DNA from: Mustelus asterias
Taxonomy: Eukaryota
Assembly: GCF_964213995.1 (NCBI RefSeq)
Contig: NC_135830.1
Span: forward strand, 6,758,001-6,822,000
DNA length: 64,000 nt
Reading direction: 5' to 3'
The notes under the pieces are model-generated. The model searched no databases. It saw only the letters and a program-made list of their open reading frames with translations, and was not told the DNA's origin. This document shows, one piece after another, positions 1-64,000 of this stretch; position 1 is the stretch's first letter; every line of letters begins with the position of its first letter. Made by a program: the position numbers and the translations under genes.

Positions 1-1337
1 TGAGGAACATTGTCAGAGGCTACAGAAGGATATAGATAGGCTGGAAATTTGGGCAAGGAAATGGCAGATGGAGTTCAATCCTGATAAATGCGAAGTGATG
101 CATTTTGGTGGGAATAATGTAGGGAGGAGCTACACGATAAATGGAAGAACCATAAAGGGTGTAGAGACGCAGAGGGACCTGGGTGTGCAAGTCCACAGAT
201 CATTGAAGGTGACGTCACAGGTGGAGAAGGTGGTGAAGAAGGCATATGGCATGCTTGCCTTTATAGGACGGGGCATAGAGTATAAAAGTTGGGGTCTGAT
301 GTTGCAGATGGAAAGAACGTTGGTTCGGCCGCATTTGGAATACTGCGTCCAGTTCTGGTCGCCACACTACCAGAAGGACGTGGAGGCTTTGGAGAGAGTA
401 CAGAGGAGGTTTACCAGGATGTTGCCTGGTATGGAGGGGCTTGGTTATGAGGAGAGATTGGGGAAACTGGGGTTGTTCTCCTTGGAAAGACGGAGGATGA
501 GGGGAGACTTAATAGAGGTGTATAAAATTATGAAAGGCATAGATAGGGTGAACGGTGGGAAGCTTTTCCCCGGGTCGGTGGTGACGTTCACGAGGGGTCA
601 TAGGTTCAAGGTGAAGCGGGGGAGGTTTAACACAGATATCAGAAGGACATATTTCACACAGAGGGTCGTGGGGGCCTGGAATGTGTTGCCGGGCAAGGTG
701 GTGGAGGCGGACACACTGGGAACGTTTAAGACTTATCTAGACAGCTATATGAACGGAGTGGGAATGGAGGGATACAAAAGAGTGGTCTAGTTTGGACCAG
801 GGAGCGGCGCGGGCTAATTGTTCCTTGTTTCCCGTTTCAAGGCTTCATTCTATGATCATCTTGCTGGTGCCAGTACAGAGCGAGACTGCGGATAGTTGGG
901 AACCTGTCTCGGGGGCAGGGAATTCATATGGTGTTCGTGAAGTGGAAATGACTAGGGTTGGGAAGCATTTTCCGATCAGGGCCATTGTGATCTCCTGGAC
1001 TCGTTTCGATCGCCTCAGGGGGTCGGAGAGGAATTTCCCAGATTTTTTTTTCCCCATATTGGCCCTGGGGTTTTTCACTCTGGGTTTTCGCCTCTCCCTG
1101 GAGATCACATGGTCTGGAATGGGGGGGTGGGGGTAAGTTAATAGGTTGTAATGAACAAAGCATCGTAGCTGTGAGGGACAGCTCGGTGGATAGGATATTG
1201 GTATGTAGATAGGCTGGAAAATTGGGCGGGGATCCTGGATTCAGGATTCAATCCTGGACCGGGGAGCGGCGCGGGCTTGGAGGGCCGAAGGGCCTGTTCC
1301 TGTGCTGTATTGTTCTTTGTTCTTTGTTCTTTGTTCT
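1..1337 (+). mobile_element. CR1-clade (HER1-like) LINE, 3' part: RT C-terminus and long 3' UTR
   Basis: ORF 68-790 has CR1 RT C-terminal motifs (VRPHLEYCVQFWSP, LERVQRRFTRM, RGDLIEVYK, TRGH). The element ends in a (TGTTCTT)n tail at ~1311-1337. Confidence 0.95.
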
Positions 1338-1787
1338 TAACCGGTAGACTACCAACCCAACTTATATAACCTTAAATACACAAAGACAAAACTCTGCGCT
1401 CTTCACCACTACAGAGTTTGATGTTAGCCGCCTTCGGCCACTTGTGTCTCACAATCCTAAGTGCCCTTGGTGTCTCTTTACCTCTTCAATACCTGACCAT
1501 AGCGTGGGGAATTTTCCCTCTTAACGTCTGATCTAAGGTGAGCTCAGAGACAGGCACTACCTTTTCCTCATGTCGATCAGCACAAGTCACAGTTACTTAT
1601 CACTATCGACAGTTAATACTTATCACTATACCTTATCACTATATCACAAATTCCCCGAATTTTACCCCAGAAAACTACACCGTTGACTCAGTCTGACTCC
1701 TACAGATTCAATGATCTCTATTCCGGCTTCCGATCGTGGCCATCGATCGGACTTACCAGTAATACAGAGCCAGCCGACTACGCCATT
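1338..1787 (-). mobile_element. 5' leader of an LTR retroelement/ERV (PBS, splice donor, hairpin)
   Basis: Lies downstream of the LTR on the minus strand. Contains a PBS, a GGTAAGT donor (1751-1757) and a palindromic-loop hairpin (1730-1750). No gag ORF is visible before the CR1. Confidence 0.65.
1768..1785 (-). promoter_or_regulatory. Primer-binding site complementary to tRNA-Ser 3' end
   Basis: Minus strand TGGCGTAGTCGGC(T)GG starts 2 nt after the LTR-terminal CA. It is complementary to the tRNA-Ser(AGA/TGA) end ...CCTGCCGACTACG-CCA, with 13 contiguous matches. Confidence 0.8.
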
Positions 1788-2309
1788 TGTTGTGGGAAAA
1801 GTCACCACTTTTCAGACTTGAGATTCAACATATACTTTATTAAATCGAAGCTTCTGGAGGATCTCTGGGCAGAGTTCCTCAATCTGGCTTGGCAGCAAGT
1901 GCAGTTATGTACATTAAAACATCGCAAACATCAGCAGGTTTGCATCAAGCCGGAGGCGGTCACATATTTGGCCAATTGTGCCCCTTGACAATAGTTAGTT
2001 ATCAATAACTCCCAATCACATTTCGTTGAAAATACCTCACTGTTCAGTTCCTTTTTCAGGCCATCTGCCTGACTATTCCTGTCCTTTGCTGTCTGACCAT
2101 TCCTGCTTGCTTTGCAGTTTTACACTAAAATGAGACATGGCTCACGCCAGTTTGTCACTGAGTCAAGGCTCGAGTGTTTGTGGTTAACCACAGTGCAAAG
2201 GTTACATAGACAACTTTTCTTGTCTTAGAAAGTTTTACATTCACAATGATGGCTTAAAAAGTTTTACATTCACAATAATGGCTTGAACAGTCTCAATTTT
2301 ACTCCAACA
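1788..2309 (-). mobile_element. 5' LTR (~520 bp)
   Basis: TG...CA ends with imperfect terminal inverted repeats (TGTTGGAGTAAAA / TTTTCCCACAACA). AATAAA on the minus strand at ~1836-1841. A 29-bp tandem duplication at 2229-2286. Followed by a PBS. Confidence 0.75.
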
Positions 2310-2337
2310 ATCGTGATAAACACTACACTACAGAAAC
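2310..2337 (-). pseudogene. 5' fragment of tRNA-Val truncated by the LTR
   Basis: GTTTCTGTAGTGTAGTGTTTATCACG directly abuts the LTR TG. Its flank matches the other Val repeat units. Confidence 0.8.
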
Positions 2338-3355
2338 AGCTTGAATCGGACGAGAGCAAATCTGCCTGTCTGCAATGTTCAACTACGCTGTGTTGCTGCA
2401 GGTTCCGATGGTTAGACTGAGAGCCCATGGCACTTAATTCAGGAAGAAAACCGTTACTTTCAATCTGATTGTACGACTTATCCCGAACATCAAAAGTTAA
2501 AATCGTTCGTCTCGCAAATATCTAAGGGAGCAATGATTTCTGCCCATTCGTTCATGCATCATTTTCACCTTTCTTCGAATAATCTCAATCAATTGTACTC
2601 AGTAATAAAGGAAAATTACTGCGGATGACAAAAGAGAAAATGCTGCAAAATCTCACAATGTCTGGCAGCACCTGTAAGGAGTGAAAAGGGCGGACGTTTC
2701 GAGTCCAGATGACACTTTATCAAAGCTCATTGTGCAATTGTACTCAGAATCTGTTTCACTATTTAGTATCAATGCATTATTTAACACATATGTCTTCATT
2801 ATGATTTGAATATCTCTGAAATGGAACATCACTGAATTGCAACAGAACGAATCGAATCACCGGGTAATACAGATCGCAAATTTGAGATTGACTATCGTCA
2901 GCTTTTAAACAAAGTCAACTGCATTTAAATGTAGAGAAATCAAGAATTATCTGTTCGTGACACTTGAGCCTTTTTAATTATGGGCCTGAAACATTTAGGC
3001 GCATAACTTCCTGACCTTTACAGGAAAGTCCAGTAGATCCGCACTGAGTCTCGATTCCCTCATCTGTCTGAGTGGCTTTTCCTGTTTCTCAGTGATGAAA
3101 AACGATTTTAAAATAGATCTTGCGTGAAATGTGCGCCATTTCCTCTAGTTCACTTGCAGTATGACTTGTTGAGCACACACTGTCAGGTATTTCAGATGGT
3201 GATTAACCATATTAGTCTGCACCTATAAACCCATTAAATTCTGCTGTAGACTGAACGAGATGCGAATAAGTGCTGGTGTCAAAATCGAAATTTCCTGTCA
3301 GTGCGTCAAAAAAAGCGTTTCTTATTTCACAGAAAGCATTTGAGGGTGATGCCAG

Positions 3356-3520
3356 CATGTCTTTCAGACTGTGGGAGGAAAGCGGAGCATCCGGAGGAAA
3401 CCCATGCAGACACGGGGAGAAGATGCAGACTCCGCGCAGACAGTGATCCAAACCGGGAATCGAACCTGGGATCCTGGCGCCTTGAGGCAGCAGTCTTAAC
3501 TGCTGTGCCACTGTGCTGCC
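3356..3520 (-). mobile_element. HE1-like SINE, 3'-truncated
   Basis: tRNA-like head GGGCAGCACAGTGGCACAGCAGTTAAGACTGCTGCC...GGTTCGATTCCCGG and body TCTCCCCGTGTCTGCATGGGTTTCCTCCGG. Confidence 0.85.
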
Positions 3521-3583
3521 CGGTTTCGATCTGGCGTCTTTCCGCGTGTTAGGCGAATGTGATAACCACAACACGACAGAAAC
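3516..3583 (-). pseudogene. tRNA-Val(AAC) pseudogene fused to SINE head
   Basis: Degenerate Val body lacking its last nucleotides, joined to the SINE at a shared GGGCAG. Confidence 0.8.
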
Positions 3584-3686
3584 AGCTTAATGATAGCATG
3601 CCTTTCACATCGAGACTCAGATAATGATGAGCAACGAACTGAAAACAAACAATTTTCCCTTCCACGACATGAGGAAGCTTAATGAA

Positions 3687-3759
3687 TGTTTCTGCCTGGC
3701 TTCGAACCGGGGACTTTTCGCGTGTTAGGCGAACGTGATAACCACTACACTACAGAAAC
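3687..3759 (-). tRNA. tRNA-Val(AAC), one T-stem mismatch
   Basis: GTTTCTGTAGTGTAGTGGTTATCACGTTCGCCTAACACGCGAAAAGTCCCCGGTTCGAAGCCAGGCAGAAACA, a near match to vertebrate Val-AAC. Confidence 0.8.
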
Positions 3760-4904
3760 AGCTTGGATAGCAGTGGAGCGAATCTGCCTGTCTGCAATGT
3801 TCAACTACGCTGTGATGCTGCAGGTTCCGATGGTGAGACTGAGAGCACATGTCACTGAATTCAGGAAGATAACCGTGACTTTCAATCTGATTGTGCGACT
3901 TATCCCAAACATCGAAATTCAAAATCGTTCTTCTGGCAAATATCTAAGGGAGCAATGATTTCTGCCCATTCGTTAATGCATCATCTTCATCTTTCTTCGA
4001 ATCATCTCAATCAATTGTACTCAGTAATGAAAGCAAATTACTGCGGATGAGAAAAGAGAAAATGCTGCAAAATCTCACATGTCTGGCAGCACCTGTAAGG
4101 AGTGAAAAGGGCGGACGCTTCGAGTCCAGATGAAACTTTATCAAAGCTCATTGTACAATTGTTATCAGTATTTGTTTCAATATTTAATATCAATGCATTA
4201 TTTAACACATATGTCTTCATTATGAAATGAATATCTCTGAAATTGTACATCACTGAATTCCAAACATAACTGACCAACAGAACGAAGCGAATCACCGGGC
4301 AATACAGATCACAAATTTGAGATTGACTATCGTCAGCTTTTAAACAAAGTCAACTGCATTTAAATGGAGGAAAATCAAGAATTATCTGTTCGTGACAGTT
4401 GAGCCTTTTTTGTTACGGGCGTGAAACATTCATGCGCATAACTTATGGACGTTTACCGGAAAGTCCAGTAGATCCGCGCTGAGTCTCGATTCCCTCATCT
4501 GTCTGAGTGGCTTTTCCTGTTTCTCAGTGATGAAAACGATTTTTAAAAGATTCTTCTGTGAAATGTGCGCCATTTCCTCTAGTTCACTTACAGTATGACT
4601 TGTATCTGTCTTTTTGAGCACACACTACTGTCAGAAATTTCAGATGGTGACGAACCATATTAGTCTGCACCTATAAACCCATTAAATTCTGTTGTAGATT
4701 GAACGAGATGCGAATATGTGCTCAGTGTCAAAATCGTAATTTCCAGTCAGTGCGTCAAAAATCCGTTTCTTATTTCACAGAAAGCATTTGAGGGTGATGT
4801 CAGAGCAATGATAACATGCCTTTAACATCGAGGCTCGGATAATGATGAGCAACAAACTGAAAACAAGCAATTTTCCCTGACACGACATAAGGAAGCTTAA
4901 TGAA

Positions 4905-4970
4905 TGCTTCTGCCTAGTTTCCAACCGGGGACCTAACAGGCGAACGGGATAGCCACTACACTACAGAAAC
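4905..4970 (-). pseudogene. tRNA-Val pseudogene (anticodon arm deleted, B box mutated)
   Basis: Homologous position in unit 3, 66 nt, multiple lesions. Confidence 0.8.
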
Positions 4971-5237
4971 AGCTCGTCACGCAGTTGAGAAAATCTGCCT
5001 ATCCGCAAAGTTCAACTACGCTGTGATGCTGCAGGTTCCGATGGTGAGACTGAGAGCCCATGTCACTGAATTCAGGAAGATAACCGTGACTTTCAATCTG
5101 ATTCTGCGACTTATCCCAAACATCAAAATTTCAAATCGTTCGTCTGGCAAATATCTAAGGGAGCAATGATTTCTGCCCATTCGTTAATGCATCATCTTCA
5201 TCTTTCTTCGAATAATCGCAATCAATTGTACTCAGTA

Positions 5238-5367
5238 ATAAAAGCAAATTACTGCGGATGAGAAAAGAGAAAATGCTGCAAAATCTCACAATGTCTGGCA
5301 GCACCTGTAAGGAGTGAAAAGGGCGGACGTTTCGAGTCCAGATGAACCTTTATCAAAGCTCATTGTA
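5238..5367 (-). mobile_element. Short hammerhead-like (Penelope-type) element with 15-bp TSD; also in the other Val units
   Basis: Flanked by CAATTGTACTCAGTA at 5223-5237 and 5368-5382. Minus strand reads TTGATAAAGGTTCATCTGGACTCGAAACGTC. The site is empty in the paralog at ~48417-48430. Confidence 0.7.
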
Positions 5368-5462
5368 CAATTGTACTCAGTATTTGTTTCACTATTTAGT
5401 CTCAATGCGTTATTTAACACATATGACTTCATTATGAATTGAATATCTCTGAAATTGAACAT

Positions 5463-6471
5463 AGAACATAGAACATAGAACATAGAACATTACAGCGCAG
5501 AACAGGCCCTTCGGCCCACGATGTTGCACCGACCAGTTACAAAAAAAAACCTAAACCAATTTCTTTTCGTCCATGAATCTATCTACGGCTCTCTTAAACG
5601 CCCCCAAACTAGGCGCATTTACAACTGATGCTGGCAGGGCATTCCAATCCCTCACCACTCTCTGGGTAAAGAACCTACCCCTGACATCGGTCCTATAACT
5701 ACCCCCCCTCAATTTAAATCCATGCCCCCTCGTGCTGGATTTCTCCATCAGAGGAAAAAGGCTATCACTATCCACCCTATCTAAACCTCTAATCATCTTA
5801 TATGTTTCAATAAGATCCCCTCTTAGCCGCCGCCTTTCCAGCGAAAACAATCCCAAGTCCCTCAGCCTCTCCTCATAGGATCTCCCCTCCATACCAGGCA
5901 ACATCCTGGTAAACCTCCTCTGCACCCTCTCCAAAGCCTCCACATCCTTCCTGTAATGTGGGGACCAGAACTGCACACAGTACTCCAAGTGCGGCCGCAC
6001 CAGAGTTGTGTACAGTTGCAACATAACGCTACGACTCCTAAATTCAATCCCCCTACCAATAAACGCCAAGACACCATATGCCTTCTTAACAACCTTATCT
6101 ACTTGATTCCCAACTTTCAGGGATCTATGTACACATACACCTAGATCCCTCTGCTCCTCCACACTATTCAAAGTCCTCCCGTTAGCCCTATACTCAACAC
6201 ATCTGTTATTCCTACCAAAGTGAATCACCTCACACTTCTCCGCATTAAACTCCATCCGCCACCTCTCGGCCCAACATTGCAACCTGTCTAAGTCTTCCTG
6301 CAAACTACGACACCCTTCCTCACTGTCTACCACACCACCGACTTTGGTGTCATCAGCAAATTTGCTAATCCACCCAACTATACCCTCATCCAGGTCATTA
6401 ATAAATATTACAAACAGCAGTGGCCCCAAAACAGATCCCTGAGGTACACCACTTGTAACCGCACTCCATGA
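5463..6471 (-). mobile_element. 5'-truncated CR1 LINE
   Basis: ORF 5551-6429 contains the RT FADD motif. (GTTCTAT)n tail. TGAACAT duplicated at 5456-5462 and 6472-6478. Confidence 0.95.
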
Positions 6472-7115
6472 TGAACATCACTGAATTGCAAACATAACTG
6501 ACCAACAGAATGAAGCGAATCACCGGGTAATACAGATCGCACATTTGAGCTTGATTATGGTCAGCTTTTAAACAAAGTCAACTCCATTTAAATGGAGGAG
6601 AATCAGGAATTATCTGTTCGTGACCCTTGAGCCTTTTTTATTATGAGCTTGAAACATTCAGGCTCATAAATTCCGGCCCTTTACAGGAAAGTCCAGTAGA
6701 TCCACACCGAGTCTCGATTCCCTCATCTGTCTGAGTGGCTTTTCCTGTTTCTCAGTGATGAAAAATGATTTTAAAAAAGATTCTTCTTCTAGTTCACTTA
6801 CAGTGTCACTTGTATCTGTCTTTTTGAGCACACACTACTATCAGATATTTCAGATGGTGATTAACCATATTAGTCTGCACCTATAAACCCATTAAATTCT
6901 GTTGTCGACTGAACGAGATGCGAATAAGTGCTGTGTCAAAATCGAACTTTCCTGTCAGTGCGTCAAAAAAAAAGCGTTACTTATTTCACAGAAAGCATTT
7001 GAGGGTGATGCCAGAGTAATGATGACATGCCTTTAACATCGAGGCTCTGATCATGATGAGCAACAAAATGCAATCAAACAATTTTCTCTTACATGACTTG
7101 AGGAAGCTTAAAGAA

Positions 7116-7188
7116 TGCTTCTGCCTGGTTTCGAACCAGGGACCTTCCGCGTGTAAGGCGAACGTGATAACCACTACACTACAGAAAC
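7116..7188 (-). tRNA. tRNA-Val(TAC) in a Val-AAC-type body
   Basis: GTTTCTGTAGTGTAGTGGTTATCACGTTCGCCT-TAC-ACGCGGAAGGTCCCTGGTTCGAAACCAGGCAGAAGCA. All stems pair (G-U allowed). Confidence 0.85.
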
Positions 7189-7638
7189 AGCTTGAGGCAC
7201 AACGCAGCAAATCTGCCTCTCTGCAATGTTCAACTACGCTGTGATGCTGCATGTTCCAATGGTGAGACTGAGAGCCCATTGTCACTGAATTCAGGAAGAT
7301 AACCGTTACTTTCAATCTGATTCTGCGACTTATCCTGAACATCAAAATTCAAAATCGTTCTTCTGGCAAATATCTAAGGGAGCAATGATTTCTGCCCATT
7401 CGTTAATGCATCATTTTCATCTTTCTTCGAATAATCTCAGTCAATTGTACTCAGTAATGAAATCAAATTACTGCGGATGAGAAAACAGACAATGCTGCAA
7501 AATCTCACAATGTCTGACAGCGCCTGTAAGGAGTGAAAAGAGCGGACGTTTCGAGTCCAGATGAAACTTTTTCAAAGGTCATTGTACAATTGTTTCACTA
7601 TTTACTTTCAGTGCATTATTTAACACTTATGTCTTCAT

Positions 7639-8231
7639 AAAGTTGGGATCTGATGTTGCAGTTGTATAGAACGTTGATTCGGCCGCATTTGGAATACTGC
7701 GTCCACTTCTTGTCGCCACACGACCAGTAGGGCGTGGACGCTATAGAGAGAGTGCAGAGGAGGTTTACCAGGATGTTGCCTGGTATGGAAGGGCTTAGTT
7801 ATGAGGAGAGATTGGGTAAACTGGGGTTGTTCTCACTGGAAAGACGGAGGATGAGGGGTGACTTAATAGAGGTGTATAAAATTATGAAAGGCATTGATAT
7901 GGTGAACGGTGGGAAGCTTTTTCCCAAGTCGGTGGTGACGTTCACGAGGGGTCATAGGTTCAAGGTGAGGGCGGGGGGGGGGGCGGGTGGAGTTTTAACA
8001 CGGATATCAGAAGGGCGCATTTTACACAGAGGGTGGTGGGGGCCTGGAATGCCCTGCCGGGCAAGGCGTTGGAGGCGGACACACTGGGAACGTTTAAGAC
8101 TGATCGAGGTAGCCACATGAACGAAGTGGGAATGGAGGGATACAAAAGAATGGTCTAGTTTGCACCAGGGAGCGGCGCGGGCTTGGAACTCCGAAGGGCC
8201 TGTTCCTGTGCTGTATTGTTCTTTGTTCTTT
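7639..8231 (+). mobile_element. 5'-truncated CR1 LINE (short 3' UTR form)
   Basis: Same RT C-terminus as 1-790, with frameshifts and a TGTTCTT tail. Interrupts Val unit 4. Confidence 0.9.
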
Positions 8232-8834
8232 ATTATGAATTGTATATCTCAGAAATTGAACATCACTGAATTGCAAACATAACTGCCCAACAGAACGAAG
8301 CGAATCACTGGGTAATACAGATCGTAATTTTGAGATTGAATATCGTCAGATTTTAAACAAAGTCAACTCCATTTAAATGGAGAAAAATCAAGAATTACCT
8401 GTTCGTGACACTTGAGCCTTTTTTTTTAAGGGCGTGAAACATTCAGGCGCATAACTTCCAGACCTTTACCGGAAAGTCCAGTCGATCCGCACAGAGTCTC
8501 GATTCCCTCATCTGTCTGAGTGGCTTTTCCTATTTCTCAGTGATGAAAAACGATTTAAAAATAGATATTCTGTGAAATGTGCGCCACTTCCTCTAGTTCA
8601 CTTACAGTATCACTTGTATCTGCCTTTCTGAGCACACACTACTGTTAGATATTACAGATGGTGATTAACCATATTAGTCTGCATCTATCAACTCATTTAA
8701 TTTTGTTGTAGACTGAACGAGATGCGAATATGTGCTCAGCGTCAAAATCGAACATTCCTCTCAGTGCGCCACTTAATAGAAGAACAAATCTGTTACTTTC
8801 AACCTGATTTCTCAACTTATCTTGAACTTCTTCT

Positions 8835-9385
8835 GTTGTCGTAGCGTCTGCATAGTCTCGGCGATGTACCATGTTTCGGGATATCCTTTCCTGCAGCGTA
8901 TGAGGGAGACAACGTTGGCCGAGTTGCATGTGTATGTATCGTCTACCTGGTGGATTCTGTTCTCACGTGTGATGATGGCATCCGGGTCGATGATCCAACA
9001 CATCTTGCAGAGGTTGCCGTGGCAGGGTTGTGTGGTGTCGTGGTCGCTGTTCTCTTGAAGGCTGGGTAGTTTTCTGCGAACAATGGTCTGCTTGAGGTTG
9101 TTCTGTTTTTTGAAGGCAAGTAGTGGGGGCGTGGAGATGGCCTTCGCGCGATATTCGTCTTCATCGATTGTACGCTGAAGGCTCCGAAGAAGATGTCATA
9201 GTTTCTCCACTCCGAAGACGTCTTGGCTTCTGCACTCTGGGGACGTACTGGAGGAGGAAGGGCACTCTGAGGGCTGTGTCCCGTACTTGTCTTCTGAGGA
9301 GGTCGGTGCGCTTTTTTGCTGTGGCGTGTCGGAACTGTCCATCCATGAGTCAAGCGCAATATCCTGTTCTTACAAGGCCGTCTGT
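8835..9385 (-). mobile_element. Penelope-like element fragment (GIY-YIG region)
   Basis: Reverse complement of part of 54764-55200 (TYTCNSANVV..IRCRKG.PETWYIAETMQTLRQ). Confidence 0.85.
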
Positions 9386-9466
9386 CAAAAACGACACCGC
9401 TCAGACTCCTGCGTTCAACCCGAGCTGTTGGACTTCAGCTCCAAGGACAAAAACTTCCGTCAACTC

Positions 9467-9548
9467 TGGCAGCGGTGGGATTCGAACCCACGCCTCGAGA
9501 GAGACTGGAGCCTAAATCCAGCGCCTTAGACCGCTCGGCCACGCTACC
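9467..9548 (-). tRNA. tRNA-Leu(TAG)
   Basis: GGTAGCGTGGCCGAGCGGTCTAAGGCGCTGGATT-TAG-GCTCCAGTCTCTCTCGAGGCGTGGGTTCGAATCCCACCGCTGCCA. T5 terminator ~13 nt downstream. Confidence 0.95.
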
Positions 9549-10574
9549 ACACGGAAAGACTTGATAATCATGTAATTTCATTGCATTAATACTGAAATAT
9601 ATCAAAATCCGTGGAGTTGGGATGGGCCCTGACTAAATCGTAACCGAATCAGATGATCCTGAAATGCGTAGCAAACAAAAATCATCTCCAGTCAGAAACA
9701 CAATGAGCTGCAGTGAAGGGCTGGCTCCTTTTAAACTGTCCTTAACCTCGTTTAGCTCCCAGAAAGGACAATATGGCTTCCTGTTGAATTTTCTCAGGGT
9801 CTTCACTTGAGAAAGGACAGGACACAAGGCGAGACTGGGATTTGTGCGTTCTGCCGGGAAATAACTGATAGTTGTTCTCACGCATTGGAGGAGAGCAATA
9901 AATCTTCATTTCCTGACCTGCAATCAAAACAGCAGTGAAAGTTTCAAACTCTAACCAGCAGACCAACAGATTACAGCGCGTTTTACAATTTGCTTTGCCC
10001 ACGATCCTTTTGTTATTTTAGTTTCCACGCCAGACCACTTGCACCAGAAACTTCTGCAAAATGGCACCTTCCGTTTCAACACCAGAGAAGTGTTCAGCCA
10101 ATTACAGGAATAATTCCACGACAGTTATCGCGTCCGCCTCCCACGGCGTGAAACTGGTAGAATTTGTTTTCCAAATCATTTTCACTGCAGACTGAGGGAA
10201 AAGTTATATTATTCATATATTTGCAAATTTTAACGAGTCTGATGGGTTTCCCCTGCATTTTCTAGTTGTGAAGTCAGGGGTCACTCCTTGAAAAGGGCAG
10301 AAGGTAAGGTTCGGCACAGAAAACGAGGGAGGATGTATTATTTGACACAAGGAATGATAGACAAGGCAACATTGAGCTGGTGATGGCGGAACTCGGGTGT
10401 TCCAATGGTGCAAAGTCAACGTCTTCACGGCCATGGTCTCGATGGCAGGTGAAAAATGTGGAAATAAGTTGAGTATTTTTTAAAATGAGAAACCCGTCGA
10501 TTGTGTGACGGAAGAGGAGGAAGAGAATGGCTAAAATGACGATGATCCGCTGATTGGAGAAGTCACTGTCAGCT

Positions 10575-10646
10575 TCCCTGCTGGTCGAGTGGTTTGGATT
10601 CGGCACGTTCATCACTGTGGACTGGATTCAATCCCCAGCCAGAGGG
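10575..10646 (+). pseudogene. tRNA-Glu pseudogene
   Basis: TCCCTGCTGGTCGAGTGGTTTGGATTCGGC... is a degenerate Glu body. Confidence 0.65.
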
Positions 10647-10928
10647 TAACTCGTTTGTATTGCTGTGTGAACTGACACCATGAAAAGGAATTCTGCATTG
10701 AATGAAACCAGATCTGGCAGCGTCCGTGGAGAGAGAAACAAAGTTAATCTTCCAGCTGGATCTTTCATCAAAGCTGGAAAAGTCGGAAATGTAACAGATG
10801 GAAAACAACTGCTTGGCTGTGATTCCAAAATATTGTGAGGGGCTTGAGGGGCTAAATGTTCTATCCAAAATCTCAATCATATTCTAACCCATTGCCGGTA
10901 TTATTCTGAGCAATAGTTACCTTCGACT

Positions 10929-11010
10929 GTTAGCGGAGCCGCATGGTCTTAATTACTAAATTTAAGTTTCAATATCTGAATTGCTGTGGATTCAAATCCC
11001 ACCACTGCCG
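10929..11010 (+). pseudogene. tRNA-Leu-like remnant
   Basis: Ends in GTGGATTCAAATCCCACCACTGCC. The 5' half is heavily decayed. Confidence 0.5.
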
Positions 11011-11180
11011 AAAAGTGCAGCTCGTTTGTCTTTTCAGCGAATGGCATTCTGTAAGAACGAAAAAGGAGGGATGAAAGGTGCAGCGTGACCTTCTAGAACA
11101 GAAGGTTCTCGACAGCAACTTTTGTTGCTGTTACTATTCAATGATTTAATATGAGTAACACGAACACATTGACACCGGTT

Positions 11181-11258
11181 GCAGTGGTGGCCAAGCGGCT
11201 CAGGCGGTGGATTTGAAATTATTGTTTTCTCACGGAGATTTGAACCTCACCCAATGCG
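11181..11258 (+). pseudogene. tRNA-Ser(TGA)-like remnant
   Basis: GCAGTGGTGGCCAAGCGGCTCAGGCGGTGGATTTGAAAT...TTGAACC...TGCG. Confidence 0.55.
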
Positions 11259-12254
11259 CTGCTCAGCATTCATTCCTTTCGATGACTGCAGAATTATTAT
11301 TCTTTCAATGGAATCAAAATCTTTCAAATATTCCCATCTGTTTTTCCTGCTTCACTTCGCATTCCTTCATTTCTGTTCATCAGCTAGAAATCACCAAAAC
11401 CCCAGCCAGAAATGGAACAAAACTGAACCCAGTTAGTGACATCATTGATCTATGGGTGTTTGTGTCTTGTCAGCCCTCTGTGACTCTCGGTGTCTGTGTG
11501 TGTTCCTCTGTGCATCAATGTGATTCAGTTCCCAGAGGGGGTGAAGACATTTTTTAACATCACAAACTGAGTTCACTTATTGATATACGTCAGTGGCAAA
11601 TGGTAGAGAATAACAACATGTTTGAAAGTTGCGAGAAAGATTAACTGGTACAGGCTTTTTTTGACTGGCTATTGCTTATTGACTCAGTCGCCGTGTGTTG
11701 CACAGCAGAGGATGATTGAAATTTTCACTGATCAACATTTAAACAGACAGTGGATTCACTCGGTGTGATGTTGCATTCCAGTTCTATATCTACAACTACA
11801 GCATCAATTTCTACCAGTTACTGTGAATCCCATATTTCTAATCGATTGGAAATATACAACAGCATGAGGGGGTAGAGGGGGTCTATTTGGGGGCAGGGCG
11901 GGGAGAGGGTCGGTGGAAACAAGCTCTCAGCATGTACACTGTCAAACAGTCTCGTCTGTTAGAGGGGTTCTATTTGGCGCAGGATGCTCTCAAACCTCCT
12001 CCCTTTCAGTTGGCAGCAACTTTCCTGAACAATTTTCCAACAGAAATCCTGCGGCAGTTTAAATTCAGCGTTTCACTGCCTGGATCCAATTCAATTCCCA
12101 TTCTCGATGCTGTGCTAATTGCTGTAACTCGCAATCAGTTACTGGTTTGCAAAGAGTCATATTGGACTCGGAAACTTAATTCTATATCTTGCTCCACATT
12201 TGTTGCAAGCCCTGTTGAGAACTTACAGCACTTTCTGCTTTTATTATAAAATGA

Positions 12255-12870
12255 ATAATAGGAGAAGAAGCAGACCACTCAGTCCATCGGGATTGTTCCG
12301 CTACTCAATACCATCTTGATCGATCTTGGGCTACAACTCAGTTTTTCCACCATCTCCCCTTATCGCTGAATTCCCCAAGAGACCAGAAACTTGTTCATCC
12401 AACCTTAAATGTACTCGATGATGGGGCATACATAACTGTCAGGTACAGAGAATGCCAAAGATTCTCAGCCCTTTGAGTAAAGTAATTTCTCCTTATCTTA
12501 GCCCGAAATGATCAGCCCCTTATCTGTTCCACAGTGGGTTAGATTCCCCGACCAGCAGAAAAAAAACAATCTCCCATCAAACCTACTCAGAGCTGTGTCG
12601 GTTTAATGAGATCGCCTCTTATTCTTCTAAACTCCAGAGAATTTCATCACAGGACAACTCCCTCACCCCAGGGAGCAATCTGGTGAATCTTCTCTTTACC
12701 GTTTCCAATGCAAGCACGTCCCTTTGACTATCACACCTGCACAGAATATTCAACATGTGGTCCCAACCAGCCCTGTGCAACAGCAGAAACACCTCGTTAT
12801 TCTTGGACTCCAGTCTGCCGGCAATGAAGACCAAAATGTAATTCCACTTCCAATTACCTGCTGCACCTAC
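12255..12870 (-). mobile_element. Old CR1 fragment (paralog at ~21715-22310)
   Basis: ORF 12619-12834 contains DVLALETVKRRFTRLLPG. Confidence 0.75.
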
Positions 12871-13096
12871 ATGCGAGCTGAATGCATTCCTTGTACAAAC
12901 GAATCTATTCTATTCTTAATATCAACATTTACATTTTCAACTCATCAAATATATCCTGCTCTTTCTATTTTTTTATGAAGAAGAATAACTTCTCGTTTTT
13001 CAAGTTTGCACCTGATCTGCTCCTTCACTCAGAAAAGCTCTCTGTTTCATCTCGCAGTCTGTTGGATTCCACCCCACAGCTTCTATCAACTAAGCT

Positions 13097-13171
13097 TGGT
13101 CGACAGCGAGAGTTGAAGGCACGATCCCTGGTTGACCAAGACCAGGGCTCTATCCACTCAGCTACGGAGCC
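13097..13171 (-). pseudogene. tRNA-Thr(TGT) pseudogene
   Basis: GGCTCCGTAGCTGAGTGGATAGAGCCCTGGTCTTGGTCAACCAGGG..., decayed. Confidence 0.7.
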
Positions 13172-13410
13172 AAGCGCTGCAAGTTTTATACATTGCGTGT
13201 AGTATTATCAGTGGATTGAGGAGCAGCATAGGGATTGAGGTCGGAGATTTTTAATCTGGTGGAGATTTTGATTTGGTGGAGAGCAGGAAATTAAAAGAGG
13301 CAACTTGAAAATGACATGATTTGACATGTGTGCTCTGTGTGTATCTGACATGTATGTTGTGCTTGTTATGTGATTCTTCTTCAGAGTTTATCGTTAGTGT
13401 TACATGGATT

Positions 13411-13888
13411 CATAGAGTCATAGAGTCATAGAGGTTTACAGCATGGAAATAGACCCTTCGGCCCAACTTGTCCTTGCCGCCTTTTTTTTAAACCCCTAAC
13501 CTAATCCCAATTGCCCGCATTTGGCCCATATCCCTCGATACCAATCGTACCCATGTGACCATCTAAATGCCTTTTAAAATACAAAATTGTACCCGCCTCT
13601 CCTACTGCATCTGGCAGCTTGTTCCAGACACTCACCACCCTCTGTATGAAAAAATTGGCCCACTGGAGGCTTTTGTATCTCTCCCCTTTCACCTTAAACC
13701 TATGCCCTCTAGTTTTAGACTCCCCTACCTTTGGGAAAATATATTGACTATCTAGTTGATCTGTGCCCCTCATTATTTTATAGACCTCTATAAGATCACC
13801 CCTCAGCCTCCTATGCTCCAGAGAAAAAAGTCGCAGTCTATCCAGCCTCTCCTTATAACTTAATCCATCAAGTCCCGGTAGCATCCTG
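13411..13888 (-). mobile_element. 5'-truncated CR1, present only in duplication copy A
   Basis: (CTCTATGA)n tail and RT C-terminus. Absent at the homologous site ~22820. Confidence 0.9.
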
Positions 13889-14615
13889 GACTTGCATCTC
13901 TGACTTTTCCAACTCCGATGCAAGTTCATCCAGCTGGAAGATTTAGATATTGCTCCCTTCACAAACGCTATGAGGCGGGTTTTCATTAAATGAAGAATTG
14001 GACAAAAAGTTATTCACTCTGTGACTGGGAATTGAAACGACGTCACGGCGCCGATTCTGGTCACTAGACCCTCAGAGACGCTGATGTGAGAGATTTGTAA
14101 TGAGTTGATCATCTCTGTACCCAATGCTTCATTTCCAATAACTTTCATTAAAAATACGGAATGACGGGAGGCGTCCATGACAGGATTTGAGCCTCAGTTA
14201 GAAAATCCCAATCTACCCCTGGGCCGGGACTGCAGTCTCAATGTTTGCAATCCTGTTGTTTATATCGGCAGATAGCCATTCAGCCTGTGTTCCCGTTTGT
14301 ATTCTCTGTCGGAGCAACTCAATTCCTTCCAGTCTTGACAAAGGGTGATCTGGAATCGAAACGTCAGCTTTCTTCTCTCATAACTGATGCTGCCAGACTT
14401 GCTGACATTTTCCAGCATTTTCCCGTTTTGTTTCCGATTCCAGCATCGACAATAATTTGCTCCACTCCTTCCACATCCGCTTCTTTACCTCAACAACTGT
14501 TTACATTGGTCAGTGTCTCCGCTTTCTTCCTGCCAAAAACGACACGGCACAAACTCCTGCATTCAATCTGAACTGCTGGATTTCAGCTGCAGGGACCAAA
14601 ACTCAAGCCCACTCG

Positions 14616-14694
14616 AGCAATGGCGGGATTTGAACCCACAGATTATACAGAAACTGGACCTAACTACGGGTTTAAACTGCTCCGCCACGCTACC
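14616..14694 (-). pseudogene. tRNA-Leu pseudogene (paralogs 23542-23624, 36637-36719)
   Basis: Flanks and body are homologous to the intact Leu-TAG at 9467. Confidence 0.7.
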
Positions 14695-15799
14695 CCGTAA
14701 CGATCCTGCTCTTTACTGAAAGCGTTACTGAAATTCAGTAGCAGCAAAGGAGCTGAGAAAGGCCATCAGTCGGTTTGAGCCTGCTCCTTCACTGAATCAA
14801 TTCATCCTGAACTGTGGAACAAACAGAAATCACATCCAGTCAGAAACAGAATCAGCTGCAGTGAAGGACCGGCACCATTTAAACTGCCTTAACCTTGTCT
14901 GATTCCCAATATCCTGCCAGATATGACATGAAAACCTCCTGTTGAATTTGCTCAGTCTTCACCTCAGGACACGAGGAAAGATTGTGTTTTATATGTTCCA
15001 CCAAGCAATACCTGACATTTGTTTTTATGGTTTGGATGAGAGCAACAAATCTTCATTTCCTGACCTGTAATCTGAAAAGCAGTGAAAGTGTCAAACTCTA
15101 ACCATCAGACCAACCTATTTTACAGTTTTTTCTTATCCACGCTGCTTTTGTTATTTTAATTTTCGCGCCAGATCACATTCACCACAAGCAAGACTCTGCC
15201 GCAAAATGGCACCTTCTGTTTGCACCACATTGATATATTCAGTCCATTACAACAGACAACAGGCATTCCACGCACAGTTATTACTTTCGCTTCCGACGGT
15301 TCAAAACTGGACAGAAACCTTTTCAAATATTGTCGTTGCAGAGTGAGGGAAAGGTTTAATAATTCAGTGTGAACGCTAAAATCTGACCGATTTACTATCC
15401 AGATGTTAGCTTACATCACCATCTCTATCGTCAGCGCTTTGCAGCGCATCACTATCTTTCTGCTACTATATTTGTTCTTGACCTGTTGCAAATGTGACCT
15501 TTCCAGCTGTGATGTAGACATGCAAAGCTCACTCGGTTGATTTTAGGAGATCTGCTTTTATTTTTAATAGTTTGCCGAGAGCAAAATATAATCGTTTCCT
15601 GAGCGGGAATTGAAACCAAACAACACTGGGGTGGTAATGAACACAACCCACTGGACATCCAGGGTCACGGGTGAAATGTGTTTTTCAAATTGACTTACGA
15701 TACATCTCTTAATATGTCCAGTTTGGATGGAACATGGACTGCTTCAGCTAATGATAACACCGATTGAGTTCGCTGGGACATGAATTCGACAGTGAGGTA

Positions 15800-16205
15800 A
15801 AATAGTCCCACAACATGCTGAAGTGATCGGGGTATATAAAATTCTAAAATAATTGATAGATTGAACGTTGACGAAATGTTTCTTCTCATGGGGCAATGGA
15901 GAACAACAGGTCAAATATGTAGGTTGAGAGGCGGTAGATTTAAAACTGAGATGAGGAGGAACTGCTTCTCGCAGAGGGTCGTGAATTTGTTGAATTCATT
16001 GCCCCATAGCGCGATGGAGTCTGAATCATTAAATGATTTCAAGAAAGCGACAGATATATTCCTAATAATAACAGGGACGAGGGGATATTGGAACAGGTAG
16101 GGAGGTGGATTTGAGAACAGGGAGAGATCAGTCATGAACTGATTGCATGACGGTTCAGGCTCGAAGCACTGAATTTGCCCACTTCTGCTCCTAATTCTAT
16201 TTCCT
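15800..16205 (+). mobile_element. Old CR1 3' fragment (paralogs ~24790-25145 on +, ~32950-33235 on -)
   Basis: FKTEMRRNCFSQRVVNL motif. Confidence 0.75.
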
Positions 16206-16641
16206 AAGTGTAACTTTCAATTTTCAAAACCCACCAACTCATCACTGTGGCTCCAATGTAATCTACGTACATTACATCCACAGGTTCCCCTTCATCCACA
16301 ACGCAACTGCGTCCTGTAAATGACTTGGGAATGGCCCCATTCTGTGGTGTAATTACTTTAAAATTCTTTTTTTCCCTCATTTAAGCTCTCCTGATTTACA
16401 CCCGGCCAGAGGTCTCCCCTCTTGTTATGCTGCTGGATAACACTTGTTTAAAACCTCCTAATTTCTTACCATGCCCCGGAGTAATCATAGATTATGGAGC
16501 TAAAATATGAGATTTGTTTTCCTATGTACTCAAGCTGTCTGACTTTCTGAGTTTTTCGAGCATTTTCACCTTTCACTGCAGAAATCTGTGCAGCTTTGAA
16601 TGGCAATGGAAATATTTTCATTGAACAACTTCCCCAGCAGC

Positions 16642-16730
16642 GGCTCGTTGGACGAGGGGTATGATTCGGGCTGAGGGTGTTAACATCACCAACATGCGAG
16701 ATATCCCGGGTTCAAAGGCCGAGCGAGAGT
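16642..16730 (+). pseudogene. Intron-containing tRNA-Pro pseudogene
   Basis: GGCTCGTTGGACGAGGGGTATGATT...AGG G [TGTTAACATCACCAACA] TGCGAG...GGTTCAAA. Confidence 0.75.
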
Positions 16731-17569
16731 TCTCAATCGGCTGTCGTTTCGTATTGGACAAGTCAAAGGTTTTGTAAATGCATTTGCAGTGCAAACGGTG
16801 GGATTGGTTTTCGTGGGATTTGGTTTGAGAACCTGAGCACACAGTGCAGGCAATCTATCAACACAACACCCACACAAGGAAATCAAGACATTAAAAGGTG
16901 AATATGCTTGTGGCCACTCACTTGATCTCTGGTCATCAGTTTAGAGGACCCCATGTTTGTTGGTTCAGGCAGCTGGCTGTGTGTATATTGTTATTCATTC
17001 ATGGGTTGTTGATGTGTACCTCACTCGCTATTTCTGTTTTTCATTGTCTCTATATATCTCCTTCAGAATCTGTCAGTGTCTCTGACTGTGTTTTTATTAC
17101 GTTGACCGATTTTGATCCTTGCTGTCTTCATTCATTCGCTGTCTCTGTGCATCCGAGGTTCACTGAATTAATTTCTGCGTTTCTCCTGGGAGGAGAGATT
17201 CAGTGGGATGAGTCTGTTCGCTCTGGAGTTTAGAATAATCAGAGGTGATCTTATTGAAAAGTCTGAAAGTAGGAAACAGTTTGACAGTGTACATGCTGAG
17301 AGGCTGTTCCGCCCACCCCTGGCTAGTTTATTATGAACAAAAAAATGTGAATTTTGTAAGAGGAGTTTGGAATGTTTGGGAGAGGTGAAGCTGAGCATTG
17401 GAAGATGTGAATGATGTAATTGATGATTGAGAGGAAGGGATAGGAACCTTGGGGATTCTGCAGGTCGATTCATTGTAAACTTTGAAATCAGAGCAAGCAT
17501 AGACACCAGTTGGAAAAACAATATTTGTCTCCATGCATTTTACGTTATGGAAACCAACCTGATCCATGT

Positions 17570-17642
17570 GCCTGGCGAGCTCAGTCGGTAGAGCATAAGA
17601 CTCTTAATCACAGCTCCGTGGGTTCGAGCCCCACGTTGGGCG
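17570..17642 (+). pseudogene. tRNA-Lys(CTT), degenerate paralog
   Basis: Several substitutions relative to 26518-26590, including a broken anticodon stem. Confidence 0.8.
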
Positions 17643-19177
17643 TCATCGTTTTAAACTTTGCCCCATTCTTGGGTGAATTCCCGATCTCTGTTCCTCGAGA
17701 AGCATCACCGCTCAAACTGAGTCTTTCTCCTTTCTGCGTTGTTTATCTCAGAGTTGTGGGTTTGTGACTGAAAACTGCCTCCTGTTCACTGGAAGGCGGG
17801 ACTTCAGCGCTGAACTCAGCGAGAGGTTTTGTTCTCATTTATTGTGAGATTCAAACCCAGATCGGCGCGATTGTGTCAGTGGGAACAATAATCATCTCCA
17901 TTGTAATTCAATCACTCCAGCCTTCCATCCGATCAAAAGACCGTCTGTTCTTTCCTCCTCTCCCTCTCTATTTTCCTTGATTCTGTACGTGTTTGTAAAC
18001 CATTAAATCACCAATTTCTTCCAGTGAGGGTCAAAGATCAGCAACCTGAATCATTCACTCTCTTTCCCTCCCCACAGAAGTTGTGTGCTTCTAACATTTT
18101 CTGTTTTGAGGTGGGATTTGCAGCAACTACAATACCTTGTTTGGGATCACAGTGGATCACTTTTCTCTGACTGAACCTTACCTGTTTGAACAGTTAAAGG
18201 GCTGAGGTTTTAAATAATGAGACAGCAGAATATGTCACCCTATTTCACATGAAATGAAACAAAATGAGAATTAATCATTTCATAAAATGCTGCGAATGCA
18301 ATATATATTTCATTATCAATGCCAGCATTTGTTGTCCACCCCTATTTCCCACTGAACTGCGTATTTTGCTGGGCCATTTCAGAGGGCAGTTAAGAGTCAA
18401 TCACATTGCCTTGGGTTTGGAGTCCAATGGATACCAGAAATGGGGAAGAATGGCAGATTTCCTTCTGCAAAAGGTCCAGATGAGTTTTCATGACAATCAG
18501 AAAACAAGCTGCATTACTGAGACTAACTTTCACTTCCGTTTCAGTTCTAGACTGTGGTGGGATCGGGACCTGTGAGCCTGAGCCACGGGATTCATGCTCC
18601 ACTGATTTTACCACTACGTCACCATCATCCCCGAAGGGTATAAGTGTAAATCCTTCACATGGAACAAACCGCTTAATTTCACATTGAAAACAAAGATTTA
18701 AAGCAGTGTACTGTAGAAATCGGCGTCAGAGACTCAGCATACCGGGGAATTGATGAGATATCGATTGCGTTCATTCAAAGGCAGAAAAATGTGGTGAATC
18801 CTCAGTGTGAGTGATGAAGGAGCTGCGATCCGAAAGCTAGAGATTCCAAATAAACCTGTTGCACTTTTAGCTGGTGAGAATTCTTACCGGGCAGTGAAGG
18901 GCATTTGATTTACAATTCGCAAAAAGATGATTTTTATAAAATTAACAGCTTTCATCAAATCGCACTGCAATCACATTGCAGACGGTGCAGTGAGTTACTC
19001 TCCTGGCCTCATTGCATCAGCTCCAGAGGACGATTGCTCAAGAACACAAAAAGCTCAGCGATAAAGATGTAGTTACACAGACTCGATAGACAAGAGCTGA
19101 TGCAAAGAGGGATAGCAGCAAGCACACTTGCTTCATTCATCAAGGATTACCGTAGAGCACGAGACCTTTCTCCTAAA

Positions 19178-19273
19178 CCACACACGCACGCACGCACACA
19201 CCCGCCTGCCCGCCCACCCGCACGCACCCACCCACACACGCACGCACGCACCCAGCCGCACGCACACGCACAC
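19178..19273 (+). repeat. Imperfect (CACG/CA/CCCG)n microsatellite
   Basis: Expanded relative to the paralog at ~28064-28088. Confidence 0.85.
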
Positions 19274-19303
19274 TTGCTCAATAATGCTCAGGACACCTCA
19301 ATT

Positions 19304-19375
19304 TCCTTGTTGGTCCAGTCGTTAGAATTCGCCGCCTTCAATGCCATGGTCTGGGTTCGATTCCCGGTTAGGGAA
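19304..19375 (+). pseudogene. tRNA-Glu(TTC) pseudogene (paralog 28120-28191)
   Basis: TCCTTGTTGGTCCAGTCGTTAGAATTCG...GGGTTCGATTCCCGGTTAGGGAA. Confidence 0.75.
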
Positions 19376-20508
19376 TGATGATTCATTCTCTCGTGCAACA
19401 CATGAATTAAGGAGAGTGGGTATTGCTTCCTGATTCAAAACGGGAGCGATACTTGTGGCAGGTTGAACAGCAGGGAGGACAAATTTGCCACAATCCACAA
19501 TCCTGTCAATTACCCACAACAATTAATATTTACATTACGAAGTCTCACAACACGCGATCAATTTGGAATCAAGAGCTTTCGGGGCGCTGATAAAATAAAG
19601 CAAATTTATTTTATTATTGGAGCAATTGAACCAGTTGGACTTTAACATGATGCTCTGAGTCTTCTTATTCTGCCCATCCCAGTCCAACGCCCGTATCTCG
19701 ACATCATATTTACATTGCAATTGCTGGCACCTCCTGTCAAAATGAGTGAGCTACCTTCTGCTGCATTAAATTTCACTGCAGCTCACCACATTCAAAGAGT
19801 AATGTTTGTTATAAACCTTATTGCAGTAAATCTGTTGAAACGATTCAGCTTATCACAGCTCCGCTTTCATCACACTGGAAGCTAATGTGAAAATATGAAC
19901 AATTTCAAAGCTGAACAACGTGCACAAGATTGGAAGGTGAGTGCAACCGTGAGTAATTGGCACTGTGCATAATCCTGTACTCAGTTTCTGGGAGAATCAG
20001 GAAGATGAAATTCTGGTGTTCCAGTGGTTAGGATTCGGCGCTTTCAGAGTCATAGATCGGCTTCGATATGCTAAGATTTAAAGTTTTCATAATCCGTTCA
20101 ACAAACCTGAATTGCTTCCTGATCGAAAACAGCTCTGTCAGAAGCAGTGCAGTTAGATCTATAATTCTGTGTCTGAATTGGAAATGTCACACGGGCAACA
20201 GTTTAAGAATAAACACAGATAGTGAAAGGCCGTGATAGGCTGCAAAGCGCTGCCAATAGAGATGGGGATACAAATCTGTATGACAATGGGGTAGATTTTA
20301 TCGATTAGGTTGACACAAATATCTCCTCGACCTGGATCCAAATCTCAGCCAAATCACAAGAAAACATCTCGCTAACTTAAACACTAAGCTTTCCGACTTC
20401 ACTCAGAAACCAGTAACTCTGAGACAAAGCGGGATGCAGTCTGACCACTCGATCCCCCTCCACACTTAATAAGAATATGCTGGATCCCGTGAACCAGCTT
20501 GCGACTGA

Positions 20509-20580
20509 GGGGGTGTAGCTCAGCGGTAGCGCATTTGACTGCAGATCAAGAGGTCCTCGGTTCAAATCCGAATCCCCTCT
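20509..20580 (+). pseudogene. tRNA-Cys(GCA), probably non-functional
   Basis: Cys body with an intact anticodon arm but mismatches in the acceptor, D and T stems. Confidence 0.75.
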
Positions 20581-21217
20581 TCCTTGTCGAGCTGATACTT
20601 TTTTTTCAATTGGAACTGTCTTTCATTGGCTGCACAGCGCTTTGTGACGTCCAGCAACCGGGAAAGGCGCGACATAAATACAAGTCGGTCTTTCATTAAT
20701 TATCTTTAATCCCAATCCTTTGGTTACTGACCCTCGTCAGTGGAAACAGTGTGTCCCTATCTGCTCTATCAAACAGCCCTTTCCCATGTGAACTATCTGC
20801 TCTCAATCTCAGGACTTTGCAATTATAAAAACAGCATTCTGGTGAAAGTTTAACTCAGTCCTCATTCCACTGATCTTTGCCGACTTGCTGTGTATTTTCC
20901 TTATTGAACACATTTCAGGTTGCGACAGACAGATTCCTGAGAAATCTGAGAAAGAAGGGGAGTGTGCAGGAAAATGGAAACCCAAGATCAAACATGGGTT
21001 AAAGTTTCGAGTTCAGTTATTGAGTTTAATAATATTTGAAATATATAAATTGTTACAAATAAGATGTTGGAGATAAATGTTCAATAAACTAACGTCGGCT
21101 AACAGTAGAGGCAGAAACACACGATAAGTTTTTTTTTAGTGTTGCCCAAGGACTCAGTGACACTCAAAAACCGAGAGACAATGAAAGCAGATGGAGAGGA
21201 AAAAAAAGTGAAAGCCC

Positions 21218-21291
21218 CGTCCCTGGATGGTCTCGAACCATCAACCTTTCAGTTAACAGCCGAACGCGCTAACCAATTGCGCCACAGAGAC
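21218..21291 (-). tRNA. tRNA-Asn(GTT)
   Basis: GTCTCTGTGGCGCAATTGGTTAGCGCGTTCGGCT-GTT-AACTGAAAGGTTGATGGTTCGAGACCATCCAGGGACG. Compensatory T stem GATGG/CCATC. T8 terminator at 21200-21207. Confidence 0.9.
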
Positions 21292-22522
21292 TGACGAAAA
21301 TGAAGCTTACATGGCATCCTAAATCAGGGTGACAGCGTGTTGGCTGCAAGTTAGACGCCAATTCAATTTTCACCAAACCTGACACAGAAAGACCAAATGA
21401 TGGCATCGTTTACAAATCTAAACATGTATATTTTATTATTTTACCCCACAGTGTTGTTGTGGTGTAATGGTTCATCCCTTCTAACATGGAAAACGACCGT
21501 TTGATAGAGCAGGGAGGGACAGACTGTTCCCACTGACTGGGCTCAGTAACAGAGGACGAGGATTGAAGATCATGAAATATTTGCATTTATATAGAACCTA
21601 TCCCGACCAGCGGACGTCACAAAGCACTTTCCAGTCAATGAAGGGCAGTACCTTAATTAACACGTTTTACTTGTTTCCTTAAAGTTCTTGGTTATTTGAA
21701 TAAAATAGCTTCTTATGGCTGATCTTGGAGTACAACTCAGTTTTTCACCAGCTCCCCATATCCCTGAATTCCCCGAGAGGCCAGAAACCTGTCTATCCCA
21801 ACCTTAAATATATTCGATGATGGAGCTTCCATAACTGTCTGGCATAGGGAATTTCAAAGATTCACAACCATTTCAGTGAAGTAATTTCGCCTTATCATAG
21901 GCCGAAATAATCAGCCCATTTTCCTGAGACTGTACTGCCGTGGGTTAGATTTCCCGCCAAGCAGAAGAAATCTCTCAGCCTCCACCCTGTCAAACCCAAT
22001 CAGACTTGTGTAGGTTTAATGAAATCGCCTCTCATTCTTCCAAACTCCAGAGACTTTCAGCCCAATTTACTCAGCCTCTCATCATACGACAACTCCCTCA
22101 TCCCAGGGATCATTTGCTGAACCTTATCTGCACCGTTTCCAATGCAAATAAACCCTTTATTAAATGTGAATATCATATCTGCACAGAATATTCAACATGT
22201 GGTCTCAACAAAACTCTGTGCAACTGCAGCAACACCTCGTTATACTTGGACTCCAGTCTGCCGTCAAGAAAGACTGAAATGCAAGTTTCCTTCCAATCAT
22301 TGCCTGCACCTACATGCCAGCTTTATGCATTCCTTGTACAAACGCATCTATTCTCAATATCGACACTAACCTTTTTTAGCTCTTCAAATATGTCCTGCTC
22401 TTTCGATTTTTTTACGAAGAAGGACATATCTTTTCGCTTTCCAAAATCACACCCGATCTGAACCTCGACTTATCTCTTCTTTGACTTTTAGACTCCCTTC
22501 CCTACAGCTAAACTTTGCCCGT

Positions 22523-22588
22523 AGGCTCCAGCGAGAATGGAACTCGCGACCCCTGGTTTACAAGACCAGTGCTCTAACCACTGGAGCC
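22523..22588 (-). pseudogene. tRNA-Thr(TGT) with 7-nt deletion in the A box/D stem
   Basis: GGCTCCA^GTGGTTAGAGCACTGGTCT-TGT-AAACCAGGGGTCGCGAGTTCCATTCTCGCTGGAGCCT. Confidence 0.85.
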
Positions 22589-25500
22589 AAATGCTGCAAG
22601 GAGCTGCCACTAAGTGCAGCATTATCCGTGGATTGAGGACCAGGATGGGGTTTGAGGACGGAGATTTTTGATGAATGTGGAAATGTCTGAGGTGGAGAGC
22701 CGGAAGTTAAAAGACAGAAGTTGAAAGTGACATGATTTGACATGTGTATTGTGTATGTACTTGACATGTATGTTGTGTGTGTCATGTGGTTCTTCTTCAG
22801 AGTTTATCGTTAATGTTACATCTCTGATTTTTCCAGCTCTGATACAAGTTCATCCAGCTGGAAGATTTAGCTTGTTGTTCCCTTCACGGACGCTGTTTTT
22901 ATTGAATGAAGAAATGAACAAAAATTTATTCACTCCGAGACTGGGAATCGAAACCGCGTCACGGCGCCGACGCTGATCACTAGACCCTCAGTGACGCTGA
23001 TGTGACAAATATGGAGTGAGTTGATCATCTCTGCACCCATTGCTTCATTTCCAATAACTTTCAATTAAAAAAAAGTCACAATGAGGAATGACGGGAAGCG
23101 CACATGACAGGATTTGAACCTCAGTTAGAAAATCCCAATCCATCCCCTGGGCCGGGACTGCAGTCTCAATGTTTGCAATCCTGCTGTTTAATTCGACAGA
23201 CAGCCATTCAACCGGTGTTCCCGTTTATATTCTCCATCGGAGCAGCTCCACTCCTCCCAGCTTTGACAAAGGGTCATCTGGTCTCGAAATGTCAGCTTTC
23301 TTCACTCCTTACAGATGCTGCCAGACCTGGTGAGATTTTCCAGCATTTTCTCTTTTTGTTTCCGATTCCAGAATCCACGATAATTTGCTCCAGTCCTTCC
23401 ACACTCGTTCCTTTACCTCAACAACTGTTTACATTGCTCTGTCACTCCTCTTTCTTCATGCCAAAAACGACACGGCACAAACTCTTGCATTCAATCTGAA
23501 ATGCTGGATTTCAGCTGCAGGGACCAAAACTCAAACCCATTCTGGCAGTGGCTGCAGTCGAACACAACAACTCCGTAAAGACTGGACCTTCAGCCACTGG
23601 CTTAGATTACTCGGCTACGTTACCATGTCAGCAGTTGTGTCCTTTACTGGTATCGTTATTGAAATTAGCAGCACTGGAGCTGCGACAGTCCATCAGTTGG
23701 CTTGAGCCTGCTCCTTTACTGAATCAATTTATCCTGAACTGTGTAACAAGCAGGAATCACATCCAGTCAGAAACAGAATGAGCTGCAGTGAAGGACCAGC
23801 ACCATTTAAACTGCCCTTAGCCTTGTCTGGTTCCCAATATCCTGCCAGAAATGACAGGAAAAAAACCTCCTGTTGAATTTGCTCAGTCTTCACTTCAGGA
23901 CACGAAGCGAGATTGTGTTTTATATGTTCCACAAGGCAATAACTGACATTTGTTTTTACGGTTTGGATGAGAGCAACAAATCTCCATTACCTGACCACCA
24001 ATCCAAACAGCAGTGAAAGTGTCAAACTCTAACCACCAGACCAGCTGCTTGTAGCCTGTTTTACAACTTGCTTTACACACACTGCATGTGTTGCTTTAGT
24101 TTTCGCACCAGGCCAGACTACATTCACCACAAGCAAGTCTCTGTTGCAATATGGCACCTTCTGTTTCCATCCCAGTGATACATTCAATCAGTGACAACAT
24201 ACAACAGACATTCCACTTACAGTTAATAATTTCACTTCCGACTGTTTGAAACTAGAGAGAACCTTTTCCAAATATTTTCGTTGCAGAGTGAGGGAAAAGT
24301 TGAATAATTCAGTATGAACGCCAAAATCTGACCTTTTTACCATCCAAATGTTACATTACATCACCATCTCTATTGTCAGCGCTTTGCAGCCTATCACTAT
24401 CTTTCTGCTACTGTGTTTGTTCTTGACCTGTTGCACATGTGACATTTCCAGCTGTGAAGTAGACTTGCAAAACTCACTCGGCTGATATTAGTAGATCTGC
24501 TTTCGATCAGATAGTCAATCAGGTTATTTTTTAATAGTTTGCTGAGAGCTATAAATGATCGTTTCCTGAGCGGGAATTGAAAACAAACAACACTGGGGAG
24601 TACTGAATACAACCCACTGGACTCCCAGGGCCACGGGTGAACTGTGTTTTTCAAAATGACTTACCATATATCCCTTAATGTGTCCAGTTTGGATGGAACA
24701 TAAGTGACTGCTTCAGCTAATGACAACACTGATTGTGTTTGCTGGGACATGAAATCGACAGTGAGGTCAAATAGTCCCACAAGATGCTGAAGTGATCGTG
24801 GTATATAAAATTCTAAATAGGATTGAAGAAAATGAAATCTTTTTTCTTATGCGCAATGGGGAACATCATGTCAAATGTATAGGTTGAGAGGTGGTAGATT
24901 TAAAACTGAGATGAGGAGGAACTGCTTCTCACTGAGGGTCGTGAATTTGTGGAATGCATTGCCGTATAGCGCGGTTGAGTCTGAATCATTAAATGATTTC
25001 AAGAAAGAGACAGATATATTCCTGATAATTAAAGGGATGAGGGGATATTGGAATAGGTAGGGAGGTGGATTTGAGACCAGGGAGAGATCAGTAATGAACT
25101 GATTGCATGATGGTTCAGGCTCGAAGCGCTGAATTTGCCCACTTCTGCTCCTAATTCTATGTTCCTAAGTGTAAATTTCAATTTTTCAAACCCACCAACT
25201 CATCACTGTGGCTCCAATGTAATCTATGTACATTACATCCACAGGTTCCCCTTTATCCACAACACAACTGAGTCCTGTAAGGGACTGAGGAATGGCCCCA
25301 TTCTGTGGTTTAATTACTTTAAATTTCTTTGTTTCCCTCATTTAATCTCTCCTGATTTACACCCGGCAAGAGGCCTCAAACCCTCTTGTTATGCTGCTGG
25401 ATAACACTTGTTTAAAACTTCCGACGTTTCTAAAAATTCCCAATTATTCCCAATGAAAGGTTATGGAGCTAAAATATAAGATTTGTTTTCCTGTGCACTG

Positions 25501-25610
25501 AAGCTGTCTGGCTTTCTGAGTTTTTCCAGCATTTTCACCTTTCACTGCAGAAGTCTGAGCCGCTTTGGATGTCAATGGAAATGTTTTCATTGAACAGCAT
25601 CCGCAGCAGC

Positions 25611-25698
25611 GGCTCGTTGGACGAGAGGTATGACTCAGACCTGGGGAGTAAACATCTACAAACGTATCAGCGATCTCGGGTTCATATGCCGGGCTCGA
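25611..25698 (+). pseudogene. Intron-containing tRNA-Pro remnant
   Basis: Paralog of 16642 and 31277, heavily decayed. Confidence 0.6.
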
Positions 25699-26517
25699 TC
25701 CCTCAATCAGCTGTTGTTTCGTATTGGACAAGTCATAGGTTTTCTCAGTGCAAACGTTGGGATTGGTTTACGTGGGATTTGGTTTGAGAACCTGAGCACA
25801 CAGTGCAGGTAATCTATCAAATCAACACTCACACAAGAAAATCAAGACATTAAAAGGTTAATATGCTTGTGGCCACTCACTTTATCGCTGTTCACCAGTT
25901 TAGAGGACCCCATGTTTGTTGGTTGAGACAGCTGGCTGTGTGATTATTGTTATTCATTCGTGGGTTATGGATGTGTACCCCACTCGCTATTTCTGTTTTT
26001 CATTGTCTCTATATATCTCCCGAAGACTCACTGACTATGTTTTTATTACGTTGACATCTTTTGCTCCTTGCTCTGTCCATTATTTCGCTGTCTGTGTGTA
26101 ACCGAGGTTCACTGGATTGATTTCTGCGTTTATCCTGCGAGGAAAGAATCAGTGGGATGAGTCTGTTCGCTCTGGAGTTTAGAATAATCAGAGGTGAGCT
26201 TACTGAAAAGTCTGTAACAGGGAAACAGTTAGACAGTGTAAATGTTGAGTTCCCTCCACCCCTGGCTAAATTATTAAGAACAAAGAAAAATAAGGTGAAT
26301 GATGTAAGAGGAGTTTGGAATATTTGGGAGAGGTGAAGCTAAGAATTGGAAGATGTGAATAACGTAATTAATAATTGAGAGGAATGGATAGGAACTTTGG
26401 GGATTCTGTCGGTCGATTCATTGTAAACTTTGAAATCAGAACAAGCTGAGACACCAGATGGAAAAACCGTATTTGTCTCCATGCATTTTAGGTTATGGAA
26501 AGCCGTGCAGTACATGT

Positions 26518-26590
26518 GCCCGGCTAGCTCAGTCGGTAGAGCATGAGACTCTTAATCTCAGGGTCGTGGGTTCGAGCCCCACGTTGGGCG
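26518..26590 (+). tRNA. tRNA-Lys(CTT)
   Basis: GCCCGGCTAGCTCAGTCGGTAGAGCATGAGACT-CTT-AATCTCAGGGTCGTGGGTTCGAGCCCCACGTTGGGCG is the canonical vertebrate sequence. TTTT follows 7 nt downstream. Confidence 0.97.
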
Positions 26591-29500
26591 TTATTGCTTT
26601 TAAACTTTGCCTCTTTCCTGGGTGAATTCCAGATCTCCGTCCTTCCAGAAGTGTCACCGCTCAAACTGAGTCTTCCTCACAGTTGTGGGTTTGTGACTGA
26701 AAACTGTCTCCAGTTCACTGGAAGGCGGGGAGTTGAGCGCTGAACTCAGCGAGAGGTTTTGTTCTCATTTATTATGAGATTTAAACCCAGATCTGCGAGA
26801 TTGTGTCAGTGGGAACAATAATCATCTCCATTGTAATTCAATCACTCCAGCCTTCCATCCGATCAAAAGACCGCTTGTCCTTTCCTCCTCTCCCTCTCTA
26901 TTTTCCTTGACTCTGTCCTTGTTTGTCAACCATTAAATTACTATTTTCTTCCAGTTAGGGTCAAAGGTCAGCGACCTGAATCATTCACTCTCTTTCCCTC
27001 TCCACAGAAGCTGTTGAAGCCGATGAGTGCTTCCAACATTTTCTGTTTTGAGGTGGGATTCGCAGCAACTAAAATTCATTGTTTTGGATCACAGTGGATC
27101 ACTTTTCTCTGACTGAATCTTACCTGTTTGAACAGTTGAAAGGTTGAGGTTTAAAATCATAAGACACTGGAATATATCACCCTGTTTCACATGAAATGAA
27201 ACAAAATGAGAATTAATCATTTCTTAATATGCTGCTAATGCAATATATATTTTGTTGTCAATGCCATCATTTGTTGTCCATCCCTATTTCCCTCTGAACT
27301 GAGTATTTTTCTGGGCCATTTCAGAGGGCAGTTAAGAGTCAATCACATTGACTTTCCTCTGGAGTCCCATGGAGGGCAGAAAGGGGAAGGATGGCAGATT
27401 TCCTTCTGCAAGATGTGTTTTCATGACAATCAGAAAACAAAGCTTCATTACTGAGACTAGCTTTCAATTCCGTTTCAGTTCTAGACTGCGGTGGGATCGT
27501 GACCTCTGAGCCTGGGCCACAGGATTCATACTCCACTCATTTTACCACTACGTCACAATCTTCCCGGAAGAGTGTAAGTTTAAATCCTTCACATGGAATC
27601 AAACTACTTAATTTCACATTGAAAACAAACATTTAAAGCAGTGTACTTTTGAAATCAGTTTCGTACACTCAGGATACCGGGGAACTGACGAGATATCTAT
27701 TGCTTTCATTCAAAGACAGAAAAATGTGGTGAATCCTCAGCGTGAGTGATGAAGGAGCTGCGCTCCGAAAGCTCGTGATTTCAAACAAACCTGTTGCACT
27801 TTAACCTGGTGTTGTGAGAATTCTTACCGGGTACTGAAGGGCATTTCATTTACAATTCGCAAAAAGATTATTTTTATAAAATTAACAGCTTTCAGCAAAT
27901 CGCACCGCAATCACATTGCAGACGGTGCAGTGAGTTACTCTCCTGGCCTCATTGCATCAGCCCCAGAGGACGATTTCTCAAGAACACAAAACGCTCAGCG
28001 ATAAAGAGATCGGAGGCTTCATTCATCAGGGATTACCCAAGAGCACGTGACCTTTCTCCCAAATCACACACGCACACACACGCCCACAATTGCTCAATAA
28101 TGCTCAGGTCACTTCAATTTCCGTGTTGGTTTCGTCGATAGAATTCGCTGCTTTAACTGCCATGGTCTGGGTTCGATTCACGGTTAGGGAATGATGATTC
28201 ATTGCTCTCGTGCAACACATGAATTAAGGAGAGTGGGTGTGGTTCCTGGTCGAAAACGGGAGAGATACTTGTGGCAGGTTGAACAGGAAGAAGGAAAAAT
28301 CTGCCCCATTCCACAATCCTGTGAATTACCCACAACAATTCATATTTACATTCGGAAGTCTTACAACACCAGGTCTATTTGGAGTCAGGAGCTTTCGGGG
28401 CGCTGATCAAACAAAGCAAATTGATTTTATTATCGGAGCAAATGAACCTGTTGGATTTTAACATGATGCTGTGAGACTTCATATTGTGCCCACCCCAGTC
28501 CAACGCCGGTATCTCGACATCATATTTACATTGCAATTGCTGGTACCAACTGTCAGAATGAGTGAGTTACCTTCGACTGCATAAAATTTCACTGTAGCTC
28601 ACCACATTCAAAGAGTAATGTTTGTTATAAACCTTATTGTGGTAAATCTGTTGAAATCCTTCAGCTTATCACTGCTCTGCTTTCATCACACTGGAAGCTA
28701 ATGTGAAAAGATGAATAATTTCAAAGCTGAACAACGTGCACAAGACTGGAAGGAGAATGCGACTGTGAATTATTGGCACTGTGGAATTCCTGTATTCAGT
28801 CTATGGGAGAACCAGGAGAATGAAATCCTCATGGTCCAGTGCTGAGGATTTGGCGCTTTCAGGGTCATTGATCGGCTTCAATATGCTAAGATTTAAAGTT
28901 TTTGATAATCCATTTAACAAACCTGAGTTGTTTCCTGATCGAAAACAGCTCTGTCAGAAGCAGTGGAGTTAGATCTATATTTGTGTCCGAATTGGAAATG
29001 TCACATGGGCAACAGTTCAAGAACAAACACAGATAGTGAAGGACAGTGATAGGCTGCAAAGCGCTGCCAATAGATCAGGAATTTGTCTGTCCCAACCTGA
29101 AATGTGTTCAATGAGGGAAATACACAGTAAGTCGGCAAAGATCAGTGGAGTGAGGACTGAGTTAAACTTTCACCAGCATGCTGTTTTTTATAATTGCAAA
29201 GTCCTGAGATTGAGAGCAGAGAGTTCATATTTGAGGCGTTTCAGTTCTTTGAGAGATGAATGCCTGCCGTGGTTTACAAGGTAAGTTTCACAGGATCAGT
29301 AATGATGAGATTGGTGGGTTTCGGAAATTAAAATTTACACGTGAACAGCTTGTGGGACTATTTCATTTATCGTTGCCGTCTTGCGGTGTGTTTTATGTTC
29401 TGATAAAACCTGTATTTATAATACAAGCATTAGACGGTGGAAATTCTCAGCAGGTTTGACAGAATCTGTGGACACGCATCAAATTCTAAACACTTCCATT

Positions 29501-30081
29501 TGTCACCTGTGTTCCTGAAGTATACTGATTATTGTGTTCAAAAAAACTGATAATACCTTTTCAAAACAGCTGTCCCATCTCTAAGTGTTATTAAATATTA
29601 AGGAATCACATTATCTCACAGCCATGTGGCATTTACACTTCCCCAATGCTTGAATAATATTCTGCAACTGCAGTCATGGAGAAAGAGATAAAATTCGGGA
29701 CAAATGCTATTTTCTAAATCTTATGTTAGATGAATGACTCTGCCACATGGCTAAGGTTTTCAACAGAATTATAATTCTACAAAGCAAGGATTTAAATTGC
29801 AATCAGACTGCACTGTTTGATATTCTAGGCCGGTCACATTGGTCATGAGCAGAGCTTCTGGATTGTAGGAGTTAACATGTTCATTTCATATACGAAAGGC
29901 TCCCCGATTTAAAATAAGGTCGAAACATAATTGAAATTAACATTTTTTTAAATTTTCCCCGATTCTAGATCGTTGTTGCATATGAACTGAATTAGAGCAA
30001 ACAAAATGTTAGTTTGTACTTCATCATTGATTGCAAAAATGCCCTGAAGGGGTATAGCTCATTGATATTAAGGGAATATTC

Positions 30082-30153
30082 AGAGGCATCCGATTTGAAT
30101 GCAGAAGCGTCTTGACTTGCAGTCAAATGCCCGACCCCTAAGCTATATTCCTT
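30082..30153 (-). pseudogene. tRNA-Cys remnant
   Basis: Minus strand ...TATAGCTTAGGGGTCGGGCATTTGACTGCAAGTCAAGA...TTCAAATCGG. Confidence 0.6.
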
Positions 30154-31276
30154 CAATGTCTAACCTCCGTTTTGTTGCTCCTTTGTCCTCTGTCTCGCGT
30201 GATCTATGGTTATGTTTGTTCCTCTGTGTCCGCCACTATGCTTACGTACCTCATGGGCGTGGACATGTTTTTTACCATCACAAATTCTATTCACTTACTT
30301 TATAAACCTTCATGGTAAATGTACGGAACAGCAAGAAGTTTAAAGTTGTGAGATGAAATTGACCCTTTCTGTTATTTGTGAGTGGAGGGTGCTTATTGAC
30401 TGAGTTACCGTACGTTCCATTGTGTAAAGTGATTAACATTTTTCTTTGATCAACATTTAAACAGACAGCGGATTCACTCAGTGTGGTGGTGGGTTCCAGT
30501 TCTATATCTGCGATCACAGCATCAATTCATGCCACTTACTGTCAACCCAATATTTCTAATAGTTTGGATGACCCAATATTTCTAACACGTTGGATGTTTA
30601 ATCTAATTTACTTCGTTTTATATTTCATTATTTTCATCTCAGATCTATTTCCACCAGAGGCAGGTCTCTCTTTCAAAATGTTCTGTTCAGGTAGAACAGG
30701 AGTTAGTCCTTCATCCAATGGCAACAAGGATTACTTTTCGCTGCAGCATGAAAGCGGGAAAGAGATGAAATAGTCAGACAAGCTGCTCATGTGTTCCTCT
30801 CAATTTCCCAAATCCACCAACCTCATCACTGCAGCTCCTGTGAAATCGCTGTACAGTACACCCACCGGCTTCGTATTATCCACAGGACACGTGACTTCTT
30901 CAAAGATTTTGTGCATGGTCTCATTCTGCGGTGCAAACATTCTATGATACTCTGCTTTCCTCACGCTCAGACCATGGACTGTAAACAAGTTGTTCATTTA
31001 TCTCTCTTGAATTGTACCCGGTCAGGGCCCTTTCCTGCTGTTATGTTTCCTCGCTCCTCCTGGATTTCACTTGTTTAAAACTTCCTACATTTTCAAACTT
31101 TACCAGCTTAAAGGGTAAAATGAAAGGTTATGAAGGTGTAAGAAGAGAGTCCTTTCCCTGTGTGCACTTGCTGCCTGGCTTCCTGAGTTTCTCCAGCGCT
31201 TCCAGCTTTCAGGGCAGCTGTCTGATCAGATTTGTATGACAATATATATCCGTATTTGAGGAGCTCCCGCAACAGC

Positions 31277-31366
31277 GGCTCGTTGGTCTAGGGGTATGAT
31301 TCTCGCTTTGGGTGTTGTGATGCGCAAGGCTGCGAGAGGTCCCGGGTTCAATTCCCGGGCGAGCCC
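31277..31366 (+). tRNA. tRNA-Pro(TGG) with an 18-nt intron (31313-31330)
   Basis: Exons join to a canonical 72-nt Pro-TGG. The insert TGTTGTGATGCGCAAGGC lies exactly one base 3' of the anticodon (position 37/38). Confidence 0.9.
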
Positions 31367-31993
31367 CATTGTTGTTGTTTGCAATGGCAAAGTCTTGTTC
31401 ATTTCTTTGCCGTGCACACGGCAGGATGAGTTTTCCCGCGGTTTGGTTTGGGAAACTGACAACACAAGGAATCTAACAACACAACGCACTCACAGGCAGT
31501 TCAAGATGTTTTCAAAAGTTGACTCTTCTTTTGGACCTTCTCTTTATCCCTAGTCAACAATTCAGAGGACCCAATGCTTGTGGGTTCCGGCCGCTGGCTT
31601 TGTGTACATTGTTATTCATTCATACGATGTGGCTGACTCCCCCACGCACTGTCTATATCTGTCTCTCTCTGTTTCTGTGTAACGACCTCATTATTTTGCA
31701 CTCTCTCAGTCTCTCACTGTGCCTCTATCCACTTTCCATAGTGTATTCTTGTTTCCCTCTATTCTCGCGCTGTCTGTGTAACGAAGGTTCAATGGATTGA
31801 TTGCTGTGATGAGACAGTTGCCCTTGGAGGAGAGATTCATTGTGGTTACCCTTTTCTCTCTAGAGTTTGGAATAATAAAAAGTGATCCCATTGACAAGTC
31901 TGCAACGGCGAGACTGTTTGATAGTGTGCATGCTGAAGGATTGTTTCCACCGCTCCCCCCAGTTCTCCTCCTCCCCACCCCCACCACCACCCG

Positions 31994-32304
31994 CTGGGGT
32001 AAACACAGTACGAAGTCTCACAACACCAGGTTAAAGTCCAACAGGTTTATTTGGTAGCACAAGCCACAAGCTTACGGAGCACTGCCCCTTCATCAGGTGA
32101 GTGGGAGTTGTGTTCACAAACAGGGCATATATAGACACAAACTCAATTTACAAAATAATGGTTGGAATGCGAGTCTTTACGGGTAATCAGGTCTTAAATG
32201 TACAGACATTGTGAGTGGAGAGAGGGTTAAGCACAGGTTAAAGAGGTGTGTATTGTCTCCAGCCAGGACGGTTGGTGAGATTTTGCAAGCCCAGGCAAGT
32301 CGTT
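31994..32304 (-). mobile_element. Penelope-like terminal repeat (pLTR) fragment with hammerhead-like motif
   Basis: Reverse complement of ~55440-55752. Reads CAC-CTGATGA-AGGGGCAGTGCTCC-GTAA-GCTTGTG. Confidence 0.85.
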
Positions 32305-32870
32305 GACTATCTCTAAGAATTCATTCCGTCTCTAAATGCCTGTAGATCCTGTCTCTCAAAATACCTTCCAACAACTTACCCATCACAGATGTGAGGCTCA
32401 CTGGCCTGTAGTTCCCAGGCTTTTCCCTGCAGCCCTTTTTAAACAAGCACAACATTTACCACCCTCCAATCTTCAGGCACCTCACCTGTGACTATCGATG
32501 ATTCAAATATCTCTGCTAGGGGACCCTCAATTTCCTCCTTAGCCTCCCACAATGTCCTGGGATATACTTCATCAGGTCCCGGGATTTATCCACCTCGATG
32601 CGCGTTAAGACTTCCAGCACCTCCTTATCTGTAATATGTACAGTCCTCAAGACATCACTATTTATTTCCTGAAGTTCCCTAACATCTATTCTTTTCTCTG
32701 CAGCAAATACTGATGAGAAATATTCATTTAGCACCTCACCCATCTCTTGTGGATCCGCACTCAGATGATCTTGTTGATCCTTAAGAGGCCCTACTCTCTC
32801 CCTTGCTACTCTTTTGCCCTTTCTGTCTTTGTCGAAGCTCTTTGGATTCTCCTTTGCCTTGTCTGCCAAA
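32305..32870 (-). mobile_element. CR1 internal fragment
   Basis: KENPKSF..KGKR, MGEVLNEYFSSVF and YRPVSLTS-like motifs. Confidence 0.85.
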
Positions 32871-33639
32871 ACAAGTATTTTGGCAGATAGGTTGCACATC
32901 TGCCTCATTGATGTGGTTGGTGGGTTATGAAAATTGAAAGTTACACTTAGGAACATAGGAATTAAGATCAGCAGTGGGCAAATTCAGCGCTTCGAGCCTG
33001 CTCCAGCATTCAATCAGTTCATGGCTGATCTTTCCCTGGTCTCAAATCCACTGCCCCTTATCTGTTAATTCATTTTGTATTGGAAATATATCTGTCTCCT
33101 TCTTTAAACCTTTTTAATGATTCAGACTCCACCGTTCTATGGGGCAGCGAGTTCCAAAAATCGACGACCATTAGCAATAAGTAGTTCCCCAGCATCTCCG
33201 TTTTAAATCTACCGCCTCTCTACCTATCCATGTGACAGTAGGTTGGTTCTATTCCTTCCCCACAGATGCTGTCAGATCAGTTGAGATTTCCAAGCATTTT
33301 CTGTTTTTTGCACAGATTCCAGCATTCATTGTATTTTGTTTTTTTGTGTAATTGTGACCTCTTGATCTCGATTGCCCAATAAGAAGAAACATTTTGTCTA
33401 TGTTCACTCTATCATCCCTCGTAAAATTTTATGTAATTCGATCACTTCAGCATCTTGTGGGACGATTTCGCCTCAGTGTCAATTTCATGCCCCAGCAAAC
33501 TCCCAGCGACTGTATACCGCTGTGCCGCCAGCTAGCAGAGATGGCAGCGCAGTGGGATACAATCGGGAGTGAGTTGCCCTGGGAATTCTTAACATCGACT
33601 CTGTCGTCTCATGGCTTCAGGTTAAACATGTGGAAGGAA

Positions 33640-35080
33640 ACCTCTAACTGGATACCAGGTGCCGCCCTCCTTCGGCTCATGAATCAGTGATCCTCCATGT
33701 TGAAATACACTTGGAGGAAGCACTGAGGGTGGCAAGGGCGCAGAATGTACTCTGGATGGGGGATTTCAATGTCCACCACCGAGAATGGCTCAGTCGCAGC
33801 AATACTGATCGAGCTGGTCGGGTCTTAAAAGATGTAACTGTTAGACTTGATCTGCAGCAGCTGGTGAAGGAACCAACAAGAGGAAATAACATACTTGACC
33901 TCATCCTTACCAATCTACCGGCTGCAGATGCAACTGTCCACGACGGTATCTGCAAGAGTGATCACTGCATAATCCGTGTGGAGACGAAGTCGCGCCTTTG
34001 CATTGAGAATAGCCTCCATTGTGTTATGTGGCACTATCACCGTGTTTAATGGGACAGACTTCGAACCGATCTAGCAACTCAAGACTAGGCATGCATGGGG
34101 CGTTGTGGGCCACCAACAGCAGGGGAACTGTACTCCAGCACAATCTGCAATCTCATGGCCCAGAATATACCCCAAATACCATTACTATCAAGTCAGGGAA
34201 TCAACTCTGGTTCAATGGAGAGTGCAAGTGTGTGTGTGTGTGTGGGTGGGGGGGGGGGGGGGGGGGGGGGCGCAGGAGTAGCACCAGGCATACCAAAAAG
34301 TGAGGTGTCAACCTGGAGAAACTACCAAACAGGGCTATGTACATGCCAAATGGCAAAAACAACAAGTGATAGACAGAGGTAAGCGATCCCACAACCAACA
34401 GATCAGATCTAACCTCTTCAGTCCTTCCACATCCAGTCGTGAATGGTGGTGGACAATTAAACAACTCACTGGAGGAAGAAAATCCACAAATATCCTCAAC
34501 CTCACTGATGGGTGCAGCCCAGCACCTCATTGCAAAAGATAAACCTGAAGAATTCGAAGCAATCTTCAGCCAGGAGTGTCGACTGGATGATCCATCTCGG
34601 CCTCCTCCAGTGGTCCCCAGCATCTCAAATGCTCGTCTCCAGCCAATTCGATTCACTCCAATTGATACCAAGAAACGGTTGGAGGCACTGGATACTGGAA
34701 AGGCAATGGGCCCTGATAACATTCCGGCAAAAGTACTTGTGCTGTCGAAGTTACCGCTCCCCTAGCCGAGTTCTTCTCGGACAATTACAACACTGGCATC
34801 TACGCAACAATGTGGAAAATTGCCCAGGTATGTCCTGCACAAAAAAAGGCACGGCAAATTCAACTAGCCAATTACCGCCAAATTAGACGACTGTCGATCA
34901 TCTGTAAAGCGATGGCAGGGTCATCAACAGACCTCCTCAGCAAAGCCCAGTTTGAGTTTCGCCAGGGTGACTCAGCTGCTGTCCTCATTTGAGCTTTTGT
35001 TCAAACATGGACAAAGGAGCTGAATTCCCGAGGTGAGCTGAGAGTGATCGGTCTTGACATCAAGGCCGCATTAGCCCGAG
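33640..35080 (+). mobile_element. Decayed LINE of a second family (APE endonuclease to RT start)
   Basis: GDFNVHH, PTRGNNILDLILTN, SDH and KAMGPDNIP in broken frames. Related pieces at ~35875-36300 and 62530-63680 (-). Confidence 0.85.
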
Positions 35081-35130
35081 CGTTTAAATTACCAAGTGTA
35101 ACTTGCGGCTATAAACTAAAGTTGAAAATA

Positions 35131-35187
35131 AGGCTCCAGCGAGGATCGAACTCGCGACCAGTGCTCTAACCACTGAGCCATGGAGCC
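35131..35187 (-). pseudogene. tRNA-Thr gene lacking the anticodon loop (16-nt deletion)
   Basis: GGCTCCATGGCTCAGTGGTTAGAGCACTGGTC^GCGAGTTCGATCCTCGCTGGAGCCT, then TATTTT. Confidence 0.85.
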
Positions 35188-38100
35188 AACCCTTTGCGAT
35201 TCCGTTGCAATAAATGTATAATAATCGGTGGAACAGACTGCATTTTCAGATAGAAATAGATATGTTTGAGCGGGAGAGCAGGGAGTTAGAATATATGGCG
35301 AGAAAGGGGCAGAATTTGACATGTGCCAGTTACTTCAAACGATCAATGTTTGCCGTGTGCCTGCCGTTAAATTCTTCTTCTGAGCTTATACTTGTTGTTA
35401 CATCTCTGACTTTTCCACGTCTGATACAATTCACCCAGTTTGAAGATTAACCCTTGTTTCTCCCTTCACAGACGATGTGAGGCCTAATTTGATTTAATGA
35501 AGAGTTAAACAAAAAAATGTTCACCCCGTGACTGGGAATCAATCCCGGGCACGGCGCCTAATCCTGACCACTAGAAAAGCTCATAAGAGAGATTTGCAAT
35601 TAGACCATAAACATCTATTTTCCCATTGCCTCATTTCATGTCATTGTCTAAACTTTGCCAGATAGTCACACAGTCAATCTATCATTTATAAGCAATTACA
35701 GCAAATACGTCGCCAATCCACCTAACATGCACACCTGGACACTGTGGGAGGAAACTGGAACACCCGCAGGAAACTCAGGCACACACGGGGAGAACGTGCA
35801 AACGCCGCACAATTACCAACGGCTGGAATTGAAGCCGGGTCCCTGGCGTTGCGAAGCCACCGCGGCGCCCACTATTCGACAATCACTTCCAGTGCAGCGT
35901 TGATTGGAAGACAAAGATGTTTGTGGATACATTGGAAACAACGAAAGCTCCCGGCACTGGCAATCTTCCAGCAATTTTACTGAAGCGTTGTGCTCCTGAA
36001 CTTGCCGCGCTCCGAGCCAACCAGTTTCAGTCCAACTGCATCACTGTCATTACCTGCCAAGCTGCAAATCAAATCAAGACAATTACCACCAGTCTGCCCT
36101 CGGTCATCAGGAATGTGATAGAAGGGGTCAACAAACATGGTATCAAGAAGCACTGACTTCGCAGTAACCAGCTAACAGTTACTCAGAGAAGTCTGAACTA
36201 TGCAACAAAGAGAAACCTTCTCCAGTCAGCCTTTGTTCACACATGGACAAAAGAGCTGTTCTCCAGAGGTGTGACGAATGTGGTTGTCTGTGATATCAAG
36301 GCATTTAAAGTTCTCTTCTAAATGGTTCTTAAGTGTTCTTAGTGTTGGTGTTCTCGCCTCTAACAACCTTTCAGGCAGTGGGTTCCAGATTGCCATCACC
36401 CTCTGATCCTCTCTGAAGCTCTTTCTCCATACCTAAAATCTATGCCGCCTGGTTGTTCACCCTTCTGCTATGGGGAAACGACTATTCCTATCTGCCAATC
36501 CATGTCCCTCAAAATTTTGCACACTCAATCATGTCGGCCCTCAGCATTCAATGCTCAGGCGAAATCAGCCCCAATGTATTTCGTCCCTCTTCACAGCTGA
36601 AAATCTCCAGCGTAGTATCCAGAACTAAAACCACTTGTAGCAGCGTTTGAATTGGAATTCACGCCTCCCCAAAGACTGGAACCTCAACCCAACGTCTTGG
36701 ACCACTCGGACCCGCTACCACCGAAGTGCAAACGACCACCAGGTATTTTAACGGTATTGCTAGTGAAATAGCTCAGAGGCAAAGGATTTGGTATGAACCA
36801 TTGGGTACTTCGAGTCCGTTCCGTCATTTAATCAGAGAAGTGATTCATGCAACAAAGAGAAATCTTCTCCAGTCAGAAACACAATGAGCTTCAGTGAAGG
36901 GCCTGTACGATTTAAACTGTCCTTAACCTCGTCTGGTTCCTAATCTCCCGCCAGAAATGACAATAAAACTTCCTGTTGAATTTGGTCAGGGTCTTCACTT
37001 CAATAAGGGCAGGACATGAGGCGAGACCAGGATTCCTGCATTCTACAGGGAAATAACTGAAATGTGTTTCATGGTTTGGACACGAGCAATAAATCTTCAT
37101 ATCCTGACCTGTAATCAAAACAGCAGTGAAAGTGTCAAACTCTATCCATCAGACCAGCAGGTTGCAGCATGTTTTAAAATTTGCTTTATCCACGCTCCTT
37201 TTGTCATTTTTAAGCACGCTGAAAGCACACTTGAACCAAAGGGATTCTCCTGAAAAATGACACAATTTGCTTCAATACCAGTGATATGTTCAGCCATTGA
37301 CAACGTACAACAAACTCGCCACTTCAATTATTACATTATTTCTGAGGGTTCGAAACCGGACAGCAATATTTCTGCATGCTTTTCAATACAGAGTCAGGGA
37401 AACGTTTCATAATTTGTGTTTTTGCTAAATGTCAACTGATATGCTGAGTATTTCCAGCATTTTCTGATTGCAAAGTCAGGAGTCACTCGGTAGAAACAAC
37501 AAAAGTGAAGGTCTGTGGCAGAGAGCAAAGCAAGGTGGATTAACTGACACAAGCAATGATAGACAGGGCAACATTGAGCAGGTGATGCTGGAGAGCGGGT
37601 GGTCTCGTGGTTCAGATTCAAGGCTTTAACCGCCAAGGCCCAGGCTCAATGACAGGTGACAAATTGTGAAAATAGAATTTCGTATGAAACAACTTGTCTC
37701 TTTCTTATTCCTGATCAACTAATCACAACTGTTGTTTCAAAGCAATATGCCAAGACTAATAAGCTGTTCCTCTACTGTAACTTTCGATAATTGTTTCATT
37801 TTATCCCCACTGCTGCTGCCTTCACAGTATTTCTTTCATCCTACAACCTATTACTGCAAAATCCACCTTCTTCACTTGTGTTCAGCTCCTGTGACCTCAT
37901 GGGACTGAGTAGATTCAATGCGAAGATTATCATTTAGTCCGAGATTTGGAGCGAGATCTAGGCGATATTTGTGTCAGTCTGAAATTCCCCCTCCCACCCC
38001 CAGGATACACAGCACATTGTCGCTGTCCGCTCTGTAAAAGGGAAGTTGAAGTAAGAGAAGTCTCGATCTAATCTGCACTCTCGTTAATCTGCTCTAGTTT

Positions 38101-38735
38101 CATTGCATCCTCTCATGTTATTTGCATGTTTCCCAATGTTGGGGGCCTGCCTTTCAGTGAGCTGAAATATCCCAATCTGGGATTTAATCAATGTGCCTAT
38201 TGGGAAGATCGCTATATTGTTAGGCACACGGGTGGGAATGAAGTCCCCGGTAATGCAAGGCGGAAGCACTGGGTTACGAATTGTGTCAGAAAACATTTCA
38301 CCGACATTCAAAATGAGAATGAACATTAATGGTAACTTGTTCCCAGGGATTGTTTTAAATAGCACAATGACAACCTTGCGAAATGTATATTTAATTTAAG
38401 CTGTTCATTAGACAGCAAAATACTCTGACCAAACAGACTCTTTGAGCAAAGCGACCTCGAAGCGGAGAGTCAAGATGGGGAAAGTGCTATACAGTAATTC
38501 ACGCAGGCAAGGGAATATCATCAAAGGACTACGCGTGAGTGAACGAACCATAACTCTATTTTTAGTATAGTTGCAAGTTAAAAACCCAACTGCGGCACAG
38601 CTATTCATGTTGCGTGTCCTGTTTTGATATTTCATTTATGATCCTGTGACTCTTTCTGTGGACACGATATAATTGTTTCTGTTTATCGGTGCGGGAGCGC
38701 CCTCTGCTGATCTCTAACCGGAACTCCCAGTCTGG

Positions 38736-38775
38736 GGCTTTTGTGCGGGGTTCGCTGTATTTCTGCACCAGTGTG
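38736..38775 (-). other. Recombination signal sequence (23-type; CACACTG-24 nt-ACAAAAGCC)
   Basis: Directly follows YFCAME on the minus strand. Confidence 0.75.
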
Positions 38776-39438
38776 AACTCCATGGCACAGAAATACACGG
38801 CGCAGTCAGTCCTAAGAGCCCTGGCGATTTTTAAGGGAACAGTGTTGTTTCCTTTGTGCAACGCAGCCGAGAACCTATCTGACAAATCCGGAGACGTATC
38901 GGTATTGCCCGAGCTATATATCTTCATCAAATATCTCAGAGCTTGCCCGGGATAGTGGATCATAGAAATCATAGAAACCTTACAGTACAGAAAGAGGCCA
39001 TTCGGCCCATCGAGTCTGCACCGACCACAATCCCACCCAGGCCCTACCCCCATATCCCTACATATTTTACCCACTCATCCCTCTAATCTACACATCCCAG
39101 GACACTAAAGGCAATTTTAGCATGGCCAATCAACCTAACCCGCACATCTTTGGACTGTGGGAGGAAACCGGAGCACCCGGAGAAAACCCACGCAGACACG
39201 AGGAGAATGTGCAAACTCCACACAGACAGTGACCTAAGCCGGGAATCGAACCCAGGTCCCTGGAGCTGTGAAGCAGCAGTGCTAACCACTGTGCTACCGT
39301 GCCCCCCACTATTCTGGATGCACCAGAACACAGTTTGAAAAGCAGCTGTCGAGTATTTACAGTCCAACAATATGCTCTGTCCTTCCAGAACGCTTCATTT
39401 AGATCGATCTTGAAATCCTGAATCTTCAACATTTATCC
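38776..39438 (-). pseudogene. TCR alpha/delta-like V exon (in-frame stop plus SINE insertion)
   Basis: After TTGTTACAG acceptor: INVEDSGFQDRSK*SVLEGQSILLDCKYSTAAFQTVFWCI[SINE]HYPGQALRYLMKIYSSGNTDTSPDLSDRFSAALHKGNNTVPLKIARALRTDCAVYFCAME, then RSS. Confidence 0.88.
38961..39314 (-). mobile_element. Full-length HE1-like SINE inside the V exon
   Basis: tRNA head with A and B boxes, CR1-like tail ending in (TTTCTATGA)2, and 5-bp TSD ATCCA (plus 38956-38960 and 39315-39319). Confidence 0.92.
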
Positions 39439-39554
39439 CTGTAACAAAACACAGAAGATATTAAATATCTCAGAGCGAAGAGAACCCATGGAACAGGCAC
39501 TGATCATTCAAACATTGGCTTAATGCTGGAAATTTTCAGTCACATCAACACTTC

Positions 39555-39793
39555 AATGAAGTTAATGTGAAAATCCCCCAGTCGCCATACTCTGGCGCCT
39601 GTTCGGGTACACTTAGGGAAACGTTAGCATGGCCAATGCACCTAACCAGCACATCGTTCGGACTGCGGGAGGAAACCGGAGCACCCGGAGGAAACTCACG
39701 CAGATACGGGGAGAATCTTCAGACTCCACACAGACAGTGACTGAACCCGGGTCCCCAGCGCTGTAACGCAGCACGGCTAACCACTGTGCCACG
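39555..39793 (-). mobile_element. HE1-like SINE variant
   Basis: GTGGCACAGTGGTTAG head and the shared SINE body. Confidence 0.8.
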
Positions 39794-40530
39794 ATGTCGG
39801 ATTATTCTTGCAGTACTTTTACTATTGCAATGTAATTTGATGCATTTGAACGCATGCATGAGAGATAATCCCAATTCTATTTCGTTGCTGGCGATTCGCT
39901 TTATTCAATTAATAGTGGGTGTAAACGCCCATTTTAAACAAGAAAGAGCCATCAAGATTCCGATAAGATGCCTACTCTAAAATAACAACACAAGATGCAA
40001 ACATGACCCTGGATTCACATTCATTTCCTATATTCTTTCGTTATTTGCATTTAAATCTTTCCATCGTAATGTTACCCCTTAAGTTCTGGTTATTAACTTT
40101 ATCAATTATTGCTGCTCCAATATAATGAGTAATTGAGTGGACTCGTTGAAATGGGAGAGTGGGAGAAATCGGATTGTCTCAACCCTGAATTTTAGGGAAA
40201 AGGGGAGAAACAGAAGAATGTAGAGCAAGTGTGAAGACAGAGACGGTCAGAAGCAGGACAAAGGGAGATAGAGAAACCGAGGCGGAATGACAGAACGAGA
40301 TACATCGGTCCCAAACGAAAAGAGAACCGGAGAACCCGAGAAATACAGGGAGAAAGAGAAACTCAGAATCTATTAGTCCAGAGACTTGTGACACTAATAA
40401 ATAAACGTAGATTTAAAACGAATGCAGTAACGTCCTTCCGTATTCTGAGAATTCGGTGGTTTTCCAGAAAATAACTATGTACCTCGGATCGCCGCCAGAT
40501 GGAGCTGCCTCACCGCATGTGTGTGTTTAC

Positions 40531-40578
40531 TGCAGGGGCACGAGAAGGATCACAATGTGATACCGATACTAGCTTCAT
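40531..40578 (-). pseudogene. Possible decayed leader exon of the minus-strand V
   Basis: ATGAAGCTAGTATCGG...ATTGTGATCCTTCTCGTGCCCCTGCA|GTAAAC. It is hydrophobic only with a frameshift. CRE-like TGACGCCA (~40616-40623) and CCAAT (~40672-40676) lie upstream. Confidence 0.3.
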
Positions 40579-41299
40579 TCTCAGGTTGTCAAGGGGCTCT
40601 CGGAAATCTCCCTGCTGGCGTCACGTTCTAAATTATGTTATTTATCTTTCGCTTTCTGGAATCCCTTCCTGATTGGATTTAGGCCATTGATTTTCAAGTT
40701 GTACCCGTTTGTTCCTGTCACTGTCTATCTCTGTTTCTCTTGTGATCTGTTCGTTTGTCTCTCTTTGAGTCACTCTCTGTATTATCTCTACATATCTGCA
40801 ACTGTTCCCTTCACCGTATCATCATCTATTTCCCTTGCTGCCCCCGTCTCTCCCTCGTTTATCTCAATGTCCCACTTTTTATCACTCTGCCACTGCCTCA
40901 TTTCTCTCATTCTCTTTCCTCTTGCTCATCTCTCTACATCTCCATCTGTTCTTCTCCACTCATCTCTCTCCTTCGATCACGGTCTCGGCCTTCGAATCAC
41001 TCAGTGTCTTTGCATTCGTTTACCTTCATTTCTTAGCTTGGATGTTTCTGTGTTGCTGAACTTGTTTCTCTCAAGGGATCTGCATCTAATCCGCTGTTGT
41101 ACAATCAGTATATTGTTTTATTTAAAATCGCAACCCGACGAAATCTACTGTTCAGAACGAAGCGTTCAGTGTGAATAGGTCACGCACATGACAGTGAGAT
41201 TAATGATCTTGAGAAGTCATCACAAACCTACATAAAAATAAATAAAATTCAACATGAACGACTTAAACCGATCAAATAAAAAACTGCTTCCACCTGAGA

Positions 41300-41990
41300 A
41301 CTCTGGGTCTGTACTCGATGCTGTTTAGAGTGATGTGGGAGATCTCTTTGAAGTTTACAGAATACGGAAAGGCCTGGATAGAGTAGACGTGTAGAAGATG
41401 TTTCCATTAGTAGGAGAGTCTTGGATCCGAGGCACTGCCTCAGAGTAAAGTGGGGACCCGTTTGAATCGAGATGTGGAGTAATTTCTTCAGCCAGAGGGT
41501 GGTGAATCTGTGGAATTGCTTGACACAGAAGGCTAAGAAGGCCAGATCATTGCGTATATTTAAGACAGAGATCGATAGGTTCTTGATTGGTGAAGGGATC
41601 AAACGTTATGGGGAAAAGATGGGAGAATGGGGTTGAGAAACCGCACAGGGCTGGCACTCTAGCACAATGGTTAGCACTGTTGCCTCACAGCGCCAGAGGC
41701 CCGGGTTCAATTCCAGCCTCGGGTCACTGCCTGTGCCGAGTCTGCACATTCTCCCCGTGTCTGCGTGGGTTTCCTCCCACAGTCCAAAAGTATGTGGGTT
41801 AGGTTGATTGGCCATGGAGTTACGGGAACGGGGCCTGTGTGGGACTGTGGTCGGTGAAGACTCGATGGGCAGAAAGGCCTACTCCTGCACTGTAGGGATT
41901 CTATGACTCTGTAGGGATTCTAAACATATCGGCCATGTCTGAATGATGGAGCAGACCTGATGGGCCGAATGGCCTAACTCTGCCTAATTT
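41300..41990 (+). mobile_element. CR1 3' fragment with nested HE1-like SINE (~41648-41920)
   Basis: FFSQRVVNLWN-like region followed by a SINE head CTAGCACAATGGTTAGCACTG. Confidence 0.8.
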
Positions 41991-42147
41991 TGCAAAGCTG
42001 ATTCTTCCCTCACACCACACATTGCACTCACTCAGTGACTGACTCCAGTCTCAGATATTTAATACAGTTGGTCAAAGAGCTTCAGCCAATCACTGAAACT
42101 CATTTAAATATTATCTCAATCTATGACGGGTAGATTGCAGATTGTTT

Positions 42148-42184
42148 GATTGGACGGGAACATTGAAATCAGAAAGTGACGTTA
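42148..42184 (+). promoter_or_regulatory. V-gene promoter: inverted CCAAT and CRE/decamer-like AGTGACGTTA
   Basis: GATTGG at 42148 and AGTGACGTTA at 42175-42184, ~70 nt upstream of the leader ATG. Resembles the TCR V promoter decamer AGTGAYRTCA. Confidence 0.5.
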
Positions 42185-42253
42185 CAAATAGATTCCGTAC
42201 CGGTAATGCTTGGATTTTTAAAGGTAACCACAGCCCCGGGCTCTCCAGCCGCT

Positions 42254-42299
42254 ATGGAGTTCCTCACCGTCTGCATTGTGTTTGGGCTGTTTCTTGTCG
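42254..42299 (+). other. Leader exon of the plus-strand TCR V
   Basis: MEFLTVCIVFGLFLV plus 1 nt, then GTAAGG donor. Phase 1 matches the V exon at 45558. Confidence 0.85.
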
Positions 42300-42787
42300 G
42301 TAAGGATGACTCCAATCTGGTTAAATGTTATCTCGATCTGAAACTTTAACTCTGCTTCTCTCCAGTGATGCTTCCTGACGCTGCTGAGTAATTCAGCCTT
42401 TATTTGTTTTTATTTCATAATTTTATTTCATAATTAGCAGGAGTGCTGAGAGTAAGCTAAGAAGTGATTTAATTATTCATTTATTCATTTAAGGGTATTC
42501 CTAGTATATTTCGCGGGCTTTTTTCAGGGTTTTGAATTGAGGAAGTGAGGTCAGCTGAAGGGGATTCTGGGAGGTTGAGTCTTAGTATAAAAGGCAGTTA
42601 CTTGGGGGGTTCGTCGGGAGCATAAAAAGCCGTCTGCACTATACAGCGGGCAGCGTCGGGAGCGGGCAGTGGAGTGAGTGGGTAGCAGAGTGTGCATTAT
42701 AAGGGCTTTGGCTCACAGGGCTTGGGCTAAAAGGGCAAGGCAAGGCTAGTTATTTTTTACCCAACCCTATAAAGGATAAGGGCAGGT

Positions 42788-43804
42788 ATGAGTGATCGGC
42801 CAGTTCAGTGCTTCCGATGAGGGATGTGGGAGTTTCTGCAAACACCGAGCTTCCCAGAGGTTCACATATGTGCCAGGTGCGTGGAACTGCAGCTCTTGAG
42901 AGACCGTGTTAGGGAACTGGAGCTGCAGATCGCTGACCTTAGCCTAATCAGGGAAAATGGGAGAAAAATTGACAGCAGTTATAGGCAACTAGTTACACCG
43001 GGGCATCGGGAGAATGACACGTGGGTCACAGTTAGGAGGAGTAAAGGGCAGAAGGGTAAAGTACAAGGGAGGTCTCCAGAGATGTCTCAAAATAGGAAGG
43101 GCTTGGTGACAGGTGTGAGAGGGGAGGGGAGTGGACAGTTAGAAGAAGGGTCACCTGTGGTTGTCCCACTCCAAAACAGGTACATTGTTTTAGATAGTGT
43201 GGAGGAGTGTGCCTCTCCAGGGGTAAGACACAGTGAGCAGGTCACTGGCACACAGTCAGGCTCTGTGGCCCGGAAAGGGAAGAGAGGGGTTAGGAGAGCG
43301 ATAGTGGTGGGGGATGCGTCAGTTAGAGGGACAGACAGGCGATTCTGTGGGGGTGAACGGGACTCCAGGATGGTAGTCTGCCTACCTGGTGCTGGGGTCA
43401 CGGATGTCTCCGAGCGGATAGGAGGCATTTTAAAAGGGGAAGATAAAGAAACGGATGTCATTATACACATTGGTGGAAATGACGTAGATAGGAAGAGTAG
43501 GGGGGTCCTAAGGGAGCAATTCAGGGAGTTGGGAAATAGGTTAAAAAGTAGGGTCACTAGGGTGGCCATCTCTGGGCTGCTCCCAATGCCTCGTGCCAGT
43601 GAGGATAAGAATAGGGAGTTGGTTCAAATGAATGCCTGGCTAAAGGACTGGTCCAGGAGGGAGGGCTTTATTTTCATAGACCAATGGGAGGTTTTCAGGA
43701 GAGGATGGCACCTGTACAAGAGGGAGGGGTCACAACTAAGTTGGAAGGGCACAAATATCCTGGCTGGGAGCTTTGCTAATGCAGTTCGGGGGGGTTTAAA
43801 CTAG
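42788..43804 (+). CDS. CR1 ORF1 (Zn finger/leucine zipper plus SGNH esterase), TGA at 42818-42820
   Basis: QCFR*...ICARC, LELQIADL, IVVGDAS and IIHIGGND. Confidence 0.85.
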
Positions 43805-43845
43805 TATGGCAGGGGGGTGGGGATCAAACTATTAGGTCTATAAGT

Positions 43846-44805
43846 GTGGTGGCTGGGGACGAGCTTGGGGCTGGGACAAGGCTGGCAAAGAAGAAGAGCA
43901 CTCTGGGGGAGGACGACCTCACTGAGCCTGGGGGTCTGGAGTGCTTATACTTCAATGCAAGGAGCGTAGCAGGTAAAACAGACGAACTTGGGGCCTTAAT
44001 GCGCACGAGGAATTTGGATGTGGTTGCGGTGACGGAGACTTGGTTGAAAGAGGGACAGGACTGGCAGCTGAATATTCCAGGGTACAAGTGTTTTAGGCGA
44101 GACAGAGGAGGGGCCAAAAGAGGTGGGGGAGTAGCGGTATTGGTTGGAGAGCATATTACAGCGGTGCAGAGGGAGGACAATTCGGAGGAGTCGTGTAGCG
44201 AGTCACTCTGGGTGGAGCTTAGAAACAGGAAAGGCGCAGTCACTATGTTGGGGGTGTACTACAGGCCCCCCAACAGCCCAAGGGAAGTGGAAGAATGGAT
44301 ATGTCAGGAGATACTGGATAGGTGCAGGAAATATAGGGTTGTTGTAGTGGGAGACTTCAATTTCCCTGGTATAGACTGGAAATCGCTGAGGGCAGGGACT
44401 CTGGATGGTGAGGCATTTGTAAAATGTGTACAGGAGGGTTCGTTGGAACAATATGTGGACAGCCCAACTAGAGAGGGGGCTATACTGGACCTGGTGCTGG
44501 GGAATGAGCCCGGTCAGGTCTTCAAAGTTTTGGTCGGGGAACATGTGGCAAATAGTGACCACAATTCTGTTAGCTTTAGGATAGTGATGGAAAAGGATGA
44601 GTGGTGTCCCAAGAGTAAGGTGTTGGATTGGGGGAAGGCTAACTTTATTGGGATCAGGCAGAAATTGGCAGCTCTTGATTGGGAGAGGCTGTTTGAGGGT
44701 AAATCCACATCTGGTATGTGGCAGTCTTTTAAGGAACGGTTGTTAGGGCTACAGGACAAGCATGTGCCTGTAAAAAAGAAGGATAGGAAGGGGAGGATTA
44801 GAGAA
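43846..44805 (+). CDS. CR1 ORF2 N-terminal APE endonuclease (truncated)
   Basis: YFNARS, VTETWL, YYRPP, GDFN, LDLVL and SDH. Confidence 0.9.
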
Positions 44806-45557
44806 CGTGTTGCCGGGCAAGGTGGTGGAGGCGGACACACTGGGAACGTTTAAGACTTATCTAGACAGCTATATGAACGGAGTGGGAATGGAGGGATACA
44901 AAAGAGTGGTCTAGTTTGGACCAGGGAGCGGCGCGGGCTAATTGTTCCTTGTTTCTCGTTTCAAGGCTTCATTCTACGATCATCTTGCTGGTGCCAGTAC
45001 AGAGCGAGACTGCGGATAGTTGGGAACCTGTCTCGGGGGCAGGGAATTCATATGGTGTTCGTGGAAGTGGAAATGACTAGGGTTGGGAAGCATTTTCCGA
45101 TCGGGGCCATTGTGATCTCCTGGACTCGTTTCGATCGCCTCAGGGGGTCGGAGAGGAATTTCCCAGATTTTTTTTTCCCCATATTGGCCCTGGGGTTTTT
45201 CACTCTGGGTTTTCGCCTCTCCCTGGAGATCACATGGTCTGGAATGGAGGGGTGGGGGTAAGTTAATAGGTTGTAATGAACAAAGCATCGTAGCTGTGAG
45301 GGACAGCTCGGTGGATAGGATATTGGTATGTAGATAGGCTGGAAAATTGGGCGGGGATCCTGGATTCAGGATTCAATCCTGGACCGGGGAGCGGCGCGGG
45401 CTTGGAGGGCCGAAGGGCCTGTTCCTGTGCTGTATTGTTCTTTGTTCTTTGTTTGTTCTTTGTTCCAGTTATGTCGCTGTGAATGTAAAGTGTTAATATT
45501 ATTTCAGCAGCACATCCAACACATAGCCTTTCTTTTCTTCTCGAATACATGTTACAG

Positions 45558-45865
45558 ATCCGAGTGATGGAGATTCTGTTTCTCAGCCGCAGTCTTTAGA
45601 GAGGAGAGAAGGTGAAACGGTGACTCTCCGATGTACCTACAGCACTACAACAAGCGGCTATGTCTTATCTTGGTGCAGGCAGCAGCCACAGAAGGATTTG
45701 CAGTTCATTATACAGAAAATGGCCCTGGGATACACAAGAAGACAGAGGAGAAGGTTTTGGACCCAATTTCTCTGCTGATCTCCAGACCTCGGCTAAATTA
45801 ACCACTGTAACCATCTCGAGCCTACAGCTGACTGACGCTGGCCGCTATTACTGCGCTTTCAGCCT
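45558..45865 (+). pseudogene. TCR alpha/delta-like V exon with a frameshift at ~45716-45719
   Basis: DPSDGDSVSQPQSLERREGETVTLRCTYSTTTSGYVLSWCRQQPQKDLQFIIQK / WPWDTQEDRGEGFGPNFSADLQTSAKLTTVTISSLQLTDAGRYYCAFS. The conserved Cys, Trp and YYC are present. Confidence 0.92.
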
Positions 45866-45904
45866 CACAGTGATAGAAAGCAGTCTCACCCCCGTACAAA
45901 AAAC
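45866..45904 (+). other. 23-RSS (CACAGTG-23 nt-ACAAAAAAC)
   Basis: Consensus heptamer, exact 23-nt spacer, and 8/9 nonamer. Confidence 0.92.
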
Positions 45905-47039
45905 TGCTTTCCAGCTATCATTGGGTGCTCCAGTCTGTTGAGGTTTGTGCAGAGAATCGCGGAAGGTTACAGCCAGATTGAGCAGCGGCGCTGTCAGCCG
46001 CTCCAACAGACACCCAGAGGAAACCTCATTAACCTCGGATCAAACTGTCACCCAACTGAATCCAGGATCGGCTGAGACAACACACAGCAGAATCCCATCA
46101 GACTGGAAGGTTGATCGGCGAGAGTGAGAGAGAGAGAGAGTAGCTAACAGTTAAAGAGTTTATGTTTCGTTTCCAATTATTATTTGCTTCAATTCAGGCT
46201 TGGCTGGGAAGATCAGCTTCACCAAGTAAAGGTTGCTCAGACTTAAAAAGGCTTCAGAGCTGCCCGACAGCACCTCATGGACTGCGAGATTTAACCAGGG
46301 AACGGGACGATAGAAAAGGGGGCGGGGCGGTAGGGGATATCTCCGGCTGACAAAGGGAGTAATGAAGTTGATGTTGAGGGAGCGAACAAAAGAGAGAACA
46401 GATGGGAAGAAATGTACGCCTAAAAACACTTCAATCAAAGAATAGATAAATAAACATTTAATCAAAACAATGCAGCAGTAAAATGAATGTGGCTGCAAGG
46501 GAGATCTGAGCAAAATGCAAGTGTAAATTGGTGATAACTTGAAAGGTATGTTTTCCTATCCCTGTACATACTTCCTGTGAAAAACCTGAGCAATGTGTCT
46601 ATGCAGCTGAGTGTGGCCCAGTTTGTGCATCAGCTCAGTGGCTGCCTGGATTCAGTGATTTGGAGTCGGAGACTGTTGGCCATGCAGCTATTTTAGGCAT
46701 CCTTCAGCGGATCAGCCCTGTCACTGCCTGATCTCTCTATTTAATATCGAAGAAATTTCCAAGACTAGGTGGCAGAATGAAGCTTCAGCAGAGCATCAGC
46801 TCAGTGCTTGCTAACCCACCATGTTTAAAGATTTGATCAACGGTGCTATGCAGACAAGTAAGTCCTTAGTCCCTAAGCTGTACACTTCCTATATCATCCA
46901 ATGCACCTGTACACTTTGAGAGAGCTATAAAAGTCATTGACATAGGCAAGGCTGAGATTGAGCGGAATGATACGGAGACAATCCAACTGAAGTACAAAGA
47001 TGAATGCGGGCCTGAGAGCAGTGAATGATACAGAGACAG

Positions 47040-48830
47040 TCCCTTTAGGTTTTATAGTAACCAATCATTTCTGTAGCGTATTGGTCATCACGCTCCCCTT
47101 ACACGCGAAAAGTCACTGGTTTGCAACCGATTGGAAATATAGAACTGCGATGTTTGCAGGATTCAAGTTTGTTTCTGAACATTATCAGAATCTTGATGTT
47201 ACAGCCATATTATATTTGCCGTGACCTCGGCCCCAAATGCTTTCAGCAAATTCAGAAATGCTGCATTTTAAGACGTCATGAGGAATGAAATGTTCCTATT
47301 TTGATAAGATGCACATGTTGGCAATTCGTTCAGTGGACAACAGAATTCAATGGGTTTATAGGTGCAGACTAACATGTCTGCACCTATAAACCTATAATCA
47401 CCATCTGAAACATATCTAATAGAATTGTGTGCTAATAAAACGGACACAAGTGATACTGTAACTGAACTAGAGGAAATGGCAACATTGCGCAGAACAATCT
47501 TTTAACATCGTTCATCATAATAGAGAAGTAGCAAAAAAACACTCAGGCAGATGACGAAATCGAGACTCAGTGCGATCTGCTGGACTTCCCTATAGATGAA
47601 CAGGATTTAGGCGCCAGAATGTTTCACACCCAGAATAAAAGGGGATCAGGTATAACTAATAGATCATTCTTAAACTTCTTCCCTTTTAAGATATTTGACT
47701 TTGTTTAATAGCTGCCTGTGCTCAATCTGAAATAAACACCATGGGATCCGTATCACCCAGCGACTCGATTTCTTTTCACACACAAAAACAGAAAATGCTG
47801 GAAAACCTCAGCAGGTCTGACAGCGTCTGTGGGGAGAGAATAGAGCCAACGTTTCGAGTCTAATAGATGACGCGTCGTCAGATAACTTTTGTTAACTGAG
47901 GCAAAATGCAGAAACTCCTTCTTCAAATTTGGATTGGACAATGACTTCACACGGTGAAAAATCAGCTTCATGGAATGAAAGGAGGAAATACGTTCTGACG
48001 AAGGGTCATCTGGACTCAAAACTTTGGCTCCATTCTCTCCCTACAGATGCTGGCAGTCCTGCTGGGATTTTGCGGCATTTGTTGTTTTTGTTTCAGATTC
48101 CAGCATCCGCAGTGTTTTGCTTTAAACTCGATTTCTTTTGTTGGTCAGTCATGTTTGCAATTCAATATTGTGTATTTCAGATAAGTTCAATTCACAATGA
48201 TGACAGTTATATTAATAAATGTACGGCCTTTAAATATTGACAGAATATGCGCAGTTTAGGTGGATTGGCCATGCTAAACTGCCCCTTAGGTTAGATAGAT
48301 CATCCAGAGGAAAGCTGTGGTGTTACGGGGATAGGATGTCAGAAGGTCGGTGCATACTCGTTGGGTCGAATCGCATTTTCTGCACGATAGGGATTCTATG
48401 ATTCTATGAAACATACACTGAGTAGAATTGGTTGATACTATTGGAAGGAAGGTGAGAATGATGCATCAATGATTGAGCATAAATCATTGCTCTCTTAGAC
48501 ATTTGCCAGATGAAAGATTTTAAATTTTGAAGTTCAAGATAAATTGAGACATCCGGTCGGAAGTAACGTTTGTCTTCCTGTATTCAGTGACATGGGCTGC
48601 CAGTCTCACCATTAGAACCTGCAACAACATAGTGGAGTTGAACATTGCAGACAGCCTGATTGCATGGGCTCAGCGATCAACTGCTTCAGTATAGTGGTTA
48701 TCATGTTCGCCTAACACGCGAAAAGCCCCTAGTTCTAAAACCAGGAAGAAAAATCAATTGTTTCTCGCTCAGTTTGAGGGACGTTTGTAGAATTTAAATT
48801 TCTTGCCCAATCTTAATAGCTCCCAGGGCT
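47040..48830 (+). repeat. Inverted, diverged copy of the tRNA-Val repeat unit
   Basis: Reverse complements of unit blocks (GGGTTTATAGGTGCAGACTAA, AAATCATTGCTCTCTTAGACATTTGCCAGA). Val pseudogenes at 47067-47139 (TAC) and ~48682-48752 (AAC). Confidence 0.88.
47777..48125. mobile_element. Non-coding element with inverted hammerhead-like arms and a 14-bp TSD
   Basis: ACTCGATTTCTTTT at 47763-47776 and 48126-48139. CTGACGA...GAAAC motifs on opposite strands at 47845-47886 and 47991-48030. Confidence 0.8.
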
Positions 48831-48904
48831 ATTTATTTTCACTGACATGGCCTCAAAATTCATTCATTAAAATTAGAAGTGCTGAATATTCATGGCACAA
48901 TGAG

Positions 48905-49711
48905 AAGAAACTGTGAGGTAATGCATTTTGGAAGGTCTAATACAAATAGGAAATATACAGTAAATGGCAGAACCCTTAAGAGTATTGATAGTCAGAGAGG
49001 TCTGGGTGTACAGGTACACACGTCACTGAAAGTGGCAACGCAGGTGGAGAAGGTAGTCAAGAAGGCATACGGCATGCTTGCCTGCATCTGCCGGGGCTTT
49101 GAGCTTAAATATTCTCAATTAAGTATTGCAGCTTTATAGAACTTTAGTTAGGCCGCACTTGGAATATAATGTTCAATCCTGGTCGCCACATTGCTGGAAG
49201 GATGTGCAGGCTTTAGAGAGGGTAGAGAAAAGATTTACCAGGATGTTGCCTGGTATGGAGCGCATTAGCTGTGGGGAGGGGTTGGAGAAACTTGGTTTGT
49301 TCTCACTGGAATGACGGAGGTTGATGAGTGACCCGATAGAAGTCTACAAGATTATGAGGGGCATGGACAGAGTGGATACTCAGAAGCTATTTCCCAGGGT
49401 GGAAGAGTCAATTACTAGGGGACATAGGTTTATGCTGTGGGCGGAAAGGTTTAAAGGCGATGTCCGAGGCAATTTTTTTCACAGAGGGTGGTGGGTGCCT
49501 GGAACCCGCTGCTCGGGGAGGCAGTGGAAGCAAATACGATAGCGACTTTTAAGGGGCGTCTTGACAAATACATGATTAGGATGGGAACAGACGGTTATGG
49601 TACCTGGAAGCATAGGGGGCTTTAGTTCTTTCGGGCAGTGTGGTCGGTGCTGGCTTGGAGGGCGGAAGGGCCTGTTTCTGTGCTGTAATTTTCTTTGTTC
49701 TTTGTTCTTTC
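48905..49711 (+). mobile_element. 5'-truncated CR1
   Basis: Broken RT C-terminal ORFs at 48879-49542 and a TGTTCTT tail. Confidence 0.9.
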
Positions 49712-50598
49712 TAAAATGATGTTCCTATTTTCACATCGTGCATATACAGTAATTCCTTCTTTCAACAATAATGATTTTATAGACGGAGATAACAAAGTTA
49801 ATTTCAATCTAAAACATGTAGAACAGTAGCGTGTGCTCAAAGGGAGAGACACACTTGATGTTGTAACTGAACGAGAGGAAATGACAGGGGATCCACCTTT
49901 TCAAAAAAGGTGCCTTCATAATGGAGAAATGGGGAAAAATATTCAAGACGAGGAATTCGAGATGAAGTGCGGATCTGCCGCTGCCCCTCTTTTCTGATAC
50001 GTTCCTTTGACCCCTGATCAAATTTGCAACGCATCAAACATTCTGGCACATTGATACTCACGGCCCAGCAACTGGTATCATTCAAACCGGACCGAATATG
50101 AAGTGGAACACGGCAAAAACTGGAAACCTGAAATAAAAACAGAAAATGCTGCGTTATTTCAGTAGGCCTGGCAGCATCTATGGTGAGGGAAACAGCGTTC
50201 ATGTTTCAAGTTCTGGGGGGAGACGGTCGACGCGGACACGATGGCCGATGGGCCGAACGGCCTCTCCCGTACTGTAAAACTCTGTGTCTCTCTGAATCGT
50301 TTTCGGAGCTGGCCAGCAAAAACTAACTCCGCCACCTGCGCCACAAACAAATCAAAACACCTATTTTCGACAAAACGAAGCAAAGGGGTTGCCTACGATT
50401 TGAATGGGGGAACCTCTCGCGTGCCCACCAGTTGAAACATCCGAAGCGGGAATAATATTCCTGGAGTTACGACCCGACACATGAACATTGTTGACCGGAA
50501 TATAACACATTTGTTTCAATTCAAAGAAGCCCAACCATCTCTGGTAAAAGCTGAAATTGTTGAAAAGGCTCAGCACACAATATTTGCGGGCTGAATGA

Positions 50599-51768
50599 TC
50601 ATAGAAGCATAGAACCATAGAAAATTACAGCTCAGAAACAGGCCTTTTGGCCCTTCTTGTCTGTGCCGAACTATTTTTTGCCTAGTCCCACTGACCTGCA
50701 CTTGGACCATATCCCTCCACACCCCTCTCATCCATGAAACCGTCCAAGTTTTTCTTAAATGTTAAAAATGACCCCGCATTTACCACTTTATCCGGCAGCT
50801 CATTCCACACTCCCACCACTCTCTGCGTGAAGAAGCCCCCCCTAATATTCCCTTTAAACTTTTCTCCTTTCACCCTTAACCCATGCCCTCTGGTTTTTTT
50901 CTCCCCTAGCCTCAGCGGGAAAAGCCTGCTTGCATTCACTCTATCTATACCCATCAAAATCTTATACACCTCTATCAAATCTCCCCTCAATCTTCTACGC
51001 TCCAGGGAATAAAGTCCCAACCTATTCAATCTCTCTCTGTAACTCAGCTTCTCAAGTCCCGGCAACATCCTTGTGAACCTTCTCTGCACTCTTTCAATCT
51101 TATTTACATCCTTCCTGTAACTAGGTGACCAAAACTGTACACAATACTCCACATTCGGCCTCACCAATGCCTTATATAACCTTACCAAAACACTCCAACT
51201 TTTATACTCGATACTCCGATTTATAAAGGCGAATGTACCAAAGGCACTCTTTACGAACCTATCCACCTGTGACGTCACTTTTAGGGAATTCTGTACCTGT
51301 ATTCCCAGATCCCTCCGTTTAACTGCACTCTTCAGAGTCCTACCATTTACCCTGTACGTTCTACTTTGGTTTGTCCTTCCAAAGTGCAATATCTCACACT
51401 TGTCTGCGTTAAATTCCATTTGCCATTTTTCAGCCCATTTTTCTAGTTGGTCCAAATCCCTCTGCAAGCTTTGGAAACCTTCCTCACTGTCCACTACACC
51501 TCCAATCTTTATATCATCAGCAAACTTGCTGATCCAATTTACCACATTATCATCCAGATCATTGATATAGATGGCAAACAACAATGGACCCAACACTGAT
51601 CCCTGCGGCACACCACTAGTAACAGGCCTCCACTCAGAGAAGCAATCGTCCACAACCACTCTCTGGCTTCTTCCATTGAGCCAGTGTCTTATCCAATTTA
51701 CTACCTCCCCATGTATACCTAGCGACTGAACCTTCCTAACTAACCTCCCATGAGGGACCTTGTCAAAG
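50599..51768 (-). mobile_element. 5'-truncated CR1 with open RT frame
   Basis: ORF 50682-51659 contains SGVPQGSVLGP and FADD. (TTCTATG)-type tail. Confidence 0.95.
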
Positions 51769-52959
51769 GAAACTATCCGTCCAATGTTGCTTACTGGACT
51801 GTTTGGAACTGGGTACTTTTATGTGTTAAGTACACATATGAGCCATCACACCACACAAAGAATGCCGAGCGCCAAACTGAACGAACGAGCATGTCAACCT
51901 TTGTAACGTCATTGCACATCAGAACCATCTAAGAGAGGAACAGGAAAGCCTACACAGGGAAAGGGAGAAACCTAGTCTTCGTGCGGGTCTGGTGAATCCC
52001 CTCTTTTCTTATTCAATTCGGAATCAAGAGATTGGAAGGGGATTTAGCGCCTGAATATGAAAGATGCCATGAGAAAGAAGAGCAGGGGGTTCCTCCCGCT
52101 ATCCGCAGCAACGGGCTTAAATCTTAAATGCCTCTGAAACGGCGTGGTTCAGTTCAAGCGTAGTTTGCCATGGGCATCTTCGGTGATGAAGATAGTTTGG
52201 GGAAGTTGGGAATGTTTCCCTTGACGGAAAGGTGCAGAGGTAATCTGATAGAGGTATTCAAATTCATAAGGGTAGATAGAGCGGAACTGTTCTGTTTGCC
52301 GGAAATCTTTTGTATCAGACAGCCAATACACCTCATTGGCAAAAGAGGAGACATAACGAAAACCTTTTTTTACTCAGAGTGATTCAGATCTGTAATATTC
52401 TATTTGAGAGTGTGGTGGAGGCAGGTTCAATTCATCCTCGATTACTACCTGAAAAGTAACAAGAATGCTTGACTGTGGGTATGGAGTGTATTGGATTAAT
52501 TGCTCCTTTCGCGGGCCAGCACATACACGACAGTTCAAACGGTCTTCTTCTACATTATTCTATTCTTTGTTGACAGGGAGGCAATGGCATAGTGGTATTA
52601 TCACTGGGCTGGTTATTCTAAGATAATCCCCTTATAATGTTGTCGTCCATCAGTTTGAATCCCACAGAAGATCGTGAGATTCAAACATGCAATTAAAATT
52701 TGGAATTTAAAGTGAGTTGCTGTAATGTTGGCCTATTGTCCTGAAGAAAACATCCTAGCTGGTGCCCTGTATGGATGGAGAACTTCCATCTATTTCATGT
52801 GTGTCTCCAGGCGCACAAAAATACCATCTGAAATGGCCTAGAAACCTAATAAATTCATCGTAGATCCCATGAAGCAGCAAATCAATTTGACATTTTCGCA
52901 ACATCTGCAACAGCAAACTGTGTCCATTAGATGGCAGTGAAACTGATTGCTGACGTTAG

Positions 52960-54050
52960 ATGAAACAGAGATTGTCTCAATTATTACTGCAATGGACTCG
53001 GTGTCTGCCCACCTTTAATTAGACACAGTCTCTGTTTATATGACACGAAATCATATTTCTGATTATATGACAGCAGTTCTCAGTCGTTTCTGTACTCGGC
53101 AAAATCGTTATTATACTTAACCAACCCGCAATTGATGTGCGGCAGCATAGAATAAAATCTTAACTAATATCATAACACTCCATGTCTAACTTGTTACCTG
53201 ACTAGACCCTGTTTCTTCTGACGCTGCACCAGAGCATGTTACTGTTTGCATTACACGAGGCTCTGTCTCAGTTGTTACATTGCTGGAACCTGCCACATAT
53301 ACACTAAACTAGATCCCATCTCAATCATCGCTGCACCAGTCCATCTCCCTGTTTATAACAAAACACATCCTGTCTGTGTTACTATTGTGTTATGTCATGT
53401 TTATTTTATTGCTGCACCTGTCCCTGTCACAGCTGATATTAATCTAAGGCCTTGGTCTACAATTACTGCGCCAGGCTTTGTCTCAGTTTCTATGACAGAA
53501 TGTCTGGAATCGGATAAAATTACACCAGGCCCTGTGTCAGTTTAATTACGCTGGATCTCCTCTCCATTATTATTACGTTAGACCAGACCCCTCTTCACTG
53601 TCTAAAAATAGTGTCTCAATTATTACTGTACTCATCATTGCCTCACTTGTCATTCCACTGGGCGACATCTCAATTCATATCACATTATATCATGTCTCTG
53701 TTTATGTTCCGGTCGTGCCTATTTTAGTCTACGTTACACCAGAACCTGACTCAGTTTATATTACTGTAGAATCTGTCTTTATGTATATTAGAAAAGATCT
53801 TGCGTTTTCACATCTGTTTGCAACATCTCTCTATTTCTGTTACAGAAGACCACGCTCATTATTAATACCCTAGATCCACTCTCAGTAAGTACTAAACTGG
53901 ACCCTGTCCCTGTCCATATTAATATCGTTGCTGCACAATAATTGGTGCACTCGGCCTTGTCTCTGTATTACTGCAGAAAAGCCTGTCCCAGTTCATATTA
54001 AAATAGATCATGTCTATCAAGTATCACATCAGTTCTTGTCTTAAATATTT
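52960..54050 (+). repeat. Highly decayed minisatellite (~26-nt motif like CTGTCTCAGTTTATATTACACCAGACC)
   Basis: Recurring TGTCTCA.TT.TTAC and CCAGACC variants. Confidence 0.5.
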
Positions 54051-54763
54051 GACTGTTTATTTATTTTAAATGTTCTATTTTCTCAGAACCCTCTATGGAG
54101 AAAATTCACTTTTCTTTTCACATTTTCCTTTCAGTTGCCCCAATGATAAACTTCATACATCTGGGCGGAGAAGTGGCAGATGGACTTCGACCCAGATAAA
54201 TGCGTCGTGGTCCATTTTGTAGGACAAATGGGATGAAGGAGTACAAAATAAAGGGAAAGACTCTGAGTACGGTAGAGGATCAGAAGGAAATTGGGGTCCG
54301 GGTCCATAGGACTCTGAAATCGGCCCCGCAGGTGGGGGAGGTGGTTAAGAAGGCGTATGGTGTGCTGGCCTTTATCATTCGAGGGATTGAATTGAGGAGT
54401 CAGTAGATAATGATTCAGCTATATAAGACCCTCGTCAGACCCCACTTGGAGTACTGTGCTCAGTTCTGGTCGCCTCACTATAGGAAGGATGTGGAAAAGA
54501 TTGAAAGGGTGCAGAGGAGATTTACAAGGATGTTGCTCGGATTGAGTGGCATGCCTTATGAGGATATGCTGAGGGAGCTCGGTCTTTTCTCCTTGGAGAG
54601 ACGAAGGATGAGAGGAGACCTAATAGAGGTGTATAAGATGTTGAGAGGCATAGATCGGGTGGACTCTCAGAGGCTTTTTCCCAGGGTGGAAATGTCTGCT
54701 ACGAGAGGACACAGGTTTAAGGTGCTGGGGGGTAGGTACAGGGGAGATGTTAGGGGTAAGTTT

Positions 54764-55775
54764 CCTCAGAAGACAAACACGGGACACAGTGGACAGAGTA
54801 CCCTTCGTTGTCCAGTACTTCCCCGGAGCGGAGAAGCTACGGCATCTCCTCCGGAGCCTTCAACATGTCATTGATGAAGACGAACATCTCGCCAAGGCCA
54901 TCCCCACACCCCCACTTCTTGCCTTCAAACAACCGCACAACCTCAAACAGACCATTGTCCGCAGCAAACTACCCAGCCTTCAGGAGAACAGTGACCAAGA
55001 CACCACACAACCCTGCCACAGCAACCTCTGCAAGACGTGCCGGATCATCGACACAGATGCCATCATCTCACGTGAGAACACCATCCACCAGGTACACGGT
55101 ACATACTCTTGCAACTCGGCCAACGTTGTCTACCTGATACGCTGCAAGAAAGGATGTCCCGAGGCATGGTACATTGGGGAAACTATGCAGACGCTGCGAC
55201 ACCGGATGAATGAACACCGCTCGACAATCACCAGGCAAGACTGTTCTCTTCCTGTTGGGGAGCACTTCAGTGGTCACGGGCATTCGGCCTCTGATATTCG
55301 GGTAAGCGTTCTCCAAGGCGGCCTCCGCGACACACGACAGCGCAGAGTCGCTGAGCAGAAACTGATAGCCAAGTTCCGCACACACGCGGACGGCCTCAAC
55401 CGGGATATTGGGTTCATGTCACACTATTTGTAACGCCCACAGTTGCGTGGACCTGCAGAGTTTCACTGGCTGTCTTGTCTGGAGACAATACACATCTTTT
55501 TAGCCTGTCTTGATGCTCTCTCCACTCCCATTGTTTTGTTTCTTAAAGACTTGAATAGTTGTAAGTATTCACAATCCAACCATTATTCATGTAAATTGAG
55601 TCTGTGTCTTTATATGCTCTGTTTGTGAACAGAATTCCCACTCACCTGAAGAAGGGGCTTAGAGCTTCGAAAGCTTGTGTGGCTTTTGCTACCAAATAAA
55701 CCTGTTGGACTTTAACCTGGTGTTGTTAAACTTCTTACTGTGTTTACCCCAGTCCAACGCCGGCATCTCCACATC
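54764..55775 (+). mobile_element. 5'-truncated Penelope-like element (Cys-rich linker, GIY-YIG endonuclease, pLTR)
   Basis: Open frame to 55433 with C..CKTC, NVVYLIRC..C..WYIGET, R..EH and GLN. 8-bp TSD GTAAGTTT at 54756-54763 and 55776-55783. Confidence 0.93.
55641..55682 (+). ncRNA. Minimal type I hammerhead ribozyme-like motif
   Basis: CAC-CTGAAGA-A-GGGGC/GCTTC-GAAA-GC-TT-GTG. Stem I is CAC/GTG and helix III is the palindromic AGCT. Confidence 0.65.
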
Positions 55776-58700
55776 GTAAGTTTTTCACACAGAGGGTGGT
55801 GGGCGAGTGGAATCGGCTGCCATCAGGGGTGGTAGAGGCGAACTCAATAGGGTCTTTTAAGAGACTCCTGGATGAGTACATGGAGCTTAATAGGATGGAG
55901 GGTCATCGGTAGGTCTAGAAGGTAGGGATGTGTTCGGCACAACTTGTGGGCCGAAGGGCCTGTTTGTGCTGTAGTTTTTCTATGTTTCTATGTTTCTAAA
56001 TCTGGCTTCCGTGAATGTATGAAACTCCTAAACAGCTCATGTATTTGAATTGAAGTTTATGTGATGCCTTAATTATTGGCTGGTAATGGTTCTGTTATGT
56101 ATTCTTGTTTATTAAGTGCCGGATAAAGTCAGAGGTCATTTGGAAAATGGATTAAAACACATCACGAATGATAAGCATATTACTAGAAAATGATCATCTC
56201 TGCATCTCACACAATTCCCTGGTATAAACCTCGAAGGTGTGCTGATTTGTGCAAATTATGGCAAACATTAACCTGTCCCTATACCTGACAGGAGATGAAT
56301 ACACCTGCAATTCTCAGACTTCATAATCCAAGTAATGTAACGGATTGAAACTGCTGTTCTTCAGAGAATGTTCACTATTTCTCTTTCTATAGTTTTTAGC
56401 CGCTATCTTCACCAATTCCATGGTAATCGCCCTATTTTTTTTGACTGTACTTTCTGCAAGTTGTATGATCTAGAAAATCTAATGTAATATGAGTCAGAGC
56501 CAGGTGTATCATAAGGAGAGACCAGGCATTATGTATTAAATAGGGATATTGGTTGAAGAACATGGACTGTTCAAGAAGGCAGCTTATCAACACTTTCTCA
56601 AGGGCAATTAGGGACCTAAGCACACCATCCCACCAATGGTTAAAAATACAGCAGTCATGACAGGGACAGAATCTGGTCAAATATAGGCTGATGCGCTGAT
56701 GATACAAAGAAAACATTAATCGGCTGTGAGAGTAATATGAATCAAAATATGGACCAGATAGGAATGAGAGGGACAGGACCTGAAATAACATTAGAATAAA
56801 CAGTTAGTTGTGTGATCACTTTGTACAATATTAACTGGGAGGTATCAAATGCAACAATATTAGAGAAAGATTTTAAAAATTCCGAACTGAATGAGTAATG
56901 GTTTCCAAGAATTACCATGGAGAATTAAAGCATTGGAATGTGGATGACAGGGGCGCTATTATAGCAACGATTACAATCAATCTTAATGTATAACACGCAA
57001 TAAAATTAGCAAATCAATACTTAATTGAGTTTAAGAAATGCAGTGTTTGGTGTAATTTGAACAGAAACAATGTGCAGTATTTTACTCAACACATAACTGG
57101 GTCGATTCTGATGATGACTCAGTCAGTTTCTGCTGCACCCAGTCAAAGTTCTGTTTGAAATAATCGTGAGTGAGAGACAGCGCCTATTGATATGCTAACA
57201 AATGCTTTGTTTAATTCTTAATAATAGAGCCAAGTGCCATTGCAATATGGTCAGGAAAGAGTTAGTGCAATCATACTGACAGGGTCTAGTGTCAGGACAG
57301 CGACAACACAAACTTCTGGAAATACTCTGCGTCTCAGACAGGATCTGAGGAGAGAAACAGTGAACGTTTTAAACTAAATGGTGATGATGAATCAGTCTCC
57401 AAAACCCATAATGTAAGGGTGCAAAGGATAAGAATATGTGAAAAACAAACGTATTTTCCTTCTGCTGTGTGACGTGTTGAGTCTTTCTCAGCACATTACA
57501 TTTAGGTTTCAGATTTTCAGCGTCTGTGGGAGGTTACATTTGTAATTGTGCAATAGGAACTGGGAACAGACCAGATCGACACTGACTAACTGCAGTCACA
57601 CAGACTCCTTGGAATGATTTGGGTTCAAGTCTGAGTTCAGAGTATTGACCACATAATAAAGGCCAATGTTCACGATGATACTTTATATTCAATTTCTTTC
57701 TGTTTCTTTTATCTGTTATTTTCTTCGACTCAGAATGGGTGAGAGAGCTGAAGAAGAGAGAAACTCTCGACATTTCTCCTTCCAACGATGGACGCCTTCC
57801 TGTGATCTTATCACTCTTTTGACGTTTGGTACAGAAATGATGCTTGGACAATGATATAAACGAACCATCCAGATAGTCCTATTCTCGACAAGACATCAAA
57901 TTTAAACATCATCAAGTGTTTATCTAATTCAATTTAGAAAGTTACTGTCAAATCTGATTCCCTCACCCTTTCAGGCTGCTCATTCCAGTTCATGTCAACT
58001 CGTTGTGTAAAAGTAAACAATTATTCTTCTAACGTCATCTGTCTAATAACCTGTGCACACTGGTTAGCGACACTCCTGCCACTCACACCTTAATGATTTT
58101 GAAAACTTTAATTATATAGACTGACAGGGAGATGAAGAGAGATACCAGGAGAGATAGGAAAATTAAAATGAGAAATAGAGACAGGGTGCTGGCAGTTAAA
58201 AGCTGAGAACCATAAAAGAGAATGTAACAGAGAGAGAGAGAAATGATAGAAAAATGTGTAAATTAGCAAGATCTCATTTCTCGCCTCAGAGAACGAAGGG
58301 AGCTCAGTGACTGATCCACTGACCATGCAGTTATGTCCTGGAATGGAAGCTCTAAACAGATCACAACAGGCTAATCTGTAAATGTCACCCCAATGTGACC
58401 TATGTGACACTGCCGTGACTGAAGACAGATATAGGCCGCCTTGACAGATGTTCTCACCAGATTGTGGTCCATGGATTTATTTTTTTCTCAGAAGTGAGAT
58501 ATACGGTTTGCAACAGAGGAACAGGAAGATGTGTCACCTGGGAATGAAAGAGCCGTGGTCAGTTTGATGTTATCGCCGTGAACAGACTTCCTGCCTGTGA
58601 GGGTGAACTCACTCTGACAGCATCGAGAACAACGGCACAGAATGCTGCCGGTCTCAGCATTACATTCACCTCCATTCCCATTTCAATGTGTAAAAGAAAT

Positions 58701-61700
58701 GAAAATAGTTTGGTTTTTAGCACAGTAATTGAAGGAGAGATGGACTGACGATTATGAGTGGGAGAAAAATCGGAAAATTAAAGGAATGGTTTTTCCCACA
58801 GAGTGCTCTTCTGAAATACAAAAATTTGAGTGTGAGATGTTTATTGTGAGAAATGTTTCTTCGTATGACAGGGTAGCGAACCTGTGGAATGCTCCAGAGC
58901 AGAATGGTGTGGATGCAATAGAACAAAGCACAATACAGGACAGGAACAGGCCCTTCACCCCACTAAGTTTGTGCCGACACAAATGCCTCCCTAATCAAAT
59001 ATTTTCTTGCCTCTAGATGGTCCATATCCCTCTATTCCCCGCTTATTCATGTATCTCTGTGGGTACCTCTTCAACTTTTGTTCTAGATTCTGATTCCACC
59101 GCCTCCTCCTACAGACAGTTCCAAGAATTCACCATCCTCCACGTGAAATATTTGCCCCTTTCATTTTTTTTAAACTTACCCCCTCTCACTCTCATCTTAT
59201 GACTCTGACGATCCATTCTATCCAAGCCTTTCATAATCTTGTAAACATCTATCAGTTACGCACCCACCCCCACCCCACTCCCTCCTCCTCCCATCCTTCG
59301 GCGCTCCAATGAAAACAATCCAACTTTGTTCAACTTTTCTTCATAGATCATATCCTCCAAACCAAGCATTGTCGTTGTCTCTTAACTACCGAAGAAACCA
59401 TTCTATTCTTTCAAATTTGCTGCAGAAATTCAAACAAGAATAAAACCGATGACAGGGCAGGTTTTCAGTAGCTGGTTCACAGCCACCTTCTCAGGGTGGG
59501 CAATTAATGGTGAATTTTTCAGTGATGCTGACATCCCGAGAATAAATAAAACAGAGCAAAATACTGCAGATTCTTGAAATCTGAAACAAAAACAACAAAA
59601 TGGATACTGAGCAGGTCAGTGGGGATCAGCTGAGAGAGAAACAGATTCGCATTTCATGTCGATGATATAATGCAAAATCTCACTGATGTAATTCTAAAGA
59701 GCAGAACTCGACGCACCGAGGGGAATCCTGAAGAAAATGACTGGGTTGTTGGGTCTTGCAGTGGCCCAGATTCCTAAAGAGACGTGTAGAATTTTGAACT
59801 CCAGAATTCTTGCTCTCCTGCAATCCATCCCTCAGGATAAAGCCTGTAGAAAGGACACTGTCAGGCCATCAATGAACGGTTTTACTTGGTGAAATCGGAG
59901 CATGATGCTGAAAAACCAGAAGACAAAATCAACTGAGGGCAGATGGAGGAAGGGATTTCATAGGTTGAGAATTAACTTTATTTGTCATATAAAATCGCCA
60001 TGTGGAAACCTTGTCAACAATTAATAGAAGAAATCCCTTACAATCAATTTGTATTGCCACTTTAAACTTTATGTAAATTGCATTGCTTTATTTGGTAAAT
60101 CAAACAGTCTGTTCTATCAATTATAATCTGTATGGATGTTATTAAAATGAATCTCAGAATGAAAATATCCTCTGCCAATATGTATTCTTCAATAAAAATC
60201 ACAATTTATTTGGTCAGAGATGTGTGGGAGCTTGCTGTGCACAGATTACCTGCTGTATTTCCAACATCACGACTGTGACTAAATTCAGCAAAGGTACATC
60301 AGCGAGTTTTAAATGCTTTCGGGCGAAATGAGGTCGGGTAAAGCATTTTAAAAATGGAAGTTCTTTTCACATGTCATCATTTTAAGTGTTAATTTTTGAT
60401 ATGTTGAAACCTCTGAAATTAATGTGAATCAAGGTCACTCCTCTGGCTGATGCTTTAACTTGTGTAGTTCATGTAGATTAAATCGCCAATCAAATTGACT
60501 TTCAATGGACCCACAAGCCTGTTCACAGATGCTTCATTTATTATCAGGACTTTTCGAACTGATTCTTATGTTGAATGTATCTTTTATTTTTAATTAAATA
60601 GCATCTGGTCTAATTGGTGTTCAAGAAGCTTCTAATCATTTTGAACCACCTGTGAATATTCTTAAAATAAATCGCTATTGTGAGTTGAAGCTAATCAATA
60701 GGTGGCGGTTTATCTGGTTTTGCTACCATGAACATTTCACTGTAACCAGTGAGATGTTTATGTAAATAAATACAGAAATAGAAATCCCAGATTAGATTGT
60801 TGACTGAAAAAAGAACAAATATTTCGCCATTTGCACAGCACAGAAATAGAGATAAACATGCAAATCAATCAACGTATTCCTGTAGTTTTTATTTTTTGAG
60901 ACATTTCTTCTTCGTCACTTATATGTAAAAAATAAGCTATGATCATATCTACGATCAGAATTAGGAAAAAGCCCCGCTAATTTCGAACTATAATCACACG
61001 ACAAATATGTATGTCGAGATTTCCTGTGTTTTATCTGTTTCTCTGTGTCTTCCTCCTGTCTGGTTCTGTGCATTGTCTCTTCACACTGCGCCATTGTCTT
61101 CAGTCCAGAATGTGAAGTTAACTTTTAGCCGATGTATCACCTTAACCTTATTCATGCGCTTCTAAGTGAATGGATTCTGTTCAATCAATTGAATCCGTAG
61201 AGGAAGCTGTGCTTTAAAATGTGCGTTGATCATTTCCTGTATCTGACCCGGGCTGTGCCAGCCATTTCTATGTTTGAATGGACAGAACATAGGAAGTATA
61301 GCTGACTCTAAGCTGCACTGTACCTGTCCTGCGAGGGTTTGCTATTTACTGTGTAGAGGGAGATTGTCTCTGGATCTAAACTGTGCTGTAAATGATCTGG
61401 GTCTGTTTGACTGGACAGCGCAGAGGGAGATTTACGCTGTACCTCGCACCAATGTCAACCTGCGTTGGGAATCTCTGAAGGAAGAGTACAGAGGAAGTTA
61501 TCCCGAGAGTCTTAAATTCATAGAGATATACAGCACGGAAGCCGACCCTTCAGCGCAATTCCTCCATGCCGATTAGGTTTCCTCAACTGAACACATCCCA
61601 TTCGCGTGCATTTGGTCCATATCCCTCTAAACCTTTCTTATCCATGTACCTGCCCAAATGTATTTTATATTTTGTAACTGTACCCGACTTTACCATTTCC

Positions 61701-62069
61701 TCTGGCAGCTCATTCCATATACGCTCTGGTACACACTGAGACATGGACAATGCAACAGTTAGGTGGATCACATAATACAAAAATAACAGAGACAGTGCAC
61801 AGACTGAATAGCCAAATACATAGACTGGCGCAGAATTGACAAAAGCAGGATCAAGTTTTTTAGAATCTCATGACCTATTAGAGCACTGACTGTAACCAAA
61901 CCACATGTCATACAAGAAGGATGTTGTTACAGTTTCCTGCACTTCATAAATGTTCCAATGCATCAAGAATTCAGACACGGCCTCTTGCCATATGACCTGA
62001 TACATGGTTTGGTGCAGTCATAACTATGAACTTAAATAGGGGCTTGGCCTCATAAAATAATCGATATAA

Positions 62070-62357
62070 TCATAGAATCCCCACAGCGCAGAAGGAGGCC
62101 ATTTAGCCAATCGAGCTTGCACCGACAACAGACCCAATCCCCGTAACATTCACCCTTTTAACAGCCCTGACACTAAGGGACAATTTAGCATGGCCAATCC
62201 ACATGAAGCCACATTTTTGAACTGTGGGAGGAAACCCACGCAGACACGGTGAGAATGTGCAAACTCCACAGAGGCAGTGACCCGAGGCTAGAATTGAACC
62301 CGGGTCATTGGCGCTGTGAGGCAGCAGTACTGACCACTGAGGCACCGCACCGCCCCG
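62070..62357 (-). mobile_element. HE1-like SINE
   Basis: GGGGCGGTGCGGTGCCTCAGTGGTCAG head and GGGATTCTATG tail. Confidence 0.85.
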
Positions 62358-62529
62358 GACATGAACAACTGATGTTGAGCCGAGTATAGAAACAATGGAA
62401 CAGGGCCTGCTGTAATGTGACCAGAGACATGGCCTGGTGTAATATAAACAGAGTGTGTGTGGGAGGAGGGGGGTCGGTGTGTATAAGCAGAGATCTGATA
62501 TATTTACGATTATTGAATGGGATTTTGGT

Positions 62530-63680
62530 GTCAGTGGTAAAATCCACATTTCTTGCCAATTCCTAATTTCACTTGGGAATGGTGGCGAGCCTTCTTCATT
62601 TTGTTCCATCCTGAGTAAATATACCCACATTGATGATCGGAAGGTAGTTCCAAAATGTTAATCCTATGAAAGTGAAATAAAAATGGTGTAGTTCCCAGTC
62701 AAGATGGTGTGTGGGTTTTAGTGGTAACTTGCAGGTAATTGTATTCACAGGCGTCTGCTGCCCTTCTCCTTTCAAGTGTTAGAGTTGCTGGGTTTGGAAA
62801 GTGCTATCGAAGGAATGAGTTGCTGCCATACCAATTGTCTATGATGAACACTGCTAGCATTGTGCATCTATTATGCGGGAGTGAACGTTTGAAGTGCTGG
62901 ATGGGTTAACTCATCGAGCCAGCTGCTTTTTGCTGGGTGGTATTGAGCTTTTTGAGTGTTGCTTCAGGGGCAAGAATCAAGAAAGTAGAGAATATTCAAT
63001 CACACTCCTGACCTTTGCCTTGTAGATGATGCAGTGTTTGGGAATTCAGAAGGTGAGTGACTCGCCACACAATTCCCAGCCTCGAACCTGCTCTTTAGCA
63101 ATATTATTTACATTGCTGCCCAGTTGTTTTCCATCGGGAGTAATTCCAAGAATGATGATAGTGGGGGTTTGAGCGCTCGTAATGCCATCTAATGTCAAAG
63201 GGAGAACGTTGGCATCTCTCTTACCTGAGAGTATAATTGCCAGCCAGTTGTGTAGCGTGAATGTTGCTTTCCACTTCCCAGCCAAAGCCTGAAGGTTTCC
63301 TAAGTCTTTCCGCTTATGGAGACCGACTGCTTCAGCATCTGAGGAGTCGCAAATGTGCAATGTTTGTGGAATGATTAGTGAGCATTGCACGTCTGACCTT
63401 GCGATTAAGGCTGAACATTAGGCCGAGGATACTATACTGAGGAGTTCCTTCAGCAATGCCCTGCGACTGAGATGGTTGGTTTTCAAAAACAACAACCATC
63501 TTCCTCAGTGTTTGGTATGACTCCAACCAGTGGAATGTTTTCCTCCGGATCCCCATAAACTGCTGTTTTGCTCGAACGTTTTGATGTCATAATCGGTCAA
63601 GTGCTTTGATGATGTCAAGGGCAGGCATCCTCGCCTCACCTCATTAAATCAACGACTTTCACGATATTTGGACTAACTTT
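62530..63680 (-). mobile_element. Decayed LINE RT and 3' region (same family as 33640-35080)
   Basis: GIRRKTFHWLESY...GTPQYSILG is a degenerate RT motif. Confidence 0.7.
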
Positions 63681-63689
63681 CTAGATTTA

Positions 63690-64000
63690 GAGATTTTAGA
63701 GGTTTATGGCATGGAAGCAGGCCCTTCGGCCCAACTTGTCCATGCCGCCTTTTTTTTAAACCCCTAGGCTAGTCCCAATTGCACGCATTTGGCCCATAGC
63801 CCTCTATACCCATCTTACCCACGTAACTGTCTAAATGCTTTTTAAAAGACAAAATTGCACCCGCCTCTACTATTACCTCTATCAGCTTGTTCCAGACACT
63901 CACCACCCTCTGTGTGAAAAACAAATGCCCCTCTGGACACCTTTGTATCTCTCCCCTCTCACTTTAACCCATGCCCTCTAGTTTTAGACACCCCCACATC
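63690..64000 (-). mobile_element. CR1 3' end (same subfamily as 13411-13888)
   Basis: Near-identical 3' UTR (CCCTTCGGCCCAACTTGTCC...TAGTCCCAATTGC). Confidence 0.88.

Follow-up and report, generated by a model that had tools for sequence, protein, structure and literature searches.

A decayed head-to-head pair of TCR alpha/delta-type V segments, duplicated together with tRNA genes, in the antigen-receptor complex of the shark Mustelus asterias

Among described systems, the locus analyzed here most resembles the antigen-receptor complex (AgRC) of elasmobranchs described by Flajnik et al. (2025; PMC12227049). There, IgH clusters are interspersed over megabases with TCR alpha/delta V exons of either orientation, and pseudogenes and NAR-TCR cassettes are present as well. 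In Table S1 of that paper, which derives from NCBI gene models and is not exhaustive, the great white shark has a minus V and a plus V separated by 3.5 kb, and no species has more than one delta C or more than one alpha C. TCR alpha/delta is described there as a translocon, and for sharks the paper, like reviews of the field, reserves cluster organization for the Ig loci and regards the TCR loci as translocons; the word tRNA is absent from its main text. Two further systems are relevant: the shark IgH miniclusters, which are repeated V-D-J-C units, some of them partly germline-joined (PMC6795676), and the newt, which has two TRDC-J-V clusters, two TRA loci and expressed inverted V genes (TRB) (PMC12698447).

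The window, by which we mean the whole 64-kb stretch of DNA that was analyzed, is part of the 20.4-Mb contig C71 and holds two V segments arranged head to head, with their RSSs facing outward. An earlier note on this DNA had described a minus-strand V and a plus-strand leader and V, head to head and dissimilar, and its exon coordinates were confirmed (39438-38776 for minus V; leader 42254-42299, a phase-1 intron and V exon 45558-45865 for plus V), with 27 of 96 aligned residues identical between the two. Both exons encode a V-set Ig domain with Cys23, Trp41 and Cys104 and no J strand, and the V-set E-values for intact paralogues of minus V and plus V (3e-16 and 6e-16, respectively) argue that the pair is not due to chance. 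What the earlier reading missed is that both V segments in the window are dead: neither combines an open frame, a leader and a usable RSS, and each is a pseudogene. Taken by itself, the V pair is ordinary V-gene decay.

The layout of leader, phase-1 intron, V exon and 23-RSS that is typical of TRAV/TRDV was found in plus V. Its leader exon (plus strand; MEFLTVCIVFGLFLV) has a phase-1 GT donor, and its V exon is followed by a 23-RSS (45866..45904, plus strand) consisting of CACAGTG, a 23-nt spacer and ACAAAAAAC. The frame is shifted by a single additional base near 45720; assembly error was ruled out as the source because the exact sequence across the site was found in independent Logan contigs of X1 and X3, which were used for sequence presence, their depth not being taken as copy number. 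The RSS would still be cuttable, but the resulting chain would be out of frame. The intron contains a young, internally deleted, ~3-kb non-LTR retrotransposon (42421..45463, plus strand), a LINE with a GDSL-esterase ORF1, an endonuclease and a TTGTTCT tail, which the paralogues lack and which matches another copy, at C71:6.595-6.599 Mb, with 98.8-99% identity. The close plus-V paralogues are all open (12 of 12), each with a leader and a 23-RSS.

Minus V (38776..39438, minus strand), which has 84% identity to its intact relative P0002, departs from that layout in having lost its leader exon, which its intact relatives do have, and in its RSS (38736..38775, minus strand; CACACTG and ACAAAAGCC), whose spacer is 24 nt long versus 22 nt in the intact relatives L033-L035. 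The 23-type RSS previously assigned to both segments therefore holds exactly for plus V, and both spacers (23 and 24 nt) fall within 23 ± 1 nt. Minus V also has a stop at 39397 and, in framework 2, a SINE (38961..39319, minus strand) with a 5-nt target-site duplication, ATCCA, and an empty site in L026; the case for these lesions is their sharing among copies, the stop being present in 12 and the SINE in five of the 15 fetched. Upstream, positions 39794..40381 are inverted relative to the intact relative L033, and the leader exon has been deleted beside them. A candidate CTCF-like motif (38698..38709, minus strand), a putative binding site and the sole exact match to the consensus in the window, follows the nonamer of minus V at a distance of 26 nt and was found in all 15 minus-V copies.

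No D, J or C segments are present in the window, in agreement with the earlier note, or within 200 kb on either side of it. Farther out, C71 is a shark antigen-receptor complex carrying IgM, NAR-TCR and TCR alpha/delta, with C1 exons spread from 1.6 to 13.5 Mb. The inspection of the flanking megabases that had been recommended located a complete delta D-J-C module, the nearest, 313 kb downstream and on the same strand as plus V, and a J-alpha/C-alpha locus on the same contig. The order at C71:7.06-7.14 Mb is IgM V-D-D-J-C, NAR-TCR, D, J segments, C-delta and TM, and one IgM cluster and one NAR-TCR cassette stand between plus V and the nearest D. The V pair is linked in cis to delta D-J-C (C71:7.117-7.142 Mb) and to alpha J-C (C71:18.37-18.43 Mb).

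We favor, at a probability of about 0.75, the reading that the dead V pair was duplicated with tRNA genes within the antigen-receptor complex and that its intact sisters likely rearrange by RAG to delta D-J-C modules. An intact sister V with its 23-RSS would join a D or J with a 12-RSS by deletion or by inversion, depending on orientation; the inversional joining that had been proposed for one orientation could thus apply to the intact sisters only, as both window copies are unable to make a chain. As the delta J and C genes of this region are present in 19 assembled copies, the intact sisters likely join a nearby delta copy and not one distant locus. No rearranged transcript of either V family was seen; no RNA run was listed for plus V, a result that carries no weight as to expression. 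They might instead serve TCR alpha only, the J-alpha array being 11.6 Mb from the V pair.

A genome search for C-delta and TM matches identified 19 assembled copies of the TCR-delta C gene versus two of C-alpha, which differs from the numbers given for the AgRC. Three of the 19 are on C71 and 16 on small separate contigs, a D region is upstream of 18, and several delta modules contain germline V-D joins, none of which, among those examined, uses the minus-V or plus-V family. The 60 kb lying upstream of the J-alpha array on C71 hold no C-delta, nor did we find the arrangement of a single translocon, with one delta D-J-C block beside that array. The Pfam model for TCR alpha C (PF09291) had no match in the genome, but this carries no weight as it had none in the controls either. 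Since some C-delta copies are near-identical (0-0.5%) and 16 of 19 are on small contigs, the true number of loci is below 19. It is nevertheless rather improbable that most of the C-delta modules and cassette copies arose in assembly, as retained haplotigs or false duplications, and that a single ordinary translocon underlies them. The placement of most copies on small contigs and the divergence of only 0.0-0.5% between some of them, such as L107 and L108, would fit such an artefact; however, the 13 of 19 copies that were aligned form seven groups 1.4-14% apart, which is more than two haplotypes can give, the three C-delta copies on C71 have differing flanks, and even L107 and L108 differ upstream (free D versus joined V-D). 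Moreover, C-alpha has only two copies, which are 83% identical, and no near-identical duplicate.

As for the duplication itself, the V pair was probably copied as a head-to-head cassette with neighboring tRNA genes by segmental duplication inside the complex. The head-to-head pairing of both V genes recurs at seven places, as seven duplicated cassette copies, and window positions 8828-64000 are collinear, tRNAs included, with C71:9.39-9.45 Mb at 92-99% identity, which supports the earlier suggestion that V genes were carried with duplications of the tRNA block. That block (3687..35187; Val, Val, Leu, Lys, Cys, Asn, Thr, Lys and a Thr remnant) is one arm of an inverted duplication and was in part co-duplicated with the V pair. 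The claim that tRNA repeats flank the pair on both sides stands for the left, where all the intact tRNA genes in the window are found (eight by ARAGORN and nine by Rfam, the last at 35131-35187), but not for the right, where plus V is followed only by a pair of decayed tRNA-Val pseudogene repeat units (47067..48750, plus strand; at 47067-47139 and about 48692-48750) and the next tRNA called is at a distance of 80 kb. A relaxed ARAGORN search with introns made 75 calls, which were treated as noise, and an Rfam tRNA search of the genome scored only 63 candidates and yields no genome-wide density. The tRNA genes may be passengers of duplication, and the locus as a whole may reflect birth-and-death turnover through duplication and retro-insertion.

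The earlier note had also raised a possible insulator role for the tDNA, considered here as the reading that the tRNA genes are insulators or boundary elements organizing the V field. Barrier activity of tDNA is established in yeast and mammals, and tRNA genes are dense near the V pair (69 calls in 464 kb) and scarce near the D-J-C modules (one in 580 kb), so that they do mark separate domains. An insulator role nonetheless appears unlikely: the tRNAs are co-duplicated with V genes of which both window copies are dead, the units adjoining plus V are decayed, and tRNA genes are near-absent around the D-J-C modules. In addition, the 30 kb fetched for an intact sister at C71:14.79 Mb contain no tRNA, large tRNA arrays are found on other chromosomes too (C16 and C11), and the putative CTCF-like motif directly behind the RSS is a more direct candidate. 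Considerably less probable still is that the pair are orphon V genes moved out of a TCR locus by tRNA-block duplications; the absence of D, J and C from the 200 kb to either side and the co-duplication with tRNAs would favor this, but C71 also bears IgM clusters, NAR-TCR, three delta modules, including the complete one 313 kb away, and the J-alpha/C-alpha locus, which refutes it as long as C71 has no misjoin from 6.80 to 7.12 Mb. Because C71 is an antigen-receptor complex, and TCR alpha/delta V scattered in both orientations are already published for the shark complex (PMC12227049), we do not regard the pair as orphons.

The assignment of the pair to shark TCR alpha/delta-type V was upheld by structural matches, relatives and phylogeny. 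The best single-domain PDB matches of the intact sister P0001 are to TCR delta/alpha V, and the protein nearest to it is P0019, a V-J-C chain of a sawshark (63% identity), which as a whole chain matches human TCR delta chains best. Longer homologous proteins were also sought, with no hits. In a tree of 19 rows, from which TCR beta, gamma and IgL V were left out and the long-branch row V_7.0977 was dropped, neither V segment belongs to the IgH V clade or the supporting-V clade; plus V joins TCR V-J-C chains in a 96/93 clade, and minus V groups with an unnamed Callorhinchus V. Plus V shares its split leader, phase-1 intron, V-set exon and 23-RSS with TRAV/TRDV genes (human TRDV1 and TRAV types; sawshark P0019), from which the window copies differ in both being pseudogenes. 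That these are V exons of non-rearranging IgSF genes has nothing but the V-set fold in its favor and a negligible probability, as the exons stop at a consensus RSS right after YYC without a J/G strand and group with TCR V, and it is refuted by the RSS kept in 12 of 12 plus-V paralogues.

The importance of these results lies in the genomic context and not in the V pair itself. We are inclined to think, with some reservation, that TCR-delta in this shark has changed from translocon organization to a multicluster like that of antibody genes, with ~10 or more D-J-C modules across the complex, some having NAR-TCR/IgH segments germline-joined to D, each module using a local V field, and V-plus-tRNA cassettes seeding those fields. 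Marsupial TCR-mu clusters would be a parallel to such multiplied delta modules. The delta modules also look like the shark IgH miniclusters (PMC6795676), although one V per cluster is present there, whereas here delta D-J-C repeats stand amid a free V field. Similarly, the newt shares a duplication of delta C-J units, the presence of two alpha loci and V genes in inverted orientation (PMC12698447), but has two units without D, compared with up to 19 in the shark, with D and germline V-D joins. If true, many delta D-J-C modules, some germline pre-joined, would blur the divide between translocon and cluster, and would account for the way in which V segments of either orientation, spread across 10 Mb, find their partners. 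It would also raise the testable question of allelic and locus exclusion in gamma-delta T cells.

The two V segments of the window lie where the earlier note had placed them and are as dissimilar as it had claimed, with 27 of 96 aligned residues identical, and its assignment of the pair to the TCR alpha/delta type was upheld. The intact sister proteins of the two families, P0001 for plus V and P0002 for minus V, are V-set domains. The best single-domain PDB matches of P0001 were TCR delta and alpha V, and in the database a Pristiophorus V-J-C chain stands closest to it (63%); the full length of that chain best matched human TCR delta (E about 1e-37 versus 7e-23 for alpha). In a tree of 19 rows, without beta, gamma or IgL rows, plus V fell inside a 96/93 clade containing TCR V-J-C chains, and both V segments fell outside the IgH V and supporting-V clades.

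Both segments are pseudogenes. Plus V has a leader (42254–42299, plus strand), a phase-1 intron, a V exon (45558–45865) and, 3' of the latter, the RSS CACAGTG-23-ACAAAAAAC, in keeping with the layout and 23-nt spacer expected of it. Its lesion is one surplus base near 45720 relative to the paralogue L002; assembly error is an unlikely source of this base, because the exact window sequence across the site is present in Logan contigs of X1 and X3, two samples of one study. The intron contains a non-LTR retrotransposon of 3.04 kb with frames for an esterase and an endonuclease; a copy 200 kb away matches it at 99% identity, and the element was not found in the plus V paralogues. At 42177–42184, 70 nt 5' of the leader, is TGACGTTA, which we take to be a CRE-like motif of the type found in TCR V promoters. 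Minus V (39438–38776, minus strand) is interrupted by a stop at 39397 and by a SINE of 359 nt bordered by a 5-nt target duplication, and it carries the RSS CACACTG-24-ACAAAAGCC, whose 24-nt spacer departs from the 23-type signal attributed to it. It also lacks the expected leader exon, and the DNA upstream is inverted compared with intact relatives. The stop recurs in 12 and the SINE in five of the 15 copies fetched; three are undamaged and have a leader and a spacer of 22 nt. A candidate CTCF-like motif, presumed from its resemblance to the consensus, lies at 38698–38709, 26 nt behind the minus V nonamer, a distance kept in all 15 copies.

The head-to-head pair is present at seven places: 6.80 and 9.43 Mb on contig C71 and on contigs C1069, C549, C353, C210 and C96. 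The close plus-V paralogues (12/12) are open, with a 23-RSS and a leader-to-RSS span of 0.56 kb, so that the cassette normally comprises one live V and a dead one. Window positions 8828–64000 are collinear with C71:9.39–9.45 Mb (92–99%), tRNA genes included, and the tRNA block has a mirror-image arm at C71:6.63–6.70 Mb; these arrangements show that large duplications carry V and tRNA genes jointly, as the earlier note had entertained. Within the block, 14200–20300 and 23100–29100 form a ~9 kb tandem duplication (85–92% identity), and a tandem array of ~28 tRNA-Val(AAC) genes occupies C71:6.677–6.711 Mb; it belongs to a large inverted duplication, the second arm of which is window 2300–27400. 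Flanking tRNA repeats had been described on both sides of the pair, but every tRNA gene in the window (eight by ARAGORN, nine by Rfam) is to its left, and the tRNA-Val units to its right (47067 and 48692) are all decayed. The 200-kb flanks of the window hold 46 and 15 tRNA calls, respectively, together with a few further V segments, mostly broken; no C or J was found in them. An insulator role proposed for the tRNA genes was not sustained: the density contrast, 69 per 464 kb around the V pair versus 1 per 580 kb around the D-J-C blocks, is real, yet it is no demonstration of insulation, and tRNA arrays are present on other chromosomes too.

The window (positions 6758001–6822000 of the 20.4-Mb C71 in the Mustelus asterias assembly, G000) is part of a much larger receptor region, in which C1-set exons of either orientation are spread over 1.6–13.5 Mb (150 of the 793 candidates were scored). 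Inspection of the flanking megabases, as had been advised, located the segments missing from the window. On plus V's strand at 7.06–7.14 Mb are, in order, an IgM V-D-D-J-C, a NAR-TCR cassette, D, J segments, C-delta and TM. The D at 7117162 bears 12-RSS and 23-RSS flanks and lies 313 kb from the plus V RSS, a pairing that satisfies the 12/23 rule. Two perfect 23-RSS, 61 nt apart, stand behind the NAR-TCR supporting V (L124:9239 and 9300; C71:7.0912 Mb). A long J-alpha array with C-alpha is located at 18.37–18.43 Mb, and the 60 kb upstream of it contain no C-delta; a paralogous array with C-alpha lies at C546:121–242 kb, and a D-like remnant at 120.8 kb of that contig. This layout agrees with the elasmobranch antigen-receptor complex outlined in PMC12227049, in which TCR alpha/delta V exons sit between IgH clusters. 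The great white sheet of its Table S1 has V in both orientations across 9 Mb, among them a minus/plus pair separated by 3.5 kb. Because interspersed V in both orientations and such a pair are published there, the arrangement is ordinary, and the V pair represents ordinary dead V segments within a known kind of locus.

The multiplied delta modules are the unexpected part of the locus. A C-delta query matched 19 C and 19 TM exons (70/70 candidates scored), with three copies on C71 at 7.14, 11.04 and 12.27 Mb (7138105, 11043423 and 12270568) and the remainder on 16 other contigs, versus two copies of C-alpha (83% DNA identity). A D-region match lies 12–22 kb upstream on the same strand in 18 of the 19, 11 of them whole and seven comprising the 23-RSS side only. 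The figure of 19 is a maximum, given that haplotigs may be among the copies; the 13 copies aligned form seven groups, 1.4–2.4% apart and one 14% apart, and therefore at least four loci are needed. Under the label Mustelus asterias, NCBI has at least eight gene models with this C-delta, named alpha-like or uncharacterized, and two other sharks have one each (among 10 of 136 candidates), but the former possibly come from the same assembly and hence are not independent evidence. Cartilaginous fish TCR segments are placed in translocons by PMC6795676, and two TRDC-J-V clusters are described in a newt by PMC12698447. The titles and abstract openings searched reported neither tRNA genes interspersed with shark TCR V segments nor amplified shark C-delta, although Deiss 2019, Ott 2021 or Criscitiello 2010, supplements included, may affect how new these features are.

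All seven partial D matches proved to be joins in which the D's own 12-RSS is gone. At L160:3469–3820 (C71:11.0235–11.0238 Mb), the 3' part of D-delta, together with its 23-RSS, follows a dead TCR V without a gap, probably as the product of an ancient V-D join in the germline. Five contigs carry the NAR-TCR supporting V in a join with D-delta, immediately 5' of its own J-delta and C-delta; one junction is common to L186 (C119:553.7 kb), L184 (C436:213.7 kb) and L189 (C96:1455.1 kb), and those of L178 (C850:36.3 kb) and L181 (C401:0.9 kb) differ from it. L191 (C138:217.7–218.5 kb) has, in order, an IgM-type VH, a fusion of an IgH-type D with the TCR-delta D, J-delta and C-delta, and is likely a germline Ig-TCR delta chimeric module. 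Because diverged copies have a common junction and decay followed joining, the sequences point to an origin of these joins in the germline. Neither window V family was found in any germline join.

From the lesions, duplication, linkage and module number observed in the assembly, we infer birth-and-death evolution of the V segments through segmental duplication, in which the tRNA genes would be passengers. The intact sisters of the dead pair may be joined by RAG to a local delta module, or to J-alpha.
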